Assembly (NCBI GenBank): GCA_007376445.1
Contig: VMGF01000001.1
Coordinates: 114,875 to 178,874, forward strand
DNA length: 64,000 nucleotides
Source of the DNA: Parcubacteria group bacterium Gr01-1014_3
GTDB taxonomy: Bacteria; Patescibacteriota; Minisyncoccia; UBA6257; WO2-44-18
Direction of reading: 5' to 3'
Shown: positions 1-64,000 of the stretch, piece by piece
Layout: the number at the start of each line of letters is the position of its first letter
Position numbering within the stretch: position 1 is the first letter of the stretch
Position numbers and translations under genes: made by a program
Notes under the pieces: model-generated
Told to the model about the DNA's origin: nothing
The model's input: the letters and a program-made list of their open reading frames with translations, nothing else
Databases searched by the model: none

Positions 1-477
1 TTTAGTAATCGGCTGACCGACTAGAGCGCCTCGGCCAATTACGGCAACAACTTTATCACGCAGGATGTATTTGGCGGCGCGCAACACGGATTCAACCACT
101 CCCACCGGCAGCGGTAATACATGCGATTGCGCTGTCATAGCATCTATATCCTGAGCCGGATTAATAGCTGATAAAATCTTTGCAGAATTCAAGTTTTTCG
201 GCAGTGGCAACTGCACAATAATACCACCAATAGTCTTCTGGCCACCGATCTCCTTTATCGCCGTCATCAGATCATCTTCGGAAATCGATTCGGAAAATCT
301 ATAAAGAATGAATAAAATACCAAGCTCTTTCGCCATCTTTTCTTTTTGCTTTAAAAAACTTACCGATGCCAGGCTATCCCCCACAAAAACAGCCGCGATC
401 TTTTTTGATGGGTTAGGCAATGCTTTTAATTCTTCGGTTGTCTGTCTGGCAATTTCTTTGCCGTCGATGATTAACAT
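1..477 (-). CDS. folD: Bifunctional methylenetetrahydrofolate dehydrogenase/cyclohydrolase FolD, C-terminally truncated by window edge
   Basis: Reverse-strand translation from ATG at 477..475 gives MLIIDGKEIARQTTEELKAL...; the window-start end gives RDKVVAVIGRGALVGQPITK, matching the FolD VVVIGRSxIVGxP motif. The 308..607 plus-strand ORF in the track is antisense noise. Confidence 0.8.
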   Translation of the reverse strand, partial: MLIIDGKEIARQTTEELKALPNPSKKIAAVFVGDSLASVSFLKQKEKMAKELGILFILYRFSESISEDDLMTAIKEIGGQKTIGGIIVQLPLPKNLNSAKILSAINPAQDIDAMTAQSHVLPLPVGVVESVLRAAKYILRDKVVAVIGRGALVGQPITK

Positions 478-492
478 AGAATTGGAAATTGT

Positions 493-732
493 TTATCTTT
501 TTTTGCCATGTGACTCTATTGTTTTACTGATTGAAACGATGGAATTAAAATTATCTGGCGATAGATCTTCCATTTTCACCGGGATTTTCAGTTCACTTTC
601 AATATAGGCAATTAGTTTAATCATGGAAAAAGAGTCGAGCACTCCGGCCTCGATAAGATTTTCGGTCTCGCTCTCGATCTTCCGCTGAGTCTCTTTTTCG
701 AGATATTCTTTTATCTTATTTTTTATTTCCAT
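493..732 (-). CDS. Acyl/aminoacyl carrier protein (DltC/ACP-like, 79 aa)
   Basis: Small acidic protein with the GVLDSFSMIKLIAYIE motif, where DSF/DSL serine is the phosphopantetheine attachment site. It overlaps the 3' end of the adenylating enzyme gene by 17 nt, a dltA-dltC-like arrangement. Confidence 0.75.
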   Translation of the reverse strand: MEIKNKIKEYLEKETQRKIESETENLIEAGVLDSFSMIKLIAYIESELKIPVKMEDLSPDNFNSIVSISKTIESHGKKR

Positions 733-2260
733 AGTAAGCTCGCAACTGGTTTCGATCGACTTTGCCAGTACTTGTTTCTGGTAAATGCATCTCTACTATT
801 TCTTCTGGAATCATGTAGCGCGGCAATTTTTTCGCTAAATCTTCTTTTATCTGACTGGGCGAAGCTGATTCGTCAGTATCAGTAAAGGCGACTAACTTTT
901 TTCCACCGCTGTCGGGATCATCAATATCTACGACTGCAACCTTTTTCACATAAGGAAGCGCGTACATTGATGAATCGACATCGCCAAGCTCAATTCTATT
1001 CCCGTGAATTTTTACTTGATTATCTTTTCGGCCGATAAATTCATAATTTCCATCGTCCCTAAGCCGAACTAAGTCGCCGGTTTTATAAACTATGCCGGTC
1101 TTGCCCGGACGCGGATCGGAAATAAAGGAAGCCTGCGTCTTTTCTAAATTATTCCAATAACCCTTACCTACCCCCTTACCACCTACATATAACTCGTCAT
1201 CCACCGCAAAAATTTCCATGCCACCGGTTGCCTTGCCGATCGGCACAAGCTTTGTGAGGTCGGTCGGCACTGCCGGAATTCGGTAAAACGAACACTGAAC
1301 CGTCGTTTCCGTAGGACCATACATATTAATAAATTCTTTTTCCGGATAAGTTTTCATCCACTCCGCCAAAAATTTAGTCGGGAATCCTTCGCCGTTGAAA
1401 AAGATTTTTTTGACAGAAGGCATGATGCCTTTTTTTACTAGACCAGAATTCCATATATAAACCATTACTGATGGTACAGAATTCCAAATGGTTAATTCAT
1501 TTTCTTCAATAAACCTTATCAACTCGCCTGGAAAAAGCGATAAATTATCAGGGACCGGATACAAGGTGGCTCCGGACTTGAATGCGCAATACAAATCAAA
1601 TGTAGAGAGGTCGAAATTAAAAGGTGGGTGTTGGGACATTTTGTCTTCACTGGTAATACCGAATTCCTTCACCGCCCAATCAGTCGCATTAATTATATTA
1701 GCGTGAGAAATTTCAACTCCCTTGGGATCACCGGTAGATCCAGATGTATACATAATGTAGGCTGTGGCATCGCTTTTGTTTTTATATTCTAAGGACGCTT
1801 TAGATTCCAAGTCTATTTCCTGTCTATGCTCAAAATTCTTATTCATTTCAATAAAGTTGAAGTCCGAAAGAGGTTCATAAGTTATTAATGCCTTCGCTGA
1901 ATAATTCATACAAACCAATAATTTAACATTTGCATCCTTAAGAATTTTGGCTACTCGCTCGGCTGGCAATGAGTGATTTACGGGAACATAAATCGCATCG
2001 CATTTAAGAATAGCCAATATGGTAGCTATTGCATCGACAGACATTATCTTCATAAACATTAGGGCCACCCGATCATTCCTTTGAACACCCTTACTCTTTA
2101 AGTATCTTGCTATTTGATTGCTGTAGCCTTCTAAATCACTAAAAGTCCTGGATTTGTATTCAGGAATTCTGGATTTTTCTTCATGCCAAACATAGACCGC
2201 AGCTTTATCCGGGAATTTTGTAGCTGAATCAGTGAAATATTCTTGAATTAGTTTTGCCAT
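716..2260 (-). CDS. AMP-dependent adenylating enzyme (DltA-like carrier-protein ligase, 514 aa)
   Basis: Adenylation-domain core motifs YTSGSTGDPKGV and YKTGDLVRLRDDGNYEFIGRKDNQVKIHGNRIELGDV. Stand-alone A-domain immediately followed by a carrier protein. Confidence 0.85.
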   Translation of the reverse strand: MAKLIQEYFTDSATKFPDKAAVYVWHEEKSRIPEYKSRTFSDLEGYSNQIARYLKSKGVQRNDRVALMFMKIMSVDAIATILAILKCDAIYVPVNHSLPAERVAKILKDANVKLLVCMNYSAKALITYEPLSDFNFIEMNKNFEHRQEIDLESKASLEYKNKSDATAYIMYTSGSTGDPKGVEISHANIINATDWAVKEFGITSEDKMSQHPPFNFDLSTFDLYCAFKSGATLYPVPDNLSLFPGELIRFIEENELTIWNSVPSVMVYIWNSGLVKKGIMPSVKKIFFNGEGFPTKFLAEWMKTYPEKEFINMYGPTETTVQCSFYRIPAVPTDLTKLVPIGKATGGMEIFAVDDELYVGGKGVGKGYWNNLEKTQASFISDPRPGKTGIVYKTGDLVRLRDDGNYEFIGRKDNQVKIHGNRIELGDVDSSMYALPYVKKVAVVDIDDPDSGGKKLVAFTDTDESASPSQIKEDLAKKLPRYMIPEEIVEMHLPETSTGKVDRNQLRAYYGNKK

Positions 2261-2592
2261 AAGACTATCGCGGCGGCGTATTCACCGGAATGCGTTAAAG
2301 AAACCAGCGCTCGCCCTTTGACGCCCTTTATTCGTAATTCCGGTTTCCCGTCTTTACTATTAACAACTTCGATATTTTTTGCCTCATACACGCTTTTTCC
2401 TAAAGCTTTAACAGCCGCTTCCTTGGCGGCAAACCGCGCGGCAAAATGTTGATAAGGATTGCTTTTCGCTAAACAATATTTTATTTCTCTATCGGTAAAA
2501 ATTTTCTCATAAAAAGATACATTGCCTTGATAAGGCATTTTTCTAAATCTCCCAACTTCTTCAAGGTCTATGCCGATTTCTTGTTTTTTCAT
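2248..2592 (-). CDS. acpS: Holo-ACP synthase (4'-phosphopantetheinyl transferase, AcpS-type, 114 aa)
   Basis: GIDLEEVGRF...FAAKEAAVKALG...SLTHSGEYAAA is the AcpS family signature; size is typical. Confidence 0.85.
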   Translation of the reverse strand: MKKQEIGIDLEEVGRFRKMPYQGNVSFYEKIFTDREIKYCLAKSNPYQHFAARFAAKEAAVKALGKSVYEAKNIEVVNSKDGKPELRIKGVKGRALVSLTHSGEYAAAIVLWQN

Positions 2593-3617
2593 TAGTGAGG
2601 ATTTGGACGATCCTGGTCAGCGTCGGCTTTGGTAAAAAAACAATCCGCGAAATCCACGGGGAGATCGAATCCAATATTTACATATGGCTTCTTGCTGGAT
2701 ATAGGATTAAAGCAGATCGGAAATTTTTCAAAATCTGTGCCTGCATCTTGAAAAAATCCCGACGCTAGCAGGGTTTTCCGATATTGGTTTCCGGAAAAAA
2801 CAAAATCAGCCATATTGGCGCCAGCCGCGCTGGCGACTTCCAAAAACTTTTGCAGTATCGGCGCTTCCGCCTCCGGTTCAGATATCCAGTCGACAATACG
2901 CGCGATTTTAAAATTCTGATCCTCCTCAAAACGAAAAATTAAATATCCTTTTAAAACACCGTTTTGTTTAGCCGCGAGCACCGAATAGCGAAAGAATGGG
3001 TGGTTAAAAAATCGCCAGAGAAGGTACTCTTTCGTCCGTTCAACCGTGACAGGATATTGCGAACGGACTTTTTGCCAAAAATCAGCGAGTTCTGGAAAAA
3101 AACTGGCAACCGCTTCTACCTCCCAGCCAGCCGGCAGTTCGCTTTTTATGGCGGCCCGCTGAGAAATTTTATAATTAGCGAACAATGGATGCTTTTCATT
3201 TAAAATTGCCAAGTAGCGGTCCAGATTACCAACCGTTTTCCAATTTTTACGAAAACGGATAAATAGCCGGTGCCCGCTATCGGAATATCCGGAAACAACG
3301 GCTGGATCATCGGTACCAAGAACTTTTTCTCCTAAAGCTTTTCCCACCCCCGTTCCACGATATTCTTCCATCACAAACAGATTCATTATAAGACGGACCG
3401 GCTGCGTTTTGTCGTAAATTTTATAAGGCAAATCAAGACAGCCAAAATGTCCGACAATTTTATCGCCACTTCTAGCGATAAACAGAGACTGATTAAATTG
3501 CCAATCAAGATACGCCGGATCTGCCATGATATATTTCGGGCGCGCGATCTGACGGATATATTCCTGGAACGCCGGCAAATCAGATTTTGTGTATATGCTT
3601 ACTTTGATATTTTCCAT
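2592..3617 (-). CDS. Tandem-GNAT-fold acyl/aminoacyl transferase (FemABX/BtrH-like candidate, 341 aa)
   Basis: N-terminal half carries a GNAT acetyl-CoA-type motif (VMEEYRGTGVGKALGE); the C-terminal half looks like a second GNAT-like fold. Start codon overlaps the acpS stop. Confidence 0.5.
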   Translation of the reverse strand: MENIKVSIYTKSDLPAFQEYIRQIARPKYIMADPAYLDWQFNQSLFIARSGDKIVGHFGCLDLPYKIYDKTQPVRLIMNLFVMEEYRGTGVGKALGEKVLGTDDPAVVSGYSDSGHRLFIRFRKNWKTVGNLDRYLAILNEKHPLFANYKISQRAAIKSELPAGWEVEAVASFFPELADFWQKVRSQYPVTVERTKEYLLWRFFNHPFFRYSVLAAKQNGVLKGYLIFRFEEDQNFKIARIVDWISEPEAEAPILQKFLEVASAAGANMADFVFSGNQYRKTLLASGFFQDAGTDFEKFPICFNPISSKKPYVNIGFDLPVDFADCFFTKADADQDRPNPH

Positions 3618-3642
3618 TTATAGTGAGTTTATCGAACTATAA

Positions 3643-5001
3643 TTATATTTTTAGCATTGCCTGGACGATCCGTTCGCCTGAACGGCCATCTAATTTCCAG
3701 CATTGCTGATCAATTATTTTTTTACGAGCTTCTTGATCCAAGGTCGGATCAATCAAATAATTATTGATCCATTCAACTAATACTTCCGGACTTTTCACGA
3801 CCCGGATCGCGCCGGTCGAAAGTGCTTTCTGATAATGCGCCATGCCATAATAAGCGGTCGGCCGCTTGTAGGGGTCCGGTTCTTGTCCGATTTCAAATCC
3901 AATATTGATAATCGGTTTGTCGAAAACCGCGATATCCACCACCAAGCTGGTCGGATAAGCCACTAGCATCGAAGAATAGTGTAGGGTATCCAGAAGATGC
4001 TGAAGATCATCAGAGTTCATGTCCCAATCAACGCCGCGTTTTTTGGAAAACCTGACACCAGGAGTGTCATAAATCAGCCAGGGTCGTTTTTTTATTTCTG
4101 CCTCGTCAGCAAAATCATTAGGCTGAAATCTCATAAGAATCTGCAAATCTTTAGAAATCCGGCCCTGTTTTTGAAGATTCTGAAGTAAATCTACCATGTC
4201 CCAATCGGTGTTGCTATAAGTCTTGCCAAGTGGGGCGTAAAGGAGAATTTTTTTGCTCGGATCAACGCCTATACGTTTATAGAAAGTTTCTCTGAGGCCT
4301 GGTTTTTTAAAAACATATTGATCGTACTGAGGAATTCCTACGATGGTAATCCGCTCCTCCGGCATATCGGCATAATCCATCGCCTCTTTTTTTACAATCT
4401 CGTTATAAACCAAAAGCTGGTCCGGCAAAAGACGCACCATGCACCGGACGGTTAGCTTGTCCCAAGAATTTATAAAGCCGATGGTTTTGATTCCTCGCCG
4501 CCTCGCCTCTTGCAGCATCATAATTTCCAAATCATCGAAAAGATGCGCCGAAAAAACTAAGTCCGGTTTGTACTTTTCAAAGAATGGCGCGAAAGTATTG
4601 TCTTTAACCAAACGATAATCCAACCAGCGGCTGATCTGCCGAAAAGGCTTTACCGCGAAAATCCTATTAAAAGCGAAAGAGAATGGATAAAGAACTCTGC
4701 TCATCGGGTTCTTTTCGGTTCTCATTCGTCGCCGGAGATCCAGCGTAGCCGTGTTAATCAATTTAAATTTCAAAAAGGAAAAGATATTATTCCAAAAACT
4801 CGCTTTTGGCCGATCGATTACCTCATAAACTACCTGATTATTTTTAAACTCGCCGCCATAGTAATCAGCCCTTTCCTTGCTGCTGACAAAAAATACCAGC
4901 CGTAGATTCGGCTCTTTTATTAAATTTCTATAGACTTCGGTGCGCAGAATGTTTTTCGCCTCCACGCCCTGGAGAATAGTAATAAAAATGGTTTTTTGCA
5001 T
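3643..5001 (-). CDS. CDP-alcohol (CDP-glycerol/ribitol) glycerophosphotransferase family protein, TagB/TagF-like, paralog 1 (452 aa)
   Basis: C-terminal region IGFEIGQEPDPYKRPTAYYGMAH...CWKLDGRSGERIVQ resembles the TagB/TagF C-terminus (DG-S-ERV). Paralogous to 19098..20417 and 44157..45512. Confidence 0.6.
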   Translation of the reverse strand: MQKTIFITILQGVEAKNILRTEVYRNLIKEPNLRLVFFVSSKERADYYGGEFKNNQVVYEVIDRPKASFWNNIFSFLKFKLINTATLDLRRRMRTEKNPMSRVLYPFSFAFNRIFAVKPFRQISRWLDYRLVKDNTFAPFFEKYKPDLVFSAHLFDDLEIMMLQEARRRGIKTIGFINSWDKLTVRCMVRLLPDQLLVYNEIVKKEAMDYADMPEERITIVGIPQYDQYVFKKPGLRETFYKRIGVDPSKKILLYAPLGKTYSNTDWDMVDLLQNLQKQGRISKDLQILMRFQPNDFADEAEIKKRPWLIYDTPGVRFSKKRGVDWDMNSDDLQHLLDTLHYSSMLVAYPTSLVVDIAVFDKPIINIGFEIGQEPDPYKRPTAYYGMAHYQKALSTGAIRVVKSPEVLVEWINNYLIDPTLDQEARKKIIDQQCWKLDGRSGERIVQAMLKI

Positions 5002-5029
5002 CGATAAATATAACCAAAAAACCGGTCTT

Positions 5030-5758
5030 TTAGTTACCGGACTTTTTACGCTCTTGCGCCTTAGAATATCGCTCGTGAGTCCCGATATCGTGCACGTAAT
5101 CGTCTACTCCGGCCAGATATCCATAATATTTTTCACCCTTGGAAATAATATCCGGTAAAAGATCGTGGTCAATCGCGCAGACACCGCTATCCGGAATATA
5201 TTTCAATATTTTTTTATTAAATAAATAAATTCCTTCCATGCCAAAATAATCGGTTTTTGGCATTTCTTTGTGTGGTTTTCGATAGATAGCAGTAAAGCGC
5301 ATATCTTTATCTAAAACTGCCAAATCGGAATCGTGCGGGTGGTCGTTTTTAGCTATCACATGAACACCAATCGCCGGTTGTTTCTTTTCGTAATAAGCCC
5401 GCATGTCTGAATAATTAATTTCATTAAACACATCTCCATAAACCACAAAAAATGAATCCCTTAGATATTTTTCAAATTTCTTTAAACCACCGGCGGTGCC
5501 AAGCAATTCGGGTTCGTAGGAATAAGTGATTTTCACGCCGAATTTAGAACCATCGCCAAAATAATCTTTAATAACCTCCGGTAAATAATGAAGATTGATA
5601 TAAAAATCATTAACGCCGTGTTCTTTGAGGTGTTCGATCTGATGTAGCAAAAGCGGCTTCCCCTCGATGGGTACCATGACCTTTGGAACTTTGTCAGTTA
5701 TCGGTCTTAGCCTTGTACCTAAACCGGCGCACATAATGACTGCTTGGCTAGTACTCAT
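5030..5758 (-). CDS. Sugar-1-phosphate nucleotidyltransferase (HddC/ManC-like, 242 aa)
   Basis: AVIMCAGLGTRLRPITDKVPKVMVPIEGKPLLLHQIEHL is the NTP_transferase G-loop (GxGTRL). Sits next to the heptose-pathway genes. Confidence 0.8.
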   Translation of the reverse strand: MSTSQAVIMCAGLGTRLRPITDKVPKVMVPIEGKPLLLHQIEHLKEHGVNDFYINLHYLPEVIKDYFGDGSKFGVKITYSYEPELLGTAGGLKKFEKYLRDSFFVVYGDVFNEINYSDMRAYYEKKQPAIGVHVIAKNDHPHDSDLAVLDKDMRFTAIYRKPHKEMPKTDYFGMEGIYLFNKKILKYIPDSGVCAIDHDLLPDIISKGEKYYGYLAGVDDYVHDIGTHERYSKAQERKKSGN

Positions 5759-5770
5759 TGCTCATATTTT

Positions 5771-5802
5771 ACAATAAAAAAGCCCCGATTTCCATCGGGG
5801 CT
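5771..5802 (-). terminator. Rho-independent terminator after the transaldolase gene
   Basis: Perfect hairpin agccccgat-ttcc-atcggggct (5781..5802). On the minus strand it is followed by a T-run (plus-strand aaaaa at 5776..5780). Confidence 0.6.
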
Positions 5803-5804
5803 AA

Positions 5805-6488
5805 CTACTCTTTTAAAACTCCAGCGTCCTTTAGGAACTGCTTTTGCGTCTTCACGCTCATCTTGTTCATCAAAAGTTCCGGCAGAAACTTGGTCGGAAT
5901 TGTCACGATGTGGGCGCCAGCTTCGTAGGCCCTAAGTACATCATTCTTCTTTCGAATACTGCCAACGATGATCTCCGAAGGCAACCGATACTGATCGATC
6001 AACTCGCGAGTCTTTCGAATCTCGGCTGAACCATCCAGTCCGGTATCCATGATTCGCCGATACAGCAAGCTGACATACTTCGCTCCGGCCTTGGCCGCGG
6101 CGAAAGCCTGAAACCAGGTAATGCAAGCAGTGCAGTTGACCGCGATCTCCTGCTGAGCCAGCTCGCGAATCACGGCTAGGCGATCGGTGCCATCAGTTCC
6201 CAAGATCGGGATCTTAATCGTCGTACCCTCATAATCCAGCTCATTCACGAACGACTTCGCCTGCTTCAGCATTTCATCGGGTGAATCACTGAACACTTCC
6301 ACGCTCAAAGAAATCGGTATGGGAGTGTATTTGCGGATCAATTCAACGATCTGCTTCCAAGCCGTCATCGGCTCAGTAACGCCAGCATTCTTCAATATGG
6401 TCGGATTCGTGGTGATGCCGTCCAAGAGGCCGGTCTTCAGCCAGCGATCGATTTCTTTGAGATCGGCGGTATCTAGAAAGGGCTTCAT
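5805..6488 (-). CDS. Transaldolase / fructose-6-phosphate aldolase family (short Tal/FSA type)
   Basis: MKPFLDTADLKEIDRWLKTGLLDGITTNPTILK is the Tal/FSA N-terminus, and IKIP holds the Schiff-base lysine. Start moved to the internal ATG at 6488, which has a GGAGG Shine-Dalgarno 9 nt upstream and forms an ATGA overlap with the upstream gene's stop. The longer track ORF to 6566 is probably over-extended. Confidence 0.8.
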   Translation of the reverse strand: MKPFLDTADLKEIDRWLKTGLLDGITTNPTILKNAGVTEPMTAWKQIVELIRKYTPIPISLSVEVFSDSPDEMLKQAKSFVNELDYEGTTIKIPILGTDGTDRLAVIRELAQQEIAVNCTACITWFQAFAAAKAGAKYVSLLYRRIMDTGLDGSAEIRKTRELIDQYRLPSEIIVGSIRKKNDVLRAYEAGAHIVTIPTKFLPELLMNKMSVKTQKQFLKDAGVLKE

Positions 6489-7111
6489 TTCTTTTCCTCC
6501 TTTTGGGCGCTCTCCCACTTTCCTTCTTGCAAACGGAATCCGGGGTTGGAAACGATCAGGTGCCAAACGACCGCCTGAAAAGATTCGGCATGCGGCGTAA
6601 CCGTTTCGGGGTTAACAGTTGGAATCAAGACGCAGACATCCGCCACCTGTTTGGTATAACCTCCATCGCGACCCACAATACCGATGATGCGCGCGCCCAC
6701 CTGCTTGGCATACTTAAGAGCTTCCACGATATTCGCGCTGATATTCTTCTCCGCGTTACCACCACCCACCGAAAGAACCAGGATGAGATCTTTTTCGCTA
6801 AGCCAGCTCGTTTGTAGCCAGCGGACGAAAACAGAATTCCAGCCATCGTCATTGGTCCGGGCAGTAATCTCGGAAACATTGTCAGTCGGCGCGTAACTTT
6901 CCATACCGCCCAATTTTCGAAAATCATTGACCGCGTGGCTAGCGTTGCCGGCGCTACCACCAACTCCCAGAATGAACAATCGTCCCCTAGAAGTACGAAC
7001 ATCAATGAGGATTTCGATAGCTTTATGAATTGAATCCTTATCTAACTTTTCAATGATCAACTTGGCTTCTTCCAGATAGGAATCGATGTATTCTTTCGTG
7101 CCGTTGTTCAC
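6485..7111 (-). CDS. SIS-domain sugar phosphate isomerase (GmhA-like sedoheptulose-7-P isomerase, 208 aa)
   Basis: GVGGSAGNASHAVND and LSVGGGNAEKNISAN match the GmhA GNGGS.../STSGNS pattern. Placed next to the transaldolase (S7P source) and the HddA-like kinase. Confidence 0.7.
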   Translation of the reverse strand: MNNGTKEYIDSYLEEAKLIIEKLDKDSIHKAIEILIDVRTSRGRLFILGVGGSAGNASHAVNDFRKLGGMESYAPTDNVSEITARTNDDGWNSVFVRWLQTSWLSEKDLILVLSVGGGNAEKNISANIVEALKYAKQVGARIIGIVGRDGGYTKQVADVCVLIPTVNPETVTPHAESFQAVVWHLIVSNPGFRLQEGKWESAQKEEKK

Positions 7112-7148
7112 TTTTTCCTCCTGCTTCAGCCCTATCTGAATCCGGAAT

Positions 7149-7200
7149 CATCCTACAAAAAGGATGCTTATAATACAACACCCCGAATGTTCGGGGTGTT
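7149..7200 (-). terminator. Two adjacent hairpins in the intergenic region (candidate terminator after the SDR gene)
   Basis: catcct-acaaaa-aggatg (7149..7166) and aacaccccgaa-tg-ttcggggtgtt (7177..7200). The U-tract is weak on the minus strand and T-rich on the plus strand. Confidence 0.4.
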
Positions 7201-7216
7201 TCATGTTTATTTTTGT

Positions 7217-8080
7217 CTACTTTCTCCAGTTTTTACCTCTATCTTCCGGCTTAACTCGGCGTAGATTATAAATTTCAGAATTCGCGATCTCTTCCAGATG
7301 ATTCGGAAAATCCCGGTAGTTGTCCCAGACAGCGCTTAAATACTTACCGGTAATTCCAGAGGCTTCCGGAGAGGCCAGCCAGACAATCAATTCAGCCGCC
7401 TTGTCCGGAGACTGGCCACCGTCTTGGTTTTGCTTGACCGATCGCTCCCAAATTTCCTTGCCTACCTTATCCGGTCCAGCGGCTAAAAGATCATCAAGGA
7501 ACTTGGTGTTAACCGCGCCAGGCGCGATAGCGTTCACGAAAATATTGTATTCTTTCAGCTCAGCCGAAAGACTCTCAGTGAAACCAACCACCGCGCGTTT
7601 AGACGCGCTATAGGCGGTGAAGTTTGGTAACGCTCCATCGCCGCCGCCGGAAAAATTCACGATCCGGCCTCCACCACCCTTCTTCATAAATGGAATCGCC
7701 AGTTGACACATCGCGACCGTGCCCAGAAAGTTGATGGCAATCGTCTGCATCCATTTTTCAAAATCATTATCTTCCAATGGTCCAATCGGGCCATAAATGC
7801 CAGCCGCGTTCACCAGTACGTCGAAATGACCCTGCCAGGTAGTCTCGATAAAAGCGCGGATGGCTTTTATGTCTTTAGGATTTGAAACATCGCCATCATA
7901 AATAAAAACAGCGGAGCCAAGCTCAGTTTTGGCCTTCTTTAGTTCATCAAGAGTGCGTGAGATGAGAAGCACCCGGTCGCCATTTTTGACGAATGCTTCG
8001 GCAACCGCTCGGCCAATTCCGCGCGCGCCACCCGTAATTACGATATACCTTGGTGTCTCCATGTGATTGTTCCTTTCCAA
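7217..8080 (-). CDS. Short-chain dehydrogenase/reductase (SDR), 287 aa
   Basis: ITGGARGIGRAVAEAF Rossmann TGxxxGIG motif and YSASKRA catalytic YxxxK motif. Confidence 0.85.
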   Translation of the reverse strand: MERNNHMETPRYIVITGGARGIGRAVAEAFVKNGDRVLLISRTLDELKKAKTELGSAVFIYDGDVSNPKDIKAIRAFIETTWQGHFDVLVNAAGIYGPIGPLEDNDFEKWMQTIAINFLGTVAMCQLAIPFMKKGGGGRIVNFSGGGDGALPNFTAYSASKRAVVGFTESLSAELKEYNIFVNAIAPGAVNTKFLDDLLAAGPDKVGKEIWERSVKQNQDGGQSPDKAAELIVWLASPEASGITGKYLSAVWDNYRDFPNHLEEIANSEIYNLRRVKPEDRGKNWRK

Positions 8081-8093
8081 TGAGCCGCAAGTA

Positions 8094-9230
8094 TTATAAT
8101 ACGACTTTGGTTTTTTTCAATGCCGCCTGGCTTTTAGCCAAATATTCTTTCGCCTCCGGATACTGCTTAACCCATCCCACATACTGGTCAACATTATCCT
8201 TAAGCGTGTATTTCGGCTTCCACCCAAGCTTTTTGAGCTTAGAAATATCCATGATCTGATGACGCGGGGTGTTTAACCGGTAAGATCCTTTGATTTCGGG
8301 ATCGTATTTGGTTTTTGTGGCCTTCGCGACCAATTTAGCTAAATCCAAAACGGTGGTAATTTCTCCGCTTCCAATATTGAAAGCTTCGTAATTCGCCCGA
8401 GAATCTTCCAGTAATTTTAGGTGGGCGCTCGTGACGTCTTTAACGTTCACGAAATCGCGGATCTGATTACCGTCCTCATGCACGCTCAACGTCTGACCCG
8501 ATAAAGACTGGATCGAAAAGGCCCGCAAAGCTCCAGAATAAAAATTACGAAAAGATTGCCTAGGGCCATGAACAATCGAATAGCGCACGGCCACCGAAGG
8601 AATGCTGTAAATTTTTCCGAGAAGTAAGGCAGTCCGCTCGGCCGCCATCTTAGATACTCCGTAAGGAATTTGCGGGCGTAGCTCATCGCTTTCAAATTCC
8701 GGAACCGGCTCCATCGCCGATCCATCATGCGGGCACTTCATCTCCCACTCCCGCTTTTTGAGCTGGCCTTCCTCGCGCGGCGCCATGTAAATAATTCCAT
8801 GCTTTTTACACTTGTACTTCCCTTCTCCATAAACTGATTGCGAAGAAGTGACGATAATTTTTTTCACCGGCAATTTCTTGGACGTGATTATTTCATAAAG
8901 CATGGCAGTGCTGGCCGTATTGGTTAGGAAATAAGTGCTGAAATCCATATGGTAATCCATATGCGCCGCTAGGTGAAAAATATAGTCCGTGCCAGTCATC
9001 GCCTTTTCAAGATCGGCTCGATTACGCACATCACCCTTCATAAATTCAGCTTTTTGATTGAACCACTCCGGCAACTGGTTGTTGTGGGTCGGCGGAGCAA
9101 GATTATCTAGTACGCGGACACGATAGCCAGCCTCGAGCAGGCCATCGACAAGATGCGAGCCAATAAAACCGGCGCCACCGGTAACTAAAACTAATCCCTT
9201 ATCTTTTTTTGGTTTACTTGTTTTGGGCAT
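8094..9230 (-). CDS. NAD-dependent nucleotide-sugar epimerase/dehydratase (extended SDR) with a Cys-containing insertion, 378 aa
   Basis: VLVTGGAGFIGSHLVDGLL N-terminus and YGVSK catalytic motif. Carries an about 40-aa insert (KCKKHGIIYMAPREEGQLKKREWEMKCPHDGS). Confidence 0.8.
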   Translation of the reverse strand: MPKTSKPKKDKGLVLVTGGAGFIGSHLVDGLLEAGYRVRVLDNLAPPTHNNQLPEWFNQKAEFMKGDVRNRADLEKAMTGTDYIFHLAAHMDYHMDFSTYFLTNTASTAMLYEIITSKKLPVKKIIVTSSQSVYGEGKYKCKKHGIIYMAPREEGQLKKREWEMKCPHDGSAMEPVPEFESDELRPQIPYGVSKMAAERTALLLGKIYSIPSVAVRYSIVHGPRQSFRNFYSGALRAFSIQSLSGQTLSVHEDGNQIRDFVNVKDVTSAHLKLLEDSRANYEAFNIGSGEITTVLDLAKLVAKATKTKYDPEIKGSYRLNTPRHQIMDISKLKKLGWKPKYTLKDNVDQYVGWVKQYPEAKEYLAKSQAALKKTKVVL

Positions 9231-10233
9231 AGATTTTTTCGACTATCTTAAGCATTTCATAAGCATCCTTGCCGGAAACCGCCGGCTCACGATTTTCTTT
9301 GATGGCTGAAACGAATTCCGCGATCAATCTTTCTAAAGAAGTTTCTGATGTTTCCTTATCAAATACAACCACCTGCTCGGTCGGCGGGTTACGGAACTCC
9401 GGATCTCGCTTACCAATGATCAAACGCTCCGGACCAACATATCGATTGTCCAATCCTTCGATCGTAAGATAGCCGTCCGATCCCATGATCTCAAAAGAGT
9501 GCACCCATTTCCACTGTGTCCAGCTCACATGGATCGAAGCTACACGTCCATCTTGGGTTTTTAAAAGGGCGAAACCATTATCCTCCACTCCATTTTTCCA
9601 AAATAAAGTCGGTGTAAAACCAGTCACTTCCGGAAATTCTCCTAAGAATTGCCTGGATAGATCGATCATATGGCTTCCCTGATCCAGCAACTCGCCGCCA
9701 CCGCTCATTTCTTTATTGAATCTCCATTCGTTGGCATAGCCTGGGCGTCCACCAAAACCATATCTGGCGCGCACAAAAAGAATCTGCCCGATCTCGCCTT
9801 TGTCAACTAACTCTTTAGCCATTAAAAAAGCCGGATGATAACGATGATTGAATCCAATCATGTATTTCGCGCCAGTCTTCTCAGCCATCTTGATTGCCTG
9901 GGCAATCTCAACGCTACTAACACCTCCCGGCTTTTCGGAAAGAACATGCTTATTATTTTTCAAAGCCTCGATGGCAATTTCGGTTAAAAATTTATGCGGC
10001 GTAACAATAACTACCGCGTCCACATCCGCGCTCTTAACAACTTCACGCCAATCCAATTCGGCGCGACAGTCTTTTATCTCTTTGGCTAAGACTTCGGCTC
10101 TTGGCTTATCCTGATCGGAAATACAAACCAAAGAAACATTCGAAGAATGTTTAAGCGCGTGCGCCCATTTGGTGCCCATGCCACCGGCGCCAATTAGCGC
10201 GACCTTGATTGTGCCCGAATTGATCATTACCAC
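9214..10233 (-). CDS. Gfo/Idh/MocA family oxidoreductase, 339 aa
   Basis: KVALIGAGGMGTKWAHAL N-terminal Rossmann fold and the EKP motif (HVLSEKP). Confidence 0.85.
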   Translation of the reverse strand: MVMINSGTIKVALIGAGGMGTKWAHALKHSSNVSLVCISDQDKPRAEVLAKEIKDCRAELDWREVVKSADVDAVVIVTPHKFLTEIAIEALKNNKHVLSEKPGGVSSVEIAQAIKMAEKTGAKYMIGFNHRYHPAFLMAKELVDKGEIGQILFVRARYGFGGRPGYANEWRFNKEMSGGGELLDQGSHMIDLSRQFLGEFPEVTGFTPTLFWKNGVEDNGFALLKTQDGRVASIHVSWTQWKWVHSFEIMGSDGYLTIEGLDNRYVGPERLIIGKRDPEFRNPPTEQVVVFDKETSETSLERLIAEFVSAIKENREPAVSGKDAYEMLKIVEKIYAQNK

Positions 10234-10272
10234 GATACTATAACAGAAAAGTTAGTTTTTTCAATCTTACCG

Positions 10273-10341
10273 CCTCCCTTTTCGCTACACGCAAAAGGGA
10301 GGGGTGCTGCGCAAATAAAAAACCCCGAACATTGTTCGGGG
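10273..10341 (-). terminator. Rho-independent terminator (10323..10341 hairpin plus U-tract) and a second 10-bp-stem hairpin (10273..10302)
   Basis: ccccgaa-cattg-ttcgggg is followed on the minus strand by TTTTTTATTT. Upstream hairpin is cctccctttt-(10 nt loop)-aaaagggagg. Located 7 nt after the stop of the 10349..11278 gene. Confidence 0.6.
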
Positions 10342-10348
10342 GGGGTCT

Positions 10349-11278
10349 TTATATATTGTACTTCTTCTTCATTCTGGCGATGAATTCTTCCAGGGCATAT
10401 GGGCTTCCCTTAAATTTCAGTTCTGCCGCGGCCTTGGACATAAAGCCACACATCACATGCGGCTCCAAATAAGAAGCCTGGATTGATATTGTGGGTCCAC
10501 CAATCATCTCGGCAATTTCTGAAGTCGAATAATGCTTACCGGAGCTGATATTAAAAGCATCTCCAAGTAGTGGCGCCGCAATACGCATTGCTTGAAGATT
10601 CGCGACAACTACGTCGTCCACGCTAACAACCGATCGTTGCTGTTGGCCATCGCCAATGATAGTAAGTGGTTGGCTATGAATCCTGGCATACAAAAATCTT
10701 TCGACAACACCCGGGAAAGGAACCTTGCCGCTAACGGCCAACTCCGATCCAAAAACATTGTAATAGCGTAGCGAAACCGTATCCACTCCTTCATAGCTGG
10801 CAAATTGCCGACAAAGGACTTCACCAAAGTACTTGGTAGATCCATAGGCATTCATCGGTTTTGGCGAATCAGTCTCTGTCGCAATCGCCCTGTCGTTCTC
10901 TCCATACACTGACGCCGAAGCCGAATATACAACTCGCCCTACGCCATTCTTCTTAGCCGCCAGAAGTACGTTCATCGTACCCTTAACATTCACATCGATT
11001 GCCAAATCTGGGTTTTTAATGCAATCCGTAATCTTCGAATAAGCCGCGCAATGAAACACGCCATCAACTCCAGCGAAACAATCTTCTAACGCCTTTCTGT
11101 CACGAACGTCCGCGACCCAGAAATCAACGCGACTCTGATCGATCTTAGGCTCGTCAAGATAAGAACTGCGTGGATTTCCGACATAGCAAATCACCACCTC
11201 GTTATCCGGCTGCTCAAGAAGTTTTCTCACAATCGCGGAACCAATGAACCCAGCGCCGCCGGTGACCGCGTATCTCAT
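10349..11278 (-). CDS. NAD-dependent nucleotide-sugar epimerase/reductase (SDR family), 309 aa
   Basis: MRYAVTGGAGFIGSAIVRKLL N-terminus and YGSTK catalytic motif. Confidence 0.8.
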   Translation of the reverse strand: MRYAVTGGAGFIGSAIVRKLLEQPDNEVVICYVGNPRSSYLDEPKIDQSRVDFWVADVRDRKALEDCFAGVDGVFHCAAYSKITDCIKNPDLAIDVNVKGTMNVLLAAKKNGVGRVVYSASASVYGENDRAIATETDSPKPMNAYGSTKYFGEVLCRQFASYEGVDTVSLRYYNVFGSELAVSGKVPFPGVVERFLYARIHSQPLTIIGDGQQQRSVVSVDDVVVANLQAMRIAAPLLGDAFNISSGKHYSTSEIAEMIGGPTISIQASYLEPHVMCGFMSKAAAELKFKGSPYALEEFIARMKKKYNI

Positions 11279-11889
11279 CAGATGCCCTCCGAAATAAAGT
11301 TTGAGTAATAAGTACTGTCTTCGATCAACAGCGCGGCGAAGATGCCGGCCGCCGTTGCCAAATCCCGAATCGCTCCACTTCCAACCATTTGCAGAACCTC
11401 ATCTCGGGTACAAATCAAACACTCGACACCTTGAAGCTCATCTTGCTTGGCCTGATCGGTAAGCTGACAATCCAAAGCGACGTACAGTCGGCAAGGATTG
11501 TCGACTCGGTCAGAAAGCGGATAAAACTTATCGCCGATTTTCTTAATCGACAACGGAAGATAACCAACTTCTTCTTTCATTTCTCGAATGACCGAGAAGT
11601 ACCAGCCATCATCGCTAGGTTCGCGACTACCGGCCACGCCTTCGATCGTAACTCCCGCGACCGGCTTAAATTGCCTGGTCAAGATAAATCTTCCGTCCCG
11701 CAAACGAGGAATCACCATCACATACCCACCATTTTTTGCGGTAAGACGGAGAAAATTTTTCATCTCTTTGCCATTATCAAATTTCACGTCAACCAAATCT
11801 GCCGTCACCCACTTATCATCATGGATAACTTGCCGAACCGAAATCTCAGCGCTTTTGGCGATACCCAAGTATCCTCCTTTGGTTATCAA
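11278..11889 (-). CDS. NUDIX hydrolase, 203 aa
   Basis: Nudix box GVAGSREPSDDGWYFSVIREMKEEVGY (Gx5Ex7REUxEExGU). Confidence 0.75.
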   Translation of the reverse strand: MITKGGYLGIAKSAEISVRQVIHDDKWVTADLVDVKFDNGKEMKNFLRLTAKNGGYVMVIPRLRDGRFILTRQFKPVAGVTIEGVAGSREPSDDGWYFSVIREMKEEVGYLPLSIKKIGDKFYPLSDRVDNPCRLYVALDCQLTDQAKQDELQGVECLICTRDEVLQMVGSGAIRDLATAAGIFAALLIEDSTYYSNFISEGI

Positions 11890-11949
11890 GAAACCGCTAT
11901 TGTTATACCAGAAAAATGATTTTTTTTCAACTTTATAAAAAACCCGCCC

Positions 11950-13491
11950 TTAGGGGGCGGGGGTCGCGGGATTCGTAGAATCCCAACGATTTCCAATATT
12001 CTTCTTCAAGCGTTCAGCGACATAGGCCGGCGGGTTAACCGTTCGCCAGGCCCATTCACGGAGCTCAAGAACTCGCTCTGGTGAGATAACGGTATTTTTC
12101 AATACCGGCCGGTGCCAGTTCATCGTGTCCGGATCGAAATTCGGATCAAGATGACCTTTCTGAATCGCGTAATCGTACAGCTGACATCCCGGGAACGGAA
12201 TTGGAATAAAGAACGAACAGTACTTGGCGCCGGCATCCACCGCTCGCTTCGCGTACTCCACGCTCTTCATCAGTTCTTCCTCAGTCTCATCCGGAAATCC
12301 GATCATCATGTTCACGGGGCAAGTAATTCCAACCCGGGAAGCAATCCGAATCATCTCGATAATGTCCATTGTCGGAAGATGCAGTTTGCCGGTAGAGTAC
12401 TTATCCAGAATCCGCTGTGAGCCGGATTCAATCGGGAAAACAATCTGATCAAAACCGGCATCACACAAGAGACGAAGATAGTCCTCGTCGGTATCGAGTT
12501 TTCCGGTCAACTTATTGCGAACCAAGAAATGAACCAGATTCACGCCGTTCACGTCAGCGATGCGCAGCCCCGCGTTAAGAAGATAGGTGAAAATTTCTTT
12601 CACTCTCGCCTTCTTGGCAAGCAAGCTGTCGTCTTCAAAATAAATCTTTTGCACGCCGAGGCTCTTCAGGGTCTCGATCTCTTTGATCACCCTGGGCACC
12701 GACTTCACGCGCAAGTTGCCGATATCTTCCTTGAATTCACGCTCTTTCGAGATATGGCAGTAGGCGCACTTAAACGGGCAGCCACGCGAAGTCATAATCG
12801 GCGCGTACATCATCTTTTCTTCCAAGACCACATCGCCATGTGGTGAAAGGATCTTGGCGTACTTTTTCAGCGGCGACTTATGCCAAGCCGGAATCGGGAG
12901 TTCATCCAGATCCATGCTGGTATCGCCAGACTGGACGGGATTGCCCATCACTCGGCCGTTGTGCATAAACAAAGTCCCACTGACATCATCGATCGATTCG
13001 CCCTTTGCCCACTTCTCGATCAAGCGGACGATGATCTTTTCGCCTTCGGTCGTACAAATAACATCAACGAGCCCGTTGCTCAAAAATCGCTCGGGCATGT
13101 TGCGCGCGTTCACCCCGCCGCTGATGACCAGCATTTCGGGATTCACTTCCTTAGCGATCTTGGCGACCAGGAGCGCCATTCGCGTCTGGGGCGTAAAATT
13201 CGAGTGCACTCCGACGACATTGTAGCCACCCTTAGCGATCACCTCGCGAATCCGTTCGTCCGGCATACCGATGCGGATCAGTCCGTTCTGTTGCGGAATA
13301 CCTTTGTAAAAAGTGTCTTCGAGCGTGTCCTGATCAGTACCAACCGACGCATCCAGGATATCTGCTTCAATACCGGCTCGCTCTAACGCGGCGGCCAGAT
13401 ACAAAGGACCAAGCGATCCATCGGGACGAGCTGTCTCGGTCGGATTCAGCTGATTTGGCGGATAAATGAGCAGAACTTTCGGTGTTTTCAC
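11950..13491 (-). CDS. B12-binding (cobalamin-dependent) radical SAM enzyme, class B, 513 aa
   Basis: N-terminal B12-binding-like domain (VLLIYPP...GPLYLAAALERAGIEADILDA) followed by the radical SAM CxxxCxxC motif (TSRGCPFKCAYCH). Confidence 0.8.
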   Translation of the reverse strand: MKTPKVLLIYPPNQLNPTETARPDGSLGPLYLAAALERAGIEADILDASVGTDQDTLEDTFYKGIPQQNGLIRIGMPDERIREVIAKGGYNVVGVHSNFTPQTRMALLVAKIAKEVNPEMLVISGGVNARNMPERFLSNGLVDVICTTEGEKIIVRLIEKWAKGESIDDVSGTLFMHNGRVMGNPVQSGDTSMDLDELPIPAWHKSPLKKYAKILSPHGDVVLEEKMMYAPIMTSRGCPFKCAYCHISKEREFKEDIGNLRVKSVPRVIKEIETLKSLGVQKIYFEDDSLLAKKARVKEIFTYLLNAGLRIADVNGVNLVHFLVRNKLTGKLDTDEDYLRLLCDAGFDQIVFPIESGSQRILDKYSTGKLHLPTMDIIEMIRIASRVGITCPVNMMIGFPDETEEELMKSVEYAKRAVDAGAKYCSFFIPIPFPGCQLYDYAIQKGHLDPNFDPDTMNWHRPVLKNTVISPERVLELREWAWRTVNPPAYVAERLKKNIGNRWDSTNPATPAP

Positions 13492-13553
13492 TTGCTACCT
13501 CGTGTTTATTGTAAAAGAAACCACCAATACTATATAAAAAAAGACTGCTTATG

Positions 13554-14555
13554 TCAAAGCAGTCTTTGGAAGTCTGGTTCCGTGGCGACAGTTCCCTGAT
13601 AATCGATTTCGAGCGGAATTCTCGGCCAACCCCCCATCGCCATAGCCTCAGTGACATTCCGAATTGATTCATCATCAGGGCAATAGAAGAGGAAGTAACC
13701 ACCTCCACCGGCGCCGATATTCTTTCCGCCTAAAGCCCCGTTGGCCTTAGCGATTTCATACATCAGATCAAATTTTTCGTTCGAAATCTTATTGGACATC
13801 TGCTTCTTCAGTCGCCAGTGTTCGTCCATCAACTTTCCAAAGGCATCCATATCTCCAGCATTAAATGCCTGCAAGATTGCCCTGCCAATCTCCTTGGTCA
13901 TTTCTTTCAGATCGTAAGCCTTATTATTATCCTGATCGGCCAAAATTTTCTGGCTTGGACCTTCTCGCTTTTCACCGGTGAAGAAAAATAAGGTGTGCTT
14001 CAGAAATTTATTTACCGTGTTCTCTGAAAAGTTTGGCCTGGAAACATCAACCGTTCCGTCCTTCTTTATATAAAGAACTGTAAAGCCACCACTTGCCGCA
14101 AGATAAGGATCCTGCTTGCCATCATGCGCCCAGAGACCACCAAGCCGCTGAGTTATCTCAAACGCTTTCTCGGCCAGAAACGATGTATCCTTGCATTCAC
14201 CCTTAAGGGTGTAAAGGCCGTTTAACAATCCAACCGCGCAAGCTCCCGAAGAACCGAGACCGGTCCCAGCAGGAGAATCGGCGTTGAAAGTAACGCTGAT
14301 AGATTTATCGATACCCACAATCCTCAAAGCTTCACGACCAATATCGTGCTTCAGCTGATCAACCGAATCAACCAGTTCCTGAATACGATAATTAAACTGA
14401 ATCCGGCCATCCATGCGAAGCGGCTTGATCATGATGTGCATGTAGCACTTGATCGCCACGCCAAAAATGAATCCGCCGTACTTTTCGTAATAAGAAGGGA
14501 TGTCAGTCGAACCGCCGCCAAGTGAGATTCGGAACGGGGTCTGGGTAAGTATCAC
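13554..14555 (-). CDS. GHMP sugar kinase, D-glycero-D-manno-heptose-7-phosphate kinase (HddA)-like, 333 aa
   Basis: N-terminal TPFRISLGGGSTD motif and C-terminal GAGGGGYFLFYC glycine-rich motif, typical of the HddA/GHMP family. Confidence 0.75.
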   Translation of the reverse strand: MILTQTPFRISLGGGSTDIPSYYEKYGGFIFGVAIKCYMHIMIKPLRMDGRIQFNYRIQELVDSVDQLKHDIGREALRIVGIDKSISVTFNADSPAGTGLGSSGACAVGLLNGLYTLKGECKDTSFLAEKAFEITQRLGGLWAHDGKQDPYLAASGGFTVLYIKKDGTVDVSRPNFSENTVNKFLKHTLFFFTGEKREGPSQKILADQDNNKAYDLKEMTKEIGRAILQAFNAGDMDAFGKLMDEHWRLKKQMSNKISNEKFDLMYEIAKANGALGGKNIGAGGGGYFLFYCPDDESIRNVTEAMAMGGWPRIPLEIDYQGTVATEPDFQRLL

Positions 14556-14610
14556 CTTATCACCTCCTGGGGTTTTTATGTGTGAAAAAACTACCTAGAT
14601 AATAGATGAA

Positions 14611-15405
14611 TTATTTCTTTTTGGCAATCAAGTAAAAACCAGCAGTAATGGTCTCGGCGGACTGGTAATGAATAAAAAGATAATCTAATACTTTCAATGG
14701 CGATGTAAGAATTACCATACTGATCCACAAAAAATCTTTCATTGTTTTGTTATTGAATGAAAGGGCGAGCGCCACCCACTCCTGAAATACGGAGAGTAAG
14801 GCGCAGGTTGGCCCAACATCTGGTCCAATTTCCACCATTTCAAAATCTTTGAAAAGCGTCCGCAAACCATCCGCTGTCCAGCGATAATGGTCCTTTGGGG
14901 ATGGGTGATATGGAGTAATAAAGTTAGTGGTTAAGTATAAATACCCGCCGGGCTTTAAGGCTCGGTTAATTTCAGCGGCAACTTTTACTGGGTCGTGCAT
15001 GTGTTCTAATACCCACGAAAGCACAATGCCGTCAACCGAATTTTCGGCAAAAGGAAGGTCGTGCGCATCGGCCAAAATATCCACCATTGACCATGGATGA
15101 ATATCCACATTCACGATCTCCGGATGAATCCGCCGATTGCCGGAACCAATTTCCACCACCAGGCCATTCTTTGGGGTTAGAGAAAAGATGTGCTTGGGTT
15201 GCTTGCCCAGGAAGAGCGCTGGCGCGATGAAATAAAAAATAAAACTATAAAGCCAAGGAATCTTTTTTAGATTAGTTTTTAACTTATTAATAAAACCGGT
15301 ATGTAAATCGGAACGCATTGCTTCATACCCGGAATCGGGAATAAAAAGAGGCCTGCCATCAATATGACGAATGGGTTGTTTCTTAAATTTTACTCGATTA
15401 TCCAT
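14611..15405 (-). CDS. Class I SAM-dependent methyltransferase with C-terminal membrane helices, paralog A (264 aa)
   Basis: VVEIGSGNRR (motif I) ... LKPGGYLYLTT, plus a C-terminal hydrophobic tail. About 50% identical to 27972..28775. Confidence 0.75.
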   Translation of the reverse strand: MDNRVKFKKQPIRHIDGRPLFIPDSGYEAMRSDLHTGFINKLKTNLKKIPWLYSFIFYFIAPALFLGKQPKHIFSLTPKNGLVVEIGSGNRRIHPEIVNVDIHPWSMVDILADAHDLPFAENSVDGIVLSWVLEHMHDPVKVAAEINRALKPGGYLYLTTNFITPYHPSPKDHYRWTADGLRTLFKDFEMVEIGPDVGPTCALLSVFQEWVALALSFNNKTMKDFLWISMVILTSPLKVLDYLFIHYQSAETITAGFYLIAKKK

Positions 15406-15418
15406 AGCGGGTTATATT

Positions 15419-17266
15419 CTAATGCTTTATTTTATATATTTCTACCGCCTCGTTTCTGTATACTAATTCTAAGTTATTTTCCCGGTGTAGGTCTGCTCGG
15501 CCAAACTGACGCTCCCAGGGTCCATAAAAAGCGTAATCAGCCTCAATATTTTTCCAATCTAGCACAATTTTCTTATAACGGTCCATCAATTCTTTGATTT
15601 TCCATTCTGGCATACCCCGCTTACCGAGATTTTCCGGATCCACAAAAGAAAGTTGATAAAGATACAGCTTGGCGTCCACGATATTGCTCAGACCATATGT
15701 TGTCCCGCAGCTCTCGATGCATGTAATACCATGCCCGGACCTCAAGCGCTTCTCGATTATGCCGGAAGGAATCTTAAATAAAGCGTTCGCGGTAAGGAAT
15801 CTCTCTTCAATTTCATGATTCGATTCAACCGTTACGCCTCCCCATGGTAGAAATGGGCGACCAGCAGTGAAAGCCGCGGTGTAGATCGAGGTTAAAAGCG
15901 ATGGCGAAATAATCCTTGGTTCACCGGGAATATTATTTTCAATCCATTTCCAGGAAGTCAGAATCGATTCGGGAAGCATGTGTTCTTCAATGACCTTAGT
16001 AGAAGGATTGATAAATCTAGTAATGTTGTTTACTTTTTTGACGATTAAGCTGGCCATAAGAGCCATGAAGATCAAAAAGACTATTTTTGCCGGTTTTTGT
16101 CCTATGAATTCAATCCTTCTGATCCCTTCTCGTACAAGATGCATCAAAATTACAAAAAGTGGCGGATTAATTGCCCTCGGCCAATGGTCAGAGTGTGGCA
16201 CATAGCCAATCACTAGCTGGATATTCCAAATCACAAAGGCGGCCGCTAGGATGCTCCAGTATAAAACCGCCCAGTCTCGCTGCTTCAGTATTCGCCAAAA
16301 AACTATGAAAATTAACGCGGCAACCATGGCATACACAAGATAATGAGGCCAAACATTCCAGCGAAAAAATCTACCGAATTCAAGACCAAGCCGATTAATC
16401 AGGTCCTGGCCAGAAGCCAAATGAGAAACTCTAAAATAATTAATAAAGTATGGAATGCTCGTAAAAAGCATTGATCCTAATAACGCCGCATAACTCTTAA
16501 CGCGATTTTTATCACCATGAAAAAAGAAAAGAGTTGCCGTAAAACCAATGCCTAAAACTACCGCCCAAAAAACCCAGATATGGAAATAAGTGTAAAAAAG
16601 CAGTCCTGCGACAACGCCTGATACAATTCCCAATTTTAAACTTGGGCTTTTCCAAAACCAAAAAAATAAAGCAATTGCGGGTAAGTAAACTAGGTGAGTA
16701 AGTAATGGCTGATCGATTCGCGCGTAAAAAAGCAGAGATAAAGCGGTCTGAACTCCAGGATAAAAATTTTTTAATACAATATTGGCAAAATCGCCAAATC
16801 CAAAAAATGCTTCTGTCATTACTAACGACATTGGCGTTAAAATTCCGATCAGACCTAAGATGATGGCCCAGAAATTGTCTTTTTGAAAAATTATTCGCCC
16901 AATAGAGTAAAAAGCTAAAAAAAGAATGGCGGGCAGAAAAAAGCTGGCAAATAAATACGCCGTATTCACATCGCCCACTAGAGCGATAAAGATTCCTAAA
17001 ATAAGCGGAGGTAATGGCGGATAAATGTTCGGCAAAATGTGGCTAAAAAAAAGATCCCCAGGCGGAAAATGACCGTCGGCTACCTCACGAGCAAATTGGA
17101 TGTAAGCGTCTCCCCCGTCATGAAGATTGGTAAGTTGGGAGAGGATAAATGTCCGGCCACTGTTTTCTACCGCCCTTTTTATAAACAACTGGGGCGCGAC
17201 ATATAAAATACCGACAGCGATCGCGAGCAATCCTACGACGACAACCTGCCGATTAAACCGGCTCAT
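15419..17266 (-). CDS. GT-C fold polyprenyl-phosphate-sugar-dependent glycosyltransferase (ArnT/PMT-like), 615 aa polytopic membrane protein
   Basis: First extracytoplasmic loop carries DGGDAYIQFAREVADG, matching the GT-C/PMT DExxYxxxAREM motif. At least 12 predicted TM helices plus a C-terminal soluble domain. Start codon overlaps the stop of the GtrB-like GT2. Confidence 0.6.
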   Translation of the reverse strand: MSRFNRQVVVVGLLAIAVGILYVAPQLFIKRAVENSGRTFILSQLTNLHDGGDAYIQFAREVADGHFPPGDLFFSHILPNIYPPLPPLILGIFIALVGDVNTAYLFASFFLPAILFLAFYSIGRIIFQKDNFWAIILGLIGILTPMSLVMTEAFFGFGDFANIVLKNFYPGVQTALSLLFYARIDQPLLTHLVYLPAIALFFWFWKSPSLKLGIVSGVVAGLLFYTYFHIWVFWAVVLGIGFTATLFFFHGDKNRVKSYAALLGSMLFTSIPYFINYFRVSHLASGQDLINRLGLEFGRFFRWNVWPHYLVYAMVAALIFIVFWRILKQRDWAVLYWSILAAAFVIWNIQLVIGYVPHSDHWPRAINPPLFVILMHLVREGIRRIEFIGQKPAKIVFLIFMALMASLIVKKVNNITRFINPSTKVIEEHMLPESILTSWKWIENNIPGEPRIISPSLLTSIYTAAFTAGRPFLPWGGVTVESNHEIEERFLTANALFKIPSGIIEKRLRSGHGITCIESCGTTYGLSNIVDAKLYLYQLSFVDPENLGKRGMPEWKIKELMDRYKKIVLDWKNIEADYAFYGPWERQFGRADLHRENNLELVYRNEAVEIYKIKH

Positions 17267-18171
17267 CTCTCAATAATTTCTTTAATAAAATAAGGATGGG
17301 CTCGCTCTGTCTCAAAATAAATTCGCCACAGTAATTCAGCTAACAAGCCCAGCATGAACATTAAAAATCCGACAATGGCGAACATCGTGGCCATGATCGG
17401 AAGCGGGGGTTGTCCGAAGAAAACCGCCAAAACTACTGACCAAGCCGTGGCCACGCCGGCAATACCCCAGGCAAGCAAACCCAAAACGCTGAAAAATACC
17501 ATCGGGCGAGTATTCGGGTGTAAAAAGCGCACTACTAATAAATCGGCGATTGCCTTAACACCGGCCGTGAAATGATGCTTGGACATACCAGACTTTCGTT
17601 CATGATGAGTAACCTCGACTTCTGTTACCTTCGCGCCGCGAAAAAAAAGTGATACCGCTAAAAATACATGCTGGACTCCGAATAAATTCATTCCTTCTAA
17701 AAACTTACGCCGGTATGCTTTTAACGCGCAGGCATGGTCATGTAATGGCAATCCGCTGATTGTCCGAGTCAGCCAATTAGCCAACCGGGAATGGATTTTT
17801 CGGCCAAGACTGTCATGCCGATCCTTACGCCAACCGGACACCACGTCATAACCCTCTTTCATTTTCGCCAATAATTTTGGAATATCCCGAGGATCATTCT
17901 GCATATCTCCATCCATAATGACGACGATATCTCCTTTCGCGGCTTTGAGACCGGCGTCTAAGGCCAAGGTTTGACCGAAATTCTTCGGAAACACTATGAT
18001 CTTTATCGGGGACAAAGACTTTAAAATATCGAGCGTGCCGTCTTCAGATCCATTATCAACCACAATAATCTCGTATGGTTCGCCGATTTTATCTAAAGTC
18101 TCCTTATTCAAACGATGCAACTCTTTTACGTTGCCCGCCTCATTATATGTGGGAAAAACAACAGAAATCAT
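17263..18171 (-). CDS. GT2 polyprenol-phosphate glycosyltransferase (GtrB/ArnC/DPM1-like) with two C-terminal TM helices, 302 aa
   Basis: ISVVFPTYNEAGNV...IIVVDNGSEDGT...DGDMQNDP (DxD), and a C-terminal membrane-anchor pair. Confidence 0.85.
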   Translation of the reverse strand: MISVVFPTYNEAGNVKELHRLNKETLDKIGEPYEIIVVDNGSEDGTLDILKSLSPIKIIVFPKNFGQTLALDAGLKAAKGDIVVIMDGDMQNDPRDIPKLLAKMKEGYDVVSGWRKDRHDSLGRKIHSRLANWLTRTISGLPLHDHACALKAYRRKFLEGMNLFGVQHVFLAVSLFFRGAKVTEVEVTHHERKSGMSKHHFTAGVKAIADLLVVRFLHPNTRPMVFFSVLGLLAWGIAGVATAWSVVLAVFFGQPPLPIMATMFAIVGFLMFMLGLLAELLWRIYFETERAHPYFIKEIIER

Positions 18172-18174
18172 ACT

Positions 18175-19095
18175 TTAAAAGACTATATCAGCAGTATCGT
18201 ATCTTGGCAATAAAAAGTCATTATCAGAAGATAGTATGCTTCGCCTATCAATAGTCAGAGCGTATTTAAATCCTTCTGATGCTAATACCTCTAAAACGGC
18301 TGGGCCGTTGCGGCCATGCGGATAAGAAAAAATATCTTGCCGATTCCCTAAAAGATCGAACAAGATTTCCTTACTTAAACGAATATCCTTTTGCATGATG
18401 TCCTTGTTTCCAATGTCAAAAGCGGAATGATTGTGGGAATGGCTGCCAATTGTCATTCCGGCCTGATGCAATGATTTCACCTCTTGCTTACTCATGAATA
18501 ACCGCTGACTTATCTCCTTTTCGTTAAGACCGAAAATTTTAAATCCGTACCTTAAAAACTGTCCCTTGATGTCTTCCGGAAGCATGATCATTGTTTCTTT
18601 GAAATTCGCGATTGAAATAGTTTCGTGCAGTCGCCGCTCAGTCAGTCGGCGATCTTTTGGAATAATGTATTGCTTTTTCAAATCTGGATAAAAATTTTGC
18701 ATAAAATCGTGGAAAGTATCTATAATTTTTTCCGGCGACAATCTGGAAAGCAAAATGTGGACTTTATGGGCAGTTGGCAAATGCCCTTCGAACACGGAAG
18801 TGATCGGGAAAAACGTCGCGGTAGCGTTATATTTTTTCAAAATCGGAAAAGCGTTGATATATTGATCCTTAAGACCATCGTCAAAAGTAATGACGCAATA
18901 TTTACCACTCTTACCGTCGCGCGTAGCCTCGACTAGTTCTGAAACAGAAACAATCTTATAGTTTTCGCTCAAAAACTGGACCTGTTTTTCAAAATCTTTA
19001 ACCGAGCAAGGATAAATCCCCGAAAATTCCGGACTGGGATCTTCCACATAATGGTAATTAACGATTATATAATTGTCGCTTTTGGAATAAGCCAT
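18175..19095 (-). CDS. Polysaccharide deacetylase (CE4, NodB homology domain), 306 aa
   Basis: CVITFDDGLKDQ (TFDDG motif) and TIGSHSHNHSAFD histidine motif. Confidence 0.8.
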   Translation of the reverse strand: MAYSKSDNYIIVNYHYVEDPSPEFSGIYPCSVKDFEKQVQFLSENYKIVSVSELVEATRDGKSGKYCVITFDDGLKDQYINAFPILKKYNATATFFPITSVFEGHLPTAHKVHILLSRLSPEKIIDTFHDFMQNFYPDLKKQYIIPKDRRLTERRLHETISIANFKETMIMLPEDIKGQFLRYGFKIFGLNEKEISQRLFMSKQEVKSLHQAGMTIGSHSHNHSAFDIGNKDIMQKDIRLSKEILFDLLGNRQDIFSYPHGRNGPAVLEVLASEGFKYALTIDRRSILSSDNDFLLPRYDTADIVF

Positions 19096-19097
19096 TT

Positions 19098-20417
19098 TTA
19101 AGTAATTTTTTCTATGAGATCTACGTTGCGCCTGTAAGAAAGTCCGTCCCGAAAAACGAAAAATCGGTCGGCGACCCTCTGTCGATTTTCACTGTCTTTC
19201 ATCGGATTAGCCAAATACTCGTTAATACTACTTAGCATTTCTTCATCGTTTGGAACAAAGCGAATCGCCTTTTCTTTTATTAATGGATAATAGTAGGAAC
19301 TTTCATCAAAATAGTGCTTGTTCTGAAATAATAACGCTGGATCGATAAAATTTATAACCGGCTTGTCAAAAATAAAAGATTCTAAAGAAATAGTTGATTT
19401 GTGATTGATATTTATATCGGTATAAGCCAATGTGGCCTTTAAATTTACGAAAGCGTCTAACTTCTTTTTTGGCTCCGAAATACGCTCCACAAAAATATCT
19501 GGCTCACTCAAAAAAATCCGATACCATTCTGGCTCATCAAAAGGATGGGGGCGAACCAAAAAATTCACATAAGGAATCACGCCTGATTTTCGTAAATCTA
19601 AAATCTTTTTAAAAATCGTGGGCTGGTTCGGGGCGCGGCCGCCAGAGGCGAATAAGATCGTTTTATATTTCGGATTCAGGCCTTTAATGGATAAAAATTC
19701 ATCGCGGCTCGGGATTTGGCGAGAGACGTCAAAATATTGGTCGAACCGCATACTGCCGGTCACAAAAATCCGGTCCGGAGAAAAATGGTGGATTTTGATC
19801 GCCGCGTCCTTGAGCACCTGATTCCAAACAAAAAGGTAGTCCGGCTTACGTGATCGCACGCACTTAAAAGAAGTAAGGTTATCCCAGCTAATGTTAGTGG
19901 CCAGAGTGGGAATACCCATCTTTTTTCCATACAAAATCGCCTCGGCATCAAAGACTTGAACTCCCGGAGTAGCCGTCATAATTAAGGATGGCTGATATTT
20001 CTTGACGTATTCTTCCAGCAAAGAAGATCGCCTCATAAAAAAAAGTTCGAGCGCGGTAAAAAACCGGCTAGTCAAAAATGGCGCGAATGGCCAAGAAATA
20101 AGGCGCAGTAATCTCGCTCTTTTGTCATTCCGGAAAGCGGGACTGTCATAGTAAAACTGCAGGCTCGATACTTTATCAAACTCGTGCATGCAAACGGTGC
20201 GCAGATATTTAGTCACCGCAAAAAGCCTGGGGTTTTGAATTTTCCAAGGCACGCACTCCACGTTCAGGGCAGAAAGGATTTGCTTCGTATCAGAATCGAT
20301 CACATTGCTAAAAATAATCACGCGATATTTTTTGACCAGCTCTTTAATGTAGTTGGTTTTAAGAAGATCGGAGATAAAAAGAGAGTTTTTTAAAAAAAGG
20401 AACAGGGTTTTGTTCAT
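19098..20417 (-). CDS. TagB/TagF-like CDP-alcohol phosphotransferase, paralog 2 (439 aa)
   Basis: Collinear similarity to 3643..5001 and 44157..45512, for example KPVINFIDPALLFQNKHYFDESSYYY versus KPIINIGFEIGQEPDPYKRPTAYY. Confidence 0.55.
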   Translation of the reverse strand: MNKTLFLFLKNSLFISDLLKTNYIKELVKKYRVIIFSNVIDSDTKQILSALNVECVPWKIQNPRLFAVTKYLRTVCMHEFDKVSSLQFYYDSPAFRNDKRARLLRLISWPFAPFLTSRFFTALELFFMRRSSLLEEYVKKYQPSLIMTATPGVQVFDAEAILYGKKMGIPTLATNISWDNLTSFKCVRSRKPDYLFVWNQVLKDAAIKIHHFSPDRIFVTGSMRFDQYFDVSRQIPSRDEFLSIKGLNPKYKTILFASGGRAPNQPTIFKKILDLRKSGVIPYVNFLVRPHPFDEPEWYRIFLSEPDIFVERISEPKKKLDAFVNLKATLAYTDININHKSTISLESFIFDKPVINFIDPALLFQNKHYFDESSYYYPLIKEKAIRFVPNDEEMLSSINEYLANPMKDSENRQRVADRFFVFRDGLSYRRNVDLIEKIT

Positions 20418-20462
20418 TTATGAGTCTTGTAATTGTGCCACAAAAATGCTTAATTATCAATA

Positions 20463-21200
20463 ATGAATAAGCGGCAAATTAAGGTCCTCGGTGTAATCCC
20501 GGCCCGGGGAGGATCAAAGAGTATAACCCACAAGAACATAGTTTTGGTTGCGGGAAAGCCGCTGATTTATTACACCATCCGTGAAGCCAAAGAATCAAAA
20601 CTTTTAGATGCTGTTATTGTTTCAACCGATGATCCGAAGATCGCCGCCGTCGCCAAAAAATACGGCGCCGATGTCCCATTCCTTCGCCCGGAAAAAATTT
20701 CCGGCGATAAATCAAAAGATATTGAATTTATGCGTCATGCCTTAAGCTGGCTCAAGAAAAATCGCGGCTGGGAACCGGAAATTCTCGTCAACCTCCGGCC
20801 TACCTCGCCGCTGCGAACCGCGGAAGATATTGATAAAGTAATAGCGCTAGCAATTAAAGATAAATGCAGTATCGTCAAAACCGTTTCTCTTCCCTCTCCG
20901 CACAATCCTTTTAAAATGTGGCTTTTTGATGGAAATAAAACATCCATGCAGCCGATTCTGCCAACTAAATACTATAAAACTCTCGGCACGGATGTTCCGC
21001 GGCAAATTTTGCCGCTCGCGTATTGGCAAAACGGTTTAGTTGACGCTATCCGCGTTAAAAATATAAAAACCGGCAAAATTTTTGCCGGTCCTATCGGAGG
21101 TGTGATCACTGACTCCGAAAAATCAATTGACTTAGATGAACCAAAAGACATTAAAACCCTGGAGGAGTTTCTTACCAAGCAGTCCAACCTCCATCGATAA
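20463..21200 (+). CDS. CMP-nonulosonic acid synthetase (acylneuraminate cytidylyltransferase family), 245 aa
   Basis: VLGVIPARGGSKSITHKNI...VIVSTDDPKIAAVAKKYGADV...NLRPTSPLR match the NeuA/LegF/PseF family motifs. Confidence 0.85.
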   Translation: MNKRQIKVLGVIPARGGSKSITHKNIVLVAGKPLIYYTIREAKESKLLDAVIVSTDDPKIAAVAKKYGADVPFLRPEKISGDKSKDIEFMRHALSWLKKNRGWEPEILVNLRPTSPLRTAEDIDKVIALAIKDKCSIVKTVSLPSPHNPFKMWLFDGNKTSMQPILPTKYYKTLGTDVPRQILPLAYWQNGLVDAIRVKNIKTGKIFAGPIGGVITDSEKSIDLDEPKDIKTLEEFLTKQSNLHR

Positions 21201-21912
21201 CTAGAGTGGAGCCGGTCATATAACTCGAGGCATCTGAAGCCAAGAACAGCATGGCTCCGTTATACTCATCTGGTTCGGCCATTCGCCCGAGCATTGTCTT
21301 GGCGCTGTAATTTTTCACAAAACGCTTATCGTGGCCGCGGAACACTCCGCCAAGCACGATACAGTTCACTCGAACTCCATGCGGCCCAAGATATCCGGCC
21401 CAGCTTCTCGTAAAGTTTAGCAACGCGCCCTTGACCGTCGCGTAAGCGATGGACTTATGCATTCCCTTCTTGTAAATGCGATCATCGGGAGCATTCAGTC
21501 CATAGTGTGATCCAACATTAATTATCGATCCGCTTCTCTGCTTCATCATGAGCGGCGCCAAGGCCTGGGCGCAGACGAGCGCGCCGGTAAGTCCAACTTC
21601 GATCTCGGCTCTCCAGAGTGAAAGCGGGTACTTTTCGTATCGGGCAAACTGCTGAGATGCCGCCTTATCGTTCGGCGCCGGATTCATAGCCGCGTTGTTG
21701 ATGAGAATATCGACTCGGCCAAATTTCTCCATCAGCTTCCTGGTTGCCACCATAACCTTTGTTGGATTGGTAATATCGATCGAATCCTTCGAATCGCATT
21801 TGTCCCAGGAAACAACCCGGGCGCCGGCCTCCAAGAATGCGCGCGCATATTCCCTGCCTAAAAATCCATTACCGCCGGTAATTACCGCGACCTTGTCCTG
21901 CAGTGGTTTCAC
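21172..21912 (-). CDS. Short-chain dehydrogenase/reductase (SDR), 246 aa
   Basis: KVAVITGGNGFLGREYARAF and YATVKGA (YxxxK). Confidence 0.8.
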   Translation of the reverse strand: MKPLQDKVAVITGGNGFLGREYARAFLEAGARVVSWDKCDSKDSIDITNPTKVMVATRKLMEKFGRVDILINNAAMNPAPNDKAASQQFARYEKYPLSLWRAEIEVGLTGALVCAQALAPLMMKQRSGSIINVGSHYGLNAPDDRIYKKGMHKSIAYATVKGALLNFTRSWAGYLGPHGVRVNCIVLGGVFRGHDKRFVKNYSAKTMLGRMAEPDEYNGAMLFLASDASSYMTGSTLVIDGGWTAW

Positions 21913-22868
21913 GGAGTCTCCTTTCTGAGAATCTGGCCCAGAGCCTGAAGCGCGAGATCGTTAACGATGAGTCCCTGCTTCAAATCCACGGTAGGTTTCA
22001 GCCCGGACCGTATGCATTCAATGCAGTGCTTGATCTCGTCGAGATACATGGTATTTCTCTCAAAATCCGGCGGTAAATCACCGGCTTCGGTTTTATCGTC
22101 CCAGACGATGGAACCATGGGTTCCGACAATCTCTATCCTTCGACGCGTCGGTTTGAGATAACTCAATTCAATACTGCCAACGGCGCCGGAGGTAAACTCC
22201 AGCAAAATCTTGACCGTATCCTCCACGTCGATGTTCAAATCACCTAGCGTTCCACCAAGGCAGGCGATTTTTTTCACATCGCCCATTAGATAGTACGCCC
22301 AATCAATTGCATGGCTCTGGACAAGAATGACACCTCCGCCGAGATCTCGCCGGCAAGCATAGCTCGCGTGATAATCTTCCCACGGATGCCAATTGACAAC
22401 CTGGTCGGAAATTTCAGCGTGAAAAGAAACTACCTTCCCAATTTTCCCATCCCTAAGTTGCGCGTAGGCTCGCTGGATTAACGGATGAAAGCGAAAATGA
22501 TAACCAACCTGCGCTACAAGATTCTTTCCCTCGACCAGCCGCAACAGATCGTGCCGTTCAAAAATATTCGTATCGTGAACAACCGGTTTTTCGATAAATA
22601 GATTGCATCCCGCTCTGGCTGCCGCGAGCGCGGTTTCCATGTGCGCCGATGTCGGGTTCGCCACGATCACCAAGTCCGGACGCTGATTCAGCGCCTCCTG
22701 AAAATCGGTATAGGTAATCGGCTGGAATTCGTCCAAAAATTTCTGAACAAACCCGTCATTCGCTCCCTTGCCGGTTCGATAGACAATGATGTCATCATGC
22801 TTTAAGCTCTTGAGATTGCGATAATGCCTCTGTCCTATTGAGCCGAGTCCGCAGATCAAAAACTTCAT
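21909..22868 (-). CDS. Gfo/Idh/MocA family oxidoreductase, 319 aa
   Basis: MKFLICGLGSIGQRHYRNL Rossmann N-terminus and the EKP motif (IEKP). Confidence 0.8.
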   Translation of the reverse strand: MKFLICGLGSIGQRHYRNLKSLKHDDIIVYRTGKGANDGFVQKFLDEFQPITYTDFQEALNQRPDLVIVANPTSAHMETALAAARAGCNLFIEKPVVHDTNIFERHDLLRLVEGKNLVAQVGYHFRFHPLIQRAYAQLRDGKIGKVVSFHAEISDQVVNWHPWEDYHASYACRRDLGGGVILVQSHAIDWAYYLMGDVKKIACLGGTLGDLNIDVEDTVKILLEFTSGAVGSIELSYLKPTRRRIEIVGTHGSIVWDDKTEAGDLPPDFERNTMYLDEIKHCIECIRSGLKPTVDLKQGLIVNDLALQALGQILRKETP

Positions 22869-22883
22869 ACTGCCTCCTTATTT

Positions 22884-24860
22884 GTGTCTTTAGGTTTACA
22901 AAGAGCACTCATATTGTGCATAATCTTGATGATGAAGTCAACCATACAAAAAATTCAGAATGAGCTTTATTACAGCCTAAATCGTTATCTTGGCTCTAAA
23001 CAAAACGGTCCGGAAGATGAAGCCATTAAAATAACTAATGGTTATAAAAAACTTCCAGGACTGGCGAAAAATACTCCAACCGCGCCGCAAACTTTAGAGG
23101 TGCCAGAATTAAGGCTGTCGGACTATAAAAAAACGCCTTATTTTAATACCCTAACCAACCTCGCCAAGACAGTTCAGGCTGAATTAAAACCCTTTATAAA
23201 AGCCTTTGTTGTCCATGGAAGCTTAGCCACAATGGACTTTATCCCCGACTTCAGCGACCTGGATACGTTTGTGGTCGTAAAGAAAGAAGTTTGCGCGAAC
23301 ACCAAGCTACTAAGCCAACTCAGAGATAAAGTCGTTCAAGCTCAGAAACTACTTTCCGAAATAGATTCGCTCGCCCATCATGGTTTTATTTTTTGCGCTG
23401 AACAAAATCTCTCCTATTACCCCCAGCACTATCTTCCCGTAACGGTATTCCGGTACGCGAAAAGTTTGGACGGACCGGCAAAGATCCAATTTAATATCCG
23501 GGATTCAGCGGAAGAAGCAAAAGAAAATTTCTATCACTACTACGATGTCTTCCAAAAAATCGCTAAAACCGGAAAGATGGAAAATAAACCGGGCAGCAAA
23601 CTTTACCAATTAAAATGGTTTGTGAGCATGCTCCTTTTAATGCCGAGCCTTTATCTTCAAGCCAAGGGAATTTATCTCTACAAGAAATTTTCTTTTGATT
23701 TTGTTCGGCATCCATTTCTGGAAAAGCTTAGCTTGGTCAGAAAAAACTTTAACAAGACGGCAGAAATTTTAGGTGAAGGTTATTTGAAAGAAGCGGCAAA
23801 AATGCTGAACGAATGGGCATCTGGCCTGGAACAATTTGAAAAAGATCGGAAAATTATAAACCACCCGAGAAAAATTCCGTTGTCGGTTTACGGAAAAGCC
23901 CGGCGGGAATTAGTTAGTCACTTCCGGAAAAATTCGGATGTCTTGGCGTTTTATGAATATGGCACGGTCAAAGCCCCGGGCATCAGCGACCTAGACCTTA
24001 TTTTGGTCCTAAAAGAAAAACTCAAAAATCCCTTCCGATATCCGACAGGACCAAATATAGACAAAGTTGCCAAGGGAGGACTGATCATAATGACCAAGTC
24101 AGTCTTCGAAAATGTCCAAATTTTTGACCAAACAAATTTAAAAAAGCTTTTCGGCCAAGATATCAAAGTAAAACAATTAAGCAAAAAGGAATTGGAATTG
24201 CGATCTATCGTTAGTGTCGCTGACTGGTTGCCGGAACGCATACTCCGACTGATCGGCATGCTTCGCGCCAATCCCCTCGATGTTCAGCATGCCCTTCGGT
24301 ATACACGCTCCTTCGCTTATTCATTAGAAAACGCGGCGCGCCTGACCGGCCTGAAAGATTACGATAAGTTTCTATGGGAACTACAAGAACTGCGGAGCCA
24401 ATGGAAACCGTTGAAAATAGAGCAGCTGCGGAGCTTAATTAAAAGAGGTGTTTATTGGGGCTATGAAGCCCTTAGCCGTTTTACTGAAAAATATTTCTCC
24501 GACCCTCAGCCTGCTTCCGGAGAACTTGAGTTATTCAAAAATCAAAAAATCGTTTTTGCCGATCAGCCGAGCAAGGTTGATGCCGATTGGGCCATCAGCG
24601 CTTCTCAGCAAAGATCATCCGACATCGTAGTCGTCGACCCACGGCTCGCATCGCAATTCTTTACTTACAGCCGACAGCCGGGAATTTTAGCTAAGCAAAT
24701 GCGCCGGCAACTTAATCTCAAGAACGGCCAGCTTATAAAAAATAAAAACCACCGACAATTCCTCGTTGATAAGATAAGGCTAGCTAACCACTGCGCCGAA
24801 TTTCTTAAAAGAGAAGGCTTTAAATCCGGCCTCTATCGTTTCGGATTTTATCTTAAGTAA
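22884..24860 (+). CDS. Large protein with two nucleotidyltransferase-fold (LicD-like DxD) motifs; candidate CDP-alcohol phosphotransferase, 658 aa
   Basis: HGSLATMDFIPDFSDLDTFVVV and YGTVKAPGISDLDLILVL both fit G[ST]-x(8-11)-D-x-D (NTase fold; LicD-like GxxxxxxxFIPxDxDID). Confidence 0.5.
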   Translation: MSLGLQRALILCIILMMKSTIQKIQNELYYSLNRYLGSKQNGPEDEAIKITNGYKKLPGLAKNTPTAPQTLEVPELRLSDYKKTPYFNTLTNLAKTVQAELKPFIKAFVVHGSLATMDFIPDFSDLDTFVVVKKEVCANTKLLSQLRDKVVQAQKLLSEIDSLAHHGFIFCAEQNLSYYPQHYLPVTVFRYAKSLDGPAKIQFNIRDSAEEAKENFYHYYDVFQKIAKTGKMENKPGSKLYQLKWFVSMLLLMPSLYLQAKGIYLYKKFSFDFVRHPFLEKLSLVRKNFNKTAEILGEGYLKEAAKMLNEWASGLEQFEKDRKIINHPRKIPLSVYGKARRELVSHFRKNSDVLAFYEYGTVKAPGISDLDLILVLKEKLKNPFRYPTGPNIDKVAKGGLIIMTKSVFENVQIFDQTNLKKLFGQDIKVKQLSKKELELRSIVSVADWLPERILRLIGMLRANPLDVQHALRYTRSFAYSLENAARLTGLKDYDKFLWELQELRSQWKPLKIEQLRSLIKRGVYWGYEALSRFTEKYFSDPQPASGELELFKNQKIVFADQPSKVDADWAISASQQRSSDIVVVDPRLASQFFTYSRQPGILAKQMRRQLNLKNGQLIKNKNHRQFLVDKIRLANHCAEFLKREGFKSGLYRFGFYLK

Positions 24861-25730
24861 CTACTTGCGGCGCAACTTTTTCATGATCGGCTCCTCGGAT
24901 GGAAGGATGCGCTTAACGCCATCGCCCCTGGACTTCTCGTAGTTACGAATTTCTTTAACAAGCATCTGCAGTCCTTTCTTTTCCAGGCTAGCCGCCTGAT
25001 CAGTACCCCACATTGAGCGATCAAGCGTGATGTGCCTTTCCACCATGCAAGCTCCCAGCGCGACTGCCGTTACCGATGACACCACTCCTTTTTCGTGGCC
25101 ACTATAACCGATTGGAATTCCGTAGCGTTGCTGAAAAGCCGGGATAACATGCAAATTAAGTTCGTGTAGCTCCGCCGGGTAAGTGGAGACCGCGTGTAAA
25201 ACCACTAAGTTTTCTTTACCCAAAATTGAAACGGCATGATCTACCTGCTCTTGATTGCTCATGCCAGTAGAAAGAATTATGGGCTTGTTCTTGCTCTTAA
25301 TGTGAAGCAACAATGCGTCGTCGGTCAAAGAAGCGGAAGCTATTTTATAAAAAGGCGGGTTAAATTTATCCAAAAAGTCCACGCTATCTTCGTCCCAAGG
25401 AGAAGCTGACCAAAGGATTCCCTTTTGTTTGCAGTAATCAGCGATGACCCCGTAGCTTAGGTCATCAAATTCCATTTTGTGGCGATAATCAATATAGCTG
25501 ATATAACCCCACGGAGTTTCCCGCATTTTTTCCCATTGATCACGAGGCACGCACTTTTCCGGAGTTCGTTTTTGGAACTTCACCGCGTCGCAACCGGCAT
25601 CTTTAGCCATATCGATCAGTTTTTTAGCAACCGCCAAATCACCGTTGTGGTTAATGCCGATTTCGGCAATTACGAACACGGGTTGTCCTGTTCCAACTAA
25701 GCGATCTCCTATTTTTACTGGTTTACTCAT
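24861..25730 (-). CDS. Nonulosonic acid (N-acetylneuraminate/pseudaminate/legionaminate) synthase, NeuB family, lacking a C-terminal SAF domain, 289 aa
   Basis: VFVIAEIGINHNGDLAVAKKLIDMAKDAGCDAVKFQ and IGYSGHE fit the NeuB/SpsE family. Confidence 0.85.
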   Translation of the reverse strand: MSKPVKIGDRLVGTGQPVFVIAEIGINHNGDLAVAKKLIDMAKDAGCDAVKFQKRTPEKCVPRDQWEKMRETPWGYISYIDYRHKMEFDDLSYGVIADYCKQKGILWSASPWDEDSVDFLDKFNPPFYKIASASLTDDALLLHIKSKNKPIILSTGMSNQEQVDHAVSILGKENLVVLHAVSTYPAELHELNLHVIPAFQQRYGIPIGYSGHEKGVVSSVTAVALGACMVERHITLDRSMWGTDQAASLEKKGLQMLVKEIRNYEKSRGDGVKRILPSEEPIMKKLRRK

Positions 25731-25765
25731 AGTTTTTATAACTTATTTATAACTTAAAAAAAATC

Positions 25766-27969
25766 TCAAATGTTTCTGGAATTGAAAATCCACTTTGGAT
25801 TAAACAAACTCCAATAATCATATTTAAAAACTACACTATGAAGGCCGGCGGGAACAAAAATTCCCGGAAAGACAGTGTTAACTTTATACATTGGCACTTC
25901 TTGGTCGTCAAGGAAGGCTCTCCAGCCGGGAAGATAATTCTGGGTGAAACCGAACATTCTACTATGATGTCCCTGAAACCACTCGCCTTGAAAGATCGGT
26001 ATATTTCCGATGGATCAGATTTAAAGTCGGTAATATTGGCGAAATAGACCAACGGCTTGGCAGTCGGATTATTATAGATGGCTATCGGAATATGGGCAAT
26101 ATCATCATCGCCAACCCTCAGATTAAGAGACCACTCTCCGATGCGCGGCAAATCTATTTTCGGGGCAAAGTCGTTATGATCAAAGGGAAGAAAGGTCATG
26201 AAATAACGTATTCCCAAAAAATCCGCCAATGGGAGCCGGCTTGCCAATAAGCGATATTTCTCTATTATCGAAAAATCTCGATTATCTTTAATAATGTATG
26301 TCTTATCGAGTTTTTTTTCACCTCCAGTCGTAACTAATTGGCGAGTACCAACTAATGCCATTAATCGACCCATTTCGACATTAAGCAAGGGCTCATTGGC
26401 TTCTAAATTCTCCACGCCATAGAGTAGCTGGAAGTTGGGACGGTAAGTCGGCAAATTAAATGAGGAATTATAAAGAAAATCATCTTTGGGCGGAGTATAT
26501 CCCGGATGAAAGATAGAAAAAAATAAATCGTCCCAGTCATCCGTAAAAAGAGGCAAGACCCTCTCTCTGGTCTCCCTCAGAAAGGCGGCGGTCGGCGGAT
26601 CTTTCTCATAAAAAGAACGGGATACAATAGTAGATATATTAAAGCGGTAAAAAATAACTATAAATTCTAAAAATGCCAAAATGCAAAGCGCTAAGACTTT
26701 GTGGCTGCGAAAAGAGAATGGATAATCTAAGGCTATAGCCAAAGCAATCGCAAGAATAATTGCGGAAATCATTACCGAAAATAAAGTATCCTGATTCTTA
26801 AAAACACCAAGGGCTAAAAGCAAAAAGATGCTTATCCCGACGCCGATTAGACACAGAAGCCCCGTTGCTTTCTTTTTGTTTTGTTCAAAAAACGACATGA
26901 AGTAACTACTCCCATATCCAACAAGAACGGCCGCGGCAAAAGTTCCTATCAACATAAACCGGGCGGCGCCCTGGAAAAGATTAAAAATCGGCAGGTGACT
27001 CAATAATTGAAAAAGAGGTGAGCCGTGAATTGATAAAACAACGGCAATTAAAAATACGCCTCGAAAAAAACCAATCATTTCTCTTTTAACCCAGAATGAA
27101 AGAATTAAAAATATTAGCGGAACCATCCCGGGATACAAATACGCGTCAAGGCCTCGACTGGAAGTCAGATGGAAAAAATTCAGCAATTGTTCCGGCAAAA
27201 TCGCGTACCCTTCATGGGCAAATCCGCCACTTCGTTGTGAAAATTGAGTCATAACATAAGTTGGCACCAACTGAAGCAACCCAATGCCCGTTCCGATCAG
27301 AAAAATGAGGAAAAATGCCGAAAGGATTCGAGGAAAAATCTTTTTGTATCTATCCCTCCAACCCAAGAACAGAACGAAGCTAAAAGCGGCTGACGCGATA
27401 TACAAAATGGGAAAATAAGAAGACATTAGCCAGCCGTACCCGATCAAAAGTCCTCCTAAAAAAATGAGGAGCGCCCGCTTCTTTGTAGAATCGCTCTTAT
27501 ATATCTTAATTAAAATCAAAAAAAGTGCCGGCTGGATAAAAAGCGCGGTTCCTAATACTAAATCTCTCGCAAAGTGAATGTTGCCGGCAAAATAAGCGAA
27601 GGCGCCGATAAAAGACGGCCAAATACCTATATCGAGTTCTCGCATAAATAAAATAAAGAAGAGGCATGCCAATGACAGCGTAAGCCACAGTCCCCAATAA
27701 TGGACAGTTGCTGCCGGGAGAATATACAAAAAAAGATAAATTGGCGCGAACGGGAAACCGCCTATGGAAATAAAGTTAGGAAATCCCGTGGCTATATAAG
27801 GATTCCAAAATGGGCTTTCGCTTTTTGTAATGGCATTCTTATAAAATGTCATCTGGGGGATATTTAATTCAACGGAATCGGTCCCCATCACATAGGCGCC
27901 AATTAAAACCGGAATAGAAACCACCCCGATTATGAAAAAGGAAATTAAAAGAATTTTAGTTGTGTTCAT
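25766..27969 (-). CDS. YfhO-like polytopic membrane protein (GT-C-like candidate), paralog 1, with a reading-frame discontinuity near 25950
   Basis: Main frame runs 25831..27969 (track ORF trimmed to MNTTKIL..., which abuts the stop of the upstream MT). A conserved C-terminal beta-domain (FTQNYLPGWRAFLDDQEVPMYKVNTVFPGIFVPAGLHSVVFKYDYWSLFNPKWIF) is encoded in a different frame at 25766..25957. Confidence 0.5.
25851..25949. repeat. 99-bp segment 100% identical to 29612..29710 (copy 1)
   Basis: Direct reading: ggaacaaaaattcccggaaagacagtgttaactttatacattggcacttcttggtcgtcaaggaaggctctccagccgggaagataattctgggtgaaa appears in both YfhO-like paralogs, although their flanks are diverged. Confidence 0.9.
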
Positions 27970-27971
27970 TT

Positions 27972-28775
27972 CTACTTCTTTCTGGCAATTACATAAAAAC
28001 CGCAAGAAATATATTCAGCGCCGCGATAGCGAATCAAGATCAAATCTAAAAGCTTGATGGGAAAAGTAACTATTACTAAAAACATCCAAATAATATCTTT
28101 TAAAATACGGACATTAAAAGACAACAATAAGGATAACCATTCCTGGGCAATGAATAAAAAGGCGGATGTCGGTCCAATAATTGGCTTAACTTCTACTATC
28201 TCCATATCCGAAAATAAAAAACGGAGTCCCTCCGCCGTCCAACGAGAATAATCATGCGGCGAAGGATGAAATGGCATTAAAAAATTAGTGGCCAGATAAA
28301 GGTAGCCGCCGCTTTTTAAAACCCGCTTCATCTCTCTAATTCCTTGAAGTGGGTTTTCCAAATGCTCTAAGACCCAGGCAGAGACAATGCCATCCAACGA
28401 TTCATCATTAAAGGGCAGGTCCTGGGCATCCGCCAGCACATCTACCTCATTCCACGGATGAATGTCCACGTTGATGATTTCCGGATGCAAACGACGGCTT
28501 CCGGAACCGATTTCCGCGACTAAACCACTAGACGAAACATATTTGAAGATGGACCTTGGCGGCTTCCCCAAGAAAAGCGCCGGCGCAAGAACGTAGAAAA
28601 TGAAAGAATAAAGCCTAGGGAATCGACGGAAAAAAGTCTTCAATCGCACGATAAACCCTGTATGCAGATCCCGCTCCGTCTGCGCATATATATCGTCTTT
28701 GATAAAAAGCGGCCTTCCCTCAATAAATCTCCTAGGTGGTATTTTAAATTTTAAACGCTCCAGCTTCGATTTCAT
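27972..28775 (-). CDS. Class I SAM-dependent methyltransferase with C-terminal membrane helices, paralog B (267 aa)
   Basis: VAEIGSGSRR ... LKSGGYLYLATNF; about 50% identical to 14611..15405. Confidence 0.75.
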   Translation of the reverse strand: MKSKLERLKFKIPPRRFIEGRPLFIKDDIYAQTERDLHTGFIVRLKTFFRRFPRLYSFIFYVLAPALFLGKPPRSIFKYVSSSGLVAEIGSGSRRLHPEIINVDIHPWNEVDVLADAQDLPFNDESLDGIVSAWVLEHLENPLQGIREMKRVLKSGGYLYLATNFLMPFHPSPHDYSRWTAEGLRFLFSDMEIVEVKPIIGPTSAFLFIAQEWLSLLLSFNVRILKDIIWMFLVIVTFPIKLLDLILIRYRGAEYISCGFYVIARKK

Positions 28776-28827
28776 AAATTATACTATACTACACATCGTC
28801 ATATTTATGATAGAATAGTTTTGTTAA

Positions 28828-29562
28828 ATGAATAAAGGCTACGTAGAAAGGTTTGCCTGCGCGGTCCGTAATTGGCGAGCGCGCCAGCTTTTTAAAGCTC
28901 TGCGAATTTACTGTCGTGGCGCGATATTAGACGTCGGTGGATGGGATTTTTATTTGAAAGTCCGTAATGATCCGAAAATTAAATTTGAAACTTGGACTAA
29001 TTTGGAATCAACCGAAAATCAATTGGCGAAAATCGAAAATGATCCTCGTTATAAAACCATACTCGGCGATGGCTGCAAAATGGCCTTGCGGGATAGTAGT
29101 TTCGATACGGTCATAAATATACAGGTGCTAGAGCATGTCTTCGAACCCATACAAATGGTTAAAGAAATCGGAAGGGTGCTTAGACCAAATGGGTATGCGA
29201 TTTTCCTAATTCCAGGCACTAGTGTTCTCCATATGGCTCCGGAACATTATTATAATTTTACTCGTTTTTGGATCAAGCAAGCAGTTAAAAAAGCCAATCT
29301 TTCTATCGTTGAATTTAAGCCTATCGGTGGCCTCTGGAACACGACCGCTACCCATCTTTTCAGATTTTTCTTCCAAAGCCTGCGCCTTGAAGGATATTCA
29401 ACTCCAGACGTAAAGCGAAATTTGTTTTTTTACCTATTCTATCCATTGATGGTAATCTATGCCATCGTGAACATTCCGATAAACCTATTTCTAGGCTGGG
29501 GGGATCTCACCGAAGACGCCAATAATTTTTTGGTGGTGGCTAAAAAATCCACCTTGGATTAA
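28828..29562 (+). CDS. Class I SAM-dependent methyltransferase (type 11-like), 244 aa
   Basis: ILDVGGWDF (motif I variant) ... VINIQVLEHVFEPIQMVKEIGRVLRPNGYAIF (post-I/II/III motifs). Confidence 0.7.
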   Translation: MNKGYVERFACAVRNWRARQLFKALRIYCRGAILDVGGWDFYLKVRNDPKIKFETWTNLESTENQLAKIENDPRYKTILGDGCKMALRDSSFDTVINIQVLEHVFEPIQMVKEIGRVLRPNGYAIFLIPGTSVLHMAPEHYYNFTRFWIKQAVKKANLSIVEFKPIGGLWNTTATHLFRFFFQSLRLEGYSTPDVKRNLFFYLFYPLMVIYAIVNIPINLFLGWGDLTEDANNFLVVAKKSTLD

Positions 29563-31706
29563 ACAAGCTCCAGTAATCATATTCAAATTGCACGGTATGG
29601 ATGCCGGCAGGAACAAAAATTCCCGGAAAGACAGTGTTAACTTTATACATTGGCACTTCTTGGTCGTCAAGGAAGGCTCTCCAGCCGGGAAGATAATTCT
29701 GGGTGAAATTCGTATATTTCCATCGGATCTGATTTGAAAGCGGTAACATCGGCGAAATAGGCCAGTGGTCTGGCGTTCGGATTTAAATAAGTTGATATCG
29801 GAAGACTGGCGGCTTCTTCGTTGCCAATGGCTAGATCAAGAAACCACCTTCCAACTAACGGCAGGGTTATCTTCGGATCAAGCTGGTCAAAAGCGAAGGG
29901 GCTCATAAAATAACGTATTCCCAAAAAATCCGCCAATGGGAGCCGGCTGGCCAGTAAGCGATGTTTCTCTATGACCGAAATATCTCGACCATCTTTAACC
30001 ACGTATGTCTTGTCCAGCTTTTTTTCACCACCGTCTGTAACCAGTTGCCGGGTACCTAAAAAAGCCAGCAGTCTTCCCATCTCCACATTAAGAAGAGGAT
30101 CATTGATTTCCAGGGTCTCTATTCCATAAAGCAACGAGTAATTGGGGCGGTAAGTCGGTAAATCAAGTGAAAGGTTATAAAGAAGATCTTCCTTGGGTGG
30201 TGTATCCCCAGGACGAAATTGATAAAAAAATGTATCGTCCCAGTCATCCACGAAAAGCGGCAAGACTCGGCCAGGCTGTCCCTTAAAAAAATCTAAAGTT
30301 GCTGGCTTCATTTCATAAAGACGCCTATCGATCACAAACGACTTATTGAATGAATAAAAGAACATGGCCATGTCTAAAACCGTAAGAATTGTTAGTAACG
30401 GTAAAAGCAGTAGTAGTTTTTTAACAGACAGCTTAAAAATTAAATAAACCAGGGTTAAAAAAACAGCGGAAATAAGCACCGAATAAAAAACGGTCTGGGT
30501 TCGAAAAACAAGAATGGTCAGGATCATTAAAGAGGCCATTCCAATTGTAATTGCCGTTAATCTTTTTTTAATTATCGCGCCGCCTAAAACATATTCACAC
30601 CCGAAACCCACTAAAACCGATCCGGCAAATGCGCCGACAAACATAAACCTCGCCGATCCCTGGAAATAGCTGAACAGGGGTAATTTAATAATCAACCAAA
30701 ACAATGGAGATCCTTTAATGGAGATTGCTAGAGCAATCAAAAAAAACCATCGGAAAAATTTTGCAATGGGATTTTTACTGAAAAAAGAGAAAATAAGCAG
30801 CATTAGTGGCGCGATGCCTAAATACAAATAAGCTTCGAGACCTCGCTGCGGCGTAAGGTGCACAAAGTTCAACAGTTCCTTAAAACCAATCGCATATCCT
30901 TGGGCAACCTGATAGGCCAGCCCGGCGCTTCGTCCCGAAAACTGGGCCATGATATATACGGGAACCAACTGCAACGCGCCAATTAAACTGCCGATTAAAA
31001 ATGATGCAGCCAGCGCCGCGATTAATCTATAAAAAACTATTTTGCCATGTTTTATACCAAGAAAAACTACGAACGCGAGGAGAGTGGTAAAAATATAGAG
31101 GTTTCCAAAATACACCACAGTTGTCAGCCATCCCCAGGCCACCGCGAGTGAGCCAATCCCCGCGTATAAAACAAATTTTTGCCAACCAGAACTTTTCAAA
31201 ATCATCATAATAACCAAAAAAAGAACTGCCTGAACCAAGAGGATATTTATTACGGTGGCATTTTGTGACCAATAGAAATCTCCGATGATATAGCTTAGGC
31301 CGCCAATCAACGAACCCCAAGTTCCGATACCTAGTTCGCGTAGAAAACGAACAGAGAAAAAAAGTGTTAGCGACAGCGCAAACCACAAATACCAATAATG
31401 GGCCGCTATAGGAGATAAAAAGCGCGCCAATTGAACCACTGGCGCGAACGGACTGCTTAAATTGCTGATAAAATTCGGAAATCCAACGGCTATATACGGG
31501 TTCCAAAACGGGCTTTCGCCTTTCGCGAACGCGTCTTTAAAAAAAGTGAGCTGAGGAATCATCAACTCTGAGGCATCGGCTGAAAGCACTTTGCTGCCGC
31601 TAAGCATCGGAAACAGGAGAATGAAAAATAAAACAAAGCAAACTATCAAAAGACCCCACCAGGTGCTGACAAGATTCCGAACACGCTCTAAAATAGAAGG
31701 TCGCAT
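29540..31706 (-). CDS. YfhO-like polytopic membrane protein, paralog 2, with a reading-frame discontinuity near 29710
   Basis: Main frame 29667..31706 (679 aa). Conserved C-terminal domain (FTQNYLPGWRAFLDDQEVPMYKVNTVFPGIFVPAGIHTVQFEYDYWSLFNPRWIF) lies in another frame at 29540..29749. Homologous along its length with 25831..27969. Confidence 0.5.
29612..29710. repeat. 99-bp segment 100% identical to 25851..25949 (copy 2)
   Basis: See copy 1. Confidence 0.9.
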
Positions 31707-31709
31707 ATT

Positions 31710-32453
31710 TTATCCGCGATCTTTCCTAGCGATACAGAGCAGCGATGCTCCAAATGGGAAGCTTACCCAGCGCAATAATTTTCCTTCAAGGCCAAATAAC
31801 CAACCCATCACGCTATTCAGGATCTTTGGCATGGCAAAAACATCCGATCCGCTCGTACGAATTCCAAATAAATTTTTTATAAGGCGAAAAAGAGCAATGG
31901 GTGGAAAAAAGAAAGTATTGAAATAGGTCATCTTTACTATAGTTAATCCAGTAGCCTCGCTGATCGCGGCACGCATTTGTTTTTTAGTATATCGCCTCTG
32001 GTGATGCGAGATAGTATCATGTTCGCTCCACAAGAACTTGTAGGCGGGAACCGTCACCATCATTACTCCCCCGGGCTCCAGGACAGATTCAATTTTCTTC
32101 AATGCCGTTCGATCATCCCTAATGTGCTCCAGAGAATCAAATAGGGTAACAAACTGGAAGGTTTGATTGACCTCAACGTCCGGCCACTCACCTTTTATAA
32201 TGTTCAGATTTTTATCCTTTTTCTTAAGCATTCCGATCATTTCATCCGCCATTTCCACGCACCATACCGAATCGGCTATCTTGGACACTAACGCTGTGCA
32301 AAATCCGGTCCCACAGCCAACATCAAGCGCGCGCTCAACGTGACGTGGTATTACTTTATGATTAAGCATATTAGAAATAACCTTTTGTCGGCCGGTAAAC
32401 CACCAGTGCGTTTCTTCTAAACGCTCATAATCTGCATAAAGACTTTTTTCCAT
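31710..32453 (-). CDS. Class I SAM-dependent methyltransferase, 247 aa
   Basis: ALDVGCGTGFCTALV (motif I) ... LEPGGVMMVTVP. Confidence 0.75.
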   Translation of the reverse strand: MEKSLYADYERLEETHWWFTGRQKVISNMLNHKVIPRHVERALDVGCGTGFCTALVSKIADSVWCVEMADEMIGMLKKKDKNLNIIKGEWPDVEVNQTFQFVTLFDSLEHIRDDRTALKKIESVLEPGGVMMVTVPAYKFLWSEHDTISHHQRRYTKKQMRAAISEATGLTIVKMTYFNTFFFPPIALFRLIKNLFGIRTSGSDVFAMPKILNSVMGWLFGLEGKLLRWVSFPFGASLLCIARKDRG

Positions 32454-32534
32454 AGGATTCTATATATTATGTGGTCATCTGACCGACACATCAAGAGCCG
32501 GTAGATTGTGAAAGCAGATATATTATTGTAATCT

Positions 32535-33173
32535 TTGAGCATGAAAAGCCTTCTTGAGAACGCGTTGATAAAAAAAATCGCGAATATTCCAGTGGTCTGG
32601 AATGCCGCTCAAAGTCTTATCGGGGCAAATCAGTGGAAAGCTCGGTTGTACCCATCTGTTTTCAAGCAAAAAGGCGGAACGCTCCTTGATTTTGGGTGTT
32701 CAGGCGGAAACGTGACCGCCCTATTCCTCGACTTTGACTATTTTGGCGTGGACGTTGATCGGCAGGCGATCCAGGCCGCGCGCAACAAGTTTAAGCAGTA
32801 CCCCAACGTAAAATTCTTTGATCTCGACATTATTAAAAGCGGTTTCAAGAAAAACTTTTTTGATCACATACTCTTCGCGGGGACGGCGCACCACGTCACT
32901 AATGACGAATTAAGAAAAATAATTGAGATTCTCATGGAGAATCTCAGGGTAGGTGGCCAGCTTCATTTTTTTGACCCTGTTCACCAGCCGAAAGACAACT
33001 GGATGACCAGATTTATTATCCGTTCTGACCAGGGGAAAAATGTCCGTACCGAGGAATCTTACAGGGGCTTCTTTTCACCCGACAAATATAAAATAAACGA
33101 ATGGAGAGTTTGCCCCAGCCCAGATCGATTCATCAAGTTTCCGGATTTTTTATATATCAATATTACTAAATAG
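32535..33173 (+). CDS. Class I SAM-dependent methyltransferase-like protein, 212 aa
   Basis: LLDFGCSGGNVTALF (motif I-like) ... LRVGGQLHFFDP. Confidence 0.6.
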   Translation: MSMKSLLENALIKKIANIPVVWNAAQSLIGANQWKARLYPSVFKQKGGTLLDFGCSGGNVTALFLDFDYFGVDVDRQAIQAARNKFKQYPNVKFFDLDIIKSGFKKNFFDHILFAGTAHHVTNDELRKIIEILMENLRVGGQLHFFDPVHQPKDNWMTRFIIRSDQGKNVRTEESYRGFFSPDKYKINEWRVCPSPDRFIKFPDFLYINITK

Positions 33174-34182
33174 TCTGAGAATACCGCTTGTACCAACTAA
33201 TCGTCTCCTTTAGTCCATCTTCGATTCCATATTGGGGTTTCCACCCCAGCACGCGATTTGATTTAGACGAATCAAGGTATTGATTAAGAATTTCGTTTTT
33301 AGCGTTATTCAAGATGATTGGTTTCAGGTCCTGTTTATCCATGAGTTTGGAAATGGCATTCACGACCTCGAGTACCCGTAAAGGATTATTATTTCCAAAA
33401 TTAAACGCTTCTCCTGTAATTTTTCCATTCGTTAAATTTTCCGCGAGACACAGGTAAGCCGACACCGCGTCCTGCACATAAATATAATCGCGCAGATATG
33501 AACCATCACTTCTAAGTTCGATGGGTTTCCCCTGAAGCATAGTTTGAATTGTTCCGGGGATGAGCCGTGAGAAATGAAGGTCGCCTCCCCCATAGATATT
33601 CCCGCATCGCGCTAGCGTGGTAGAAAGTTTGTAAACCTGCGCGTACATGCGGGTGATCTGGTCGGCGCAGCTTTTTGAACAATCATATGGATGATACTCA
33701 CCATTAAGTGAAAAATCTTCGGTGTATGGAAGCGTTTTCTGGGGTCCATAGGCTTTATCGGAAGAAGCCACGATCACATGAACACCATGATGTTTTCGAG
33801 CTTCTTCGAGTACCCGCACCGTTCCCATGATATTGGTATCAAGCGCCTCGGCGGGATCGGCTAAAACCTCCCCGACAAGAGCGGAGGCCGCCAAATGAAA
33901 AACTGTGTCAATTTTATGAGTCGTAAAAAGAGTTTGTAGTAGCTTGGTGTCGCGCACATCTCCTTGTACATACAAAACCTTTTTAAGTAAGTTGTCGTAC
34001 GGCTCTCCTAGAAAACGTTTCGGTTTTAGATCAAGAGACACCACGCCGGCGCCCTGAACCGCCAATTCATAATTCAACCATGAACCCACAAAACCGGCTC
34101 CGCCGGTCACTAATACCTGCTTATTTTTCCAGAATTTATTGGTCGTGGCATTCATTCGTGTACCTATCGCCAATTTTTCCAA
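33166..34182 (-). CDS. rfbG: CDP-glucose 4,6-dehydratase, 338 aa
   Basis: FWKNKQVLVTGGAGFVGSWL N-terminus (characteristic FWxGKxVxVTG-TGFKGSWL), YDCSK catalytic motif, and collinear similarity to Salmonella RfbG. Confidence 0.85.
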   Translation of the reverse strand: MEKLAIGTRMNATTNKFWKNKQVLVTGGAGFVGSWLNYELAVQGAGVVSLDLKPKRFLGEPYDNLLKKVLYVQGDVRDTKLLQTLFTTHKIDTVFHLAASALVGEVLADPAEALDTNIMGTVRVLEEARKHHGVHVIVASSDKAYGPQKTLPYTEDFSLNGEYHPYDCSKSCADQITRMYAQVYKLSTTLARCGNIYGGGDLHFSRLIPGTIQTMLQGKPIELRSDGSYLRDYIYVQDAVSAYLCLAENLTNGKITGEAFNFGNNNPLRVLEVVNAISKLMDKQDLKPIILNNAKNEILNQYLDSSKSNRVLGWKPQYGIEDGLKETISWYKRYSQTI

Positions 34183-34979
34183 ACAGCGGTGCCATTATTC
34201 CACTCTTTGTTTAAAAGCTCCATATCACGAACGGTGTCCATGCACTGCCAGTATCCATTGTGACAATAAACCGCGAGCTGGGACTCCGCCGCCAACTTTG
34301 GCAACACATCACGCTCAAAATTAAGCCCCTCTCCGTCAGTCAGGCGATCCAGCACGGCCCGATTGCACACAAAAAATCCGCCATTGATATAGTTGTCCTG
34401 TAGTTGCGGCTTCTCCGTAAATTGCACGTCGGAATCATGGATATTGATCTGGCCGAACCTGGCCGGAGGGCGAACACCGGTAATGGTTACCATCTTGCCC
34501 TGGGCGCGGTGAAAGGCGACCAGATCATCAATATTCACATCAGCCACGCCGTCGCCATATGTAAGTAAAAACACATCATTGGTTATATATGAAGCGATAC
34601 GCTTGAGGCGCGCTCCCGTTTCAGAATCTAGGCCGGTTCCGGCGATCGTCACGCGCCATTTTTCTTCGGCGGGGACATGCATCGTCACATTCCGATTCTC
34701 TTTGGTAAAGTCGACGGTAAAATCACCCTGATACATAGGGTAATTGAAAAAATAATCTTTGATTTTTTCTCCTTTATAGCCGGTCGGAAGGATAAAGTTC
34801 GAAAAACCAAAAGAATTATAAATCTTCATGATGTGCCAGAGGATCGGGCGCTCTCCGATCCGCACCAATGGCTTCGGGATGGTTTCGGTCTCTTCCCTCA
34901 GACGAGTACCTTTCCCCCCGCACAAGATCACTACGGGAATTTTGGACTTATCGATTCCTTTTTGAGATGGAGTATCCAT
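34164..34979 (-). CDS. rfbF: Glucose-1-phosphate cytidylyltransferase, 271 aa
   Basis: VVILCGGKGTRLREETETIPKPLVRIGERPILWHIMKIYNSFGF...YGDGVAD...INGGFFV...GYWQCMDTVRD, matching RfbF along its whole length. Confidence 0.9.
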   Translation of the reverse strand: MDTPSQKGIDKSKIPVVILCGGKGTRLREETETIPKPLVRIGERPILWHIMKIYNSFGFSNFILPTGYKGEKIKDYFFNYPMYQGDFTVDFTKENRNVTMHVPAEEKWRVTIAGTGLDSETGARLKRIASYITNDVFLLTYGDGVADVNIDDLVAFHRAQGKMVTITGVRPPARFGQINIHDSDVQFTEKPQLQDNYINGGFFVCNRAVLDRLTDGEGLNFERDVLPKLAAESQLAVYCHNGYWQCMDTVRDMELLNKEWNNGTAVWKNWR

Positions 34980-35030
34980 TGCTATGACCTATAGAAAATA
35001 GCACGCAATAAGCTTACTGTAAACGCAAGC

Positions 35031-35945
35031 TTATGGCCTCAGGTACACGGCGATGATCTTGTCCTGCAACGCCATATTTTCGATTATTTCTTTTTTACTG
35101 ATCAAGGGAGAAATCTTACCCTCAATCGCGTCTACAAATTTTTCAATTGATACTTTGAGCGGATCTTTAATATCGAATTCAGCTTTGTCTGTCACTAGCC
35201 TCTGCTGATAGTTTTCTCCGATTTCTCGTCGGAATTCTAGTCCGTCAAAAGTAAAATTCACCTTTCTGGGCCGGTCTACCTTGTGGGTGAACTTGTAGTG
35301 TATGTCGCATTCGGACTTCTTATTAATATATTTAAAGTAAACATCGATGTCCTCCGGAGAATGCTTCGAAAACTTTATTTCCTCCGCGTGCCCATCCGGA
35401 ATTAATTTCACCACCATGCTGTTAGTGTGCGCTAACTGCTCGGCCAGCATGTCCACACCAAAAACGCTAGGCTGCATCTCCATAGAAAAAGTTTTGAGCC
35501 TAGAGAGGTCAACTTTATCTTTTATATAATCGATAACCGCCGGCCACTGCGTATTTACGGCAAGAACCTTGCCTTGTTTTTCTGAAAACTCCACCAGTTC
35601 CTTGGCCGCCCCATAGTTGTCCGCGTGAGAATTCAGGACCAGCGGCTTCTCGCATAAAACATGCAGCCCCGCTTCCAGGCATTTTTTTATCTGGGCATAA
35701 TGCAAACGTGAAGGGGTACAGATACTCACGGCATCAAGCTTCTCGTTTTCGACAAGGCTCGCCAAGTCGAAATAACCCCTTGGGCGAATGCCGTATTCGG
35801 CGTGAAGATCTTCGGCGGTTTTCAAGGCTGTCTCCTGACTACTCCCAAGAATCGCGACCACATCAGCTCCGGCGCTTAAAAATTCCCGAACATGGAACTT
35901 CCCGATCGAGCCCGCCCCCAGAACCGCTATTTTCAACTTCGCCAT
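35031..35945 (-). CDS. Gfo/Idh/MocA family oxidoreductase, 304 aa
   Basis: KIAVLGAGSIGKFHVREF Rossmann fold and the EKP motif (CEKP). Confidence 0.75.
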   Translation of the reverse strand: MAKLKIAVLGAGSIGKFHVREFLSAGADVVAILGSSQETALKTAEDLHAEYGIRPRGYFDLASLVENEKLDAVSICTPSRLHYAQIKKCLEAGLHVLCEKPLVLNSHADNYGAAKELVEFSEKQGKVLAVNTQWPAVIDYIKDKVDLSRLKTFSMEMQPSVFGVDMLAEQLAHTNSMVVKLIPDGHAEEIKFSKHSPEDIDVYFKYINKKSECDIHYKFTHKVDRPRKVNFTFDGLEFRREIGENYQQRLVTDKAEFDIKDPLKVSIEKFVDAIEGKISPLISKKEIIENMALQDKIIAVYLRP

Positions 35946-35946
35946 C

Positions 35947-37227
35947 TTAAACTTCCGAATTTTTCACTATTTTAAAATCAGGCAATGGCACAATGAAATT
36001 TGATTTAAGCCCCCTGGCTTTTAACTGCTCCATAATTGGTTTGGCATAATGCCACGCTAATAAAACTACGAAGTCTGGCTGTTCATCGATCAATCTTTGA
36101 TTGTTCACGACCGGAATATGCTTGCCGGGGAGATACATACCCAACTTTAAAGATGCCGGCTGCTCGGCCAAATATGGCAAAAGTTCAGAGTCTACTCCGT
36201 AGTAGTTAAGCAGAGTGGAAGACCGGCCGGGGCAAGAGTTACCCACGATCCTTTTGCCGGATTTTTTTGTGGAAATTAAAAAGTCCATAAAATTTACTCG
36301 GGCGTCCCTAACTCTTTGAGCAAATTTTTTATATGTCTCAATCTTGCCCAGCCCGGATTCCTCTTCCAGTTTCAAAAGCTTTCCAACTTCGGCAGAAACT
36401 GGCCTGTCTTTGCCCTTGGTGACGTGTACCCGAATATTACCTCCATACCTATCACCTCTTTCTACGTCGGTAACGGTAAAGTCGTACTGATCAAAAAGGG
36501 CTACAAGGGATTTCAGCGAATAGGTTCTTAAATGCTCGTGATAAACCGTGTCGAACTGTCCGCCCCGAATTACATCTAAAAGATAGTGCGTTTCCGAAAT
36601 AAATACCCCGCCATCTTTTAATAAATTGTAAGCTCCCATAATCACCTCACCCAAAGTTTGCATGTGCGCGAAGGTGTTGGTTGTCACCATTAACGACGCC
36701 TGACCATGTTTTTGCTTGATCGCCTCAGAGGTTTTAATATCAAAAAATGACTGGATCGTTTCAATACCGCTAGCGTTGGCGAGCTTGGCGATATTTGTAG
36801 GCTCTACCCCAACAGTTTTGATGCCCGTGCCCTTGAAGCCGCTTAATAATGTGCCGTCATTAGAGCCTACGTCAACAACTAAGTCGTTGGGGTTTAAATT
36901 ATATTTCTTAATCAAAGACTCCGCTATCTTTACCTGATATTCCACCAATTCTTTGGTAACTCCGCTCTTGTAAGGATAATTTGGATGATACACTTCGCTG
37001 CCATCCACGCAGTAATCTATCTGAACACCAGTGCAATTTTCACACCAAATCATACGAAGCGGGTAGCTTTTTTCCGGTTCGTTCAACATAGCTTTGGTCA
37101 ATAAGGTGTCGCACAACGGCTGATGACCCAAATCTAAAATAGTGTGCAGCTTATCTGAATTACAAACCTGGCAAGCGCTGATATGTCCGGTCTTTACAAG
37201 GTGGTGTTTGGGGTAGCTAAGGTTCAT
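35947..37227 (-). CDS. NDP-hexose C-methyltransferase (TylC3-like: Zn-ribbon Methyltransf_13, class I MT and C-methyltransferase C-terminal domain), 426 aa
   Basis: N-terminal CQVCNSDKLHTILDLGHQPLCD ... CENC zinc-binding motifs, then VVDVGSNDGTLL (motif I). Sits beside rfbF/rfbG. Confidence 0.7.
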   Translation of the reverse strand: MNLSYPKHHLVKTGHISACQVCNSDKLHTILDLGHQPLCDTLLTKAMLNEPEKSYPLRMIWCENCTGVQIDYCVDGSEVYHPNYPYKSGVTKELVEYQVKIAESLIKKYNLNPNDLVVDVGSNDGTLLSGFKGTGIKTVGVEPTNIAKLANASGIETIQSFFDIKTSEAIKQKHGQASLMVTTNTFAHMQTLGEVIMGAYNLLKDGGVFISETHYLLDVIRGGQFDTVYHEHLRTYSLKSLVALFDQYDFTVTDVERGDRYGGNIRVHVTKGKDRPVSAEVGKLLKLEEESGLGKIETYKKFAQRVRDARVNFMDFLISTKKSGKRIVGNSCPGRSSTLLNYYGVDSELLPYLAEQPASLKLGMYLPGKHIPVVNNQRLIDEQPDFVVLLAWHYAKPIMEQLKARGLKSNFIVPLPDFKIVKNSEV

Positions 37228-37229
37228 AA

Positions 37230-37925
37230 TTATCGTTTAATAAACCTATAATAGAGTAAGTTTTTTAGAAATTCAAGGCTTGCCCCTATGCCTATTTTGG
37301 ACTTTCCCTCCTTTCTTGATTGGAAGACTACCGGATATTCTTTTATCGGGATTCCGCCACGCAAAGCCTTGATAACTACTTCGGCATCAATAAAAAGATC
37401 GGTAGATGCCAGTCCGGTTTTTTCATAAAACGATCTTTGGAAAAGTTTTGGCTTGGCATTCACGTCATGTACTGAAGTGGAAAACAACGCGTGGAAGATA
37501 AGATTATAGATTCTGCTCTGGATCGCGCGGAATACCCCGTCAGGACGCGTCATTCTCCTGGCCTTAAAAAATGCGAAGTTCTCTTGCCGCATTTTTTTAT
37601 ACATTGCGCTTAGATCTTCGGCGCGCACTTGGCCATCACCGTCGGTCCATCCGACAATTTCTCCGCGCGCCACGGAAAGACCCTCTAAAATCCCGCCACC
37701 ATACCCGCGATTAGGGAAGACGCGGCGCGCGCGTACTCGCGGCATTTCTTTGCTCAGCATTTCTAGAACGCCTTGGGTATTATCCAGCGAACCATTATCG
37801 ACAACGACGATCTCAAAGTCTGATTCAACTTTTTGTAGTTCCTTATGAATATCCCGAATGATCCGCTCAATATGGACGCCTTCGTTGTATGCGGGAATTA
37901 CGATCGAGAGTCTCATAAACAGCAT
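37230..37925 (-). CDS. GT2 glycosyltransferase (DPM1-like polyprenol-phosphate sugar synthase, soluble type), 231 aa
   Basis: LSIVIPAYNEGVHI...EIVVVDNGSLDNT...TDGDGQ (DxD). Confidence 0.8.
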   Translation of the reverse strand: MLFMRLSIVIPAYNEGVHIERIIRDIHKELQKVESDFEIVVVDNGSLDNTQGVLEMLSKEMPRVRARRVFPNRGYGGGILEGLSVARGEIVGWTDGDGQVRAEDLSAMYKKMRQENFAFFKARRMTRPDGVFRAIQSRIYNLIFHALFSTSVHDVNAKPKLFQRSFYEKTGLASTDLFIDAEVVIKALRGGIPIKEYPVVFQSRKEGKSKIGIGASLEFLKNLLYYRFIKR

Positions 37926-38003
37926 ATTATAACAAATAGAATACCTTGGAAAGATTATTTTTCAGATTAAAAAAGCCTATCCGAGTCAACGGATAGGCGG
38001 TAG

Positions 38004-38786
38004 TTATATGGATTTTCCGATCTTGATATTTTCAACCCGGATGTAGCCGGATTGAACAAGTTTTTTTTCCAAAACCGGGTTATGACGAAGATCTTCGACC
38101 TCTTGATAAAAACTCCACGAAAGAAGCCCAGCCTGACCGGAATGGATAACGCCGTTCCAGATGTTTTGTTGTACCTCATCGCGGGTGAGCGCAAAAACAT
38201 TCAGGCCGCCATCGGTTCTGACGTACTTTTCATAAGAAAGTCCCGAGAGAAATACCACATTCATAAAGCTCTGAAGGGCAAGTTCCGAACCCAGGGCGTA
38301 GAGTGGATGAAGTTGGCTATAGTAAAGAACTGTTTGTTCCTGCACCCCAGTTTCTTCAATAAGTTCGCGCAGGAATCCGGCTCTCAAGCCTTCGCCCGGC
38401 TCAACGGCTCCGCCAGGAAATTCCAAAGAACTATAAGGCCCGAATACGCGAAGATCAACGCGCTTCCCTTGGATTTCCGCGATCAGCGGACGATCCGGGT
38501 AGCGTCCCTGCGCCGGTCTCTGCTCAACGATCATGAGTAGTCGACCATCAGGCAAAACCGGCACCACGCTCGCGCATTTCTCAATCCATTGCCCGTTTTC
38601 CGAAACGGTCTCGATGTAGCAAAAGTAGGGATGTTCGCCATTCGCAAATTCAGCCTTTTGCCTTCCATCACTGGAACAATGCGCGACAACGCGATAGCGA
38701 TAAGGCGCTTCTAAGATTGGTTCAATCGCGCCTTCTACCCAGGTAATTTTCCGAAGAGCTGTCTTTGTCGCTTCTTTGCTATGCAC
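38004..38786 (-). CDS. NUDIX hydrolase with N-terminal extension, 260 aa
   Basis: Nudix box GGAVEPGEGLRAGFLRELIEETGV. Confidence 0.75.
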   Translation of the reverse strand: MHSKEATKTALRKITWVEGAIEPILEAPYRYRVVAHCSSDGRQKAEFANGEHPYFCYIETVSENGQWIEKCASVVPVLPDGRLLMIVEQRPAQGRYPDRPLIAEIQGKRVDLRVFGPYSSLEFPGGAVEPGEGLRAGFLRELIEETGVQEQTVLYYSQLHPLYALGSELALQSFMNVVFLSGLSYEKYVRTDGGLNVFALTRDEVQQNIWNGVIHSGQAGLLSWSFYQEVEDLRHNPVLEKKLVQSGYIRVENIKIGKSI

Positions 38787-38875
38787 AAGATACCTCCGAT
38801 ATTCGTAAGAACCGCTTCATTTATATCATAAAATCCAAAATAAGCAAAGCTAGACCAATCATAAGTTTTTTGATT

Positions 38876-40781
38876 ATAATGAAGCTTGTGAAATTCAATA
38901 TCTTCTTAGTGGCCTCGGCAATACTCGTTGGGCTACTTTATATCGCCCCGCCGTTAATTGTGAAATATCACCTTCAGAAAGATGGACGGGTTTTCGCGTT
39001 AAATTATGAAGTTTATAGAGACGAACTTTTTTATCTTTCCCGCGCGCGGGAAATTTATGACGGGCATTTTCCTCCCAGCGATCTCCACTTTGACGAACAG
39101 CGCCCCACCGTGCAGAATCCCATCCCCTCGCTAATCCTCGCGGGGATGATTGCTCTTACTGGTGGCAATATTCACACCAGCTACCTCATCGCCCAATTTG
39201 TATTCACGCCAATAATCTTTCTGCTGTTTTATTGGTTAGGAACATTACTTTTCAAGGAATCTCACTGGGCAATTCTTTTTGCTTTCGTTGGCGTACTCAC
39301 GCCAATAGCAATGAGGATTTTAAACTTTAATGGCGCCTAATCTCTATCAAATATTTACCGATTTTAACTCGGACGGCCCGGCCGAATCTTTCCGGGAAGT
39401 TTTGGGTTATTTCGTTAAACAGTTCTGGCCGCTGGTAAACACCCAGATCGAAAAACTTTACTTCGCCAGACTCGATTATCCCCTGATCGTTTTCCCTTTT
39501 TACCTACTCGCTATCTTAGGTTTTTGGCTGTTTTGGCAAAAACCTGGAGTCAAAACCGCGGTCTTAGCCGCCATTCCAGCCGGCGCGCTATTTTATATTT
39601 ATTTTCATTTCTGGGTTTATTGGATCGCGGTACTCGGCATTTTATTCATTTATTCTCTGGTGAATTACAAAAAAAATCCCATTCTGGGTAAGAATTTCCT
39701 GATTCTGGTTAGCATAATCACGCTTATCGCCATACCCTATTTTATCAACTATTTTCAATTTCTCGGGCAAATGGAAGTTCAGGATTTCATTTACCGCCTC
39801 GGTATTGCCGAAGGACGAGTAGTCGGATTAGCTACGATGGGATTTGCCTATCTCTTTTATATAATCGTTGGTATCGCGGTTTACTTTACTTACTTCAAGA
39901 ATGATCGGCGGCGCGCCATTTTATTCTGGGGTATGTTAGCCGCCATGTTCGTAGTCTGGAATATTCAACTAATAGTTGGCTATGCGCCCTCGCCAAACAA
40001 TTGGCGGCGAACCATCAGTCCAATTTTATTTATCATCATCTTCAATCTAATTTATGATTGGTCGCAAATAACCATTAAAAAATGGCCCCGGATAAACTTT
40101 AAGAAATACATCCTTATTGGCGTAATGATTTTGTCGGTCTTGGTAGTCACCAAAAAAATAGTCAATGTTTATGTGATCTATCAAAATCCGGAACCAAGAA
40201 TACTCAATGGCCAAACCCTTGATCAAGATTTTATGGATTCTTTCGCCTGGATCAATGTCAATTTACCGCCGGAATCAAAAATCGCCAGTAATTCTTATAT
40301 GACTTCGTCTTATCTTAGCCTCTACACATCAGCGAGGCCGTTTCTTCCACTCGGGCTATTTTCGCCAAGATCTACTAATGAATTAGAAAACCGCTTTTTA
40401 ATTGCTCATCGACTATTCGGAACTTCGCCGGAAATACTCGCCAAGGTGCTTGATTCCAGCCTTCCAATAAAATGCGATCAAGGCTGCCCGTCAAATACCG
40501 AAGACAATCTTCGCAAAAATACCTGGCTTCTTTATGGCCACTTTTTCCGCGATTCCGATTTCAATGAATTTATGATTTCTCCAAAATCGATCACCAAAGA
40601 ATATATTGGTTCGCTTATATCGCGTTACCAAAAAATTAATCTCGATTGGAAAGTTATTGATGCCGAGTACGTCTACGTCGGGCCTTGGGAGCGCCAGCTT
40701 GGATTGCCTAATTTCCAATACAATAAAAATTTACAGATCATATATGAGAATAAATCTGTAAAAATTTATAAAAAACAATAA
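38876..40781 (+). pseudogene. ArnT/PMT-like GT-C glycosyltransferase paralog, disrupted by a 1-nt frameshift near 39330..39340 (or sequencing error)
   Basis: Two track ORFs (38765..39340 and 39330..40781) are together collinear with the 15419..17266 protein: DELFYLSRAREIYDGHFPPSDL versus DAYIQFAREVADGHFPPGDL, WNIQLIVGYAPSPNNWRRTISP versus WNIQLVIGYVPHSDHWPRAINP, and C-terminal VGPWERQLG versus YGPWERQFG. The frames switch at aatggcgcctaa. Confidence 0.6.
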
Positions 40782-41629
40782 TGAACTGCCCTGTTTGCGC
40801 CTCTTCTAAAACATCCGAATGGAAAAAGGATGGGCCATATAATTTCTTGAGGTGCGATAACTGCGGGTTGATTTTTATTTCAAAAATCGGCTACCCGGAA
40901 AATCCGGAAGAACAATATAAATCAGACGCGACTTCATTTAGCGAATATCATCTTATCACCGCGCCGAATGATAGAAAAAATTTTATAAAAACTTTAAAGG
41001 AATTAGAAAGGTATCAAAAACCAAAAACTATACTGGACGTTGGAGCCAATGTTGGAACATTTCTACTAGCCGCCAAAGAGCGCGGCTGGCGGGGCATTGG
41101 AATAGAACCAACTCCCAAGGCAGTATCAATTGCTCGTAAAGATGGCGGGGAGATCATTGAGGGATTCTTTGATGAAAATTTTCCTGAAAAATTGTCTAAG
41201 GCGTATCCTGGTATAGAGATTGACGCGGTACATATGGGCGATGTTATTGAACACTTATTTGATCCTTTGGTTTTACTAAGAACAGCGAAACGGGTCCTTT
41301 CTAAAAATGGTTATCTTGTGATAGTAACTCCTGATATTGACAGTTTTTTGGCCAGGAAGTATCAGATCAAACCAAAGGAGCATCTCGTTTATTTCAATAA
41401 AAAATCTCTCCGGCTAGCGCTTGAAAGATCTGGCTTTGAAGTTCTTTCCATTCATGGACAAGCTAGAATCCGCGATATTGGAAATGCCGCAAAAGGAACC
41501 GTTAAGCTTTCAACTACGGAACTTGTGATTGCCTCCATCGCGAGACTTCCTCTAATTGGAAAGATTCTTAACAACAGCCTGCGGCTTTTCAAAGATGAGC
41601 TATTTGTATTGGCTAGGGTAAAAAACTAA
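40781..41629 (+). CDS. Class I SAM-dependent methyltransferase with N-terminal zinc ribbon, 282 aa
   Basis: CPVCASS...CDNCGLIF (CxxC...CxxC) then ILDVGANVGTFL (motif I) ... LSKNGYLVIVTP. Confidence 0.75.
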   Translation: MNCPVCASSKTSEWKKDGPYNFLRCDNCGLIFISKIGYPENPEEQYKSDATSFSEYHLITAPNDRKNFIKTLKELERYQKPKTILDVGANVGTFLLAAKERGWRGIGIEPTPKAVSIARKDGGEIIEGFFDENFPEKLSKAYPGIEIDAVHMGDVIEHLFDPLVLLRTAKRVLSKNGYLVIVTPDIDSFLARKYQIKPKEHLVYFNKKSLRLALERSGFEVLSIHGQARIRDIGNAAKGTVKLSTTELVIASIARLPLIGKILNNSLRLFKDELFVLARVKN

Positions 41630-42739
41630 CTAGTACAACTTTAGATATTGTTGAACTTTGTTTTTCCAATCCATTGATCTCGCGAACTCAATGGATTTTT
41701 TTTGGAATCTTAACTTAGTTTCCGGAAAATTAAGAATTTTACTTATCGCCTCAGCGACGACTTTCGGATTCCCGCCATCAACTAAAAAACCGTTCTGATT
41801 ATCTAAAATCGCATCTTCAGCGCTGGTTCCACTCGCGCCTATCACTGGTAATCCGGCGGCGGCGGCCTCTAAAAAAACCAAGCCGAAACCTTCAATATCT
41901 TTTTTAAAATCTTGGGGCAATAAAATAAACAACTCGGCATTTTTATATAAATCTACCAACTCTTCGTCTGATATGTGCCGATTTAGGGCATATGATAAAA
42001 ATTCTACTCGATTAGAAACTCCTAAGCTTTCGGAAAGGCTGCGCAAATTTTTATATTCGTCTCCTTTGCCGAATATTAAGTAACGTAAACTGGGGAAATT
42101 TTTACTAATCTCCGCGAAAGCCCGGATTGAATATTCTAAACCCTTTCTTTTCTTAAGAGCGCCAACGCTTAGAATATATGGTTTTAATTTTTGAAATTCT
42201 GAATTTGTTTGTGCTTTGAAATTTGAAATTTGAAATTTATCGTTATCTACTCCGTGATTAATAACCTCTATCTTTAGATCCGGGAAAATCTTTAAAATTT
42301 CCCGCTTGGTGTTATTGCTAATGGCGGTTAACTGATCAGCTCGCCGATAAGCCCAGCCGAGCAAGGCCCTCTTAATTGGGCTATATAATGGCTTTACGGC
42401 GCCTGTGCCGATGGCCGTGATAATAAGCCGTTTTTTAAGGCCAAATGAAGCTAATGCCGCTATAAAGCCATACGGCCATCCATCTAGGGCATGTATTAAG
42501 TCGCCATTCTTAATGATCGCTCTGATTTTAGAAAAAGTAAGCAACAATCTAAATCGGTTGGAGGGCAATAATGATCGGGATGGAAACTGACTATCCGGAT
42601 CAGCTTCCGAACTAAGAAGCTGCAGATCCAGATCCGGACAAGCCAACTTAATACCGCTGATCAGCGCTCGGCCGAAACGACCAGCGCCGGTGTTGGGATG
42701 AAAGTCATGGTTTAGGTAAACAATTTTCATGGGGTTCAT
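41630..42739 (-). CDS. GT4 glycosyltransferase (GT-B fold), 369 aa
   Basis: C-terminal EGFGLVFLEAAAAGLPVIGASGT (EX7E-type GT4 motif). Confidence 0.8.
   Translation of the reverse strand: MNPMKIVYLNHDFHPNTGAGRFGRALISGIKLACPDLDLQLLSSEADPDSQFPSRSLLPSNRFRLLLTFSKIRAIIKNGDLIHALDGWPYGFIAALASFGLKKRLIITAIGTGAVKPLYSPIKRALLGWAYRRADQLTAISNNTKREILKIFPDLKIEVINHGVDNDKFQISNFKAQTNSEFQKLKPYILSVGALKKRKGLEYSIRAFAEISKNFPSLRYLIFGKGDEYKNLRSLSESLGVSNRVEFLSYALNRHISDEELVDLYKNAELFILLPQDFKKDIEGFGLVFLEAAAAGLPVIGASGTSAEDAILDNQNGFLVDGGNPKVVAEAISKILNFPETKLRFQKKSIEFARSMDWKNKVQQYLKLY
42215..42238. repeat. Heptanucleotide tandem repeat (TTTGAAA)x3 plus TTT inside the GT4 interdomain linker
   Basis: Direct reading: tttgaaatttgaaatttgaaattt. 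On the coding strand it encodes KFQISNF within KFQISNFKAQTNSEF. Confidence 0.7.
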
Positions 42740-42769
42740 ATTTAAATGTTTAAAAATTTAAATATTTTT

Positions 42770-43498
42770 CTATTTCTTTTTTAGAATGTAAATTATCTTT
42801 GGGCCCCAGCGATTTTCAAGGGCGCGCTTCCAAGACGGCCTTAGAGATGCAAGCCCGGAGATTAATTTACGGATCAATCCCCTAAAACCATTAAAAATTC
42901 TTGGGGTGGTGAAATACTCGATTCCAATCCTATCGAAGTACTTTAACGCGGTCTTACTAAAAACCGCCTCCGTGAAAAAAGTGATGTGATTATTCCGTTC
43001 ATGAAACCCAGGAAATTCACCGTGTTTAAAAAAATATTTACGATTTGGCGGTGAGGCAATATTAATCAAAGAAATGATCAGCAAACCGCCCGGTTTCAAA
43101 GTTCTGGCGGCTTCCCGGAAAAAATTATGTGGATTCTCTAGGTGCGGCACCACGCACCAAGCGGTAATCGCGTCAAAGAAATTATCGGACCAAGGAATTT
43201 TATCGAAGCTCAAATCAGCAAGCTTAAATTCCTTTAGCAGTGGTCGTTTTTCGGCTGGAAGATAGTCTCCAATGTCCAGTCCGTAAAGATCCTCAAATCC
43301 AGCCATCCTAAGATCTTCAGCAAAACCACCAGAGGCTACGCCGCAGTCCAAAACTTTCGGCCCATTATTAATCGAAACATATTTTTTAAAAACCCCAATG
43401 GCGTATTTATGACGCACCGCGGGACCAACGAACTTTCCAAGCCGATCCCGTACTTCTTCGTTGTTTTCTTGAATTTCTTTTTTAGACATATATCTCAT
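42770..43498 (-). CDS. Class I SAM-dependent methyltransferase, tandem paralog 2
   Basis: VLDCGVASGGFAEDL (motif I) ... LKPGGLLIISL ... NHITFF. Start placed at MRYMSKK (43498), which forms an ATGA overlap with the upstream paralog's stop; the track ORF extends to 43579. Confidence 0.7.
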   Translation of the reverse strand: MRYMSKKEIQENNEEVRDRLGKFVGPAVRHKYAIGVFKKYVSINNGPKVLDCGVASGGFAEDLRMAGFEDLYGLDIGDYLPAEKRPLLKEFKLADLSFDKIPWSDNFFDAITAWCVVPHLENPHNFFREAARTLKPGGLLIISLINIASPPNRKYFFKHGEFPGFHERNNHITFFTEAVFSKTALKYFDRIGIEYFTTPRIFNGFRGLIRKLISGLASLRPSWKRALENRWGPKIIYILKKK

Positions 43499-44184
43499 TG
43501 GGGTTTTTGTAAAACATAATAAATATACCGGCCAAACCACTGATTGGATGGCAGGATGTGTTTCAGGGGCTGAAGCCAATTGAACAGCCAGTGCTTGAGC
43601 TCGGATTTGCCATAACGGACTGCCAAGAGGCGGAAATATTTTAAGAAAGTCTTTTTAAAAATTGACCGGGTGAAAAATGTGATGTGATTATCTCCCTCTA
43701 AAAAATGATAAATATCGCCGTGGCGTAAAAAAAGTAGCCGATTCAGGATATGAAATGGATTTGGAGTAGAGATAATGAAAATTCCTCCAGGCTTCAGAAT
43801 CCTTGAAGCCTCCCGCCCGAAATGAAACGGATTCTCCAGGTGCTCGATAGTTTGCGAAGAGATTACGGCGTCCACGGAGTTATCGGCCCACGGAAACTTG
43901 TCGAAGCAGAAGTCTATTTTTTTAAACGGGAACTTTTGAGCCGCTTCATGCCGATAATCATCTATATCCGCTCCGGTTAGATTTTTGTACCCAGCTTCCG
44001 ATAATTGCGCCAAAAGTGATCCGTCGGCCGAAGCCGCGTCCACTATCACGCTACTTTTATTCGAAATGAATTCTTTAGTTAAATTCAAAATCCGCCCGCT
44101 TCGGATATCCCAGCTAGCGCGTTGCTGTAATTCAAAAAGCCGGTTTTTATTATTTTTTATTTCGTCGGGGTTAAGATATTCCAT
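43495..44184 (-). CDS. Class I SAM-dependent methyltransferase, tandem paralog 1 (229 aa)
   Basis: VIVDAASADGSLLAQL ... LKPGGIFIIST ... NHITFF; about 40% identical to 42770..43498. Confidence 0.7.
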   Translation of the reverse strand: MEYLNPDEIKNNKNRLFELQQRASWDIRSGRILNLTKEFISNKSSVIVDAASADGSLLAQLSEAGYKNLTGADIDDYRHEAAQKFPFKKIDFCFDKFPWADNSVDAVISSQTIEHLENPFHFGREASRILKPGGIFIISTPNPFHILNRLLFLRHGDIYHFLEGDNHITFFTRSIFKKTFLKYFRLLAVRYGKSELKHWLFNWLQPLKHILPSNQWFGRYIYYVLQKPQ

Positions 44185-45512
44185 AATAAATTACTTAGTC
44201 GTTCGCCTGATTTGCCGTCTAACTTGAAACAGGCGCCCTCAGCAACCCGTTTCCTGTATTCCCCGTCTTGCTCGGGGCGCTCTAAATAGGATTTTAACAA
44301 ATCCCGCATTTCTTCGGGGCTTTTGGCGATTGATAACTTGCCATTTTTAATCACTTCCCGCTGATGTTCATATTCGTAATATCGTACAAGGCTATCCCAA
44401 AACGGCTTTGCCTTCTCGCCGTCAAAGCCAATTAATACAGTTGGTTTGTCGAAGATCATCGAATCTAAAATAATACTCGAGGGGCTCGTCAAAACTACAG
44501 CGCTGTGATAAATCAGATTCGCTAAATGCTGGTCGTCACTCCTTCTCAGCATGGACTCTTCCAGCTTGACTACGTTTTGCGGGACATCAAAAACCATTCC
44601 CGCCGGCGGCTTAAACCCGCCGGTCTCAAGAACGCCAAAAAGCGGAAGACGAATTACGGTCTGCTCCTCTAGCTTGGCTAGCTCGTTAAACAAAAATTTA
44701 TTGAAAGATTTGTCACCAGTCCAGATATCGCTTGGCGGAGTAACAAAAATATATCTGCGGGCCGGATCAAGCCCAAGCCGAGTCATAAATTCCTTTCTAT
44801 CGCTACGCTGACCAACAAGATAATCATCGTAATGAGGAATTCCAACAACCCGCAATCTGTTCTTCGGAACGCCGTGATAATTAATGACCCAGGATTCGAT
44901 ATTGGTATTTTGAACTACCACGATATTCGGCAGGGTTCGCAATAGGCCTTTTGTCGTCATGCTGTCCCAAGAACGCCCCATACCAGCTGAATAAATCCCT
45001 CGTCGTCTTGCTTCTCGGACTAGATAAGAATCGCTAAATTCTTGCGCTCGTAAATCCTGTAAGTCCGTCGCGAAAATCAAATCCGGTCTATATTTTTCAA
45101 ACAAAGCATCAAATCCACCGCCCGGCGTAAAGCGGTAGTCTAAGAAGCGGACCGAATTTCTAACAAAGCCAAAACTGCCAGTCCAGGCGATTAATGAATT
45201 AAATATATATCGTAAATAATTATGATCTTTCCCTCGCTGGACTAATTTATGTATTTTTTTGCTGTATGTGCTTAACAAATTCCAAAACAATACGTGAAAC
45301 AGCAGATTAATTTTGGATAATGGACGAAACGGGATCGCTTCTATGATGATATTTGGCGCGCCGAATTCGCGCTGATAAAAATCCTTGTTTTTTTCTGGGA
45401 CTAATAAAATAATTCTAATACCTTCCTGCTGTTTCAAGAGATTAAAAAAGTTCGTCTCAAGCAAATTTCTAACCACTAGATTAAAAAAACAGGTTATAAA
45501 TATGGTTTTCAT
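44157..45512 (-). CDS. TagB/TagF-like CDP-alcohol phosphotransferase, paralog 3 (451 aa)
   Basis: N-terminus MKTIFITCFFNLVVRNLLETNFFNLLK parallels MQKTIFITILQGVEAKNILRTEVYRNLIK of paralog 1. C-terminus ACFKLDGKSGERLSN. Confidence 0.6.
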   Translation of the reverse strand: MKTIFITCFFNLVVRNLLETNFFNLLKQQEGIRIILLVPEKNKDFYQREFGAPNIIIEAIPFRPLSKINLLFHVLFWNLLSTYSKKIHKLVQRGKDHNYLRYIFNSLIAWTGSFGFVRNSVRFLDYRFTPGGGFDALFEKYRPDLIFATDLQDLRAQEFSDSYLVREARRRGIYSAGMGRSWDSMTTKGLLRTLPNIVVVQNTNIESWVINYHGVPKNRLRVVGIPHYDDYLVGQRSDRKEFMTRLGLDPARRYIFVTPPSDIWTGDKSFNKFLFNELAKLEEQTVIRLPLFGVLETGGFKPPAGMVFDVPQNVVKLEESMLRRSDDQHLANLIYHSAVVLTSPSSIILDSMIFDKPTVLIGFDGEKAKPFWDSLVRYYEYEHQREVIKNGKLSIAKSPEEMRDLLKSYLERPEQDGEYRKRVAEGACFKLDGKSGERLSNLLWNILTPTK

Positions 45513-46891
45513 TATGGTTTAGCGGGTACTTTACGCTTGAGTAAATCTTTCAAGCTGATCCAAAGCCGGACAAACAGATCTCTGTCATGTCGATCAAACC
45601 TAAACATCTGCCCAGTGCTAATCTTAAATTCTGGATGCAGCTTGCGCAATCGGCTATAGAAAAATATTGTTCGTTCAAGATAAATTGCCATATACACGCC
45701 GCCAGATCCTAAAATGCCGAATAACGGCAAAAAAATCGCGGAAGTGATCGGTATGACCAAGGCCTCATTCACCAGCCGCATTGTTAATACCCTATACTCA
45801 CGCAACATAGATAAAATAACTTTCAGAACCTTATAGAACGAATAAATCGGCAAACTAAGCATCAACAGTACAAAAAGCGTGACTGAGGAAGTATATTGCG
45901 GGAATAGCCAGGGAATGACAAAGGGCACAGTTACAAAACTGGCCGCCATTAATCCGAAGCTTAGCCAGGCCGTATACTTAACGCTCCGGTTAAAAATGTA
46001 AGCCATTTGATCCTTTAGTCCGATCTTGCTGAATAAAGAAATAGTGATGCCATTCATCGGAATTACGCTCTGAACAAATGCGGCTAGATTATTAGCGACG
46101 CTATAAAAAGCTACCGCCTCGGTATTGATGAAAAACTTAATGAACCAGGGCATCAGATTCTTGGTAACTCGCGAGATCGCATATCGAAAGAAGATAAGAC
46201 TGCCATGTTTTTTCAAAAAAGCCGGCAACATCATCTCTGTGCCAGCCGTAATTCCGGCAAAGGTTTTCTTATATTGTTTCATGAATATAAAAACGCCAAC
46301 CACCATCACCGCCCCCGCTTCCCCAGCAACGTGAGATATCAACACCGTAGTGATGTTAAAGTCGTTCATTAAAAAGAAAGAGGTTAAAAAAACCGCCTTG
46401 GTTAATTCTCGCCAAAGCGGAAATGACCAATGCGCGAAAGAGACTATAGATTTTAAGAAAACGCTCAATGACGATTCGACGGCATTTAGCAAAAGCAATC
46501 CACTGACTATTTTTATCAAATTGCCGACATCCTGACCGTAATAACCGGCTATTAAAGACGATCCTAGAAACACCCCAATCGCCAAAACCGACATGATGGC
46601 CGCCCGGCTAAAAGTTGATTCCCAGAACAAACGCTTTGCTTTTTGCGGCATCTTCTGAGCAAACCAATAACGCATTTCTACGGCTATTGGACCATCCATA
46701 TTTTTCCAATCGAAACCATCTAGTAAGTTCAAAAATGCCAGGATCAGCTGAAATACGCCGAAATTAAAAACACTTAAATACCGAATGGTGAAAAATGAAT
46801 TTACCAAACCTATAAGATTAGCGGAGTAATCAAAAACCCGCTTCGCCGATTCACCTTTGATAAAAATGTGGGAAAGTTTTGATTGTTCCAT
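45512..46891 (-). CDS. Polysaccharide/oligosaccharide flippase-like polytopic membrane protein (Wzx/MOP-type candidate), 459 aa
   Basis: About 12 predicted TM segments. N-terminus VFDYSANLIGLVNSFFTIRYLSVFNFGVFQLILAFLNLL resembles the Wzx N-terminus. Located inside the glycan locus. Confidence 0.5.
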   Translation of the reverse strand: MEQSKLSHIFIKGESAKRVFDYSANLIGLVNSFFTIRYLSVFNFGVFQLILAFLNLLDGFDWKNMDGPIAVEMRYWFAQKMPQKAKRLFWESTFSRAAIMSVLAIGVFLGSSLIAGYYGQDVGNLIKIVSGLLLLNAVESSLSVFLKSIVSFAHWSFPLWRELTKAVFLTSFFLMNDFNITTVLISHVAGEAGAVMVVGVFIFMKQYKKTFAGITAGTEMMLPAFLKKHGSLIFFRYAISRVTKNLMPWFIKFFINTEAVAFYSVANNLAAFVQSVIPMNGITISLFSKIGLKDQMAYIFNRSVKYTAWLSFGLMAASFVTVPFVIPWLFPQYTSSVTLFVLLMLSLPIYSFYKVLKVILSMLREYRVLTMRLVNEALVIPITSAIFLPLFGILGSGGVYMAIYLERTIFFYSRLRKLHPEFKISTGQMFRFDRHDRDLFVRLWISLKDLLKRKVPAKP

Positions 46892-46892
46892 A

Positions 46893-47981
46893 TTAAAGCA
46901 GCGTCACAATTCTTTCGACAAGCCGATTCAAGCTATGTTTTTCTTTAATAATATCGCGAAGCTTCATGCCGATTCTTCGTTTTTCCTCCGTTGGTAAAGC
47001 CACAAAGCCGTTTATTTTTTTCTGAAGATCTTCGGCCGCGCCCTCCTTAAACATTAGGAGGTTCTTAAGCTCCTGGTCAAAATATTCCTCAAAAGCCGGA
47101 TTGCTTACGAATACCGGCACACCACAGGACATTGATTCTAATGTGCTTTTATCAAAACTTCCGGCGACCGTAAGATTAACAAAAAAATCGTGATTCTGAT
47201 AAATCGAAACAGTTCTATTGTTAGCGACCCGGCCAACAAAGGTTACTCGTCCTCCAAGATCAAGTTCACGCGCCATTCTCTTTATATTTTCATAATACGC
47301 TCCCTCGATCGGCTTGCCGATCGTGGGTTCTCCGACAATAGTTAAGGTTGTATCAGGAATATTTTGAACGACGCTTTTTACGGCCAGCAATAAAGTTTCG
47401 ATATTCTTGACCGGGGTAATTCTACCTAAAAATAACACTTTATGGCCTGGAGTTTTAGGTAGTACCAGCGGAATGAAGTGGTCCGTATCAATTCCCTGCT
47501 GGAGAACGCGCAATTTCTTGCTGATCAGCGGATAGGCCAGCCGGGTTGAGGTCACGATAATGTTCGCAAAAAACGCGGCCAGGCGTAATTTAAGATTGGC
47601 CAAATAATGCGCGTACCATAGAATTATTTTCTTTCCTGTTAATCGCCACCACCACCCGGCCAAAATCACGTATTCGGGATTCATGTGGACAAATACTGTG
47701 TCGTAATCTTTTCTTAACAGCCAAATATATTTATAAAATCGCCAGGCATAAATAATTTTCAAAAACCACTTCCTAATTCCTAATTCTTGATTCTTAATTC
47801 TTAATGTCTCTTTGCCAAGCGAATAAACCCGTACATTGGCCGGCAATTCGGTGCGGCCTTGATATAAACAAATAGCATTCAGGATCTCGACCTTCTTGGC
47901 CAATTCTTCGATCCAGCGGTGATAGGCGCCAAGCGCATCGTCGTTCAAATCTACCTTTTGAGTAATAAAAAGAATTCTCAT
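46893..47981 (-). CDS. GT4 glycosyltransferase
   Basis: TLESMSCGVPVFVSNPAFEEYF C-terminal GT4 motif. Start trimmed to the ATG at 47981 (MRILFITQK), which avoids overlapping the epimerase gene. Confidence 0.75.
   Translation of the reverse strand: MRILFITQKVDLNDDALGAYHRWIEELAKKVEILNAICLYQGRTELPANVRVYSLGKETLRIKNQELGIRKWFLKIIYAWRFYKYIWLLRKDYDTVFVHMNPEYVILAGWWWRLTGKKIILWYAHYLANLKLRLAAFFANIIVTSTRLAYPLISKKLRVLQQGIDTDHFIPLVLPKTPGHKVLFLGRITPVKNIETLLLAVKSVVQNIPDTTLTIVGEPTIGKPIEGAYYENIKRMARELDLGGRVTFVGRVANNRTVSIYQNHDFFVNLTVAGSFDKSTLESMSCGVPVFVSNPAFEEYFDQELKNLLMFKEGAAEDLQKKINGFVALPTEEKRRIGMKLRDIIKEKHSLNRLVERIVTLL
47770..47804. repeat. Degenerate heptanucleotide tandem repeat (TTCYTRA)x5 inside the GT4 N-domain
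   Basis: Direct reading: ttcctaa ttcctaa ttcttga ttcttaa ttcttaa. It encodes RIKNQELGIRK on the coding strand. Confidence 0.6.
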
Positions 47982-48048
47982 GTGTCTATTGATTATAAAA
48001 CACGAAAAACCCTTAAAAAGATACGGGTTCTGGAAATAAAAAAGGAGC

Positions 48049-48933
48049 TTATAATAGCTCCTGGTAATGCTCCTTATACCACTCAATTGTCTTAGTCATA
48101 CCGTCTTCGAGAGAAGTGAACTTACATTCTTCGCCGAAGAATCTCTTCTGAGTCTCCACGTTTGCCTGGATAATCGCCTTATTGGTCTCGCCAGCGCGCA
48201 TTGGCTGGAAGTCAATCTTAGCATCCAGCATCTTAGCAAACAGATTGGCAACTTCGATTACCGGCACTCCCTGACCCGGCGCCGCGTCGATCACTTCGTC
48301 CGAATTCATCATCGTCTTGTCGCTTTCCAGCGCGCGAATGAGAATTTCGGCAGTATCACCGACGTACACGAGGTCCATCAACTGCGAACCGTCGCCGTAC
48401 ACCTTGAGGGGCTTGCCCTGAATGGCTCCGATAATCCAGTTCGGCGCGAATTTCTGAACCGGCTTATACTTCTGCCCTTCACCGTAGACGTTGAATCCAC
48501 GCACCACGTTTATTTTTGTGCCGAACGCGTTGTTGTAAACGAAAGCAAAATCCTTTGCCGTCCGCTTCGTAATCGCGTAAGGATTCATCCAAACATCCGG
48601 AAGCGTGATGTAAACACAGCGCTTCTGATACTTCCGAATCGCTTCAAAAACATTGATCGTTCCGCAAATATTCGCCTTCACCGTTTCCGAAATATGCTGA
48701 AGCGTTTCGGCTGTTCCAAGGATGCCGGCAAGATGAATCACACCGTCAACCGCGAACACCGCCTGATCAACTGCTTCCGCGTCGCAAATATCATTCGCGC
48801 GATATTCCACGCCAACGAATGGCTTGGAAAAATGCCTGTCAAGGCTGATAACTTGATAGCCGCGCTCAATCAACTTCCGAATTACATGGCCTCCGATGAA
48901 GCCCTGTCCGCCAGTTACGAGAACCTTACTCAT
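48049..48933 (-). CDS. NAD-dependent nucleotide-sugar epimerase/dehydratase (SDR), 294 aa
   Basis: MSKVLVTGGQGFIGGHVIRKLIERGYQV and YAITK (YxxxK). Confidence 0.8.
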   Translation of the reverse strand: MSKVLVTGGQGFIGGHVIRKLIERGYQVISLDRHFSKPFVGVEYRANDICDAEAVDQAVFAVDGVIHLAGILGTAETLQHISETVKANICGTINVFEAIRKYQKRCVYITLPDVWMNPYAITKRTAKDFAFVYNNAFGTKINVVRGFNVYGEGQKYKPVQKFAPNWIIGAIQGKPLKVYGDGSQLMDLVYVGDTAEILIRALESDKTMMNSDEVIDAAPGQGVPVIEVANLFAKMLDAKIDFQPMRAGETNKAIIQANVETQKRFFGEECKFTSLEDGMTKTIEWYKEHYQELL

Positions 48934-48994
48934 TCGTTTTCCTCCAAGAAAGCTTGCAACGTTCTGCGTACCATTTTACAGTTAAAATTACCCT

Positions 48995-49519
48995 ATGTCA
49001 ATTCAGCTAATCCCTCGCGATCCGCTTGAAAAGTCCGATGTTCTTGTTGTGCTGACCGGCAACGGCTTTGAACGTACCGATCATGCGGTTAAGCTCTTTA
49101 AGGCTGGCTGGGCGCCATTATTGCTGATGGTCGGTTCAACTGGTAGTCGCCCCCCAAAAGAAATGGCTGCCTACGCGGTTCAAAACGGCGTTCCGGAAAA
49201 TTGCATCCGGTTTGAAAGCCAATCTTCCAACACCCGTCAGAATGCCGACAATGTCCTGAAAATAGCCACCGACAACTCCTGGATGAGAATTATTTTAATA
49301 ACTTCACCCCATCATCAACTGCGCGCCCACTTATCTTTCCGGATGGCCAACCAAAAACTTGGAGGCCGGATTAAAATCATAAACCACCCGCCTGCTGAAT
49401 ATAGTTGGTTTGATCTCGTGGAAAGTTCCCGTGGAAAGGACAAAAAAGTTCTAAGATTTTTCTATATTTTTAGCGAACTATTTAGAATTCTTAAATATAG
49501 AATCAAGGGTGACCTCTAA
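48995..49519 (+). CDS. DUF218 (YdcF/SanA/ElyC-like) domain protein, 174 aa
   Basis: VLVVLTGNGFERTDHAVKLFKAGWAPLLLMVGSTG...ESQSSNTRQNA matches the DUF218 core. Confidence 0.55.
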   Translation: MSIQLIPRDPLEKSDVLVVLTGNGFERTDHAVKLFKAGWAPLLLMVGSTGSRPPKEMAAYAVQNGVPENCIRFESQSSNTRQNADNVLKIATDNSWMRIILITSPHHQLRAHLSFRMANQKLGGRIKIINHPPAEYSWFDLVESSRGKDKKVLRFFYIFSELFRILKYRIKGDL

Positions 49520-50641
49520 CGAAGCCTGGTAGTCCCGCAAATACTCCGCTTTGGTGCGGAAATGATCGGCGGTCGTGATTCCTTGGCTGCTGAATGCGTT
49601 ATGCTCTGTCGGATTCATGCCGATGAACTGATTTATCCTATCCGCCAAAGCCTTCCAATCTCCAACTGGCACCACGAACCCATTTTGGCCATTTATCACG
49701 AATTCATTAGCCGGCGCTACGTCAGTCATGATTACCGGTAAGCCATTTGCCATTGCCTCAATAGGAGATCTTGCGCCGCCTTCATAATTAGAAGTTAATA
49801 CGAACAAGTCAGCCGTTTTGTAATAAGAAATAATATCATTGGTCCAGGGCTCAAATATGACATTGTCGGCTAATCGATTTTTTTCAATAAGAGCTTTGAG
49901 TTTTTTTTCTTCCGGTCCGCCGCCAACAATTAATAACAAAGACCCGGGGTTTCTTTTCATGACTTCGGCCATCGCGCGTATTGCTAAGCCAATATTCTTC
50001 TCGGTGCTTAACCGAGAAGCTGCCAAAATAATAAAATCGTGATTGGAATATTTTTTGCGCAGATTAGTTTTAATAGGATAATGCTTGACCGAATCAAGAT
50101 CAAAGATAATTGGCAAAACAACAATCTTAGCGGCGGGAACATCTAAAATGTTTACCAATGAGCGCTTAACTCTTTCGCTAACAACGCGAATCCCGTCCGC
50201 TTTTTTGATAAGCCATTTTCCCAACAAAACTCTAGCTTTATTTTTAAATGACTCCTTCCAAAAATAGGGGCTGAGAAAATCGCTGTGACTCTGAATTTGG
50301 AAGGACAATCGAAATTTTATTTTTAAAAAATAACTCACCAGGGCAGTTTCAAACGGATCCTGAGAGCTTATGACCGCATTATCAACTAGAAACTGAGAGT
50401 TACGGATGATTTTCTTGCCAATCAAATAAGCGTCAATAAAATATAATGGTTTGAATTGAGTGTTGGTCGGATGCGCAAAAACATTTTTACTCAGCTCTTG
50501 ATCATGCATTCCCAATTTCTTATGGGTGTAAACGATTATATGTAGTTCATTAAACAATTTTCCATATTCAATCATCCTCTCCCATGTTGGAGAATTTTTT
50601 ATGAAGACATTCTGATCCGTTGAGAGCATTAAAATTTTCAT
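49478..50641 (-). CDS. GT4 glycosyltransferase, 387 aa
   Basis: EGGARSPIEAMANGLPVIMTDVAPANEFV GT4 motif. Confidence 0.8.
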   Translation of the reverse strand: MKILMLSTDQNVFIKNSPTWERMIEYGKLFNELHIIVYTHKKLGMHDQELSKNVFAHPTNTQFKPLYFIDAYLIGKKIIRNSQFLVDNAVISSQDPFETALVSYFLKIKFRLSFQIQSHSDFLSPYFWKESFKNKARVLLGKWLIKKADGIRVVSERVKRSLVNILDVPAAKIVVLPIIFDLDSVKHYPIKTNLRKKYSNHDFIILAASRLSTEKNIGLAIRAMAEVMKRNPGSLLLIVGGGPEEKKLKALIEKNRLADNVIFEPWTNDIISYYKTADLFVLTSNYEGGARSPIEAMANGLPVIMTDVAPANEFVINGQNGFVVPVGDWKALADRINQFIGMNPTEHNAFSSQGITTADHFRTKAEYLRDYQASLEVTLDSIFKNSK

Positions 50642-52863
50642 AGCGTTGATAGAAGTTGAGCTACTTGATTGATCGTATTTTCGATTGAGAATTGTTTAAC
50701 TTTTTCCTTGGCGTTTTTCGTAATCATCCCGCGAAATTCCGGATCACTATCAATCTTATGAATTGCCGCCAGAATCTCTTGTTTGTTATTCGGCTCAACC
50801 AAAATACCCTCTTTATTATTCTCCACGATTTCTGATAAATTGCCGATATTCGTGGTAATAACCGGCGCGCCAACATGCATCGCCTCAACTAACTGGAATG
50901 AGAAGCTTTCGAATGAAGTATTCAAAATAAAAATACCGGACTGCGCCAGTCGCCTTAACAACTCTTCCCTGGGAATCTGACCACTCAACAAAACCCTGCC
51001 TTGTAACTTTAAACTTTCAACTTTTAACTTAAGGGTTTCACTCTCGGGGCCATCGCCAATAATCTCAAGGCGCCAATCTGGTAATTCTTTCATGATTTCA
51101 ATTAGCACATCAAATCCTTTCCATGGCACCAGGCGACCGGCCGAGATAATAATCTTAGAGCGCTTAGCGCTTAGCGTGTTAGGATATAGGGGCTTTAAAT
51201 CAATTCCGTTATAAATTGCCCGGACTTTTTCCGGATGTTTGATCCAACCGCCAACCAGTTTCTGAAAATACTTGCTGGGTGTAATAACCGCATCGGCATT
51301 TCTTACGACAAACTTTTGAATCGCTCGCATCAATTCGACTCGCCAGCCATGTTTTTTGCTTTGAAATTCATCAATGCCGTCTTTTACGCCAAAACGCTGA
51401 ACGGACTGCTCCCAGACATAGTCACCCGGCACCCGAAGGACAAAGGGACGACCGAGAAGCTTCGCCGCTAAAAGCGCCGGCAGGCCAACGCTAATCGTAT
51501 CTTGGGCGAAAACAATATCCGCCTTCCTTGCCCTGCGAAGCGCCTTAAAAAAATACAACAAGTGCCTAACTCCCGGCGGCCAGCCACGCACGAGGCGGAA
51601 CGGTAAAACCGCTACCCCAAATCCTCGTTTCGGTAATTCTCGCTCCAGCAAAACGGCATAGGTGGCCGGCCCGCCGATTTCCGGCGGATAAATACCGGTA
51701 GCCAGAAGGACACGAATCATGAATCTAGAATCGTGAATCATGGAACGAAAAATTTTGTCCATCTTCTGAGAAATTAAATCCCATGAATAGTTGGCCAAAA
51801 TCAACTTTCGCCCATTTTCCGCAAGCCGCTCGCGGAGCTTCTGGTCATTTATCAGCTCGCTGATTTTTTTAGCCAGATCTTCCGAATCTTCTGAATTACA
51901 GATCAAGCCGGTTTCATTATGTTTCAAAAAATCTACGATACCCCCGACCGGTGTTCCAATAACCGGCAAGCCAGCCGCCATGGCTTCCAAGAAGGAGTTG
52001 CCCAATCCTTCCGAGCGTGATGCCCTGACAAAAATCTCCGCGAATCCTAAATATTGAGGAATCTTATCCGCAGAAACTTGCCCTAAGAAGCTCACTCGTG
52101 AGTTAACCCCCATATCATGGGCTAACTTTTCCAACGATGCTCGATCTGGTCCATCGCCTAAAATTTGTAAAGAATAATCTTGATTCTTCAGCCTTGCGAA
52201 TGCGCTAATTAAAATATCGACTCCATTCTTATGGACTAACCGTGAAGTAGTTATTATTATTTTATCGTTATTCTTGATTCTTGATTCTTGATTCTTGATT
52301 CTTGCCAGGTCGACTCCATTCGGCACTACCTCGATCGGGCAGATCGCCCCATGGCGGCGCGCGAAGTCGGCCAAATATCCGCTAATAGCTTGAATATAGT
52401 CCGCTTTTTTAAAGATCAATCTCCAGAGCGGATAAAATAAACCGACGCGGGATAGAATATGCCTCTCGCTATCACCCTCCTGAAGAGTAAGTAACATCGG
52501 TATTGATGGATGACGCAGTTTAAAGAAAAGAGCGGCCAACCCGCCATAAGATGCCATCATTGCCCAAATAGCCTCAAATTTATTCTTCTGATGTTCGCGC
52601 TCAGCCGCCCGCCAAGCGCGAAAAATGTAGGTCAGCTTTTCCCAAAAACGTCCATAGTAATCGGCCGTAGTTTTTGCCGAATTGCCGGTTCCTAGTCGAA
52701 CAACTTTAGTATTTTTTGTTTCGGAGGTAGCTGGCCAGGAATCGTCGAACTTGTGGGTAAAGATCGTAAAGTGATCGTTAGATTGGCTAACAATCTCCTT
52801 AAGCGCTATTTCGGCTCCTCCTGAAAATGGATCATAGGCCAGGCTAAAGACGGCAAGTTTCAT
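50638..52863 (-). CDS. Tandem GT4-GT4 fusion glycosyltransferase, 741 aa
   Basis: Two GT-B units. The first begins MKLAVFSLAYDPFSGGAEIAL and ends EGLGNSFLEAMAAGLPVIGTPVGG. The second begins IRVLLATGIYPPEIGGPATY and ends ESFSFQLVEAMHVGAPVITTNIGN. Confidence 0.8.
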   Translation of the reverse strand: MKLAVFSLAYDPFSGGAEIALKEIVSQSNDHFTIFTHKFDDSWPATSETKNTKVVRLGTGNSAKTTADYYGRFWEKLTYIFRAWRAAEREHQKNKFEAIWAMMASYGGLAALFFKLRHPSIPMLLTLQEGDSERHILSRVGLFYPLWRLIFKKADYIQAISGYLADFARRHGAICPIEVVPNGVDLARIKNQESRIKNNDKIIITTSRLVHKNGVDILISAFARLKNQDYSLQILGDGPDRASLEKLAHDMGVNSRVSFLGQVSADKIPQYLGFAEIFVRASRSEGLGNSFLEAMAAGLPVIGTPVGGIVDFLKHNETGLICNSEDSEDLAKKISELINDQKLRERLAENGRKLILANYSWDLISQKMDKIFRSMIHDSRFMIRVLLATGIYPPEIGGPATYAVLLERELPKRGFGVAVLPFRLVRGWPPGVRHLLYFFKALRRARKADIVFAQDTISVGLPALLAAKLLGRPFVLRVPGDYVWEQSVQRFGVKDGIDEFQSKKHGWRVELMRAIQKFVVRNADAVITPSKYFQKLVGGWIKHPEKVRAIYNGIDLKPLYPNTLSAKRSKIIISAGRLVPWKGFDVLIEIMKELPDWRLEIIGDGPESETLKLKVESLKLQGRVLLSGQIPREELLRRLAQSGIFILNTSFESFSFQLVEAMHVGAPVITTNIGNLSEIVENNKEGILVEPNNKQEILAAIHKIDSDPEFRGMITKNAKEKVKQFSIENTINQVAQLLSTL
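52280..52314. repeat. Perfect heptanucleotide tandem repeat (ATTCTTG)x5 inside the tandem GT4 gene
   Basis: Direct reading: attcttg x5 (35 nt), preceded by (TTA)x3. On the coding strand it encodes ARIKNQESRIKNN, in the interdomain linker just before the C-terminal Rossmann domain (IITTSRL). Confidence 0.85.
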
Positions 52864-52910
52864 ATGTTATAAAACCAGCATAACAAATCTATGGTTACAT
52901 TATTATACAA

Positions 52911-54068
52911 ATGAAGATCCTGTATCTGGTTACCAAAGACGACGTGGGTGGCGCTCAAAAGTATGTTTCCGATCTCGCTGATTATATGGCTAAGGCCGGC
53001 CATGAAGTTTCAATCATAGCCGGTGGCAAAGGTGGAGTCAGGTTTCTTTCTAATAGGTTAATGCCCTATATCTTGTTCGTTAATGATTGGCTAGCCATAG
53101 CCGAAATCGCTCTGTTATTTCTTAAGAAAAAGCCGGATGTAATCCATTTAAATAGCTCGAAGACCGGAATCGTTGGAACGTTCGGGGCTCTCCTTTATAA
53201 TTGTCTTAGAAAATTGACCGGGCAAAGCACTGCTAAAGTTATCTTCACGGCGCATGGCTGGGTCTTCAATCCAAGTAATCATCTTGGAACGTTGCGAAGG
53301 AAAATATATGTGCTTATTCACCGCCTGACTTCGCCGTTTCAAAATATGATAATCAGCGTGTCCGAATTTGATCGAGCCCTAGCAATAGAAAATAAAATCG
53401 CTCAAGAAAATAAGCTGGTAACCATTCATAACGGCCTAGACTATAATAAACTAACCTTTCTCGACCGGTCGGGGGCAAGAAAGACGCTGGTACGCCTGGC
53501 ATCTTTACCACAGGAAATTTTACAGAATAACGACACCTGGGTCGGTTCTATTGGCCGGTTGGTTCTAGAAAAAAACTATCTGGACTTCGTCGAAGCCGCG
53601 GCCTTAGTGAAAAACTCCCAGGTCCGTTATTTCATAATCGGAAGCGGCGAGGATTTTAATAAATTAACGAACCGCATCATTAAACTTGGGTTGCAAAATA
53701 AGTTTTTTCTAATTCCCCAGCTCTCGCCTGCCGCCAACTTCTTGAAGGCTTTCGATATTTTTTTGCTGTCCTCGATCAAGGAAGGATTTCCATATAGCCT
53801 CCTCGAAGCAATGAGCGCCGAACTGCCGGTAATTGCCACACGAGTAGGCGGCATACCTGAAATGCTGGCTACAAACAATAAAGAAACCTGCGGCCTGGTA
53901 ATGCCGCCCAAGGAGCCGGCCGAATTAGCTAGAGCTATAAGCTATCTTATAGACAATAAAGAGATTGCAGTCGACATGGGTAAAAAAGCCGCTCTCAAAG
54001 CAAGGGGTGAGCTAAATATAGCCCAAATGGGGTCTAAAACACTTCGGGTTTATTCAGAAAGTCGTTGA
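52911..54068 (+). CDS. GT4 glycosyltransferase, 385 aa
   Basis: EGFPYSLLEAMSAELPVIATRVGGIPEML GT4 motif. Confidence 0.8.
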   Translation: MKILYLVTKDDVGGAQKYVSDLADYMAKAGHEVSIIAGGKGGVRFLSNRLMPYILFVNDWLAIAEIALLFLKKKPDVIHLNSSKTGIVGTFGALLYNCLRKLTGQSTAKVIFTAHGWVFNPSNHLGTLRRKIYVLIHRLTSPFQNMIISVSEFDRALAIENKIAQENKLVTIHNGLDYNKLTFLDRSGARKTLVRLASLPQEILQNNDTWVGSIGRLVLEKNYLDFVEAAALVKNSQVRYFIIGSGEDFNKLTNRIIKLGLQNKFFLIPQLSPAANFLKAFDIFLLSSIKEGFPYSLLEAMSAELPVIATRVGGIPEMLATNNKETCGLVMPPKEPAELARAISYLIDNKEIAVDMGKKAALKARGELNIAQMGSKTLRVYSESR

Positions 54069-54754
54069 ATCTCTACCATCAAGGACGAATCGTTGGGATT
54101 TAATTCCAAGGCCTTTTTATAAAACTCTATCGCCTTATCCTTGAAACCGAAATCTTTGTAATAATTCGCAATCGAATTTAGACCACCATAGGCATTCTGG
54201 CTGTCTATACTGATGGCCGTAAGAAAATTCGATTCGGCTTTCTGTGGTTCCTTCAAATAATACCCATAAAGGTTGGCCAGGTTTAAGTAGGTCAATGGCT
54301 GATTCGGGGCCACTATTTTTGCGTATTCCCAGGCATCGCGAGCGCCAATAAAATTATTAAAAAACTTTTTAAAATTACCCAGCGCCATCCAGCTATTAAA
54401 ATCATTTGAATCCTCAGATAGGGATGCGGACAAATGGGTCAACTGCACTCTTTTGATCGCAATCGCGCTAGCTGGCAACTGTGAAATCATCGGATCATCG
54501 CCAATCATGTTAATAATCTGGCCAGTATACTTTGGTAATTTAACTATCGGCTTGTCCTGAGCTTGTCGAACGGGATGTTCGCTGTTAGTTGTTATTTTTG
54601 GGTTACCAGTAGTCGAAGCAGTGACGGCCACCTCTGAAGCTTTCTCCTTCTCGGCCGCCAACTCTATCTTATGGCCAGAAAACCAAAAATAAAAGCCTGA
54701 TATGCCGACAAGGGCCACCCATATTAAAAATCCTATTCCCAGTACTTTTTTCAT
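54050..54754 (-). CDS. Membrane-anchored TPR-repeat protein, 234 aa
   Basis: N-terminal TM helix (VLGIGFLIWVALVGISGFYFWF). C-terminal TPR-like repeats (AISIDSQNAYGGLNSIANYYKDFGFKDKAIEFYKKALELNPND). Confidence 0.6.
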   Translation of the reverse strand: MKKVLGIGFLIWVALVGISGFYFWFSGHKIELAAEKEKASEVAVTASTTGNPKITTNSEHPVRQAQDKPIVKLPKYTGQIINMIGDDPMISQLPASAIAIKRVQLTHLSASLSEDSNDFNSWMALGNFKKFFNNFIGARDAWEYAKIVAPNQPLTYLNLANLYGYYLKEPQKAESNFLTAISIDSQNAYGGLNSIANYYKDFGFKDKAIEFYKKALELNPNDSSLMVEIQRLSE

Positions 54755-54777
54755 ATGCCCATTCTATCAAATTTTGC

Positions 54778-54813
54778 TTTAAAAACAATACACCCCGCTT
54801 GCGCGGGGTGTAT
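54778..54813 (-). terminator. Rho-independent terminator after the giant surface protein gene
   Basis: atacaccccgc-ttgc-gcggggtgtat hairpin followed on the minus strand by TGTTTTT. Confidence 0.65.
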
Positions 54814-54846
54814 TGCCTCTATACTAACAGGTCTCTCAAGAACCTA

Positions 54847-57800
54847 TTAGAAAGTGAGAACTTCAGCTGAGGTCGAAACGGACGGAACGCCAGGCAGTAA
54901 GAATCCAGTGAACCAGTCATCGGATGCAATACCTTGCGTGGAGTTTGTCGCGTTGTCGGACCAGATAAAGTTGTCGTCATCACCCGCTACGATGGTAGCT
55001 TCAGTGGTAGCCGTGAAGGTACCAGCTGACACCGCGTCAATTAAGGCAGCGGTAGCAGTGAACCGACCAGCTTGAGCCTGACCAACGTTAGGTGATGGAG
55101 AGTAGTCGCAAGCGGAAACAACGTTTTCGCTCGCAGCCACGTCGCAATGAACCGCGTTCCAGCCCGCATCACCAAGAATCTTGGTCGAGATGTTTGGGGT
55201 GCTAGAAGCGCCGGTTACATCAGCTTTCAATTCAAACCAGCGAGTTTCGCCAGCTGAAATACGGATGGCCTCAGCAGTCGCGCCGCTAGAAGCGGTCGGA
55301 TTGAAGAGAACCGCAACATCAACATCTGGATCGGCGTTGGAAACGACGTCCTCGAAATCAACGTTGGTACCATCGGCAATTGCCAAACCGAATTGGTTCA
55401 ACAAACCGCTGGAATTACCGCAAGAACCTTGGCTGAATCCAGCATCGGAGTAGCAGTAGAGCCTCAAGTTCGTAACTCGGAACACACCGGCGTCCTCAGT
55501 TTCGTAATTGGTGACAGCGGTGGTCGAGGTAGAAACATTGAAGGTCATCTTATACAGGCTTACACCATTGGTACCGGCCGGAGCGTCTATCTTAAAGCGA
55601 TAGAGAGTCTGGTCAGAGGTATTGGTGAACTTGCCGGAAGTCGCGAGCTTGGAAAGGGTCGGCATCGCCTTGACGATCCTAGCGCCGTTGGAAGCCGTAT
55701 CGACTCCAGCAGTGTAGACAGTCGTACCGGACGAAATACCAATCGCTTTACCACCCTGCGCGCCCTCATTCGCGTCATCGTCTGGAGCATCACCCCAAGC
55801 GGCGTTGTAGTCAACATTGATTAAGTGACCAGGAACGGCCTGAGACAAAGTCGTATTCATCGGAGAAATATCGGCCTTGATGGTCAATAACTTCTGGCCA
55901 TCCTTCGGAATAACGAAGTTAGACAAAGTGGCAGTCGCGTAATCACCGGTAAAGGTTACTTCACCGACTTTCGTCGCGCCATCCCACAGAGTGACTTTCG
56001 TCAAATCAGACGGAGAGTTGGAAGCATTGGCCTGATCATTAGCGGCAGACGTAGTAGCTAACTGAAGACCCAACAGATCAAGGCGAACATCTTCATAAGA
56101 AGCGTTGAACCTCAATACAGACAAGGTCTGATCAGTCGCGCCAGCCTGAATCAACTTCAATGACGGACTCGAAGAATCAAGAGCAAGGGTCAGAGTACCA
56201 CCGGTCTGGGCAACGATCGTGCGGCCGAGGTCAGTGGTAACAGTCTCTGCAACTGAAGTACCGGAGGTAACACCGGTTACAACAGCTTGGTTAGCCGCGG
56301 TCGTAAGACCACCAGCTCCCCAACCTACATACTCTACGGTTCCACCAGCAGTCAGGTTACAAACCAAGGCCAACGTCTTAGCGGTCCCTTTAGGAACTAC
56401 CAAGCTGGTGTCGAAGGTGAAGGTTTTATCCACACCCGCGGCATCATCGTTAGACGGATTGACGATGTTCGTACCAGTATTCAAGGCAGTAGCGCCATCT
56501 TTCAGCTGACAGTTGGTTAACTCATCAGCAGTGTTCGCTGGGTATGAAGTGGTCAGATCAAGCTGCATCGAAGTGATGCGGAGATCTTCGCCAGACTCGC
56601 TGGCATCCAAAATATACTTGGCAAACTGATAAGCACCAGTACCCTTTACAACGTTCTGGTTCGGACTGGAAGAAGCGGTGTCGGTTGAAATAGTTAACAC
56701 CAACGCTCCAGTCTTAATGGTCATTGTGCTCAACGTAACCGTACCGCCAGAAGGAGTAATGGTCTGAGAAGAATTAGTTCCCTTGACCGTAGTCCAATCG
56801 GAAGACGGAGTCGTAGAAGCGGCAAACTGGTCATTCTGGGCAAAATCAGTGCCAATCTTACCTTTTAAGGTGTAAGTGTGGCGACCAACTTTAAAGGTAA
56901 CGGTATCGGAGAAGCGGAAGGCATTATTGCCACCAACTTGACCATCAACCGGACCAGCTACAACCTTACCATTTTCATCAACCAACGTTACGTTGGTCAA
57001 ATCATTGGAATCGATCGTACCACCAGTACCAGCAGCTTCAATCGTAGACGCGTCGAAGTTCATAGCGGCAACCGTCACGTCTTCACCCTTTACATCGGCA
57101 ACGAAACCACCGAGTACCTGGTCAGCCAAGTTCTCCGCGATATTCTGAGAGCCGACGGAAGTGGCTTTCTCAACGGACAAGCTACCTGCGCCAATTGTTA
57201 CTTCATAAGCATCATAGTTCGGCTGGGTGTTTTGCAACGTACCATCATCATCCGTGGATGAATCCGCAGAATCAGTGGCAGTCGGCAAGACATCATAACC
57301 ATAGGTCATACCAGTCGCCTTAATATCGGCATAGCGATACAAGTCGAAGTCAACGCCACGGTTAGAACCGCTTAATACATCGCCTTTGATGTAAACCTCC
57401 TTATTAAGACCCTTGGCAATAGTAATACCAGTGCCAAAGATAGCGGTGTAATACTTACCATCCGTACTAACGGTGGTGTCATACATAACGCCATCCAAAT
57501 AAGTCTTAAGGTTACCCAAATCAGAAGCAGCCGCGGAACCACCTTGATTCCAACGAATGGATTTAACCAAGATGTCTTCGTTAGCGCCAGCGGTAAGCTT
57601 CAAGCCAGCAAAGATGTAGCCAGCGGTGCCAATTTCCTTAGTTGCAGCGGTACCTGGATCCAAAGCACCACGCTCCAAGGTCATGCTACCAATGGTAAGC
57701 GTGCTGTTTACGGTCATATAGTTACCGACTAACGGGAAACCAGCGTTAACATTCGCTGAACCTGCATCGACGCCAACCAAGCTTAAGCTGACTAACTGAC

Positions 57801-58611
57801 CATTGTAATCATTCTGATCAGCATCGGAATCACCGGATAAGGTGATCGTCCTGGACTGACCGGCTTTAACTACGAATTTGTCGGTTAATTTCAACTTGTG
57901 GTCGGAACCGAAAGTCTTAGTATCACCCATTCGGATACCGTTTTCATCCAAGCCAACAACACCGCTGAAAGCGGCGTCATTACCTTGGCCAGTCCTCTCA
58001 ACGGACAACGAGGCTACGGTGATATCACCATCGGAAGACGCCGTTAACACCAACTTGGTGAATGGGCGGCTAGCGAAGGATTCGCCAAAAAGACCCGAAG
58101 CGGGTTGATCAGATGCTAAGGAAACGGACAAGCCTGAGCCACCTACTACTGGGCCAGGAGCCGGGGATGGGGTCGGTGATGGGGCTGCTCCAACAGAAGC
58201 AACCTTAGCACGCGTTATTGGACCAAAATAACCAACGGCCGGAGAGATGCCCACAGAAGCCTGATAGGCAGCCAACGCGGCTTTAGTTAATGATCCAAAG
58301 TATTCTGTAGCAGACGCGATCTTCAAATGACCCTTGCTGATCAAGAAGTTCTGCAAAGCCGTTACGTCAGCACCCCTGCTACCCACAGTGAGGTTGCGAG
58401 TATAGTTGTATGACGGAGCGGAAGAAGAACTGCCAGACGCAAGTTGCGCTTGAAGAGCAGCAATCTGAGCTAACAGAGCATTAATCTGAGCCTGTAAATC
58501 GGTCGATTGCGCAAAGGCAACCGGAGCCAATAACGAGGACCCAGTAAGCCACACAACAGTGGTTGCGGAAAGCAATACTGAAGTGAGTTTCTTTGTTATT
58601 GAATTACTCAT
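54847..58611 (-). CDS. Giant secreted/surface protein (1254 aa): signal peptide, Ala/Gln coiled segment, putative peptidoglycan-binding domain, then Thr/Ser/Gly-rich tandem beta-sandwich-like modules
   Basis: N-terminus MSNSITKKLTSVLLSATTVVWLTGSSLLAPVAFAQ (signal peptide); LQAQINALLAQIAALQAQL; GSRGADVTALQNFLISKGHL...YFGSLTKAALAAYQ (PG_binding_1-like). Then about 1000 aa of T/S/G/A/V/D/N-rich sequence with recurring roughly 100-aa modules such as ...VTLVDENGKVVAGPV...FKVGRHTYTLKGKI.... Confidence 0.7.
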   Translation of the reverse strand: MSNSITKKLTSVLLSATTVVWLTGSSLLAPVAFAQSTDLQAQINALLAQIAALQAQLASGSSSSAPSYNYTRNLTVGSRGADVTALQNFLISKGHLKIASATEYFGSLTKAALAAYQASVGISPAVGYFGPITRAKVASVGAAPSPTPSPAPGPVVGGSGLSVSLASDQPASGLFGESFASRPFTKLVLTASSDGDITVASLSVERTGQGNDAAFSGVVGLDENGIRMGDTKTFGSDHKLKLTDKFVVKAGQSRTITLSGDSDADQNDYNGQLVSLSLVGVDAGSANVNAGFPLVGNYMTVNSTLTIGSMTLERGALDPGTAATKEIGTAGYIFAGLKLTAGANEDILVKSIRWNQGGSAAASDLGNLKTYLDGVMYDTTVSTDGKYYTAIFGTGITIAKGLNKEVYIKGDVLSGSNRGVDFDLYRYADIKATGMTYGYDVLPTATDSADSSTDDDGTLQNTQPNYDAYEVTIGAGSLSVEKATSVGSQNIAENLADQVLGGFVADVKGEDVTVAAMNFDASTIEAAGTGGTIDSNDLTNVTLVDENGKVVAGPVDGQVGGNNAFRFSDTVTFKVGRHTYTLKGKIGTDFAQNDQFAASTTPSSDWTTVKGTNSSQTITPSGGTVTLSTMTIKTGALVLTISTDTASSSPNQNVVKGTGAYQFAKYILDASESGEDLRITSMQLDLTTSYPANTADELTNCQLKDGATALNTGTNIVNPSNDDAAGVDKTFTFDTSLVVPKGTAKTLALVCNLTAGGTVEYVGWGAGGLTTAANQAVVTGVTSGTSVAETVTTDLGRTIVAQTGGTLTLALDSSSPSLKLIQAGATDQTLSVLRFNASYEDVRLDLLGLQLATTSAANDQANASNSPSDLTKVTLWDGATKVGEVTFTGDYATATLSNFVIPKDGQKLLTIKADISPMNTTLSQAVPGHLINVDYNAAWGDAPDDDANEGAQGGKAIGISSGTTVYTAGVDTASNGARIVKAMPTLSKLATSGKFTNTSDQTLYRFKIDAPAGTNGVSLYKMTFNVSTSTTAVTNYETEDAGVFRVTNLRLYCYSDAGFSQGSCGNSSGLLNQFGLAIADGTNVDFEDVVSNADPDVDVAVLFNPTASSGATAEAIRISAGETRWFELKADVTGASSTPNISTKILGDAGWNAVHCDVAASENVVSACDYSPSPNVGQAQAGRFTATAALIDAVSAGTFTATTEATIVAGDDDNFIWSDNATNSTQGIASDDWFTGFLLPGVPSVSTSAEVLTF

Positions 58612-58746
58612 AATTGTTACTTTTTATTTACTTATTTACGTTAATTTATAATTTGCTTTTTTTCACAAAAATTGTCTCCCATCATTCCCAACCGCTCATG
58701 CGATAGAGACTCGACCACGATAGAAAACCATTCCTGGTATCGTATG

Positions 58747-58775
58747 AAGATAGTGTCTAATACCGAAAATGTCAA
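58747..58775 (-). promoter_or_regulatory. Candidate sigma70-type promoter for the giant surface protein gene (-35 TTGACA, 17-nt spacer, -10 TATCTT), implying a leader of about 130 nt
   Basis: Minus strand reads TTGACAttttcggtattagacacTATCTT. The 328-bp intergenic region has no ORF and no obvious Shine-Dalgarno before the ATG at 58611. Confidence 0.3.
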
Positions 58776-58939
58776 CGAGGAACAAAAAAGGCCTTTTGTG
58801 GAGGCCGGTAAACAAACAGATCGTTTTTAAAGCTTAATCCCCTCGTGAGGAGGGGGAAGTCGCTTAAAACGAAGATCCAGCCTCACACTGAACCTTTAGT
58901 ATTCAATTTTTGGTATCAGATAGGATAACGAGGCAGAGG

Positions 58940-59599
58940 TTATTTTATTACATAATAGCTTGCCGGCCCTCCATTCCCTACCCTCTCAATTAAGCCCTGG
59001 GCGCACAGTTTTTGGAGATCATATCGCATAGTCCTTTCGCTGACTTCCGGGAATGCGGCAATGATATCCTTAAGCGGCAAATTGCCGGCTTGCCCGCCTC
59101 TGGCGTTGGATTGCCGGATTTTGTCCAAAATTGCCGATTGCCGGATTGTTGCCGTAATACCGTTACCGTTTGCCTGGTTCATTGCCGAATCCTGCATTAT
59201 ACCTGGCAATGGTCTTGCCGAACCCTCATTAACAATTGCCGCATTAGTGGTTGGAAGGGTAATTGGCTGTTTGGAAAACATAGATTCCAATACCGGTACA
59301 CCTGTATTTGCCGAATCTAATTCGGCAATTTGCCGGATTGCCGCATTCAAGGCGCCGAACTCCCGCAAAAGCACCAATGCATTATTTTTCTCTATCTCAT
59401 AGACCTGCTTACCAAGTTCCACGAGGACCGAAAGAGAAGTCAGGGTCCTGATCCCCGCTTTAAGGTCTTCCGTAGCTACCTGTTCGGCTAGCTGAAAGGC
59501 TAACTGCTCGATGCGCTCTTTAAGGTAGGTCCGGCGGATGTATACGGCAACCCGAAACAGGGCATAAGAAATTTCTTTGGCTTTTTGATCAATAGACAT
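58940..59599 (-). CDS. Transcriptional regulator with C-terminal DeoR-type HTH domain, 219 aa
   Basis: SAILDKIRQSN...LPLKDIIAAFPEVSERTMRYDLQKLCAQGLIERVGNGGPASYYV fits the DeoR HTH pattern. Helical N-terminal domain of unknown family. Confidence 0.55.
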   Translation of the reverse strand: MSIDQKAKEISYALFRVAVYIRRTYLKERIEQLAFQLAEQVATEDLKAGIRTLTSLSVLVELGKQVYEIEKNNALVLLREFGALNAAIRQIAELDSANTGVPVLESMFSKQPITLPTTNAAIVNEGSARPLPGIMQDSAMNQANGNGITATIRQSAILDKIRQSNARGGQAGNLPLKDIIAAFPEVSERTMRYDLQKLCAQGLIERVGNGGPASYYVIK

Positions 59600-59715
59600 T
59601 AGATATCAGTATAATTACAATAAGTTAAAAGTCCATCAGGTCTATAAAGTCCATAAAGCTTTAAAGACTTTAAGAACTTTCGACTTTAGACTATCCTATG
59701 CTCCAATTTATACTT

Positions 59716-60465
59716 CTATGCAATTAGTGACCACTCGGTACTGGCAAAAATAAGTAGCGACAAGACAATAAAAATTGTAAGGTCGGTTAAAATCATCTTT
59801 CGATTTAGCGTTTTATTAATATACCCATCAGTTAAATCGGTTAGCGCGAAATAACCTAACAAAACCAGACTTGCCGCGTTCAGCGAGGTAAGAGGCAACA
59901 ACCTGGCAACGAGTGAGAGCTCTAGTAAAATCAGCGCGGCCGAAAGCGTAAGAGTTCGATTTTTTCCGCCTGAGGCGGATCCTCCTTCGGAGGAAAATAC
60001 TCCATGGAAAACCAAGCAATATCCAATAAATAACACGACTGTTTTTAAAACTAAGCCAGAAAAAGCTGCGGAGTTAAAGAACAAAAACGCCATGGCGAGA
60101 ACCAGAGCCAGGGCAATAAACCTGGACCAAGCTTCGCGTCTAATCAAAACCAGGTCTTTCACCCCCAAGATCAAGTAGAAAATTACCGAGGCAAATACCG
60201 CCGAGCCAAGAAAATAATCAAAATTATTCAGCAGATTCGCGAAAATTATCGAGACCACCAGAAGCAAAGTTAAATTGTTAAGTTGGCTAGTGGGATTAAA
60301 GATCGGCTTGAAATACAAAAAAGACGCCACGAATATGAAAAATAGAACCGGAAATAATCCTAAATTACCGATCTTGGCCAGCACCAAAAACCCGCCGAAA
60401 ATAAGCGCCTTAACGGCTAACCGTAATTGCTGACTGTGAAAAACTGATTTTAACTTTGTCACCAT
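59716..60465 (-). CDS. Hypothetical polytopic membrane protein (about 250 aa, roughly 7 TM)
   Basis: Highly hydrophobic throughout; no recognisable motif. Start is uncertain and overlaps the clpB 3' end. Confidence 0.4.
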   Translation of the reverse strand: MVTKLKSVFHSQQLRLAVKALIFGGFLVLAKIGNLGLFPVLFFIFVASFLYFKPIFNPTSQLNNLTLLLVVSIIFANLLNNFDYFLGSAVFASVIFYLILGVKDLVLIRREAWSRFIALALVLAMAFLFFNSAAFSGLVLKTVVLFIGYCLVFHGVFSSEGGSASGGKNRTLTLSAALILLELSLVARLLPLTSLNAASLVLLGYFALTDLTDGYINKTLNRKMILTDLTIFIVLSLLIFASTEWSLIA

Positions 60466-63019
60466 CTTTAATTTCTCCACCGATAATCTTATCGGCCAAT
60501 TTATCTAGTATAGCTTTTTGGATCATTCGCTTGATCGGACGGGCTCCATAATCAGGATCAAAACCATTTTCCACGATATACTTCTTAGCCGACTGGTCAA
60601 TGTTAATAACAATGTCCCGATCCTTTAGACGATTTTTAACAAGACCGATCTGAATATCCACGATCTTCTCGATATCCGCCTTCTTTAAGGCGTTGAAGAC
60701 TACCACCTCATCAATGCGGTTCAAGAACTCCGGCCGGAAAGTATTTCTTAGTGATTCCCGGACTTTTTCCTTAAAATCAGCTTCTTTAGCCGAAGCGTCA
60801 TTGCTATTTCCTGATGCAAAACCGATATTAGACATTGCTTTAAAGTAATGACTGCCCACGTTCGATGTCATGATGATGATCGTGTTCTTGAAGTTAACCA
60901 CCTTGCCCTTGCTGTCGGTTAACCGGCCATTATCCAGGATCTGAAGTAGTATATTGAAAACCTCTGGATGGGCTTTCTCGATCTCATCAAACAAGATCAG
61001 GCTATATGGGCGATGTCGGACAATCTCAGTCAGCTGACCGCCGTCTTCATGACCCACATATCCCGGCGGCGAACCGATTAAGCGGGCTACGGAGTGCTTT
61101 TCCATATATTCGGACATATCAATACGCACCAATGCCTTATCATCGTTAAACATAAACTCTGCCAAAGCCTTGGCGAGTTCAGTTTTACCTACACCAGTCG
61201 GACCAAGAAACATAAATGAGCCCAATGGCCGATTGTCATCGGACAAACCGGCTCTGGCGCGGCGCAAAGCGCTGGCGGCGGCCTTAATGCCTTCTTCCTG
61301 GCCGACCACCCGTTCCGTCAACACTTCTTCTAACCTCATAAGCTTCTTGCTCTCAGACTCCAGCATCCGATGAACCGGAATTCCGGTCCAGCGCGCGACC
61401 ACCGCGGCAATATCTTCCTCTCCAATCGCCTCTTTAATAGAGGAAAACAGCTTCTTTTTCTCAAAGTTTTTATAGTCTTTTTCCGCCTGCGGCAATTCCC
61501 CATAAATGATCTGCGCCACACGCTCTAAGCTGCCCTCGCGTTCAGCCAATTCGGACTCTCTACGGAGATCGTCTATTTTCTTCCGAAGAATGTTCATCTT
61601 CTCAAAAGCGGCCTTCTCGGCATTCCAATCAGAAGAAAGATCATCGCTTTTGTCTTTAAGCTTGGAAATCTTGACATCCAGCGCCTTTAAGCGGACTTTA
61701 TTTTTAGACGGACTTTCTTTGGCAATCGCGGAACGCTCGATCTCAAATCGAGTAACTTCGCGGCGCGCCTTATCCACATCCACTGGAACCGTCTCGGTTT
61801 CCAAGCGCTGGGCGGCGGAGGCTTCGTCAATCAAATCAATCGCCTTGTCCGGCAAGAAACGGTCGGTAATATACCGAGCGGAAAGATTAACTGCCGCCAC
61901 GATAGCCTCATCGCTGATCCTCAGCCCGTGATGGGATTCATATTTTTCCTTCAAACCGCGCAAAATCGAGATCGCGTCCTCGGTGCTCGGTTCCTCAACC
62001 ATGACCGGCTGAAAACGGCGCTCTAAGGCCGGGTCTTTTTCGATATGCCGTTGATACTCTTTAATAGTAGTCGCGCCAATAGCGTGAAGTTCGCCTCGGG
62101 CAAGCGGCGGCTTTAATAAATTGGAGGCGTCTATCGCTCCTTCGGCGGCTCCTGCGCCGACAATCATATGAATCTCGTCTATAAATAGGATCAGGCGTCC
62201 GGCCGAATTCTGGATTTCCTTCACAAAAGCCTTCAGGCGATCCTCGAACTCACCTCGGAATTTGGTCCCGGCGATCAAAGAACCAAGATCCAACATAATG
62301 ATCTCCTTGTCTTTGAGGGTTTCCGGTACATCCCCGGAGACTATTCTCTGAGCCAAACCTTCGACTATCGCTGTCTTACCCACACCCGACTCGCCGATCA
62401 AAACCGGATTATTCTTAGTTCGGCGGGAAAGAACCTGAATTAAGCGGCGAAGCTCCTCATCCCGGCCGATAACCGGATCTAACTTTCCAGCCCGGGCTTT
62501 ATCGGTCAGATTAATAGCGTATTTCTCCAAAACCTGGAACTTGCTCTCCGGAGTCTCATCGGTAACCCGGGTGGAACCACGGAGTTGAGCTAAAGCCCGG
62601 AAAGCAGCATCGCGACGCACGCCCACCTTCTCCATGATCTTCTGAGCGGCGGAAGGGGTCTCGATAATGCTTAAAAGTAAGTGCTCGCAGGAGATATATT
62701 CGTCTTTTTGGGAAACGGCTATTTTACCGGCGCGGTCTAACACCGCCATCAGTTCTGGCGACAAATAGAGCTGACCGGTGCTAGACGCGGCAAAGATCTT
62801 CGGAGTCTTCTTGAGCTCATCCTCTAATTCCTTAAAAAGCTGATCTAAATTGATACCGGCCTTAACCAGCATCGGGCGAACCAAGGTCTGCTCGTCGTTT
62901 AAAAGCGTGTATAAAAGGTGAGGAACTTTAAACTCACCGTGATTTTTCTGACTCGCCAACTCCTGGGCGGCCTGCAGGGCCTCTTGGGCACGAATCGTAA
63001 AACGATTAAATGATGCCAT
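60410..63019 (-). CDS. clpB: ATP-dependent chaperone/disaggregase ClpB, 869 aa
   Basis: N-domain [22 protein letters not shown]; two AAA+ modules ([15 protein letters not shown] Walker A and [17 protein letters not shown] Walker A2); coiled-coil middle domain. Confidence 0.95.
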
Positions 63020-63138
63020 GTTGATTATGTATAAATTTTCGAGTCTGCAGACAAAGAAAATTTATCTACAGAATCGACACCCCGCCAACGGCGTGGGTCT
63101 TCCTTATTATTATTGTAGCAAATTTTAACACTCCTCCC

Positions 63139-64000
63139 CTATTTTGACAATATTGCCGTAACTAAAATTTTCGCTGCGCGGTCAATCTCCGCCTGAGTAG
63201 TCTGTCTACCAAAAGAAAATCGCAGACTTTGCGAGGCACGGTCTTCTGAAAATCCCATCGCTTCCAACACAAACGAGGCCTTAGAGGTCCGCGTAGAGCA
63301 GGCCGCGCCTGGAGACACGGAAGCTCCCGCCAGATCCAATTTGATCAATAATTCCTGAGCCGATTTTCCTGGGAAATAAATATTTAAATTATTCGGCAAG
63401 CGGTATTTCATAGAACCATTCAATTGCATTGAAGCCCCTCGACTTCGCTCGGGGACTAATATTTTCCGAGCCTGTCGAGGAACTACTTTTATTTTTTGGA
63501 GTTCTTTCCAAAAATAATCACGCAACTCGCCAACCCGTTTTGATTCCCGATTTTGCATGGCCATGCTCAACTCTACCGCCTTCGCGAAACCAACGATATA
63601 AGGGACATTATCCGTCCCGGATCGTAAGCCAAACTCCTGGCCAGAACCAGTAATGATAGGGTGTAGCCAATAGCCAATAGGGGCTAGCGAGCCCTTCGGC
63701 TGTTCGCCACTAAACCCTAAACCCTTTGCCCTATGCCCTCGTACATACAACGCCCCAATCCCCTTCGGTCCATAAATTTTGTGCGCGGAAAGAGTCATGA
63801 GATCTACTCCCAGCTCATTTACGTTGCAATCCAAATACTGAAAGGCTTGTACGGCGTCGGTGTGGAAAAGAGGATAGGCAGAATTTTTAATTTTCAATTT
63901 CCAATTTTTAATTATGGAAGAAATTTCAGAGATGGGCTGTATCGTGCCGACCTCATTATTCGCCATCATCACCGAAACTAAAACCGTCCGGTCATTAAGA
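63139..64000 (-). CDS. Cysteine desulfurase (NifS/IscS, class V aminotransferase), N-terminus beyond the window edge
   Basis: MTLSAHKIYGPKGIGALYVRG contains the PLP-lysine motif SAHKxxGPKG. Only the C-terminal 277 aa are shown. Confidence 0.8.
   Translation of the reverse strand, partial: LNDRTVLVSVMMANNEVGTIQPISEISSIIKNWKLKIKNSAYPLFHTDAVQAFQYLDCNVNELGVDLMTLSAHKIYGPKGIGALYVRGHRAKGLGFSGEQPKGSLAPIGYWLHPIITGSGQEFGLRSGTDNVPYIVGFAKAVELSMAMQNRESKRVGELRDYFWKELQKIKVVPRQARKILVPERSRGASMQLNGSMKYRLPNNLNIYFPGKSAQELLIKLDLAGASVSPGAACSTRTSKASFVLEAMGFSEDRASQSLRFSFGRQTTQAEIDRAAKILVTAILSK

What the first reader, a model, noticed from the sequence alone, without database searches (positions are those of the whole stretch)
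14611..18171. GtrB-like GT2, ArnT/PMT-like GT-C and membrane-anchored methyltransferase as a three-gene module; the GT-C is duplicated elsewhere
- GT2: the gene at 17263..18171 has the DPM1/GtrB architecture (catalytic GT2 domain plus two C-terminal TM helices) that makes polyprenyl-phosphate-sugar.
- GT-C: its stop overlaps the start of a 615-aa polytopic protein whose first loop carries DGGDAYIQFAREVADG, the GT-C/PMT DExxYxxxAREM signature.
- Methyltransferase: directly downstream is a membrane-anchored SAM-MT (paralog A).
- Duplication: a second copy of the GT-C lies at 38876..40781, and a second copy of the MT lies at 27972..28775 next to a YfhO-like protein.
- Inference: this is a periplasmic-face glycosylation step with coupled methylation. 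A methyltransferase tethered beside a GT-C transferase is not a textbook module.
Basis: partly seen in the sequence, partly recalled or inferred. Interest (0 to 1): 0.6.

Follow-up and report, generated by a model that had tools for sequence, protein, structure and literature searches.

The report
Sugar-transfer module with linked methyltransferase
A tiny groundwater bacterium (Parcubacteria) carries a cell-surface sugar-decorating gene set built around a previously unclassified membrane glycosyltransferase family that repeatedly travels with, and is once fused to, a methyltransferase, a partnership absent from the one review of such systems checked here.

Summary
The three genes are real and tightly packed on the minus strand of a Parcubacteria genome.

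- **GT2 (17263-18171):** a polyprenyl-phosphate sugar synthase. It aligns end to end with solved ArnC, GtrB and DPMS.
- **Methyltransferase (14611-15405):** a normal class-I SAM enzyme. A true membrane anchor is not supported, and methylation must occur in the cytoplasm.
- **Linkage:** the exact gene order recurs in four other genomes. 11 of 16 methyltransferases of this family abut the GT-C gene. One relative is a methyltransferase-GT-C fusion. All four GT-C-type genes in the window, two of them YfhO-family, have an adjacent methyltransferase.
- **Second copy:** it is a conserved two-gene split, not one gene.

Verdict: a new variant of the known multi-component transmembrane glycosylation system. 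The sugar, the acceptor, the flippase and the methylation target are unknown.

The parts
17263..18171 (-). GT2 polyprenyl-phosphate sugar synthase (GtrB/ArnC/DPMS type), 302 aa, with a C-terminal two-helix membrane hairpin
   Evidence: Pfam Glycos_transf_2 1e-32. NCBIfam ArnC model 2.7e-51 over 8-313 of 316 positions and PgfS 2e-37, both below their equivalog cut-offs. Full-length matches to solved ArnC 9hwj (3e-46), GtrB 5ekp and DPMS 5mlz. Hydrophobic region 222-285.
15419..17266 (-). GT-C-fold glycosyltransferase of a family with no Pfam or NCBIfam model, 615 aa: N-terminal polytopic domain plus a C-terminal soluble domain of about 200 aa
17054..17119 (-). Codons for loop-1 residues 50-71 (DGGDAYIQFAREVADGHFPPGD), containing the candidate catalytic Asp50
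   Evidence: Across 173 full-length members: D50 is D in 158 and E in 7; position 51 is E in 93 and G in 31; Y55 138; R60 117; E61 120; G65 158; D71 146. D50 lies between the short helices 43-47 and 55-63 of the model. Solved ArnT carries PDEGRYAEISREMFASGDW at the equivalent place.
14611..15405 (-). Class-I SAM methyltransferase MT_A, 264 aa, with a conserved hydrophobic N-terminal element and a helical hairpin inserted between the last two beta-strands
   Evidence: Pfam Methyltransf_11 1.8e-14. AF2 pLDDT 85 with helices 50-60, 199-215 and 220-244. Nearest solved folds are small-molecule and sugar MTs at TM 0.40-0.48. Directly downstream of the GT-C in L007, L008, L011 and L015.
18175..19095 (-). 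CE4 polysaccharide deacetylase without signal peptide or TM segment, 3 nt upstream of the GT2
   Evidence: Pfam Polysacc_deac_1 3e-21. No hydrophobic segment. Junction. Across loci it is coupled mainly to the TagF-like gene.
19098..20417 (-). TagF/TagB-like transferase, first gene of the tightly packed run. It resembles the BFO_1060 family of candidate nonulosonic-acid transferases
   Evidence: Pfam Glyphos_transf 4.5e-11. NCBIfam BFO_1060 family 1.2e-21. BFO_1060 is one of the Tannerella candidate Pse/Leg transferase homologues aligned in PMC5420450, where the homologues Tanf_01245 and TFUB4_00887 were the ones tested. A CMP-sugar synthetase-type gene is divergent at 20463-21200.
13554..14555 (-). 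GHMP sugar kinase (HddA-like), conserved downstream of the MT and followed by a strong terminator-like hairpin
   Evidence: NCBIfam HddA model 1.5e-33, below cut-off. Syntenic in L011, L015 and others. Terminator-like site 13567-13540.
38879..39340 (+). N-terminal piece (153 aa) of the split GT-C paralog: TM1, loop 1 with YRDELFYLSRAREIYDGHFPP, and TM2-4
   Evidence: Frame analysis. Junction conserved in L029 with a frame-preserving 3-nt indel.
39330..40781 (+). C-terminal piece (483 aa) of the split GT-C paralog
   Evidence: 36% identity to residues 165-612 of the 615-aa protein, E 2e-88. C-terminal-only relatives of about 484-489 aa recur: P0046-48, P0087, P0090.
40781..41629 (+). Methyltransferase MT_C (zinc ribbon plus Methyltransf_23). 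Its start overlaps the stop of the split GT-C (TAATG)
   Evidence: Pfam 1e-23. Junction. Aligns end to end with the MT domain fused to a GT-C in P0146.
27972..28775 (-). Methyltransferase MT_B, 59% identical to MT_A, 3 nt upstream of a YfhO-family gene
25831..28005 (-). YfhO-family membrane protein (724-aa ORF; the ATG at 27969 gives the annotated 712 aa)
   Evidence: No direct Pfam hit. 17 of 21 relatives carry PF09586. 50% identical to 29667-31706.
29667..31706 (-). Second YfhO-family membrane protein, 679 aa
   Evidence: Its 724-aa paralog's relatives carry PF09586.
31710..32453 (-). Methyltransferase MT_D, 3 nt upstream of the second YfhO-family gene
   Evidence: Pfam Methyltransf_23/11. 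Junction.

Best explanation

1. The GT2 uses a nucleotide sugar to make a polyprenyl-monophosphate sugar on the cytoplasmic face. The enzyme class is shown by homology; the sugar is unknown.
2. The class-I methyltransferase, which must work in the cytoplasm, most likely methylates that lipid-linked sugar before it is flipped. This step is inferred.
3. An unidentified flippase moves the donor outward. No candidate of the GtrA type is encoded in the window.
4. The 615-aa GT-C enzyme, using conserved Asp50 in its outward-facing first loop as catalytic base, transfers the sugar onto an extracytoplasmic acceptor. The fold, the conserved Asp and the topology argument are shown. Catalysis and the acceptor are inferred. 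The acceptor is most likely the glycopolymer made by the TagF-like and other transferases of the same island.

MT plus GT-C forms a reusable decoration cassette, present four times in this window across two unrelated GT-C families.
For: - **GT2 class:** full-length matches to ArnC, GtrB and DPMS structures and to the ArnC and PgfS NCBIfam models.
- **Donor type and topology:** relatives carry GT2 fused N-terminally in 6 cases, a GtrA domain in 1, an MT in 1 and GT4 in 1. In P0082 the GT2 domain runs straight into TM1. The fusions lie on long contigs and P0187 is seen on 16 contigs.
- **MT coupling:** exact GT2-GTC-MT_A order in L007, L008, L011 and L015. 11 of 16 MT_A-family genes abut the GT-C gene at a median gap of 8 bp, against 9 of 27 for GT2 and 0-2 for most other families; binomial P is 3e-8 to 3e-5. 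The P0146 fused MT aligns end to end with MT_C. MT-YfhO pairs recur in L033, L034 and L036.
- **Operon packing:** gaps of 2, 3, -4 and 13 nt.
- **Precedents:** three-component systems (PMC11127046; PMC8035078). A SAM methyltransferase (AglP) is a component of the Haloferax Agl pathway alongside GT2 and GT-C-type steps (PMC3871713).
Against: - No biochemical data exist for any member.
- The GT-C family fails every sequence HMM tried, so the assignment rests on a predicted structure.
- In the window's copy the family's usual DE is DG. Asp53 might compensate, or activity might differ.
- No flippase gene is found in the module or the window apart from a weak Wzx-like hit at 45512-46891.
- The MT's substrate cannot be read from its fold. 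It could equally act on a nucleotide sugar or on the cytoplasmic polymer precursor.
- The island holds at least 10 methyltransferases, so some adjacency could reflect density. The adjacency statistic treats related genomes as independent.
- The module order is not conserved in more distant family members.
Confidence: 0.6

Rival explanations
1. The glycosylation system is the same, but the methyltransferase acts upstream on the nucleotide sugar, or on the cytoplasmic lipid-linked polymer as a chain-terminating or capping step of the WbdD type. It would not act on the polyprenyl-P-monosaccharide donor, and its adjacency to GT-C genes would reflect co-regulation of one decoration pathway.
For: The MT fold is a generic small-molecule class-I fold. 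Its nearest solved neighbours include the sugar O-MTs RebM and AtmM, which act on soluble substrates. No true TM anchor is present. The island is dense in sugar-nucleotide enzymes and MTs. Methyl capping by WbdD-type terminators is established (mentioned in PMC11127046).
Against: The MT is linked to the GT-C gene more tightly than to the GT2 or to any sugar-nucleotide gene. In P0146 it is physically fused to a GT-C, which tethers it at the membrane. Its hydrophobic elements are strongly conserved in sequence, which suggests a lipid-facing function.
Confidence: 0.25
2. The 615-aa protein is an oligosaccharyltransferase or glycopolymer ligase that moves a preassembled glycan from polyprenyl-diphosphate onto a protein (S-layer or pilin) or onto the wall. 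It would not be a single-sugar decorating enzyme.
Against: The OST-defining WWDxG motif is absent from all 173 family members. The alpha/beta C-terminal core is shared by many non-OST GT-Cs (PMC10265970). Fusions and synteny point to a DPM1/GtrB-type monophosphate-sugar synthase and to GtrA. The best structural hit is AftA, which uses a polyprenyl-monophosphate sugar.
Confidence: 0.08
3. The adjacency is incidental. These are unrelated glycan genes crowded into a large biosynthetic island, with no specific functional coupling between the MT and the GT-C.
For: There are at least 10 MT genes in 64 kb. The module order varies in distant relatives. The promoter scan is no better than chance.
Against: 11 of 16 are adjacent at a median 8-bp gap, in at least three different orientations. 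An MT-GT-C fusion exists. The pairing is repeated with an unrelated GT-C family (YfhO) both in this window and in 3 of 4 other genomes examined.
Confidence: 0.07

Closest known systems
Three-component / multi-component transmembrane glycosylation systems (GtrA-GtrB-Gtr*; CsbB-GtcA-YfhO; GacI-GacK-GacL)
   Same: A membrane-linked GT-A (GT2) enzyme makes a polyprenyl-P-sugar, and a polytopic GT-C enzyme with an acidic first outer loop transfers it outside the cell (PMC11127046, PMC8035078). Relatives of the GT-C here are fused to GT2 or to GtrA.
   Different: No GtrA or other dedicated flippase lies in the module or the window. The third conserved partner is a SAM methyltransferase, and the one review of these systems checked here does not mention methylation. 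The GT-C belongs to a family without any Pfam or NCBIfam model.
Arn pathway (ArnC-ArnD-ArnE/F-ArnT) for lipid A aminoarabinose
   Same: The GT2's best match is ArnC over its full length. The GT-C loop-1 motif resembles ArnT's DEGRYAEISREM. From general knowledge, ArnD shows that a lipid-linked sugar can be chemically modified on the cytoplasmic face before flipping. A CE4 deacetylase, ArnD's superfamily, sits just upstream.
   Different: The GT2 scores far below the ArnC equivalog cut-off (174 against 529 bits). The PMT_2 HMM does not recognise the GT-C (E 6.5). The deacetylase has no ArnD match and is coupled to the TagF-like gene rather than to the GT2. The host is a monoderm, so it would lack lipid A.
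Mycobacterial AftA (GT85), the best structural match
   Different: Only 9% sequence identity. AftA has two extra N-terminal helices, so its catalytic loop is ECL2. Its donor comes from the PRPP-based route, not from a GT2 enzyme. No methyltransferase partner is described in the parts of that paper read here.
Haloferax volcanii Agl pathway (AglD/AglJ GT2, AglR, AglS, AglB, AglP)
   Same: [quoted passage not shown] The window's GT2 also hits the AglJ model (7.6e-24).
   Different: In the review read here AglP is not described as adjacent to, or fused with, the GT-C-type genes. The system is archaeal protein N-glycosylation with an OST. Here the MT is the GT-C's tightest neighbour, and the OST motif is absent.

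Membership tests
GT-C glycosyltransferase superfamily (fold level) | Polytopic N-terminal membrane domain with the GT-C helix arrangement, plus a soluble C-terminal alpha/beta domain | tested here: met
GT-C glycosyltransferase superfamily (fold level) | Conserved acidic residue (modified DxD/DEx) on the first long extracytoplasmic loop between two short helices | tested here: met
   D50 is D in 158 and E in 7 of 173 members, and the next position is E in 93. It lies between helices 43-47 and 55-63.
GT-C glycosyltransferase superfamily (fold level) | The acidic loop faces the outside of the cell | tested here: met
   The evidence is indirect. GT2, MT and GT4 domains, which need cytoplasmic substrates, are fused directly before TM1 in nine relatives, so the N-terminus is inside and loop 1 is outside. 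The N-terminus MSRFNRQ is positively charged. There is no experimental topology.
GT-C glycosyltransferase superfamily (fold level) | Uses a polyprenyl-phosphate-linked sugar donor | not testable with these tools
   Supported only by context: an overlapping GT2 of the ArnC/GtrB/DPMS type, and GT2 and GtrA fusions.
Pfam PMT_2 / ArnT (PF13231) and PMT (PF02366) | Significant match to the family HMM | tested here: not met
   PMT_2 scores E 6.5 and 7.4 bits against a cut-off of 26.1; PMT gives no hit. There is motif-level resemblance to ArnT loop 1 only.
Oligosaccharyltransferase (STT3/AglB/PglB) | WWDxG motif in the C-terminal domain | tested here: not met
   0 of 173 members contain WWDxG.
Polyprenyl-phosphate glycosyltransferase GT2 (GtrB/ArnC/DPMS type) | GT-A catalytic domain followed by a C-terminal membrane hairpin, alignable over the full length to solved members | tested here: met
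   Residues 2-300 align to ArnC 10-314 (3e-46), GtrB 5ekp (3.5e-23) and DPMS 5mlz (5e-20). Hydrophobic region 222-285.
ArnC equivalog (NF007986) | Score above the curated equivalog cut-off | tested here: not met
   174.5 bits against a cut-off of 529. The enzyme class is the same, but it is not an ArnC ortholog, so the sugar is unknown.
Classical three-component system (GtrA-GtrB-Gtr*) | A GtrA-type small flippase encoded with the GT2 and the GT-C | tested here: not met
   No small polytopic ORF exists in the window other than the split GT-C N-terminal piece. A GtrA domain is fused to a family member elsewhere (P0157).
Class-I SAM-dependent methyltransferase | Rossmann-type SAM-binding core with a Gly-rich motif I and an acidic residue after strand 2 | tested here: met
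   Methyltransf_11 scores 54.5 bits against a cut-off of 21.2. G87-S88-G89, D101 and D113 are at least 90% conserved. The class-I fold is confirmed.
   Segment 49-67 is modelled as the 11-residue helix 50-60 at pLDDT 59-80. A single span there would put the SAM domain outside the cell. Peripheral or monotopic association remains possible.
YfhO family (PF09586), for the 724- and 679-aa neighbours | Match to the YfhO HMM | tested here: inconclusive
   There is no direct hit even at E 10. However, 17 of 21 homologs, including those at 40-52% identity, carry PF09586 (L033-L036).

The most novel reading that the evidence does not exclude
Patescibacteria use modular MT + GT-C cassettes as a distinct 'methyl-glycosylation' mechanism. 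A dedicated methyltransferase, sometimes fused to the GT-C, methylates the polyprenyl-phosphate monosaccharide on the inner leaflet, so that each GT-C installs a specific O- or N-methylated sugar on the cell surface. The 615-aa protein would found a new GT-C family, including naturally split two-polypeptide enzymes and GT2-GT-C single-chain 'make-and-use' fusions.
Probability: 0.35. Interest if true: 0.7.

Novelty: new variant of a known kind. Interest (0 to 1): 0.55.

Why it matters
Candidate-phyla-radiation bacteria are mostly uncultured symbionts, and their surfaces mediate attachment to hosts. Almost nothing is known about their surface glycans.

This finding defines a large GT-C family of about 1,900 cluster representatives that current HMM libraries miss entirely. 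It gives the family a testable catalytic residue and topology. It also shows that a methyltransferase is the family's most consistent genomic partner.

If the methyltransferase acts on the lipid-linked donor, that would add a modification step to the transmembrane glycosylation paradigm, comparable to ArnD deformylation. It would also explain how these organisms diversify their surface sugars. The conserved split GT-C and the GT2-, GtrA- and MT-fused forms are natural experiments. They could show how donor synthesis, flipping and transfer are physically coupled.

Tried and rejected
- **Sequence searches on the 615-aa protein:** Pfam and NCBIfam scans, including E up to 10, gave nothing usable. 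PDB searches with the single sequence and with a 44-sequence profile gave nothing.
- **AFDB:** the afdb50 fold library was unavailable, so the nearest annotated AFDB families could not be listed.
- **Relationship between the two membrane-protein families:** hhalign of the GT-C family against the 724/679-aa family gave probability 1.6%, so they are not detectably related.
- **OST hypothesis:** rejected, because WWDxG is absent.
- **ArnD-ArnC-ArnT analogy:** considered and down-weighted. The deacetylase has no ArnD hit, and across about 10 loci it overlaps the TagF-like gene rather than the GT2.
- **Flippase:** the search for a GtrA-like flippase in the window found none.
- **Frameshift artefact for the second copy:** rejected, because the same overlapping junction occurs in L029 with a frame-preserving indel. 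The L032 split is a different case, caused by a 34-nt tandem duplication.
- **MT substrate:** the fold search on the MT did not discriminate between substrates.
- **Promoters:** the promoter scan was not above chance.
- **Literature:** no described MT component of these systems was found in the searches run and the review checked.


Full report
**Source and observation.** The window matches Parcubacteria group bacterium Gr01-1014_3: P0001 is 100% identical to the 615-aa protein, which is annotated 'hypothetical'. The GT2 stop and the GT-C start share ATGA, and the GT-C stop lies 13 nt before the MT start. Upstream, a TagF-like gene and a CE4 deacetylase are separated by 2 and 3 nt. The five genes therefore form one tightly packed run, followed by a GHMP kinase and a strong terminator-like hairpin at 13567-13540.

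**The GT2.** It has a Glycos_transf_2 domain (1e-32) and a C-terminal hydrophobic hairpin at about 222-285. It aligns over its whole length with the NCBIfam ArnC model (2.7e-51) and with PgfS. It also aligns with solved ArnC (3e-46, residues 2-300 against 10-314), Synechocystis GtrB and Pyrococcus DPMS. All of these are polyprenyl-phosphate glycosyltransferases. The score is far below the ArnC equivalog cut-off, so the enzyme class is established but the sugar is not.

**The 615-aa protein.** No Pfam or NCBIfam model matches it, even at E=10; PMT_2 scores E 6.5. Neither the sequence nor a 44-member profile hits any PDB chain. An AlphaFold2 model built from that alignment is highly confident (pLDDT 93.2, pTM 0.92).

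Across 173 full-length members the first loop carries D-E-x3-Y-x-P-R-A-R-E-V-Y-D-G-H-F-P-P-G-D. Position 50 is Asp in 158 and Glu in 7. The next residue is Glu in 93 and Gly in 31, and the window's copy is a D-G variant. In the model, Asp50 lies between two short helices (43-47 and 55-63). That is the position of the catalytic Asp described for GT-C cores (PMC10265970). WWDxG, the oligosaccharyltransferase signature, is absent from all 173 members.

**Topology and donor.** Nine relatives have N-terminal extensions. These are GT2 in six, a zinc-ribbon Methyltransf_23 domain in one (P0146), GtrA in one (P0157) and GT4 in one. In P0082 the GT2 domain runs straight into TM1 of the GT-C part. Because these enzymes need cytoplasmic substrates, the N-terminus is inside and loop 1 is outside. 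The fusions lie on contigs of up to 158 kb, and P0187 is seen on 16 contigs. Fusion to a monophosphate-sugar-synthase-type GT2 and to GtrA argues for polyprenyl-P-monosaccharide donors, as in three-component systems (PMC11127046, PMC8035078).

**The methyltransferase.** MT_A is a bona fide class-I enzyme: it passes the Methyltransf_11 cut-off and keeps a conserved GSG, D101 and D113. Its model (pLDDT 85) shows the hydrophobic stretch 49-67 as an 11-residue helix. It also shows a helical hairpin (199-215, 220-244) inserted between the last two strands. A single membrane span at 49-67 would export the SAM-dependent domain, which makes no sense. 'Membrane-anchored' is therefore not supported, although the strongly conserved hydrophobic elements may contact the membrane or a lipid substrate. 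The nearest solved folds are RebM/AtmM sugar O-MTs, phosphoethanolamine N-MTs, TleD and a GPP C-MT, all at TM 0.40-0.48, so the substrate is undetermined. Methylation must be cytoplasmic.

**Is the linkage real?** 27 related loci were fetched from Patescibacteria genomes, and the window's proteins were searched against their six-frame ORFs.

- The exact GT2-GTC-MT_A order, with overlapping ends, recurs in L007, L008, L011 and L015. L007, L011 and L015 also keep the GHMP kinase and B12-radical-SAM genes downstream. L007 and L011 keep intact deacetylase and TagF-like genes upstream; in L015 the deacetylase is present only as fragments.
- After de-duplication, 11 of 16 MT_A/B/E-family genes directly abut a family GT-C gene, at a median gap of 8 bp. 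The corresponding counts are 9 of 27 for GT2, 6 of 38 for TagF-like, 2 of 13 for the deacetylase and 0-1 for four other families. Binomial P is 3e-8 to 3e-5 under adjacency priors of 0.10-0.20.
- The adjacency occurs in at least three arrangements: co-directional downstream, convergent, and MT upstream.
- The fused MT of P0146 aligns end to end with MT_C, and MT_C's start overlaps the stop of the window's second GT-C copy.

Caveat: the loci are phylogenetically related, so the P values overstate independence.

**Generality.** The window's two other large membrane proteins (724 and 679 aa, 50% identical) get no direct Pfam hit. Even so, 17 of 21 relatives carry PF09586 YfhO, and YfhO is listed among the GT-C-type glycosyltransferases in PMC8035078. 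Each of the two has an MT gene 3 nt upstream. MT-YfhO pairs with overlapping ends recur in L033, L034 and L036, though not in L035. The two membrane-protein families are not detectably related (hhalign probability 1.6%). So MT + GT-C pairing appears four times in this window and spans two GT-C families.

**The second copy is a conserved split.** The N-terminal 153 aa (38879-39340: TM1, loop 1 with a canonical RDE...AREIYDGHFPP, and TM2-4) and the C-terminal 483 aa (39330-40781) are in different frames and overlap by 11 nt. L029, from a different Parcubacteria genome, has the same junction (...LNFYGTA* overlapping ATGGCACTGCCTAATCTC) with a 3-nt indel that preserves both frames. C-terminal-only relatives of about 484-489 aa recur. 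This is a genuine two-gene GT-C, not an error.

**Context.** The 64-kb window is a glycan island. It contains:
- heptose-type sugar-nucleotide genes (SIS isomerase, transaldolase, nucleotidyltransferase, HddA-like kinase);
- NeuB plus a CMP-sugar synthetase;
- three TagF-like genes;
- several GT4s;
- a weak Wzx-like hit;
- at least nine class-I MTs, a C-methyltransferase and a B12 radical-SAM enzyme.

No GtrA-like ORF is present.

[quoted passage not shown] The GT2 makes a polyprenyl-P-sugar, the GT-C transfers it outside using Asp50, and the linked MT modifies the sugar in the cytoplasm, most plausibly on the lipid carrier before flipping. The enzyme classes, the fold, the conserved Asp, the topology argument and the genomic coupling are shown. 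The identity of the sugar, the acceptor, the flippase and the MT's exact substrate are inferred or unknown.

Relative to known systems this is a new variant of a known kind. The logic is the familiar GtrB/GT-C one. The GT-C family is unmodelled in Pfam and NCBIfam, the MT partner is not part of the paradigm as described in the one review checked (no occurrence of 'methyl' in PMC8035078), and split and fused architectures exist. The closest precedent for methylation within such a pathway is Haloferax AglP (PMC3871713).

Noticed in passing
window 38879-39340 and 39330-40781; L029 10290-10470: The second GT-C copy is a naturally split enzyme. Its two ORFs overlap by 11 nt (ATGGCGCCTAA). The junction is conserved in a different Parcubacteria genome, with a frame-preserving 3-nt indel. 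The catalytic loop-1 piece and the remainder of the enzyme are therefore separate polypeptides.
   Followed up: partly
P0080, P0082, P0118, P0155, P0165, P0187 (GT2-GT-C); P0157 (GtrA-GT-C); P0110 (GT4-GT-C); P0146 (MT-GT-C): Single-chain fusions join the donor-making or modifying cytoplasmic enzyme, or the putative flippase, to the outward-acting GT-C. In P0082 the GT2's own membrane hairpin is replaced by TM1 of the GT-C.
   Followed up: partly
window 18175-20417; L007, L014, L018, L020, L022, L025, L026, L027, L030: The TagF-like gene and the signal-peptide-less CE4 deacetylase form their own tightly coupled pair, with overlapping or abutting ORFs in about 10 loci. This linkage is tighter than the deacetylase's linkage to the GT2.
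   Followed up: partly
window 19098-21200 and 24861-25730: The TagF-like protein matches the BFO_1060 family of candidate pseudaminic/legionaminic-acid transferases from Tannerella. It sits beside a CMP-sugar synthetase-type gene and near NeuB, which suggests a nonulosonic-acid-containing surface glycan.
   Followed up: partly
window 11950-14555: An HddA-like GHMP kinase and a B12-binding radical-SAM enzyme stay syntenic downstream of the module in L011 and L015, with looser forms in L007, L013 and L026. The radical-SAM enzyme's best hit is a P-methyltransferase family, far below cut-off. Its role is unknown.
   Followed up: no
window 5030-11889: This stretch holds a probable modified-heptose nucleotide-sugar pathway: a transaldolase, a SIS isomerase, a nucleotidyltransferase, several epimerases/dehydratases and oxidoreductases, and a NUDIX protein.
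   Followed up: no
window 14611-44184: Methyltransferase density is unusually high: at least nine class-I MTs, a sugar C-methyltransferase (35947-37227) and a B12 radical-SAM enzyme within about 30 kb.
   Followed up: partly
window 27969-28005: The mechanical ORF start (TTG at 28005) for the 724-aa YfhO-family gene overlaps MT_B. The ATG at 27969 gives the 712-aa product annotated in NCBI, 3 nt after the MT_B stop, and is the more likely start.
   Followed up: yes
L032 2160-2330: A family member is broken by a 34-nt perfect tandem duplication (GGTCGCACAGCAGGTTTGGTTAGAGCCAATATAC x2). This is either an assembly artefact or a recent pseudogenisation, and it is unrelated to the conserved split.
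   Followed up: no
window 22884-24860; L034 7691-9337: A protein of about 640-660 aa with only a weak nucleotidyltransferase (NTP_transf_2) domain sits next to NeuB both in the window and in another genome. Its function is unknown.
   Followed up: no
window 54847-58611: A 1254-aa protein has only a peptidoglycan-binding domain hit.
   Followed up: no

What the first reader, a model, noticed from the sequence alone, without database searches (positions are those of the whole stretch)
22884..24860. 658-aa protein with two LicD-like nucleotidyltransferase-fold DxD motifs on the opposite strand from its neighbours
Both HGSLATMDFIPDFSDLDTFVVV and YGTVKAPGISDLDLILVL fit the LicD/fukutin-type G[ST]x(n)DxD active site. 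These enzymes transfer phosphocholine, ribitol-phosphate or glycerol-phosphate from CDP-alcohols. A double-module LicD-like protein alongside three TagB/TagF-like CDP-alcohol phosphotransferases suggests the glycan is decorated with alditol-phosphates, which is teichoic-acid-like chemistry. The remainder of the protein has no recognisable similarity, and the gene is one of the few on the plus strand (mosaic insertion?).
Basis: inference. Interest (0 to 1): 0.5.

Follow-up and report, generated by a model that had tools for sequence, protein, structure and literature searches.

The report
Paired nucleotidyltransferase in sialic-acid-like sugar cluster
The gene is real and has two nucleotidyltransferase modules, but it is not a LicD enzyme or an insertion: it belongs to a large, unnamed family of obligately paired, aminoglycoside-nucleotidyltransferase-like proteins found in surface-glycan gene clusters, here inside a conserved cassette for a sialic-acid-like sugar.

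Summary
The ORF and both G[ST]…DxD motifs are present. The likely start is ATG 22929, giving 643 aa.

Family assignment:
- Pfam scores only NTP_transf_2 above threshold. It gives no LicD hit.
- Profile-profile comparison with 46 true LicD proteins gives under 1% probability.

The two modules are distinct paralogues and always occur together. They are fused here and are neighbouring genes elsewhere: all 22 first loci, and 68 of about 71 assessable metagenome loci chosen by module 1 alone. The family has at least 2,573 cluster representatives and no Pfam, NCBIfam or PADLOC model.

Its tail-to-tail position against NeuB and its linkage to a CMP-sugar synthetase, SDR, Gfo/Idh/MocA and TagB-like genes hold across Patescibacteria. 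The linkage recurs in a Dehalococcoidales genome and in marine contigs, so this is not a mosaic insertion. In DPANN archaea the pair follows the Wzx flippase.

Best reading (about 0.4): a pseudo-heterodimeric ANT-like enzyme that nucleotidylates a sugar or glycan intermediate. A LicD-like phosphotransfer remains a functional rival (about 0.2). The biochemistry is untested.

The parts
22929..24860 (+). Gene for the 643-aa two-module nucleotidyltransferase. The maximal ORF starts at GTG 22884; ATG 22929 is the likely start.
   Evidence: ORF. 100% match to the 643-aa deposited protein P0001. All homologues align from this Met. Sequence around the start.
22938..23843 (+). Module 1: an N-terminal helical/beta lead-in, a Pol-beta NTase core and a helical domain.
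   Evidence: hmmsearch with the module-1 profile, 1.4e-147. Pfam NTP_transf_2 at 27.3 bits, above the 21-bit cut-off, on aa 93-143 of the 658-aa ORF. Stand-alone homologues exist.
23214..23279 (+). Module-1 hG[GS] ... DxD motif (H96 G97 S98 ... S109 D110 L D112 T in P0001 numbering).
   Evidence: Kept in 109-114 of 114 representatives. Coordinates.
23364..23384 (+). Module-1 D146-x3-H150-H151-G152 motif. It is followed by E158, the likely third carboxylate at the end of the next strand.
   Evidence: D146 114/114, H150 112/114, H151 114/114, E158 88% acidic. Strand 153-157 in the model.
23847..24857 (+). Module 2: a second NTase core, a long helical bundle and a C-terminal beta/alpha part ending in GLYRFGFY.
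23958..24011 (+). Module-2 hG[GS] ... DxD motif (Y344 G345 T ... P350 G351 I S353 D354 L D356).
   Evidence: G345, S353, D354 and D356 kept in 88/88 representatives.
24222..24239 (+). Module-2 D432-W-L-P-E436-R motif in the first long helix of the helical domain.
   Evidence: D432 98% acidic, E436 84%, R437 82%. Helix 419-446.
24861..25730 (-). NeuB-family nonulosonic acid synthase. It is convergent with the gene, and the two stop codons abut with no spacer.
   Evidence: Pfam NeuB 6.9e-81. Closest solved relatives are a 290-aa NeuNAc synthetase (6ncs), PseI and SpsE. The junction is shown. The arrangement is conserved.
20463..21200 (+). CTP_transf_3 cytidylyltransferase (CMP-nonulosonic/ulosonic acid synthetase type).
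   Evidence: Pfam 1.6e-20. Present in 9/9 Patescibacteria loci. It overlaps the start of the NTase gene in L002/L003.
21172..21912 (-). Short-chain dehydrogenase of the conserved cassette.
   Evidence: Pfam adh_short_C2 4.8e-39. Eight matches in the 9 related loci. Also in L018 between the two modules.
21909..22868 (-). Gfo/Idh/MocA oxidoreductase of the conserved cassette, divergent from the NTase gene.
   Evidence: Pfam. Seven matches in the 9 related loci. Also in L018.
19098..20417 (-). TagB/TagF-like (Glyphos_transf) GT-B transferase, a candidate CMP-nonulosonic acid transferase.
   Evidence: Pfam 4.5e-11. Twelve such genes in the 9 related loci. Literature precedent in PMC5420450.

Best explanation
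The gene encodes a soluble 643-aa fusion of two distinct, paralogous nucleotidyltransferase modules. Each module is built like an aminoglycoside nucleotidyltransferase (ANT/KNTase): a Pol-beta NTase core followed by a helical domain.

In most lineages the two modules are separate neighbouring genes. They are therefore an obligate pair that most likely works as a (pseudo)heterodimer.

The pair is a cytoplasmic component of surface-glycan biosynthesis. In this genome it belongs to a conserved cassette that makes and uses a CMP-activated nonulosonic (sialic-acid-like) sugar. The cassette comprises NeuB, a CTP_transf_3 synthetase, an SDR, a Gfo/Idh/MocA oxidoreductase and TagB-like transferases.

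The most likely chemistry is the default of this fold and of its closest structural relatives: metal-dependent transfer of a nucleoside monophosphate from an NTP onto a hydroxyl (or phosphate) of the sugar or of its glycan intermediate. This would yield a nucleotide-tagged or nucleotide-activated carbohydrate.

Module 1 carries the full catalytic set (D110, D112, E158, plus invariant D146, H150, H151, K229, K252). Module 2 keeps the nucleotide/metal motif but lacks a canonical third carboxylate on the next strand. It may be a second nucleotide site or the substrate-binding partner.

Shown: fold class, pairing, conservation, gene context.
Inferred: heterodimer function, donor, acceptor, product.
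For: Fold:
- The full model has pLDDT 87.8 and pTM 0.88.
- Foldseek top 20 are AadA, ANT(4'), KNTase and LinB.

Sequence:
- PF01909 scores above threshold.
- Module 1 against module 2 by hhalign gives Prob 95%.
- The catalytic motifs are invariant across 114 and 88 representatives.

Pairing:
- Both modules are present, fused or adjacent, in all 22 loci first collected plus the window.
- L004 and L005 were found through one module only, and each carries the other module next door.
- In 80 metagenome loci chosen by module-1 motifs alone, 68 carry module 2, and 63 of these lie within 300 bp. Ten of the rest end at the contig edge.

Glycan role:
- Neighbours are GT4, Wzx, epimerases, aminotransferases, methyltransferases and B12-radical SAM enzymes.
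- Direct fusions occur to GT4, methyltransferase, TPR and radical SAM domains.
- The gene overlaps upstream CTP_transf_3 or Wzx genes.

Nonulosonic-acid link:
- CTP_transf_3 is present in 9/9 Patescibacteria loci. NeuB gave 7 matches there, and at least two of the 9 loci end before the NeuB side.
- Dehalococcoidales L018 has the order m1-RNaseT-Gfo-SDR-m2-CTP3-NeuB.
- L103 and a JGI contig carry the minimal cassette m1-m2-CTP3-NeuB.
- NeuB lies within 10 kb in 9 of 45 long metagenome loci.
Against: - No biochemical data exist, and the donor and acceptor are unknown.
- No nucleotidylated glycan end-product is known from my own knowledge, so an NMP-sugar would have to be an intermediate.
- The cassette already has a canonical CMP-sugar synthetase.
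- About two thirds of sampled family members (the DPANN-type loci) have no NeuB nearby. The acceptor therefore cannot be a nonulosonic acid in all lineages.
- Module 2 lacks a conserved acid on the strand after DxD.
I could not check whether the two sites face each other.
Confidence: 0.4

Rival explanations
1. Functional analogue of LicD/FKRP/Cps7C. The pair takes a CDP-alcohol or another NDP-X donor and transfers the phospho-substituent (glycerol-P, ribitol-P, choline-P or similar) onto the lipid-linked glycan before flipping. This would be the reader's chemistry without LicD ancestry.
For: - It is an NTase-fold enzyme inside glycan clusters with TagF-like neighbours.
- Recurrent TPR fusions (P0022, P0090, P0091, P0143, P0102, P0105, P0144) parallel Cps7C. 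Cps7C is a TPR + LicD-type NTase that polymerises glycerol phosphate beside a TagB-like CpsA (PMC11666461).
- In DPANN loci the pair directly follows the Wzx flippase. This recalls pneumococcal licD1/licD2, which are co-transcribed with a sugar transporter (PMC2794190).
Against: - There is no sequence, profile or fold affinity to LicD/FKRP.
- No TagD-, TarI/IspD- or LicD-like gene was found in the window or in 102 related loci. This was a weak single-sequence test using sequences recalled from memory.
- The NTP_transferase beside the DPANN pairs is RmlA-like (2e-21), not TarI-like (4e-6).
- In several lineages the modules are interleaved with sugar-biosynthetic genes (Gfo, SDR, CTP3, NeuB) rather than with transferases.
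Confidence: 0.2
2. GlnE/GlnD/DrrA-like regulatory enzyme. The two NTase modules add a nucleotide to, and remove it from, a protein such as a glycan-pathway enzyme or a surface protein, switching the pathway on and off.
For: - The tandem NTase + helical modules in one chain resemble GlnE's architecture.
- TPR fusions could bind a protein substrate.
Against: - No GlnE or GlnD Pfam domain was reported.
- The best fold matches are small-molecule ANTs, not GlnE.
- Operon coupling and fusions are with sugar-modifying and glycosyl-transfer domains.
- No candidate target is conserved beside the pair.
Confidence: 0.12
3. An enlarged MNT-HEPN-type toxin-antitoxin or anti-phage module that merely resides in a variable glycan island.
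For: - There are marginal PADLOC hits: PDC-S09 at 3.5e-4 and oligonucleotide cyclase at 1.9e-4.
Against: - Each module is about 300-340 aa, not about 100-140 aa.
- PADLOC hits cover only the GS/DxD motif at under 20 bits.
- The glycan context is conserved in dozens of loci across bacterial and archaeal phyla.
- There is translational coupling to CTP_transf_3 and Wzx genes.
- No homologue was found in 72,556 plasmids or 50,697 phage records.
Confidence: 0.03

Closest known systems
Aminoglycoside nucleotidyltransferases ANT(3'')(9)/AadA, AAD(9), ANT(4')/KNTase, and lincosamide NTase LinB
   Same: - Two-domain build: a Pol-beta NTase core plus a C-terminal helical domain.
- They carry the hG[GS] and DxD motifs.
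- Their substrates are (amino)sugar hydroxyls.
- From my own knowledge, KNTase works as a dimer with sites formed between subunits. This fits an obligate pair.
   Different: - The NCBIfam ANT(9) score is 14-21 bits against a 340-bit cut-off.
- This protein has two different modules instead of a homodimer.
- It has extra N-terminal and C-terminal elements.
- Its D-x3-HHG and DWLPER motifs were not looked for in ANTs here.
- It lies in a biosynthetic glycan context, not a resistance context.
LicD / fukutin / FKRP / Cps7C (Pfam PF04991, NTase group XXIII)
   Same: - NTase-fold superfamily.
- Encoded in glycan clusters beside TagB/TagF-like genes.
- TPR-fused relatives exist in both (PMC11666461).
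- Paralogue pairs next to a flippase occur in both.
   Different: - No HMM, profile or fold match.
- It lacks the GTLLGAxRHxGFIPWDDDxD signature of the 46 LicD proteins examined.
- The G[ST]-to-DxD spacing is 11 residues in module 1 and 7 in module 2, against 14 in LicD.
- No CDP-alcohol supply genes were seen.
GlnE (glutamine synthetase adenylyltransferase) and DrrA AMPylation domain
   Different: No GlnE-family Pfam domains were found. The context is sugar biosynthesis, not nitrogen regulation or effector biology.
MNT-HEPN minimal nucleotidyltransferase pairs (HI0073/HI0074, SO_3166/SO_3165)
   Different: The modules here are three times larger, and each contains both an NTase and a helical part. 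The context is glycan-operon, with no defence or plasmid association.

Membership tests
LicD / fukutin / FKRP (PF04991) | Match to the family HMM | tested here: not met
   hmmscan against Pfam-A at E<=10 lists only PF01909 and PF18765. My own HMM, built from 46 PF04991 proteins, finds nothing in the window ORFs.
LicD / fukutin / FKRP (PF04991) | Profile-profile relatedness to LicD proteins | tested here: not met
   hhalign of module 1 against LicD gives Prob 0.04%, E 0.92. Module 2 against LicD gives Prob 0.3%.
LicD / fukutin / FKRP (PF04991) | Signature G-T-L-L-G-A-x-R-H-x-G-F-I-P-W-D-D-D-x-D (14 residues between GT and DxD), plus the later D-x-F-P-x-D | tested here: not met
   The signature is at least 90% conserved in the 46 LicD proteins. 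The family here has HGSxATxDYxKGWSDxDT and YGSxxxPGxSDLD.
LicD / fukutin / FKRP (PF04991) | Fold closer to FKRP than to other NTases | tested here: not met
   [not shown]
LicD / fukutin / FKRP (PF04991) | Uses a CDP-alcohol donor, with CDP-alcohol synthesis genes nearby | tested here: inconclusive
   No TagD-like or IspD/TarI-like ORF was found in the window or in 102 loci. The queries were single sequences recalled from memory, so sensitivity was low. The neighbouring NTP_transferase of DPANN loci is RmlA-like. Donor use itself cannot be tested with these tools.
Pol-beta-type nucleotidyltransferase superfamily (PF01909 clan; Kuchta et al. 2009) | hG[GS] and [DE]h[DE]h motifs | tested here: met
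   Both modules have them, and they are invariant across 114 and 88 representatives. Motif definition from PMC2794190.
Pol-beta-type nucleotidyltransferase superfamily (PF01909 clan; Kuchta et al. 2009) | Third carboxylate (h[DE]h) on the next core strand | tested here: inconclusive
   In module 1, E158 is 88% acidic at the end of strand 153-157, and D146 is invariant. Module 2 has no conserved acid on strand 385-389; D400 is 77% and D432 98% acidic elsewhere.
Pol-beta-type nucleotidyltransferase superfamily (PF01909 clan; Kuchta et al. 2009) | HMM match above the curated threshold, and the NTase fold | tested here: met
   PF01909 scores 27.3 bits against a 21-bit cut-off for module 1. Module 2 is linked through hhalign at Prob 95% and through fold hits to MNT and ANT.
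ANT/KNTase-type aminoglycoside nucleotidyltransferases | NTase core plus C-terminal helical domain | tested here: met
   [not shown]
ANT/KNTase-type aminoglycoside nucleotidyltransferases | Sequence membership (e.g. NCBIfam NF012212 ANT(9)) | tested here: not met
   Scores are 14.4-21.1 bits against a 340-bit cut-off.
ANT/KNTase-type aminoglycoside nucleotidyltransferases | NTP-dependent O-nucleotidylation of a sugar hydroxyl | not testable with these tools
   This needs an enzyme assay.
GlnE-type tandem adenylyltransferase | GlnE / GlnD_UR_UTase domains | tested here: not met
   [not shown]
MNT-HEPN toxin-antitoxin / defence NTases | Match to defence-system models and a mobile or defence-island context | tested here: not met
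   PADLOC gives only motif-level hits under 20 bits. No plasmid or phage homologues were found. The context is glycan biosynthesis.

The most novel reading that the evidence does not exclude
The module-1/module-2 pair is a previously unrecognised, widespread heterodimeric enzyme of prokaryotic glycan biosynthesis. It would catalyse a step not yet assigned in nonulosonic-acid or glycan pathways, for example O-nucleotidylation of the sugar or of its CMP-derivative. That could provide a handle for the co-occurring B12-radical SAM, methyltransferase and oxidoreductase enzymes, or produce a new class of nucleotide-activated sugar. The core cassette would be m1-m2-CTP_transf_3-NeuB-GT-B.
Probability: 0.3. 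Interest if true: 0.75.

Novelty: new variant of a known kind. Interest (0 to 1): 0.6.

Why it matters
- **Annotation gap.** The family has at least 2,573 representatives at 50% identity. It spans Patescibacteria, DPANN archaea, Chloroflexota, Planctomycetota, Nitrospirota, Elusimicrobiota and marine Alphaproteobacteria. It is annotated only as 'hypothetical' or 'nucleotidyltransferase domain-containing', and no Pfam, NCBIfam or PADLOC model covers it.
- **Experimental lead.** It is almost always a two-gene or fused pair inside surface-glycan loci, and it repeatedly forms a cassette with NeuB and a CMP-sugar synthetase. Assigning its reaction would fill an unassigned step in sialic-acid-like sugar biosynthesis. 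The organisms concerned (ultrasmall episymbionts, marine plankton) have cell surfaces that matter for host attachment and phage or grazer interactions.
- **Methodological warning.** G[ST]…DxD plus TagF-like neighbours does not identify LicD or teichoic-acid chemistry.

Tried and rejected
- **LicD membership.** Tested four ways (Pfam, own LicD HMM, hhalign, fold search) and rejected.
- **Mosaic insertion.** Rejected on conserved synteny and ordinary GC content.
- **Defence or TA module.** Only motif-level PADLOC hits and no plasmid or phage homologues.
- **The pair as the missing CMP-nonulosonic acid glycosyltransferase.** Considered but unlikely. Patescibacteria loci have TagB-like GT-B genes. 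The marine and Dehalococcoidales cassettes have a conserved 548-aa protein with an HP-type GT-B-like C-terminus. DPANN loci have the pair without NeuB.
- **CDP-ribitol supply in DPANN loci.** The IspD-tagged NTP_transferase is RmlA-like.
- **Sequence search of the PDB with the family profile.** Only marginal CdnD and DrrA motif hits.
- **AFDB Foldseek.** The library was unavailable.
- **Literature searches.** Searches for PF01909 in polysaccharide clusters and for nonulosonic acids in Patescibacteria found nothing on this family.
- **hhalign against AadA.** A single AadA sequence recalled from memory gave only weak matches (E 3e-3 to 5e-3). I treat this as a hint only.
Full report
**Observation**

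The ORF 22884-24860 (+) exists and is 658 aa from the first GTG. It is 100% identical to a deposited 643-aa hypothetical protein of the MAG 'Parcubacteria group bacterium Gr01-1014_3'. That protein starts at ATG 22929, and all 13 aligned full-length homologues start at the same Met. The extra 15 residues are probably not translated.

Both quoted motifs are present, at 23214-23279 and 23958-24011. The gene lies on the + strand between minus-strand neighbours.

The window holds three TagB/TagF-like ORFs. One is confirmed by Pfam (19098-20417). Two more (3646-5103 and 44160-45518) are 25-27% identical to it.

**What the protein is**

Pfam reports only NTP_transf_2 (PF01909) at 27.3 bits against a 21-bit cut-off, plus a sub-threshold Polbeta hit. 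Both fall on the first motif. Nothing is reported for LicD even at E<=10. NCBIfam gives only a 14-bit ANT(9) hit.

An alignment of 14 full-length homologues (41-59% identity) gave an AlphaFold model with pLDDT 87.8 and pTM 0.88.

- Foldseek gives AadA, ANT(4'), KNTase and LinB as its top 20, though with weak E-values of 3e-3 at best.

No FKRP, fukutin or LicD chain appears in any list.

I also tested LicD directly. I collected genuine PF04991 proteins and aligned 46 full-length ones. hhalign of their profile against the two module profiles gave probabilities of 0.04% and 0.3%. The control, module 1 against module 2, gave 95%. The LicD signature GTLLGAxRHxGFIPWDDDxD is absent.

The protein is a tandem of two ANT/KNTase-like modules, each an NTase core followed by a helical domain.

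**An obligate pair and a large unnamed family**

A profile search of 1.84 billion representatives found 2,573 proteins at E<=1e-3 and 1,614 at E<=1e-10.

- Most are stand-alone module-1 proteins (about 340-450 aa) or stand-alone module-2 proteins (about 340-380 aa).
- Some are fusions of about 610-800 aa.
- Some are giants of 1,000-1,700 aa.

Evidence that the two modules always travel together:

- Every one of the first 22 loci, plus the window, contains both modules, fused or in neighbouring genes.
- Two of those loci were reached through one module only. L004 came from P0027 (module 1) and L005 from P0029 (module 2). Each has the other module as the overlapping next gene.
- A metagenome scan seeded only with module-1 motifs returned 80 loci. 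Sixty-eight carry module 2, and in 63 of these it lies within 300 bp. Ten of the remaining loci end at a contig edge. Only two or three lack module 2 with room to spare.

Conservation is that of enzymes:

- Module 1 keeps H96-G-S98, S109-D110-x-D112, D146-x3-H150-H151-G, E158, R191, K229 and K252 in 85-100% of 114 representatives.
- Module 2 keeps G345, P350-G-x-S353-D354-L-D356, D432, E436, S461, R489 and W492 in 83-100% of 88 representatives.
- Module 2 has no conserved acid on the strand after DxD.

No Pfam, NCBIfam or PADLOC model covers the family. All source names are 'hypothetical' or 'nucleotidyltransferase domain-containing'. There are no homologues in the plasmid or phage collections.

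**Context**

The opposite-strand position is not an insertion. In Patescibacteria relatives at 45-59% identity the gene is again tail-to-tail with NeuB. The stop codons abut in the window, and the genes overlap by 14 nt in L001 and 4 nt in L002. The gene also sits next to, or overlaps, a CTP_transf_3 gene. GC content is ordinary.

Pfam matches among 95 neighbouring ORFs of 9 Patescibacteria loci:

| Family | Matching ORFs |
|---|---|
| Glyphos_transf | 12 |
| CTP_transf_3 | 9 (every locus) |
| SDR | 8 |
| NeuB | 7 |
| Gfo/Idh/MocA | 7 |
| HAD phosphatase (Hydrolase_3) | 5 |
| YfhO | 5 |

At least two of the 9 loci end before the NeuB side. Several methyltransferase families also matched.

The window's NeuB is closest to solved NeuNAc, Pse and Leg synthases.

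The same linkage recurs far away:

- A Dehalococcoidales genome (L018) has GT4-GT4-MT24-GT4-m1-RNaseT-Gfo-SDR-m2-CTP3-NeuB on one strand.
- Two other contigs, L103 (an ENA metagenome scaffold) and a JGI metagenome contig, have GT4-MT24-GT4-m1-m2-CTP3-NeuB followed by a conserved 548-aa protein.
- NeuB lies within 10 kb in 9 of 45 long metagenome loci.

The larger group of those loci (29 of 45) is the DPANN type, named from the source annotations. There the pair directly follows, and often overlaps, the Wzx flippase gene. GT4 genes, B12-radical SAM genes, epimerases and an RmlA-like nucleotidyltransferase lie nearby, and NeuB is absent.

Domain fusions point the same way: GT4 (P0045), O-methyltransferase (P0066), TPR (several), TPR + radical SAM/SPASM (P0102, P0105), and TPR + Methyltransf_24 (P0144).

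**Mechanism**

What is shown: fold class, obligate pairing, catalytic-type conservation, and membership of glycan operons, here a nonulosonic-acid cassette.

What is inferred: the pair works as a pseudo-heterodimer, much as KNTase dimers do (my own knowledge). It performs the default chemistry of the fold (PMC2794190) and of its nearest structural relatives, namely transfer of an NMP from an NTP to a sugar hydroxyl or phosphate. Module 1 would be the canonical active site. I put this at about 0.4.

Rivals:

- **LicD-like phospho-substituent transfer by convergence (about 0.2).** It is supported by the TPR-NTase precedent of Cps7C next to a TagB-like enzyme (PMC11666461) and by the flippase-adjacent arrangement. 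It is weakened by the absence of any CDP-alcohol supply genes and by the interleaving of the modules with sugar-biosynthetic genes.
- **GlnE/DrrA-like protein nucleotidylation switch (about 0.12).**
- **TA or defence module (about 0.03).**

The TagB-like neighbours do not by themselves imply teichoic-acid chemistry. TagB-domain proteins beside nonulosonic-acid genes are published candidates for Pse/Leg transferases (PMC5420450, PMC7439481).

**Verdict**

- The LicD assignment, the alditol-phosphate inference and the mosaic-insertion idea are not supported.
- The general idea of a two-module NTase-fold enzyme in glycan biosynthesis is supported.
- The object is a new, widespread and uncharacterised family within a known superfamily, with an unusually strict two-module partnership and a recurrent cassette with NeuB and a CMP-sugar synthetase.
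- Its reaction is unknown and worth testing.

Noticed in passing
L018:7623-8243: An RNase_T/DEDD exonuclease-like ORF (Pfam 5.6e-11) sits inside the Dehalococcoidales operon, between module 1 and the Gfo/SDR/module 2/CTP3/NeuB genes. It is a possible phosphodiesterase partner of the NTase pair. Seen in one locus only.
   Followed up: no
L103:12922-14568; L018:13033-14679: A conserved 548-549-aa protein follows NeuB in the non-Patescibacteria cassettes (44% identity between the two loci; weak Pfam 'LIC12162' tag in the JGI contig). Its C-terminus has an RHPKG…KPVV stretch that aligns weakly with the window's TagF-like ORF. It may be the GT-B nonulosonic-acid transferase of those cassettes.
   Followed up: partly
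window 24858-24863: The stop codon of the NTase gene (TAA) and that of the convergent NeuB gene (CTA on the + strand) are directly adjacent with no spacer. In L001 and L002 the two genes overlap by 14 and 4 nt. There is no room for terminators between convergent genes.
   Followed up: partly
window 25831-28005 and 29667-31706: Two paralogous membrane proteins of about 700 aa (50% identity). Their homologues in related loci carry weak YfhO hits. Together with GT2 genes, this suggests extracytoplasmic glycosylation of a surface polymer.
   Followed up: no
window 15419-17266 and 39330-40781: An unknown 615-aa protein with no Pfam match has a paralogue in the window (36% identity). It also has homologues next to TagF-like genes in other Patescibacteria loci (38-46% identity).
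   Followed up: no
window 8000-42800: The whole stretch is one large glycan-biosynthesis island. It contains at least eight methyltransferases (including a TylC3-like sugar C-methyltransferase at 35947-37227), a B12-radical SAM enzyme (11950-13491), a GHMP kinase, two NUDIX hydrolases, several 4,6-dehydratase/epimerase genes, an RmlA-like gene, and GT2 and GT4 genes.
   Followed up: partly
L105:8566-11245; L004:6944-9650; L016, L017, L021: In DPANN archaeal loci the Wzx flippase gene overlaps the start of the module-1 gene. One to three B12-binding radical SAM genes lie within a few kb. In the Woesearchaeota genome loci, module 2 is encoded convergently to module 1 rather than co-directionally.
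   Followed up: partly
L015:1631-3746; L083, L085, L094-L096, L098, L099: The gene order is reversed (module 2 upstream of module 1) in an Elusimicrobia genome and in a set of marine contigs. All fused proteins examined have the order module 1 then module 2.
   Followed up: no

Follow-up and report, generated by a model that had tools for sequence, protein, structure and literature searches.

Frame breaks in two neighbouring YfhO-like genes of a Parcubacteria genome are very probably artefacts of assembly at a shared repeat

Two neighbouring YfhO-family paralogues in the short-read metagenome-assembled genome (MAG) 'Parcubacteria group bacterium Gr01-1014_3' appear to be broken at the same nucleotide of a shared identical block. 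We are highly confident that assembly artefacts account for the frame breaks, for the 'tail ORFs' of 63 and 69 aa and for the truncated GenBank proteins, and that both genes are intact in the real genome. The significance is mainly one of data quality: two truncated 'hypothetical proteins' (G01um10143_165 and G01um10143_168), likely artefacts themselves, stand in GenBank and nr because of what appears to be a silent local misassembly. Any scan that flags paralogues in MAGs as split or frameshifted should begin by asking whether an exact repeat ends k-1 bases away from the break.

The two genes in the window

The window is the whole stretch of 64 kb that was analysed. The features that matter here are listed below, where L020 is the matching stretch of the independent assembly described in the next section.

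24861..25730, minus strand: NeuB (nonulosonic acid synthase), directly downstream of copy 1
25766..27969, minus strand: copy 1, a YfhO-family paralogue, with long ORF 25831-28005 (GenBank G01um10143_165, 712 aa) and a 63-aa tail ORF, 25766-25957
25851..25949, minus strand: 99-nt identical block, copy 1
Between 25950 and 25949, minus strand: junction 1, where 106 nt are absent (L020 9676-9781); the absent segment encodes DCKKPPPIVRGEIIITKEENGLVSLGTYSPNEQFLV
27972..28775, minus strand: methyltransferase, 267 aa, paired with copy-1-type YfhO genes, the pair being conserved in relatives
28828..29562, plus strand: methyltransferase, 244 aa, convergent with copy 2 and overlapping the copy 2 tail by 23 nt at its 3' end
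29540..31706, minus strand: copy 2, a YfhO-family GT-C glycosyltransferase gene, with a 679-aa ORF, 29667-31706 (GenBank G01um10143_168), and a 69-aa tail ORF, 29540-29749
29610..29708, minus strand: 99-nt identical block, copy 2
Between 29709 and 29708, minus strand: junction 2, where 152 nt are absent (L020 5765-5916); the absent segment encodes SFKASGFKDIIVECKDCKPQTFTTEGRIILAKRENGRVHLKTQSPSEQFLV

The block is an exact direct repeat (25851-25949 = 29610-29708), identical at 99 of 99 nt as the initial annotation had reported; its first range was right, and its second, 29612-29710, was off by 2 nt. This is the longest exact repeat within the window, and the two YfhO genes share only one other of at least 25 nt (41 nt, 26201-26241 = 29908-29948). 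A third exact repeat of that size, 28 nt and self-overlapping, lies outside the YfhO genes at 52270-52304. The identity of the block is not chance, because in 13 homologues the corresponding 33 codons vary freely at their synonymous positions; even the closest orthologue has an identity of 0.87 to it, differing at ~13% of positions.

In both large ORFs the gene-sense 5' edge of the block is precisely where the conserved frame is lost, and the YfhO C-terminus (PF09586 positions ~782-823 of 835) resumes in another frame as the 63- and 69-aa ORFs. Both observations agree with the initial annotation, as does a protein identity of ~49% between the copies, within its range of 45-50%. Its extra sequence in copy 1 is also present, at 46 rather than ~50 nt. 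Its description of the tail differences as mostly synonymous is overstated, because the copy 1/copy 2 alignment gives five synonymous and five non-synonymous codon differences 3' of the block. The argument drawn from them, that the tail frame has been under purifying selection, is valid, but it reflects the genes being intact. At the nucleotide level there are 11 differences in the ~72 nt 3' of the identical tract, and the 5' side is far more diverged. Against the orthologues L001 and L002, junction 2 shows the same gap as against L020, and microhomology at the junctions amounts to 0-1 nt.

Comparison with an independent assembly

NeuB served as synteny anchor and as the query by which an independent MEGAHIT assembly (ENA ERZ27284378, contig k139_87659, 265 kb) was retrieved. 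This assembly possibly comes from the same sample as the MAG, or from a sister sample. The contig matches the window at 100.000% identity over ~46 kb, with no mismatch, in stretches of 12,260 nt (L018), 13,591 nt (L019) and 20,612 window nt (L020, itself 20,870 nt long). L020 departs from the window in having exactly 152 nt more between 29709 and 29708 and 106 nt more between 25950 and 25949, with flanks that are 100% identical, and these two insertions at the junctions are the sole differences in the ~46 kb compared. The shortened junction sequences, with a slash at each junction, are ATATACGAA/TTTCACCCAG and GAATGTTCGG/TTTCACCCAG, and the intact ones are ATATACGAA/TCTTTTAAGG, TTCTTGGT/TTTCACC, GTTCGG/ATTGCAAA and TTTCTTGT/TTTCACC.

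With the segments restored both ORFs are continuous, giving 772 aa for copy 2 and 769 aa for copy 1, and these proteins align over their full length with homologues of 770-789 aa. The initial annotation had allowed for a single-nucleotide assembly error in each copy; what was found instead is two missing segments, present in an otherwise identical assembly. Comparison with orthologues, which it had proposed, shows that the related genomes all carry intact YfhO genes. We regard the frame breaks in the window as very probably not a real biological feature.

In L020 the exact repeat spans 101 nt (5915-6015 = 9780-9880). Each missing segment stops 2 nt within this repeat, and the window keeps its last 99 nt in each copy. 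Two other assemblies also break at the repeat, with overlaps that fit their own k: a contig of a third assembly (L022, ERZ27284376, k119_383442) begins exactly at window 25949, 99 shared nt before the copies diverge, and a Logan contig (L021) begins at window 25880, with 30 shared nt, Logan using k = 31.

How the segments may have been lost

We propose that a short, recent gene conversion left a 101-nt identical tract in both paralogues, and that the original assembler failed to resolve this repeat because its length equalled or exceeded that of the largest k-mer, which the overlap puts at 99 or 100. In each copy the downstream contig would therefore have started with the last 99 shared bases, and joining these contigs to the upstream sequence would have left out 152 nt in copy 2 and 106 nt in copy 1 without inserting any N. 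Neither length is divisible by three, which gives both genes an apparent frameshift at the same nucleotide, and the frame breaks, tail ORFs and truncated proteins would all follow from the omission. We infer that the 99 retained nt are the contig-end overlap expected of a de Bruijn assembler with a largest k of 99 or 100. IDBA-UD, whose largest k is 100 by default, would match this signature, as would MEGAHIT or SPAdes run at k = 99.

Overlaps at scaffold ends have been reported to equal n or n-1, where n is the largest k (Chen et al., 2020, Genome Res, PMC7111523). The present case resembles the local assembly errors at repeats of about k length described there in that the break falls right at the edge of an exact repeat, k or k-1 bases of overlap are kept (for the k deduced here), and a protein-coding gene of a CPR genome is corrupted in a way that is absent from a larger-k assembly. 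It differs in that unique sequence upstream of the repeat, 152 and 106 nt, was lost silently, with neither N in its place nor any duplication. The missing segments of the two copies have different upstream (left) ends, which speaks against the artefact model. A simple collapsed-repeat model leaves these ends unexplained, because under it the contigs should either join cleanly by their overlap or be separated by N, and no unique sequence should silently disappear.

Recombination between paralogues

In L020 the tract is identical at 101 of 101 nt, synonymous sites included, and has diverged flanks in both copies. We infer a short, recent gene-conversion tract between the paralogues; this part of the initial annotation's proposal stood, but nothing was pasted out of frame. 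As in the gene conversion (concerted evolution) of neighbouring paralogues elsewhere, a perfect tract lies within 3' regions that are otherwise ~62-80% identical (in 150-nt steps of the gene alignment), and the same pattern recurs in the relative L003, where three intact paralogues share exact runs of 88, 70 and 68 nt. Unlike typical cases, the tract is very short.

Hybrid YfhO genes are present in relatives, and tail 2 resembles the tail of the X-type protein P0003, with tail 1 resembling the tails of NeuB-adjacent genes. L001 and L002 carry a single gene before NeuB, and L008 and L009 have synteny blocks matching both halves of the locus. A scan of GTDB genomes (alignment A4) gave eight loci, all from intact relatives, the MAG itself lying outside that collection; a scan of JGI metagenomes for the left-flank pattern gave no matches. 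The 3' ends in this YfhO-like family recombine often, and the remaining biology is modest: neighbouring YfhO-like paralogues in CPR surface-glycan loci swap 3' ends by recombination. Such exchange is a familiar route to surface-polysaccharide gene diversity.

Alternative explanations

The MAG could in principle represent a subpopulation with two true out-of-frame deletions that inactivate both surface glycosyltransferases, for example if one copy was deleted and abortive gene conversion then trimmed the other at the homology boundary. The paralogues do recombine, the 101-nt tract is real, the shared runs in L003 and the hybrid genes in relatives fit such a history, and junction k-mers of pure de Bruijn contigs normally come from reads. 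We nevertheless consider real deletions very unlikely, since two independent events would both need an endpoint precisely 2 nt within the repeat, leaving 99 nt, and would be the sole two differences in ~46 kb of 100% identical sequence. The contigs of other assemblers end there too, each following its own k, and the 0-1 nt of junction microhomology is also against it. Microhomology-mediated deletion, SDSA with flap trimming, Campbell-type insertion and template switching were considered, and none gives both same-nucleotide ends without an extra coincidence; such mechanisms are moot because an intact independent assembly was found. It is very unlikely that some members of the population truly carry the shortened genes as alleles, with recombination at the 101-nt tract acting as an on/off switch of surface glycosylation; if true, both surface glycosyltransferases of an episymbiotic CPR bacterium would be turned off at once by recombination.

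An assembly problem at the repeat, raised by the initial annotation as a chimera, is right in spirit, but what is found is two segments missing at boundaries that look like contig ends. A chimeric path, with the tails of the copies swapped or a foreign contig inserted between them, would fit the 99-nt direct repeats that flank a 3.76-kb segment and the single gene before NeuB in L001 and L002. It is extremely unlikely: the k = 139 assembly spans the 101-nt repeat and has the same gene order and body-tail pairing as the window, the synteny blocks of L008 and L009 match both halves, and tail 2 resembles that of P0003 and tail 1 those of NeuB-adjacent genes. Relocation of the missing segments by inversion or a shufflon was also rejected, as a tblastn search with intact orthologues matched only the two copies in the window and no relocated fragment.

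The initial annotation also suggested a split gene, and a related reading has the transmembrane body and the ~65-aa C-terminal piece fused by ribosomal frameshifting instead of made separately. Both tails do have an ATG and an open frame, and their sequence carries a history of purifying selection. The probability of this reading is practically negligible. Each of the ~15 homologues has one uninterrupted ORF of 770-789 aa, and an intact version exists in the independent assembly. Frameshifting would have to be opposite in direction (-1 in copy 1, +1 in copy 2), and reading the overlaps by eye revealed neither an in-frame X XXY YYZ slippery heptamer nor an obvious Shine-Dalgarno sequence upstream of either tail ATG. 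Two beta-strands of one and the same C-terminal domain (E694-701 and E704-720 in the AlphaFold model of the orthologue P0002) lie within the missing 35-50 residues. An exhaustive HMMER search of a library of 1.84 billion proteins found no standalone tail family: the tail domain forms the C-terminus of proteins of ~700-830 aa, and short matches are also C-terminal, most with more sequence upstream of the match. There is no support for split genes, programmed frameshifting or paired pseudogenes. Among the overlapping ORF pairs elsewhere in the window, the three checked include no further split gene; all three are separate complete genes.

The YfhO family and its locus

Among the window fragments, the bodies give no match to the family profile PF09586 and the tails score 25.9 and 28.5 bits (gathering cut-off 28.5). 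In precomputed results for the intact versions, the 772-aa protein matches and the 769-aa protein matches weakly, and the homologues of 770-789 aa carry the domain. An AlphaFold2 model of P0002, with a mean pLDDT of only 66, predicts helices as far as residue ~456, with residues 596-761 forming a beta-rich C-terminal region. This predicted layout of a helical N-terminal part and a C-terminal domain is consistent with a YfhO/GT-C protein.

In Bacillus subtilis and Listeria, the GT-C glycosyltransferase YfhO adds sugars to lipoteichoic acid (Rismondo et al., 2018, PMC5836110). The window proteins are like it in their Pfam YfhO C-terminal motif, in the predicted long N-terminal run of helices ahead of a beta-rich C-terminal domain, and in the position of their genes in a cell-surface glycan locus. 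They are very distant from it, the bodies alone having no Pfam match. Glycosylation of surface polymers dependent on undecaprenyl-phosphate-sugar is known for the Bacillus and Listeria proteins alone and is putative here. The host and setting also differ, as the paralogues sit in a CPR genome, in a locus for nonulosonic-acid-type sugars (NeuB, CMP-sugar synthetase) with many methyltransferases.

Reading frames of the two YfhO paralogues

Two YfhO-like paralogues, putative GT-C glycosyltransferases here called copy 1 and copy 2, each appear as a long ORF (the body) and a C-terminal piece in another frame (the tail):

25831-28005 (true start 27969), minus strand, copy 1 long ORF
25766-25957, minus strand, copy 1 tail ORF, 63 aa
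29667-31706, minus strand, copy 2 long ORF
29540-29749, minus strand, copy 2 tail ORF, 69 aa

The two tails match the far C-terminal end of the Pfam YfhO model (PF09586, positions about 782-823 of 835), and the bodies have no Pfam or NCBIfam match. The genes carry locus tags G01um10143_168 and G01um10143_165 on the 400,406-bp contig of MAG Gr01-1014_3. The NCBI nr database holds the bodies as hypothetical proteins of 712 aa (G01um10143_165, 25831-27969) and 679 aa (G01um10143_168, 29667-31706). The tails are unannotated in GenBank, since the two bodies and two methyltransferases account for all of tags 165-168.

The initial annotation had reported a 99-nt block shared by the paralogues. Pairwise alignment and an exact-repeat scan confirm a perfect direct repeat of that length, with its second range corrected by 2 nt (25851-25949 = 29610-29708). 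A database query with a conceptual fusion of the copy 2 body and tail brought up some 15 homologues, 770-789 aa long, each a single ORF with PF09586. Protein alignment, together with DNA alignment against the orthologous loci L001 and L002, shows that 106 nt are absent from copy 1 after ...GAATGTTCGG and 152 nt from copy 2 after ...ATATACGAA, and that the sequence resumes in both at the identical nucleotide, TTTCACCCAG, the first base of the block. Neither length is divisible by three, which accounts for the opposite shifts of the two copies. A search of the rest of the window, which contains no N, found no coding sequence for the missing peptide.

Independent assembly of the same population

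Exact-sequence lookup of the window proteins led to another assembly of this population, ENA ERZ27284378, contig k139_87659 (264,686 bp), whose name suggests a MEGAHIT-style assembly with a largest k of 139. Three loci from this contig match the window at 100.000% identity, over 12,260 nt (L018), 13,591 nt (L019) and 20,612 nt (L020). In a reconstruction test, L020 equals the window plus 152 nt at the 29709/29708 junction and 106 nt at the 25950/25949 junction, with no other difference. With these segments restored, the genes are continuous, encoding 772 aa (copy 2) and 769 aa (copy 1), and have the complete conserved C-terminal domain (...FK.SGF.DIIVEC.DC...G.II...E.NG.V.L.T.SP.EQFLVFTQNYLPGW...). 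The exact repeat in L020 is 101 nt, GT plus the 99 nt.

Besides the block, the sole exact repeat of at least 25 nt common to both genes is 41 nt long (26201-26241 and 29908-29948, the LASRLPLADFLGIRYF region); it is mostly identical in the orthologue L001 as well, and unaltered in the independent assembly.

Origin of the frame breaks

We consider it very probable that local misassembly produced the frame breaks and, with them, the two short ORFs (63 and 69 aa) and the truncated proteins in GenBank. The 99-nt identity itself is real, and is best read as part of an ordinary, short gene-conversion tract of 101 nt in the true sequence. Of the origins first proposed, gene conversion between the paralogues is supported for this tract, but not the pasting of a cassette out of frame. 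The proposal of an assembly chimera at a repeat holds as far as local misassembly, as L020 contains the 152 and 106 nt, but a swapped or chimeric path through the repeat is contradicted: the k = 139 assembly keeps identical gene order and body-tail pairing, and synteny with the related loci L008 and L009 also speaks against it.

A split gene with a separately translated C-terminal domain, or a programmed frameshift, is for practical purposes excluded. Either would need opposite shift directions in the two copies, and no slippery site was seen on reading the sequence. In an AlphaFold model of P0002, the homologous protein of L001 (mean pLDDT only 66), the missing residues take in two beta-strands belonging to the C-terminal domain. 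Exhaustive HMMER searching places the tail domain at the C-terminus of ~700-830-aa proteins; shorter hits are likewise matched at the C-terminal end, and most of them extend upstream of the match. The breaks could instead be real deletion alleles carried by a subpopulation, which we regard as a slim chance, kept because a simple collapsed repeat would not lead one to expect silent loss of unique sequence.

Both missing segments end 2 nt into the 101-nt repeat, and therefore each window copy retains exactly the last 99 shared bases. This has the look of a de Bruijn contig begun at a branch point, with a largest k of 100 (overlap k-1) or 99 (overlap k). The pattern recurs at this site in two further assemblies. 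A 1,205-nt contig of ERZ27284376 (k119_383442) begins right at window 25949 and carries 99 shared nt, and a Logan contig of SRR8863434 begins at 25880, where 30 shared nt precede the first paralogue-specific base, 25850. We take the Logan k to be 31, in which case the 30 shared nt would equal k-1. The simple collapsed-repeat model predicts a clean overlap join or an N run, whereas here 150 and 104 nt of unique sequence have vanished silently upstream of the repeat, a loss that scaffolding, gap closing or N removal may have caused. Scaffold-end overlaps of n or n-1 have been described by Chen et al. (2020; PMC7111523), who suspect IDBA-UD assemblies to be especially prone to local assembly errors and corrected 13 such errors in one curated 1.13-Mb CPR genome. 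The public samples behind ENA ERZ27284378 (L020, L005) and Logan SRR8863434 (L021, L007) include, besides this organism, at least two related ones with paralogue sets of their own (P0007/P0012 and P0013/P0014). K-mers common to several organisms in the conserved C-terminal block may be a further source of assembly trouble.

Recombination among YfhO paralogues

The genes belong to a surface-glycan locus that also encodes NeuB, a CMP-sugar synthetase, aminotransferases, epimerases and many methyltransferases, and relatives have two or three YfhO paralogues each. Recombination swaps the 3′ third among these genes. Nucleotide identity between copies 1 and 2 is 44-66% in the first ~1450 nt, then mostly 70-80%. 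The related loci L016 and L017 differ in their 5′ bodies but are 79-98% identical in the 3′ thirds and NeuB; in L003, stretches of 88, 70 and 68 nt in this region are shared exactly among three intact paralogues. Across 13 homologues, synonymous positions in the block vary freely, so the perfect identity of the block between the two copies requires a recent homogenisation event. In the exchange of gene bodies, recombination seems to be anchored by the conserved 3′ end.

The YfhO-like paralogues of these CPR glycan loci are mosaic, with the 5′ two-thirds only ~45-65% identical, and the 3′ third (plus downstream NeuB) in some cases 79-98%:

L016, 4465-7905, versus L017, 311-3715, mosaic paralogues
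L003, genes 1174-3540, 3543-5900 and 10001-12367, mosaic paralogues
Window, 25766-26500 versus 29540-30200, mosaic paralogues

In L001 (64-2388, P0002) and L002 (10001-12370, P0003), a lone YfhO gene lies directly between a 247-aa methyltransferase and NeuB. P0002 is copy-2-like across the 5′ 1450 nt, and its last ~70 nt and the neighbouring NeuB match copy 1, as expected if paralogues had recombined with deletion of the intervening 3.8 kb.

Elsewhere in the window, a 28-nt exact self-overlapping repeat with a 7-nt offset (52270-52304), a short tandem repeat of period 7, falls within a 741-aa glycosyltransferase gene (50638-52863). Convergent with NeuB is a gene for a 658-aa protein (22884-24860, plus strand) with a weak nucleotidyltransferase match (NTP_transf_2 / Polbeta), and counterparts of 638-648 aa are found at that position in all related loci.

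What the first reader, a model, noticed from the sequence alone, without database searches (positions are those of the whole stretch)
52280..52314. Perfect (ATTCTTG)x5 heptanucleotide tract in the tandem GT4 gene; similar heptad tracts in two other GT4 genes suggest phase variation
Three glycosyltransferase genes each contain a heptanucleotide tandem repeat. Five perfect ATTCTTG units occur in the interdomain linker of the GT4-GT4 fusion (protein ARIKNQESRIKNN). Three TTTGAAA units occur at 42215..42238 in the GT-B linker of another GT4 (KFQISNF). Five degenerate TTCYTRA units occur at 47770..47804 in a third GT4 (RIKNQELGIRK). Gain or loss of one or two heptad units by slipped-strand mispairing shifts the frame, while three units (21 nt) inserts exactly seven residues into a tolerant linker. 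This is the classic design of contingency loci for surface-glycan variation in host-associated bacteria, and it has not to my knowledge been described in streamlined genomes of this kind.
Basis: seen in the sequence. Interest (0 to 1): 0.65.

Follow-up and report, generated by a model that had tools for sequence, protein, structure and literature searches.

The report
Seven-base repeats inside CPR glycosyltransferase genes
A perfect five-copy seven-base repeat sits in frame inside a sugar-transferase gene of a groundwater Parcubacteria genome; it belongs to a strongly enriched class of such repeats in these genes across related bacteria, but nothing I could test shows it working as a fast on/off switch.

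Summary
The repeat is real but lies at 52270..52304, 10 bases left of the stated coordinates. (ATTCTTG)x5 is read on the minus strand as (CAAGAAT)5 and encodes ARIKNQESRIKNN in the flexible linker of the first GT4 module of a 741-aa GT4-GT4 fusion. The other two tracts are confirmed.

It is not a one-off. In 80 orthologous Patescibacteria loci plus the window (about 1.5 Mb), period 7 dominates all tandem repeats. 88 of 102 period-7 arrays lie in GT4 ORFs, which cover 29% of the bases. They sit at a few recurrent structural positions and almost always span 4-5 units (30-35 nt).

The contingency-locus reading is only partly supported. Adding or removing 1-2 units truncates the protein at once, and frameshift-type repeats are GT4-specific. 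Against it:
- none of the 88 tracts is in an OFF state;
- copy number is narrow and the same in every assembly compared;
- tracts are identical between diverged species;
- similar tracts occur in PolA, AspRS and NifS, including NifS in this window.

Heptanucleotides are already known as the commonest long repeat class in bacteria (Mrazek 2007).

Most likely this is a slippage-born repeat fixed in frame. It is weakly mutable at most and turns over on evolutionary time, not as a rapid switch.

The parts
52270..52304 (-). Perfect heptanucleotide repeat. It reads (ATTCTTG)5 on the plus strand and (CAAGAAT)5 on the coding strand, and encodes residues 187-198 (ARIKNQESRIKN).
   Evidence: AlphaFold gives a short helix at 186-193, then coil up to strand 201-205. 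Mean pLDDT is 59 for residues 191-200.
50638..52863 (-). GT4-GT4 fusion glycosyltransferase gene (741 aa) that hosts the tract. It is 100% identical to a protein of Parcubacteria group bacterium Gr01-1014_3.
   Evidence: The fused family (about 720-800 aa) is conserved in Patescibacteria.
52175..52196 (-). Degenerate two-unit relative of the same heptad (TAATCTTGATTCTTC...), 94 nt from the main tract.
   Evidence: family D5
51714..51742 (-). Degenerate (ATGATTC)x4 array on the coding strand. It encodes MIHDSRFMIRV at the junction of the two GT4 modules. Its unit is the reverse complement of a one-mismatch variant of the main unit.
   Evidence: Junction tracts occur in five orthologues (HMM position about 385). 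Unfused relatives have two overlapping genes here.
51005..51030 (-). Degenerate (TAAAGTT)x3.7 array encoding LKLKVESLKLQ, the helix after GDGP of the second module.
   Evidence: Helix 608-617 is predicted at high pLDDT. This is the commonest tract hot spot in orthologues (HMM 621-625).
51159..51176 (-). Perfect (AGCGCTT)x2.6 short heptad run in the same gene.
47770..47805 (-). Degenerate GAATYAR-type array (5.1 units, 89% matches) encoding LRIKNQELGIRK in the N-terminal domain of a second GT4 gene (46893..47981 as called). It is 83% identical to the main tract over 35 nt.
   Evidence: family D1
42215..42238 (-). Perfect (AAATTTC)x3.4 tract on the coding strand, encoding KFQISNFK in the interdomain linker of a third GT4 gene (41630..42739).
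63882..63913 (-). Degenerate (AAAATTR)x4.6 array encoding IIKNWKLKIKNS in a class-V aminotransferase (NifS/IscS-like). This shows the phenomenon is not confined to surface genes.
   Evidence: A metagenome relative carries (AGAATCA)4.6 in the same loop (L118).

Best explanation
The (ATTCTTG)5 tract is a genuine heptanucleotide simple-sequence repeat, created by 7-nt strand slippage. Seven bases is the unit size already known to dominate long repeats in bacterial genomes. The tract has been fixed in frame as the coding sequence of a flexible interdomain linker of a GT4 glycosyltransferase.

It is one member of a lineage-wide class. In Patescibacteria, 4-5-unit (30-35 nt) stop-free, A-rich heptad tracts encode, and often replace, a few surface segments of GT4 enzymes. 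These segments are the linker after NGVD, the helix after GDGP, and the junction of fused modules. Because 7 and 3 share no factor, each tract reads as the same 7-residue periodic peptide in every frame.

Shown:
- the tract, its position and its coding consequences;
- the class and its GT4 specificity;
- in-frame fixation and the length cap.

Inferred:
- Tracts arise and are homogenised by slippage on evolutionary timescales, probably through transient out-of-frame intermediates. These would be survivable because individual GT4 genes are dispensable.
- Purifying selection against frameshift load caps tracts at about 5 units.
- At 5 units the tract is at most weakly mutable. It is a source of long-term diversification of glycan enzymes, not a rapid ON/OFF switch.
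For: Tract and coding effect.

Linker location:
- The A1 alignment shows this is the most length-variable segment of the family.
- AlphaFold gives low pLDDT (59) for residues 191-200, between the two Rossmann-like halves.

Period 7 dominates in relatives:
- 104 perfect runs of at least 10 at lag 7, against 22 or fewer at any other lag.
- 25 runs of at least 21 at lag 7, against 0-2 at other lags, in 1.47 Mb.

GT4 specificity:
- 67 of 72 perfect tracts lie in GT4 ORFs.
- 88 of 102 TRF period-7 arrays lie in GT4 ORFs.
- In other ORFs the periods are multiples of 3 (12: 33, 15: 19, 9: 12) and period 7 is rare (6).

Length cap: 59 of 88 tracts are 30-35 nt, and almost none exceeds 5.5 units.

Recurrent structural positions.

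The tract replaces the native helix without changing its length.

Fixation in frame: no frameshifted allele at any tract.

No copy-number difference between assemblies.

Turnover on long timescales: at the same helix site, different species carry perfect tracts of related but different units (AAATTAC, AAGTTAC, AAGCTAC, AACTTAC, AAACTAC). This implies that substitutions spread through all units.

General heptad bias:
- Contigs with GC from 0.27 to 0.71 that carry (AAGAATC)n are also rich in other heptad tracts.
- Mrazek 2007, as summarised in PMC4679880 and PMC4692102.
Against: - A polymerase bias plus tolerant loops does not explain why GT4 genes are about 30-fold richer in heptads than neighbouring genes, yet no richer in in-frame repeats.
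- Stepwise slippage needs out-of-frame intermediates, and none was seen.
- Tracts are codon-identical between genes of only 26-69% amino-acid identity: 38 of 39 codons match, against 39-58% elsewhere in the same genes. Even an imperfect unit pattern is conserved between L004 and L005. This looks like nucleotide-level constraint or recent transfer, not drift.
- Units are shared within a genome at non-homologous sites more often than between genomes (5.9% against 1.2%, permutation P = 0.0045). This hints at copying between sites.
- All sequences are consensus assemblies, so minority variants are invisible.
Confidence: 0.5

Rival explanations
1. This is a true contingency locus. Slipped-strand mispairing changes the unit number, switching the GT4-GT4 enzyme (and the other tract-bearing GTs) OFF and ON within populations. 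This varies the surface glycan of an episymbiont against hosts or phages. Only one ON length is structurally allowed, so consensus assemblies always show it.
For: - A non-triplet repeat lies in a glycan gene, and stop codons follow immediately after +/-1 or 2 units.
- Enrichment of frameshift-type repeats, but not in-frame repeats, is specific to GT4 genes.
- 31 of 88 tracts are perfect.
- Units are homogenised across a tract at homologous sites in different species, which needs repeated gain and loss of units.
- There is precedent for heptanucleotide switches in glycan-modifying enzymes and adhesins: neuO AAGACTC (PMC13001214) and the H. influenzae hmw loci (PMC2651432).
Against: - 0 of 88 tracts is OFF in about 80 species-level genomes, against 65.6% OFF for neuO.
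- Only 4-5 units are present, against 3-53 in neuO and 13-38 in hmw.
- There are no longer tracts even in linkers that tolerate 7-33 residues.
- Copy number is invariant in every multi-assembly comparison available.
- Identical imperfect tracts are conserved between species.
- Comparable tracts sit in essential genes.
Confidence: 0.25
2. The tracts are recombination joints. Tracts of the same unit, about 30-35 nt long, at domain boundaries of different GT4 modules allow homologous or microhomology-mediated exchange of acceptor and donor domains, and gene fusion. Because a 7-nt repeat can be aligned in three registers, an in-frame join is always available whatever the phase of the two genes.
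For: - Tracts sit at module and domain boundaries.
- The same or near-same units recur at several sites in one genome: GAATYAR-type units at several sites in L002, AAATGTC at 3 sites in L050, and paired units in L005.
- The fusion junction itself is a heptad tract here and in five orthologues, while unfused relatives lack it.
- Alleles within 90% clusters are mosaic, and fused or split.
- Identical tracts occur in otherwise distant GT4 genes.
Against: - No recombinant with a breakpoint at a tract was found. The one mosaic block examined (P0163 against P0064) has the tract inside it, not at its edge.
- Many genomes carry only unlike units.
- Within-genome sharing is modest (19.6% against 8.6% at one mismatch or fewer).
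- This does not explain tracts in PolA, AspRS or NifS.
Confidence: 0.08
3. Selection acts on the peptide. The 7-residue periodic peptides (RIKNQES, KLQITNY, KSQISNL and others) are wanted as amphipathic helix or linker sequences, or as shared interaction tags among GTs. The DNA repeat is only how they were made.
For: - At the helix after GDGP, tract-encoded peptides all fit the native L-x3-I-x2-L/Y-x-L pattern, and segment length is preserved.
- That segment is predicted as a confident helix.
- A 7-nt repeat gives exactly a 7-residue, two-turn period.
Against: - Peptide selection would not keep synonymous sites identical or repeats perfect.
- The linker tract in the window is predicted with low confidence and largely as coil.
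- Odd peptides such as KCQMSNV recur at non-homologous sites.
Confidence: 0.07
4. The tract is a nucleic-acid signal in DNA or mRNA, for example an unstructured A/C-rich platform for a heptamer-binding protein such as a cold-shock protein or S1. It would affect translation or coupling inside the operon.
For: - Conservation is at the nucleotide level.
- The coding strand of the tracts is A-rich and G-poor (A 44%, G 10%, against 28% and 24% in GT4 ORFs).
- CspB binding to heptamer repeats is noted in PMC4679880.
Against: - Units are very diverse.
- No Rfam family matches.
- No promoter- or terminator-like signal lies at the tract.
- Positions track protein structure, not gene starts.
Confidence: 0.03

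Closest known systems
neuO (E. coli K1 capsule O-acetyltransferase) heptanucleotide contingency locus, (AAGACTC)n
   Same: It is a heptanucleotide repeat inside the coding sequence of a surface-glycan-modifying enzyme. It encodes a 7-residue periodic peptide, and a one-unit change shifts the frame. The unit is of similar type: AAGACTC against AAGAATC here. One orthologue tract (L061) even mixes AAGACTC and AAGAATC units.
   Different: The neuO tract is at the 5' end, ranges from 3 to 53 units, varies within cultures, and is OFF in 65.6% of genomes (PMC13001214). Here the tract is mid-gene in a linker, has 5 units, is capped at about 5 in all relatives, is never OFF, and showed no variation.
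Long simple-sequence repeats with 5-11 nt units in bacterial genomes (Mrazek, Guo and Shah 2007), including cyanobacterial STRR, Xanthomonas/Nostoc GGGAATC-type and Beggiatoaceae TAACTGA heptamers
   Same: Unit size 7 is over-represented relative to all other sizes. Arrays are short, a few units long. Several different heptads can lie adjacent or inverted (seen in metagenome loci L096, L115, L164, L097, L204). Polymerase slippage with a 7-nt footprint has been proposed.
   Different: Those repeats are described as mainly intergenic, and non-triplet units are reported as avoided in coding regions. Here they are in frame inside genes and are concentrated in one enzyme family at fixed structural positions.
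Haemophilus influenzae and Neisseria repeat-mediated phase variation of LOS or pilin glycosyltransferases (tetranucleotide tracts; heptanucleotide CAAACAA in Neisseria pglE, from my own knowledge)
   Same: Glycosyltransferase genes are the preferred hosts of frameshift-type repeats, and several GT genes in one glycan locus carry tracts.
   Different: Those organisms are host-restricted pathogens with long, polymorphic tracts and documented ON/OFF states (PMC2651432). None of these properties was found here.

Membership tests
Repeat-mediated phase-variable contingency locus | Tandem repeat whose unit is not a multiple of 3, lying inside an ORF or promoter | tested here: met
   Perfect 7-nt x5 tract inside ORF 50638..52863
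Repeat-mediated phase-variable contingency locus | Gain or loss of units abolishes the full-length product | tested here: met
   In silico, +/-1 or 2 units gives 193-206 aa, and +/-3 units gives 734 or 748 aa
Repeat-mediated phase-variable contingency locus | Repeat number varies between strains or within populations | tested here: not met
   The window and an ENA contig are identical. Five assemblies of a relative carrying (AATCAAG)3.4 and (AAAATCA)4.4 show no 7-nt indel. A flank-anchored scan of metagenome contigs found no other allele. Only consensus sequences were available, and reads were not.
Repeat-mediated phase-variable contingency locus | Both ON and OFF alleles are found among genomes | tested here: not met
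   0 of 88 tracts in GT4 ORFs of about 80 species-level loci is associated with a frameshift. The only broken genes are single-A deletions or a nonsense codon away from tracts.
Repeat-mediated phase-variable contingency locus | Tract long enough to be hypermutable | tested here: inconclusive
   The tract has 5 units, and the class is capped at about 5. Documented heptanucleotide switches mostly have 13-53 units. No rate could be measured.
Bacterial heptanucleotide long-repeat class (Mrazek 2007) | Perfect tandem array longer than chance, with 7-nt units over-represented relative to other unit sizes in the same genome | tested here: met
   Lag-7 excess in the window, in 80 related loci and in 120 metagenome contigs
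Bacterial heptanucleotide long-repeat class (Mrazek 2007) | Predominantly intergenic, with non-triplet units avoided in coding regions | tested here: not met
   94 of 102 period-7 arrays are inside ORFs, 88 of them in GT4
GT4 (GT-B fold) glycosyltransferase, host gene | Glyco_transf_4 N-domain plus Glycos_transf_1 C-domain, forming two Rossmann-like halves joined by a linker | tested here: met
   Pfam gives two stretches of each domain. The AlphaFold model shows two successive alternating strand/helix modules, mean pLDDT 87. No structure search was run.
neuO-type poly-heptad N-terminal extension | Tract at the 5' end of the ORF, forming a variable N-terminal extension | tested here: not met
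   The tract is at codons 187-198 of 741, in an internal linker

The most novel reading that the evidence does not exclude
Heptanucleotide tracts are a lineage-wide evolvability device targeted at GT4 genes in Candidate Phyla Radiation bacteria. They are kept just below the instability threshold. They cycle through rare out-of-frame states, and possibly recombine with one another in any reading frame. This continually rewrites linkers, helices and module junctions, and occasionally silences or fuses glycosyltransferases. It would amount to a slow contingency or shuffling system for surface glycans in episymbionts with minimal genomes.
Probability: 0.25. Interest if true: 0.75.

Novelty: new variant of a known kind. 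Interest (0 to 1): 0.55.

Why it matters
Candidate Phyla Radiation bacteria live attached to host cells, and almost nothing is known about how they vary their surfaces. Suppose the heptad tracts prove to be even weakly switchable, or to mediate domain exchange. They would then be the first repeat-based variation system described in this radiation, acting on the largest enzyme family of its glycan loci.

Even on the conservative reading, the pattern is a clean natural experiment. Frameshift-type repeats are about 30-fold concentrated in one enzyme family, are capped at about 35 nt, and are conserved to the nucleotide between diverged genes. This bears on how slippage bias, gene dispensability and protein structure together shape coding sequence. 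It also shows that a motif that looks like a contingency locus cannot be read as phase variation without population data.

Tried and rejected
- **Strain variants.** A flank-anchored variable-gap search of metagenome contigs found nothing. The only other contig with this protein is identical.
- **Truncated or split cluster members as OFF alleles.** All cases turned out to be contig ends, natural two-gene arrangements, single-A deletions in low-coverage or long-read assemblies, or breaks away from tracts.
- **L054 short GT4 ORF.** It is an in-frame TAA replacing the conserved Glu, 116 nt from the tract. It is not a slip.
- **Compositional artefact.** Rejected. Markov-3 simulations give 0.13 lag-7 runs against 5 observed, and other lags are not enriched.
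- **Assembly artefact.** Rejected. The tracts occur in assemblies from many groups and assemblers and are always in frame.
- **A specific protein-binding site or a GANTC methylation motif.** Considered because each ATTCTTG junction makes GATTC. Rejected because units are highly diverse.
- **Known RNA family.** None found.
- **Promoter or terminator at the tract.** None above shuffled expectation.
- **Long-range pairing between the main tract and the inverted junction tract.** It gives only 6-bp blocks with mismatches, so I did not pursue it.
- **Literature.** No paper in the searchable library links Patescibacteria or the Candidate Phyla Radiation with phase variation or repeats in glycosyltransferases.
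Full report
**Observation**

The window contains a perfect (ATTCTTG)5 tract, but at 52270..52304, ten bases left of the coordinates given. It lies in the minus-strand ORF 50638..52863 (741 aa). On the coding strand it reads (CAAGAAT)5 and encodes ARIKNQESRIKN(N). Pfam finds two complete GT4 modules in this protein. The protein is 100% identical to a hypothetical protein of Parcubacteria group bacterium Gr01-1014_3. The same 22 kb occurs without a single difference on an ENA contig.

- Perfect (TTTGAAA)3.4 at 42215..42238.
- A degenerate 5.1-unit array at 47770..47805. This one sits in the N-terminal domain of its GT4, not in the interdomain linker.

- 51714..51742, which encodes the junction of the two modules (MIHDSRFMIRV).
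- 51005..51030, which encodes the helix LKLKVESLKLQ.
- 51159..51176.

A class-V aminotransferase at the end of the window holds three more.

**Is it more than chance?**

Yes. Perfect same-lag runs of at least 10 occur 5 times at lag 7, against 0.13 expected from Markov-3 simulations and 0-1 at any other lag. Four of the five are in GT4 ORFs that cover 10.9% of the window (P = 6e-4).

**Consequences for the protein**

Adding or removing one or two units gives products of 193-206 aa that end just after the tract. Three units change the length by exactly seven residues. AlphaFold (mean pLDDT 87) places residues 186-193 in a short helix followed by coil up to strand 201-205. Mean pLDDT is 59 for residues 191-200. 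This is the flexible linker between the two halves of the first module. It is also the most length-variable segment of the family alignment.

**The wider pattern**

The nearest homologue (74% identity over aligned positions; 71% by BLASTP) lacks the tract. More distant orthologues have similar peptides at the same place, for example TRIRNNELRIKNES and TRIMNHESGIRNES. A syntenic relative carries GAATYAR-type heptads at several sites in its GT genes.

I fetched 80 orthologous loci from species-representative genomes, all Patescibacteria. In their 1.47 Mb:
- Perfect runs of at least 10 number 104 at lag 7, against 22 or fewer at any other lag.
- Runs of at least 21 number 25 at lag 7, against 0-2 elsewhere.
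- Of 72 perfect tracts in these loci, L002, L003 and the window, 67 are inside GT4-like ORFs.
- With Tandem Repeats Finder (TRF, score at least 40), period 7 gives 88 arrays in GT4 ORFs, 6 in other ORFs and 8 outside ORFs. GT4 ORFs make up 29% of the bases (P about 3e-33).
- In other ORFs the periods are multiples of three, as expected, and GT4 genes are not enriched for those.

So GT4 genes are not generally tolerant of repeats. They are specifically rich in heptads. The 88 arrays lie in 63 of 341 GT4-like ORFs, and 31 are perfect. Their length is sharply peaked: 59 of 88 are 30-35 nt (4-5 units), and very few are longer.

They cluster at a few positions of the GT4 fold:
- the linker after NGVD;
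- the helix after GDGP;
- the junction of fused modules;
- the equivalent positions in the second module.

At the helix site the tract replaces the native sequence without changing its length. Units are diverse, stop-free on the coding strand, A-rich and G-poor.

**Tests of phase variation**

A search for GT4 genes split by a frameshift, with contiguous profile coordinates across the break, found no case at a tract. It returned only natural two-gene arrangements, single-A deletions in low-coverage or long-read assemblies, and, in a separate check, one nonsense codon away from a tract. Members of 90% protein clusters showed no indel at a heptad tract.

A relative that carries the same unit as the window, (AATCAAG)3.4, plus a perfect (AAAATCA)4.4, shows no 7-nt indel among five aligned assemblies from different wells and replicates.

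Tracts at homologous sites are identical codon for codon between genes of 26-69% amino-acid identity. In tracts 38 of 39 codons match, against 39-58% elsewhere in the same genes. One imperfect unit pattern is shared by two species.

By contrast, the proven heptanucleotide switch neuO ranges from 3 to 53 units and is OFF in 65.6% of complete genomes (PMC13001214). H. influenzae heptad loci have 13-38 units (PMC2651432).

On the other side, perfect tracts of related but different units occupy the same helix site in different species (AAATTAC, AAGTTAC, AAGCTAC, AACTTAC, AAACTAC). This means substitutions have spread through all units, so slippage turnover does occur on long timescales.

**Not confined to surface genes or to this lineage**

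Only 3 tracts were in GT4 genes. Most had 3-5 units and a few had 7-15. Those contigs are also rich in other heptad tracts, often adjacent or inverted.

By my reading of the translated flanks, without a Pfam check, the low-GC examples sit in PolA, AspRS and a P-type ATPase. One sits in the very loop of NifS that carries a heptad array in this window.

That heptanucleotides are the commonest long repeat class in most bacterial genomes, perhaps because of a 7-nt polymerase footprint, was reported by Mrazek and colleagues in 2007, as summarised in PMC4679880 and PMC4692102. Those accounts describe non-triplet units as avoided in coding regions. That is the respect in which the present pattern differs.

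**Interpretation**

The most economical reading is that the tract is a slippage-born heptanucleotide repeat fixed in frame as linker-coding sequence. It is one of a lineage-wide class embedded in GT4 genes.

Two features point to a balance between slippage-driven growth and selection against frameshift load:
- the specificity for frameshift-type repeats in GT4 genes;
- the cap at about 5 units.

The intermediates would be passable only in individually dispensable genes such as paralogous glycosyltransferases. This makes the tract at most a weak, slow contingency element.

However, every comparative test I could run came out against it.

Two observations remain unexplained by simple slippage and keep more interesting readings alive, such as recombination joints that work in any frame, or nucleotide-level function:
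- the nucleotide-level identity of tracts between distant genes;
- the excess sharing of units between non-homologous sites within a genome (5.9% against 1.2%, P = 0.0045).

**Novelty**

Searches of the held literature found nothing that links Patescibacteria or the Candidate Phyla Radiation with phase variation or repeats in glycosyltransferases. The single tract is a new member of a known kind. The family-wide, structure-locked, in-frame heptad pattern is a new variant of it.

Noticed in passing
window 63139..63972 (minus strand): 63664..63680, 63710..63725, 63882..63913: A class-V aminotransferase (NifS/IscS-like) carries three short heptad arrays in what look like loop insertions. One reads TTTAGGG x2.3 on the coding strand. 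A metagenome relative (L118) has (AGAATCA)4.6 in the same loop as 63882..63913.
   Followed up: partly
window 51714..51742; loci L059, L062, L073, L082: The junction of the two GT4 modules is itself a degenerate heptad array containing ATG codons. Several relatives instead have two separate, overlapping genes with no tract. A 7-nt duplication may have served as the frame adapter that fused the genes.
   Followed up: partly
proteins P0004, P0023, P0026, P0051, P0064, P0066 (linker regions): Homologue linkers also contain peptides such as LPAGEAG, PACRQ, PAGRQG and PALSAGR. These look like translated GC-rich palindromic insertions. One is a 7-residue indel between strains (P0147 against P0053).
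   Followed up: no
L041 1327..1467: Two long adjacent non-coding heptad arrays, (TGCTAGG)11.1 and (TAGGTAG)9.7, lie in a Patescibacteria contig. Heptads can therefore grow well beyond 5 units outside genes.
   Followed up: no
L094, L096, L097, L115, L143, L164, L204 (metagenome contigs, GC 0.59-0.69): AT-rich (AAGAATC)n tracts occur in high-GC genomes, flanked by other heptad arrays (for example CTCTTGG x6, CGTTTTA x5) or by inverted heptad arrays that could form hairpins. They often lie just upstream of or at gene starts.
   Followed up: partly
L054 6372..6374: A GT4 gene is interrupted by an in-frame TAA where the conserved Glu is expected before AMAAGLPVV (sequence EGWGRAVI*AMAAGLPVV). This is a pseudogene or a sequencing error.
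   Followed up: yes
proteins P0163 against P0064, P0167 against P0064, P0175/P0176 against P0066: Alleles within 90% clusters are mosaic. In one, a block of about 160 residues around the first linker is replaced. In another, a different heptad-type peptide sits at the same site (QKNQKSKIKNQK against FSIFNFQFS). In a third, the two modules are fused or split.
   Followed up: partly
window 59628..59692: The intergenic region between an HTH-domain ORF (58940..59599) and ORF 59716..60480 holds overlapping period-9 and period-7 repeats and a 19-nt near-palindrome (59645..59672).
   Followed up: no
L084, L085, L086: Three assemblies of one Hainich-aquifer population share several single-A deletions that fragment the GT4 fusion gene, while the sequence is otherwise identical to intact assemblies. 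These are probably homopolymer sequencing or assembly errors.
   Followed up: yes
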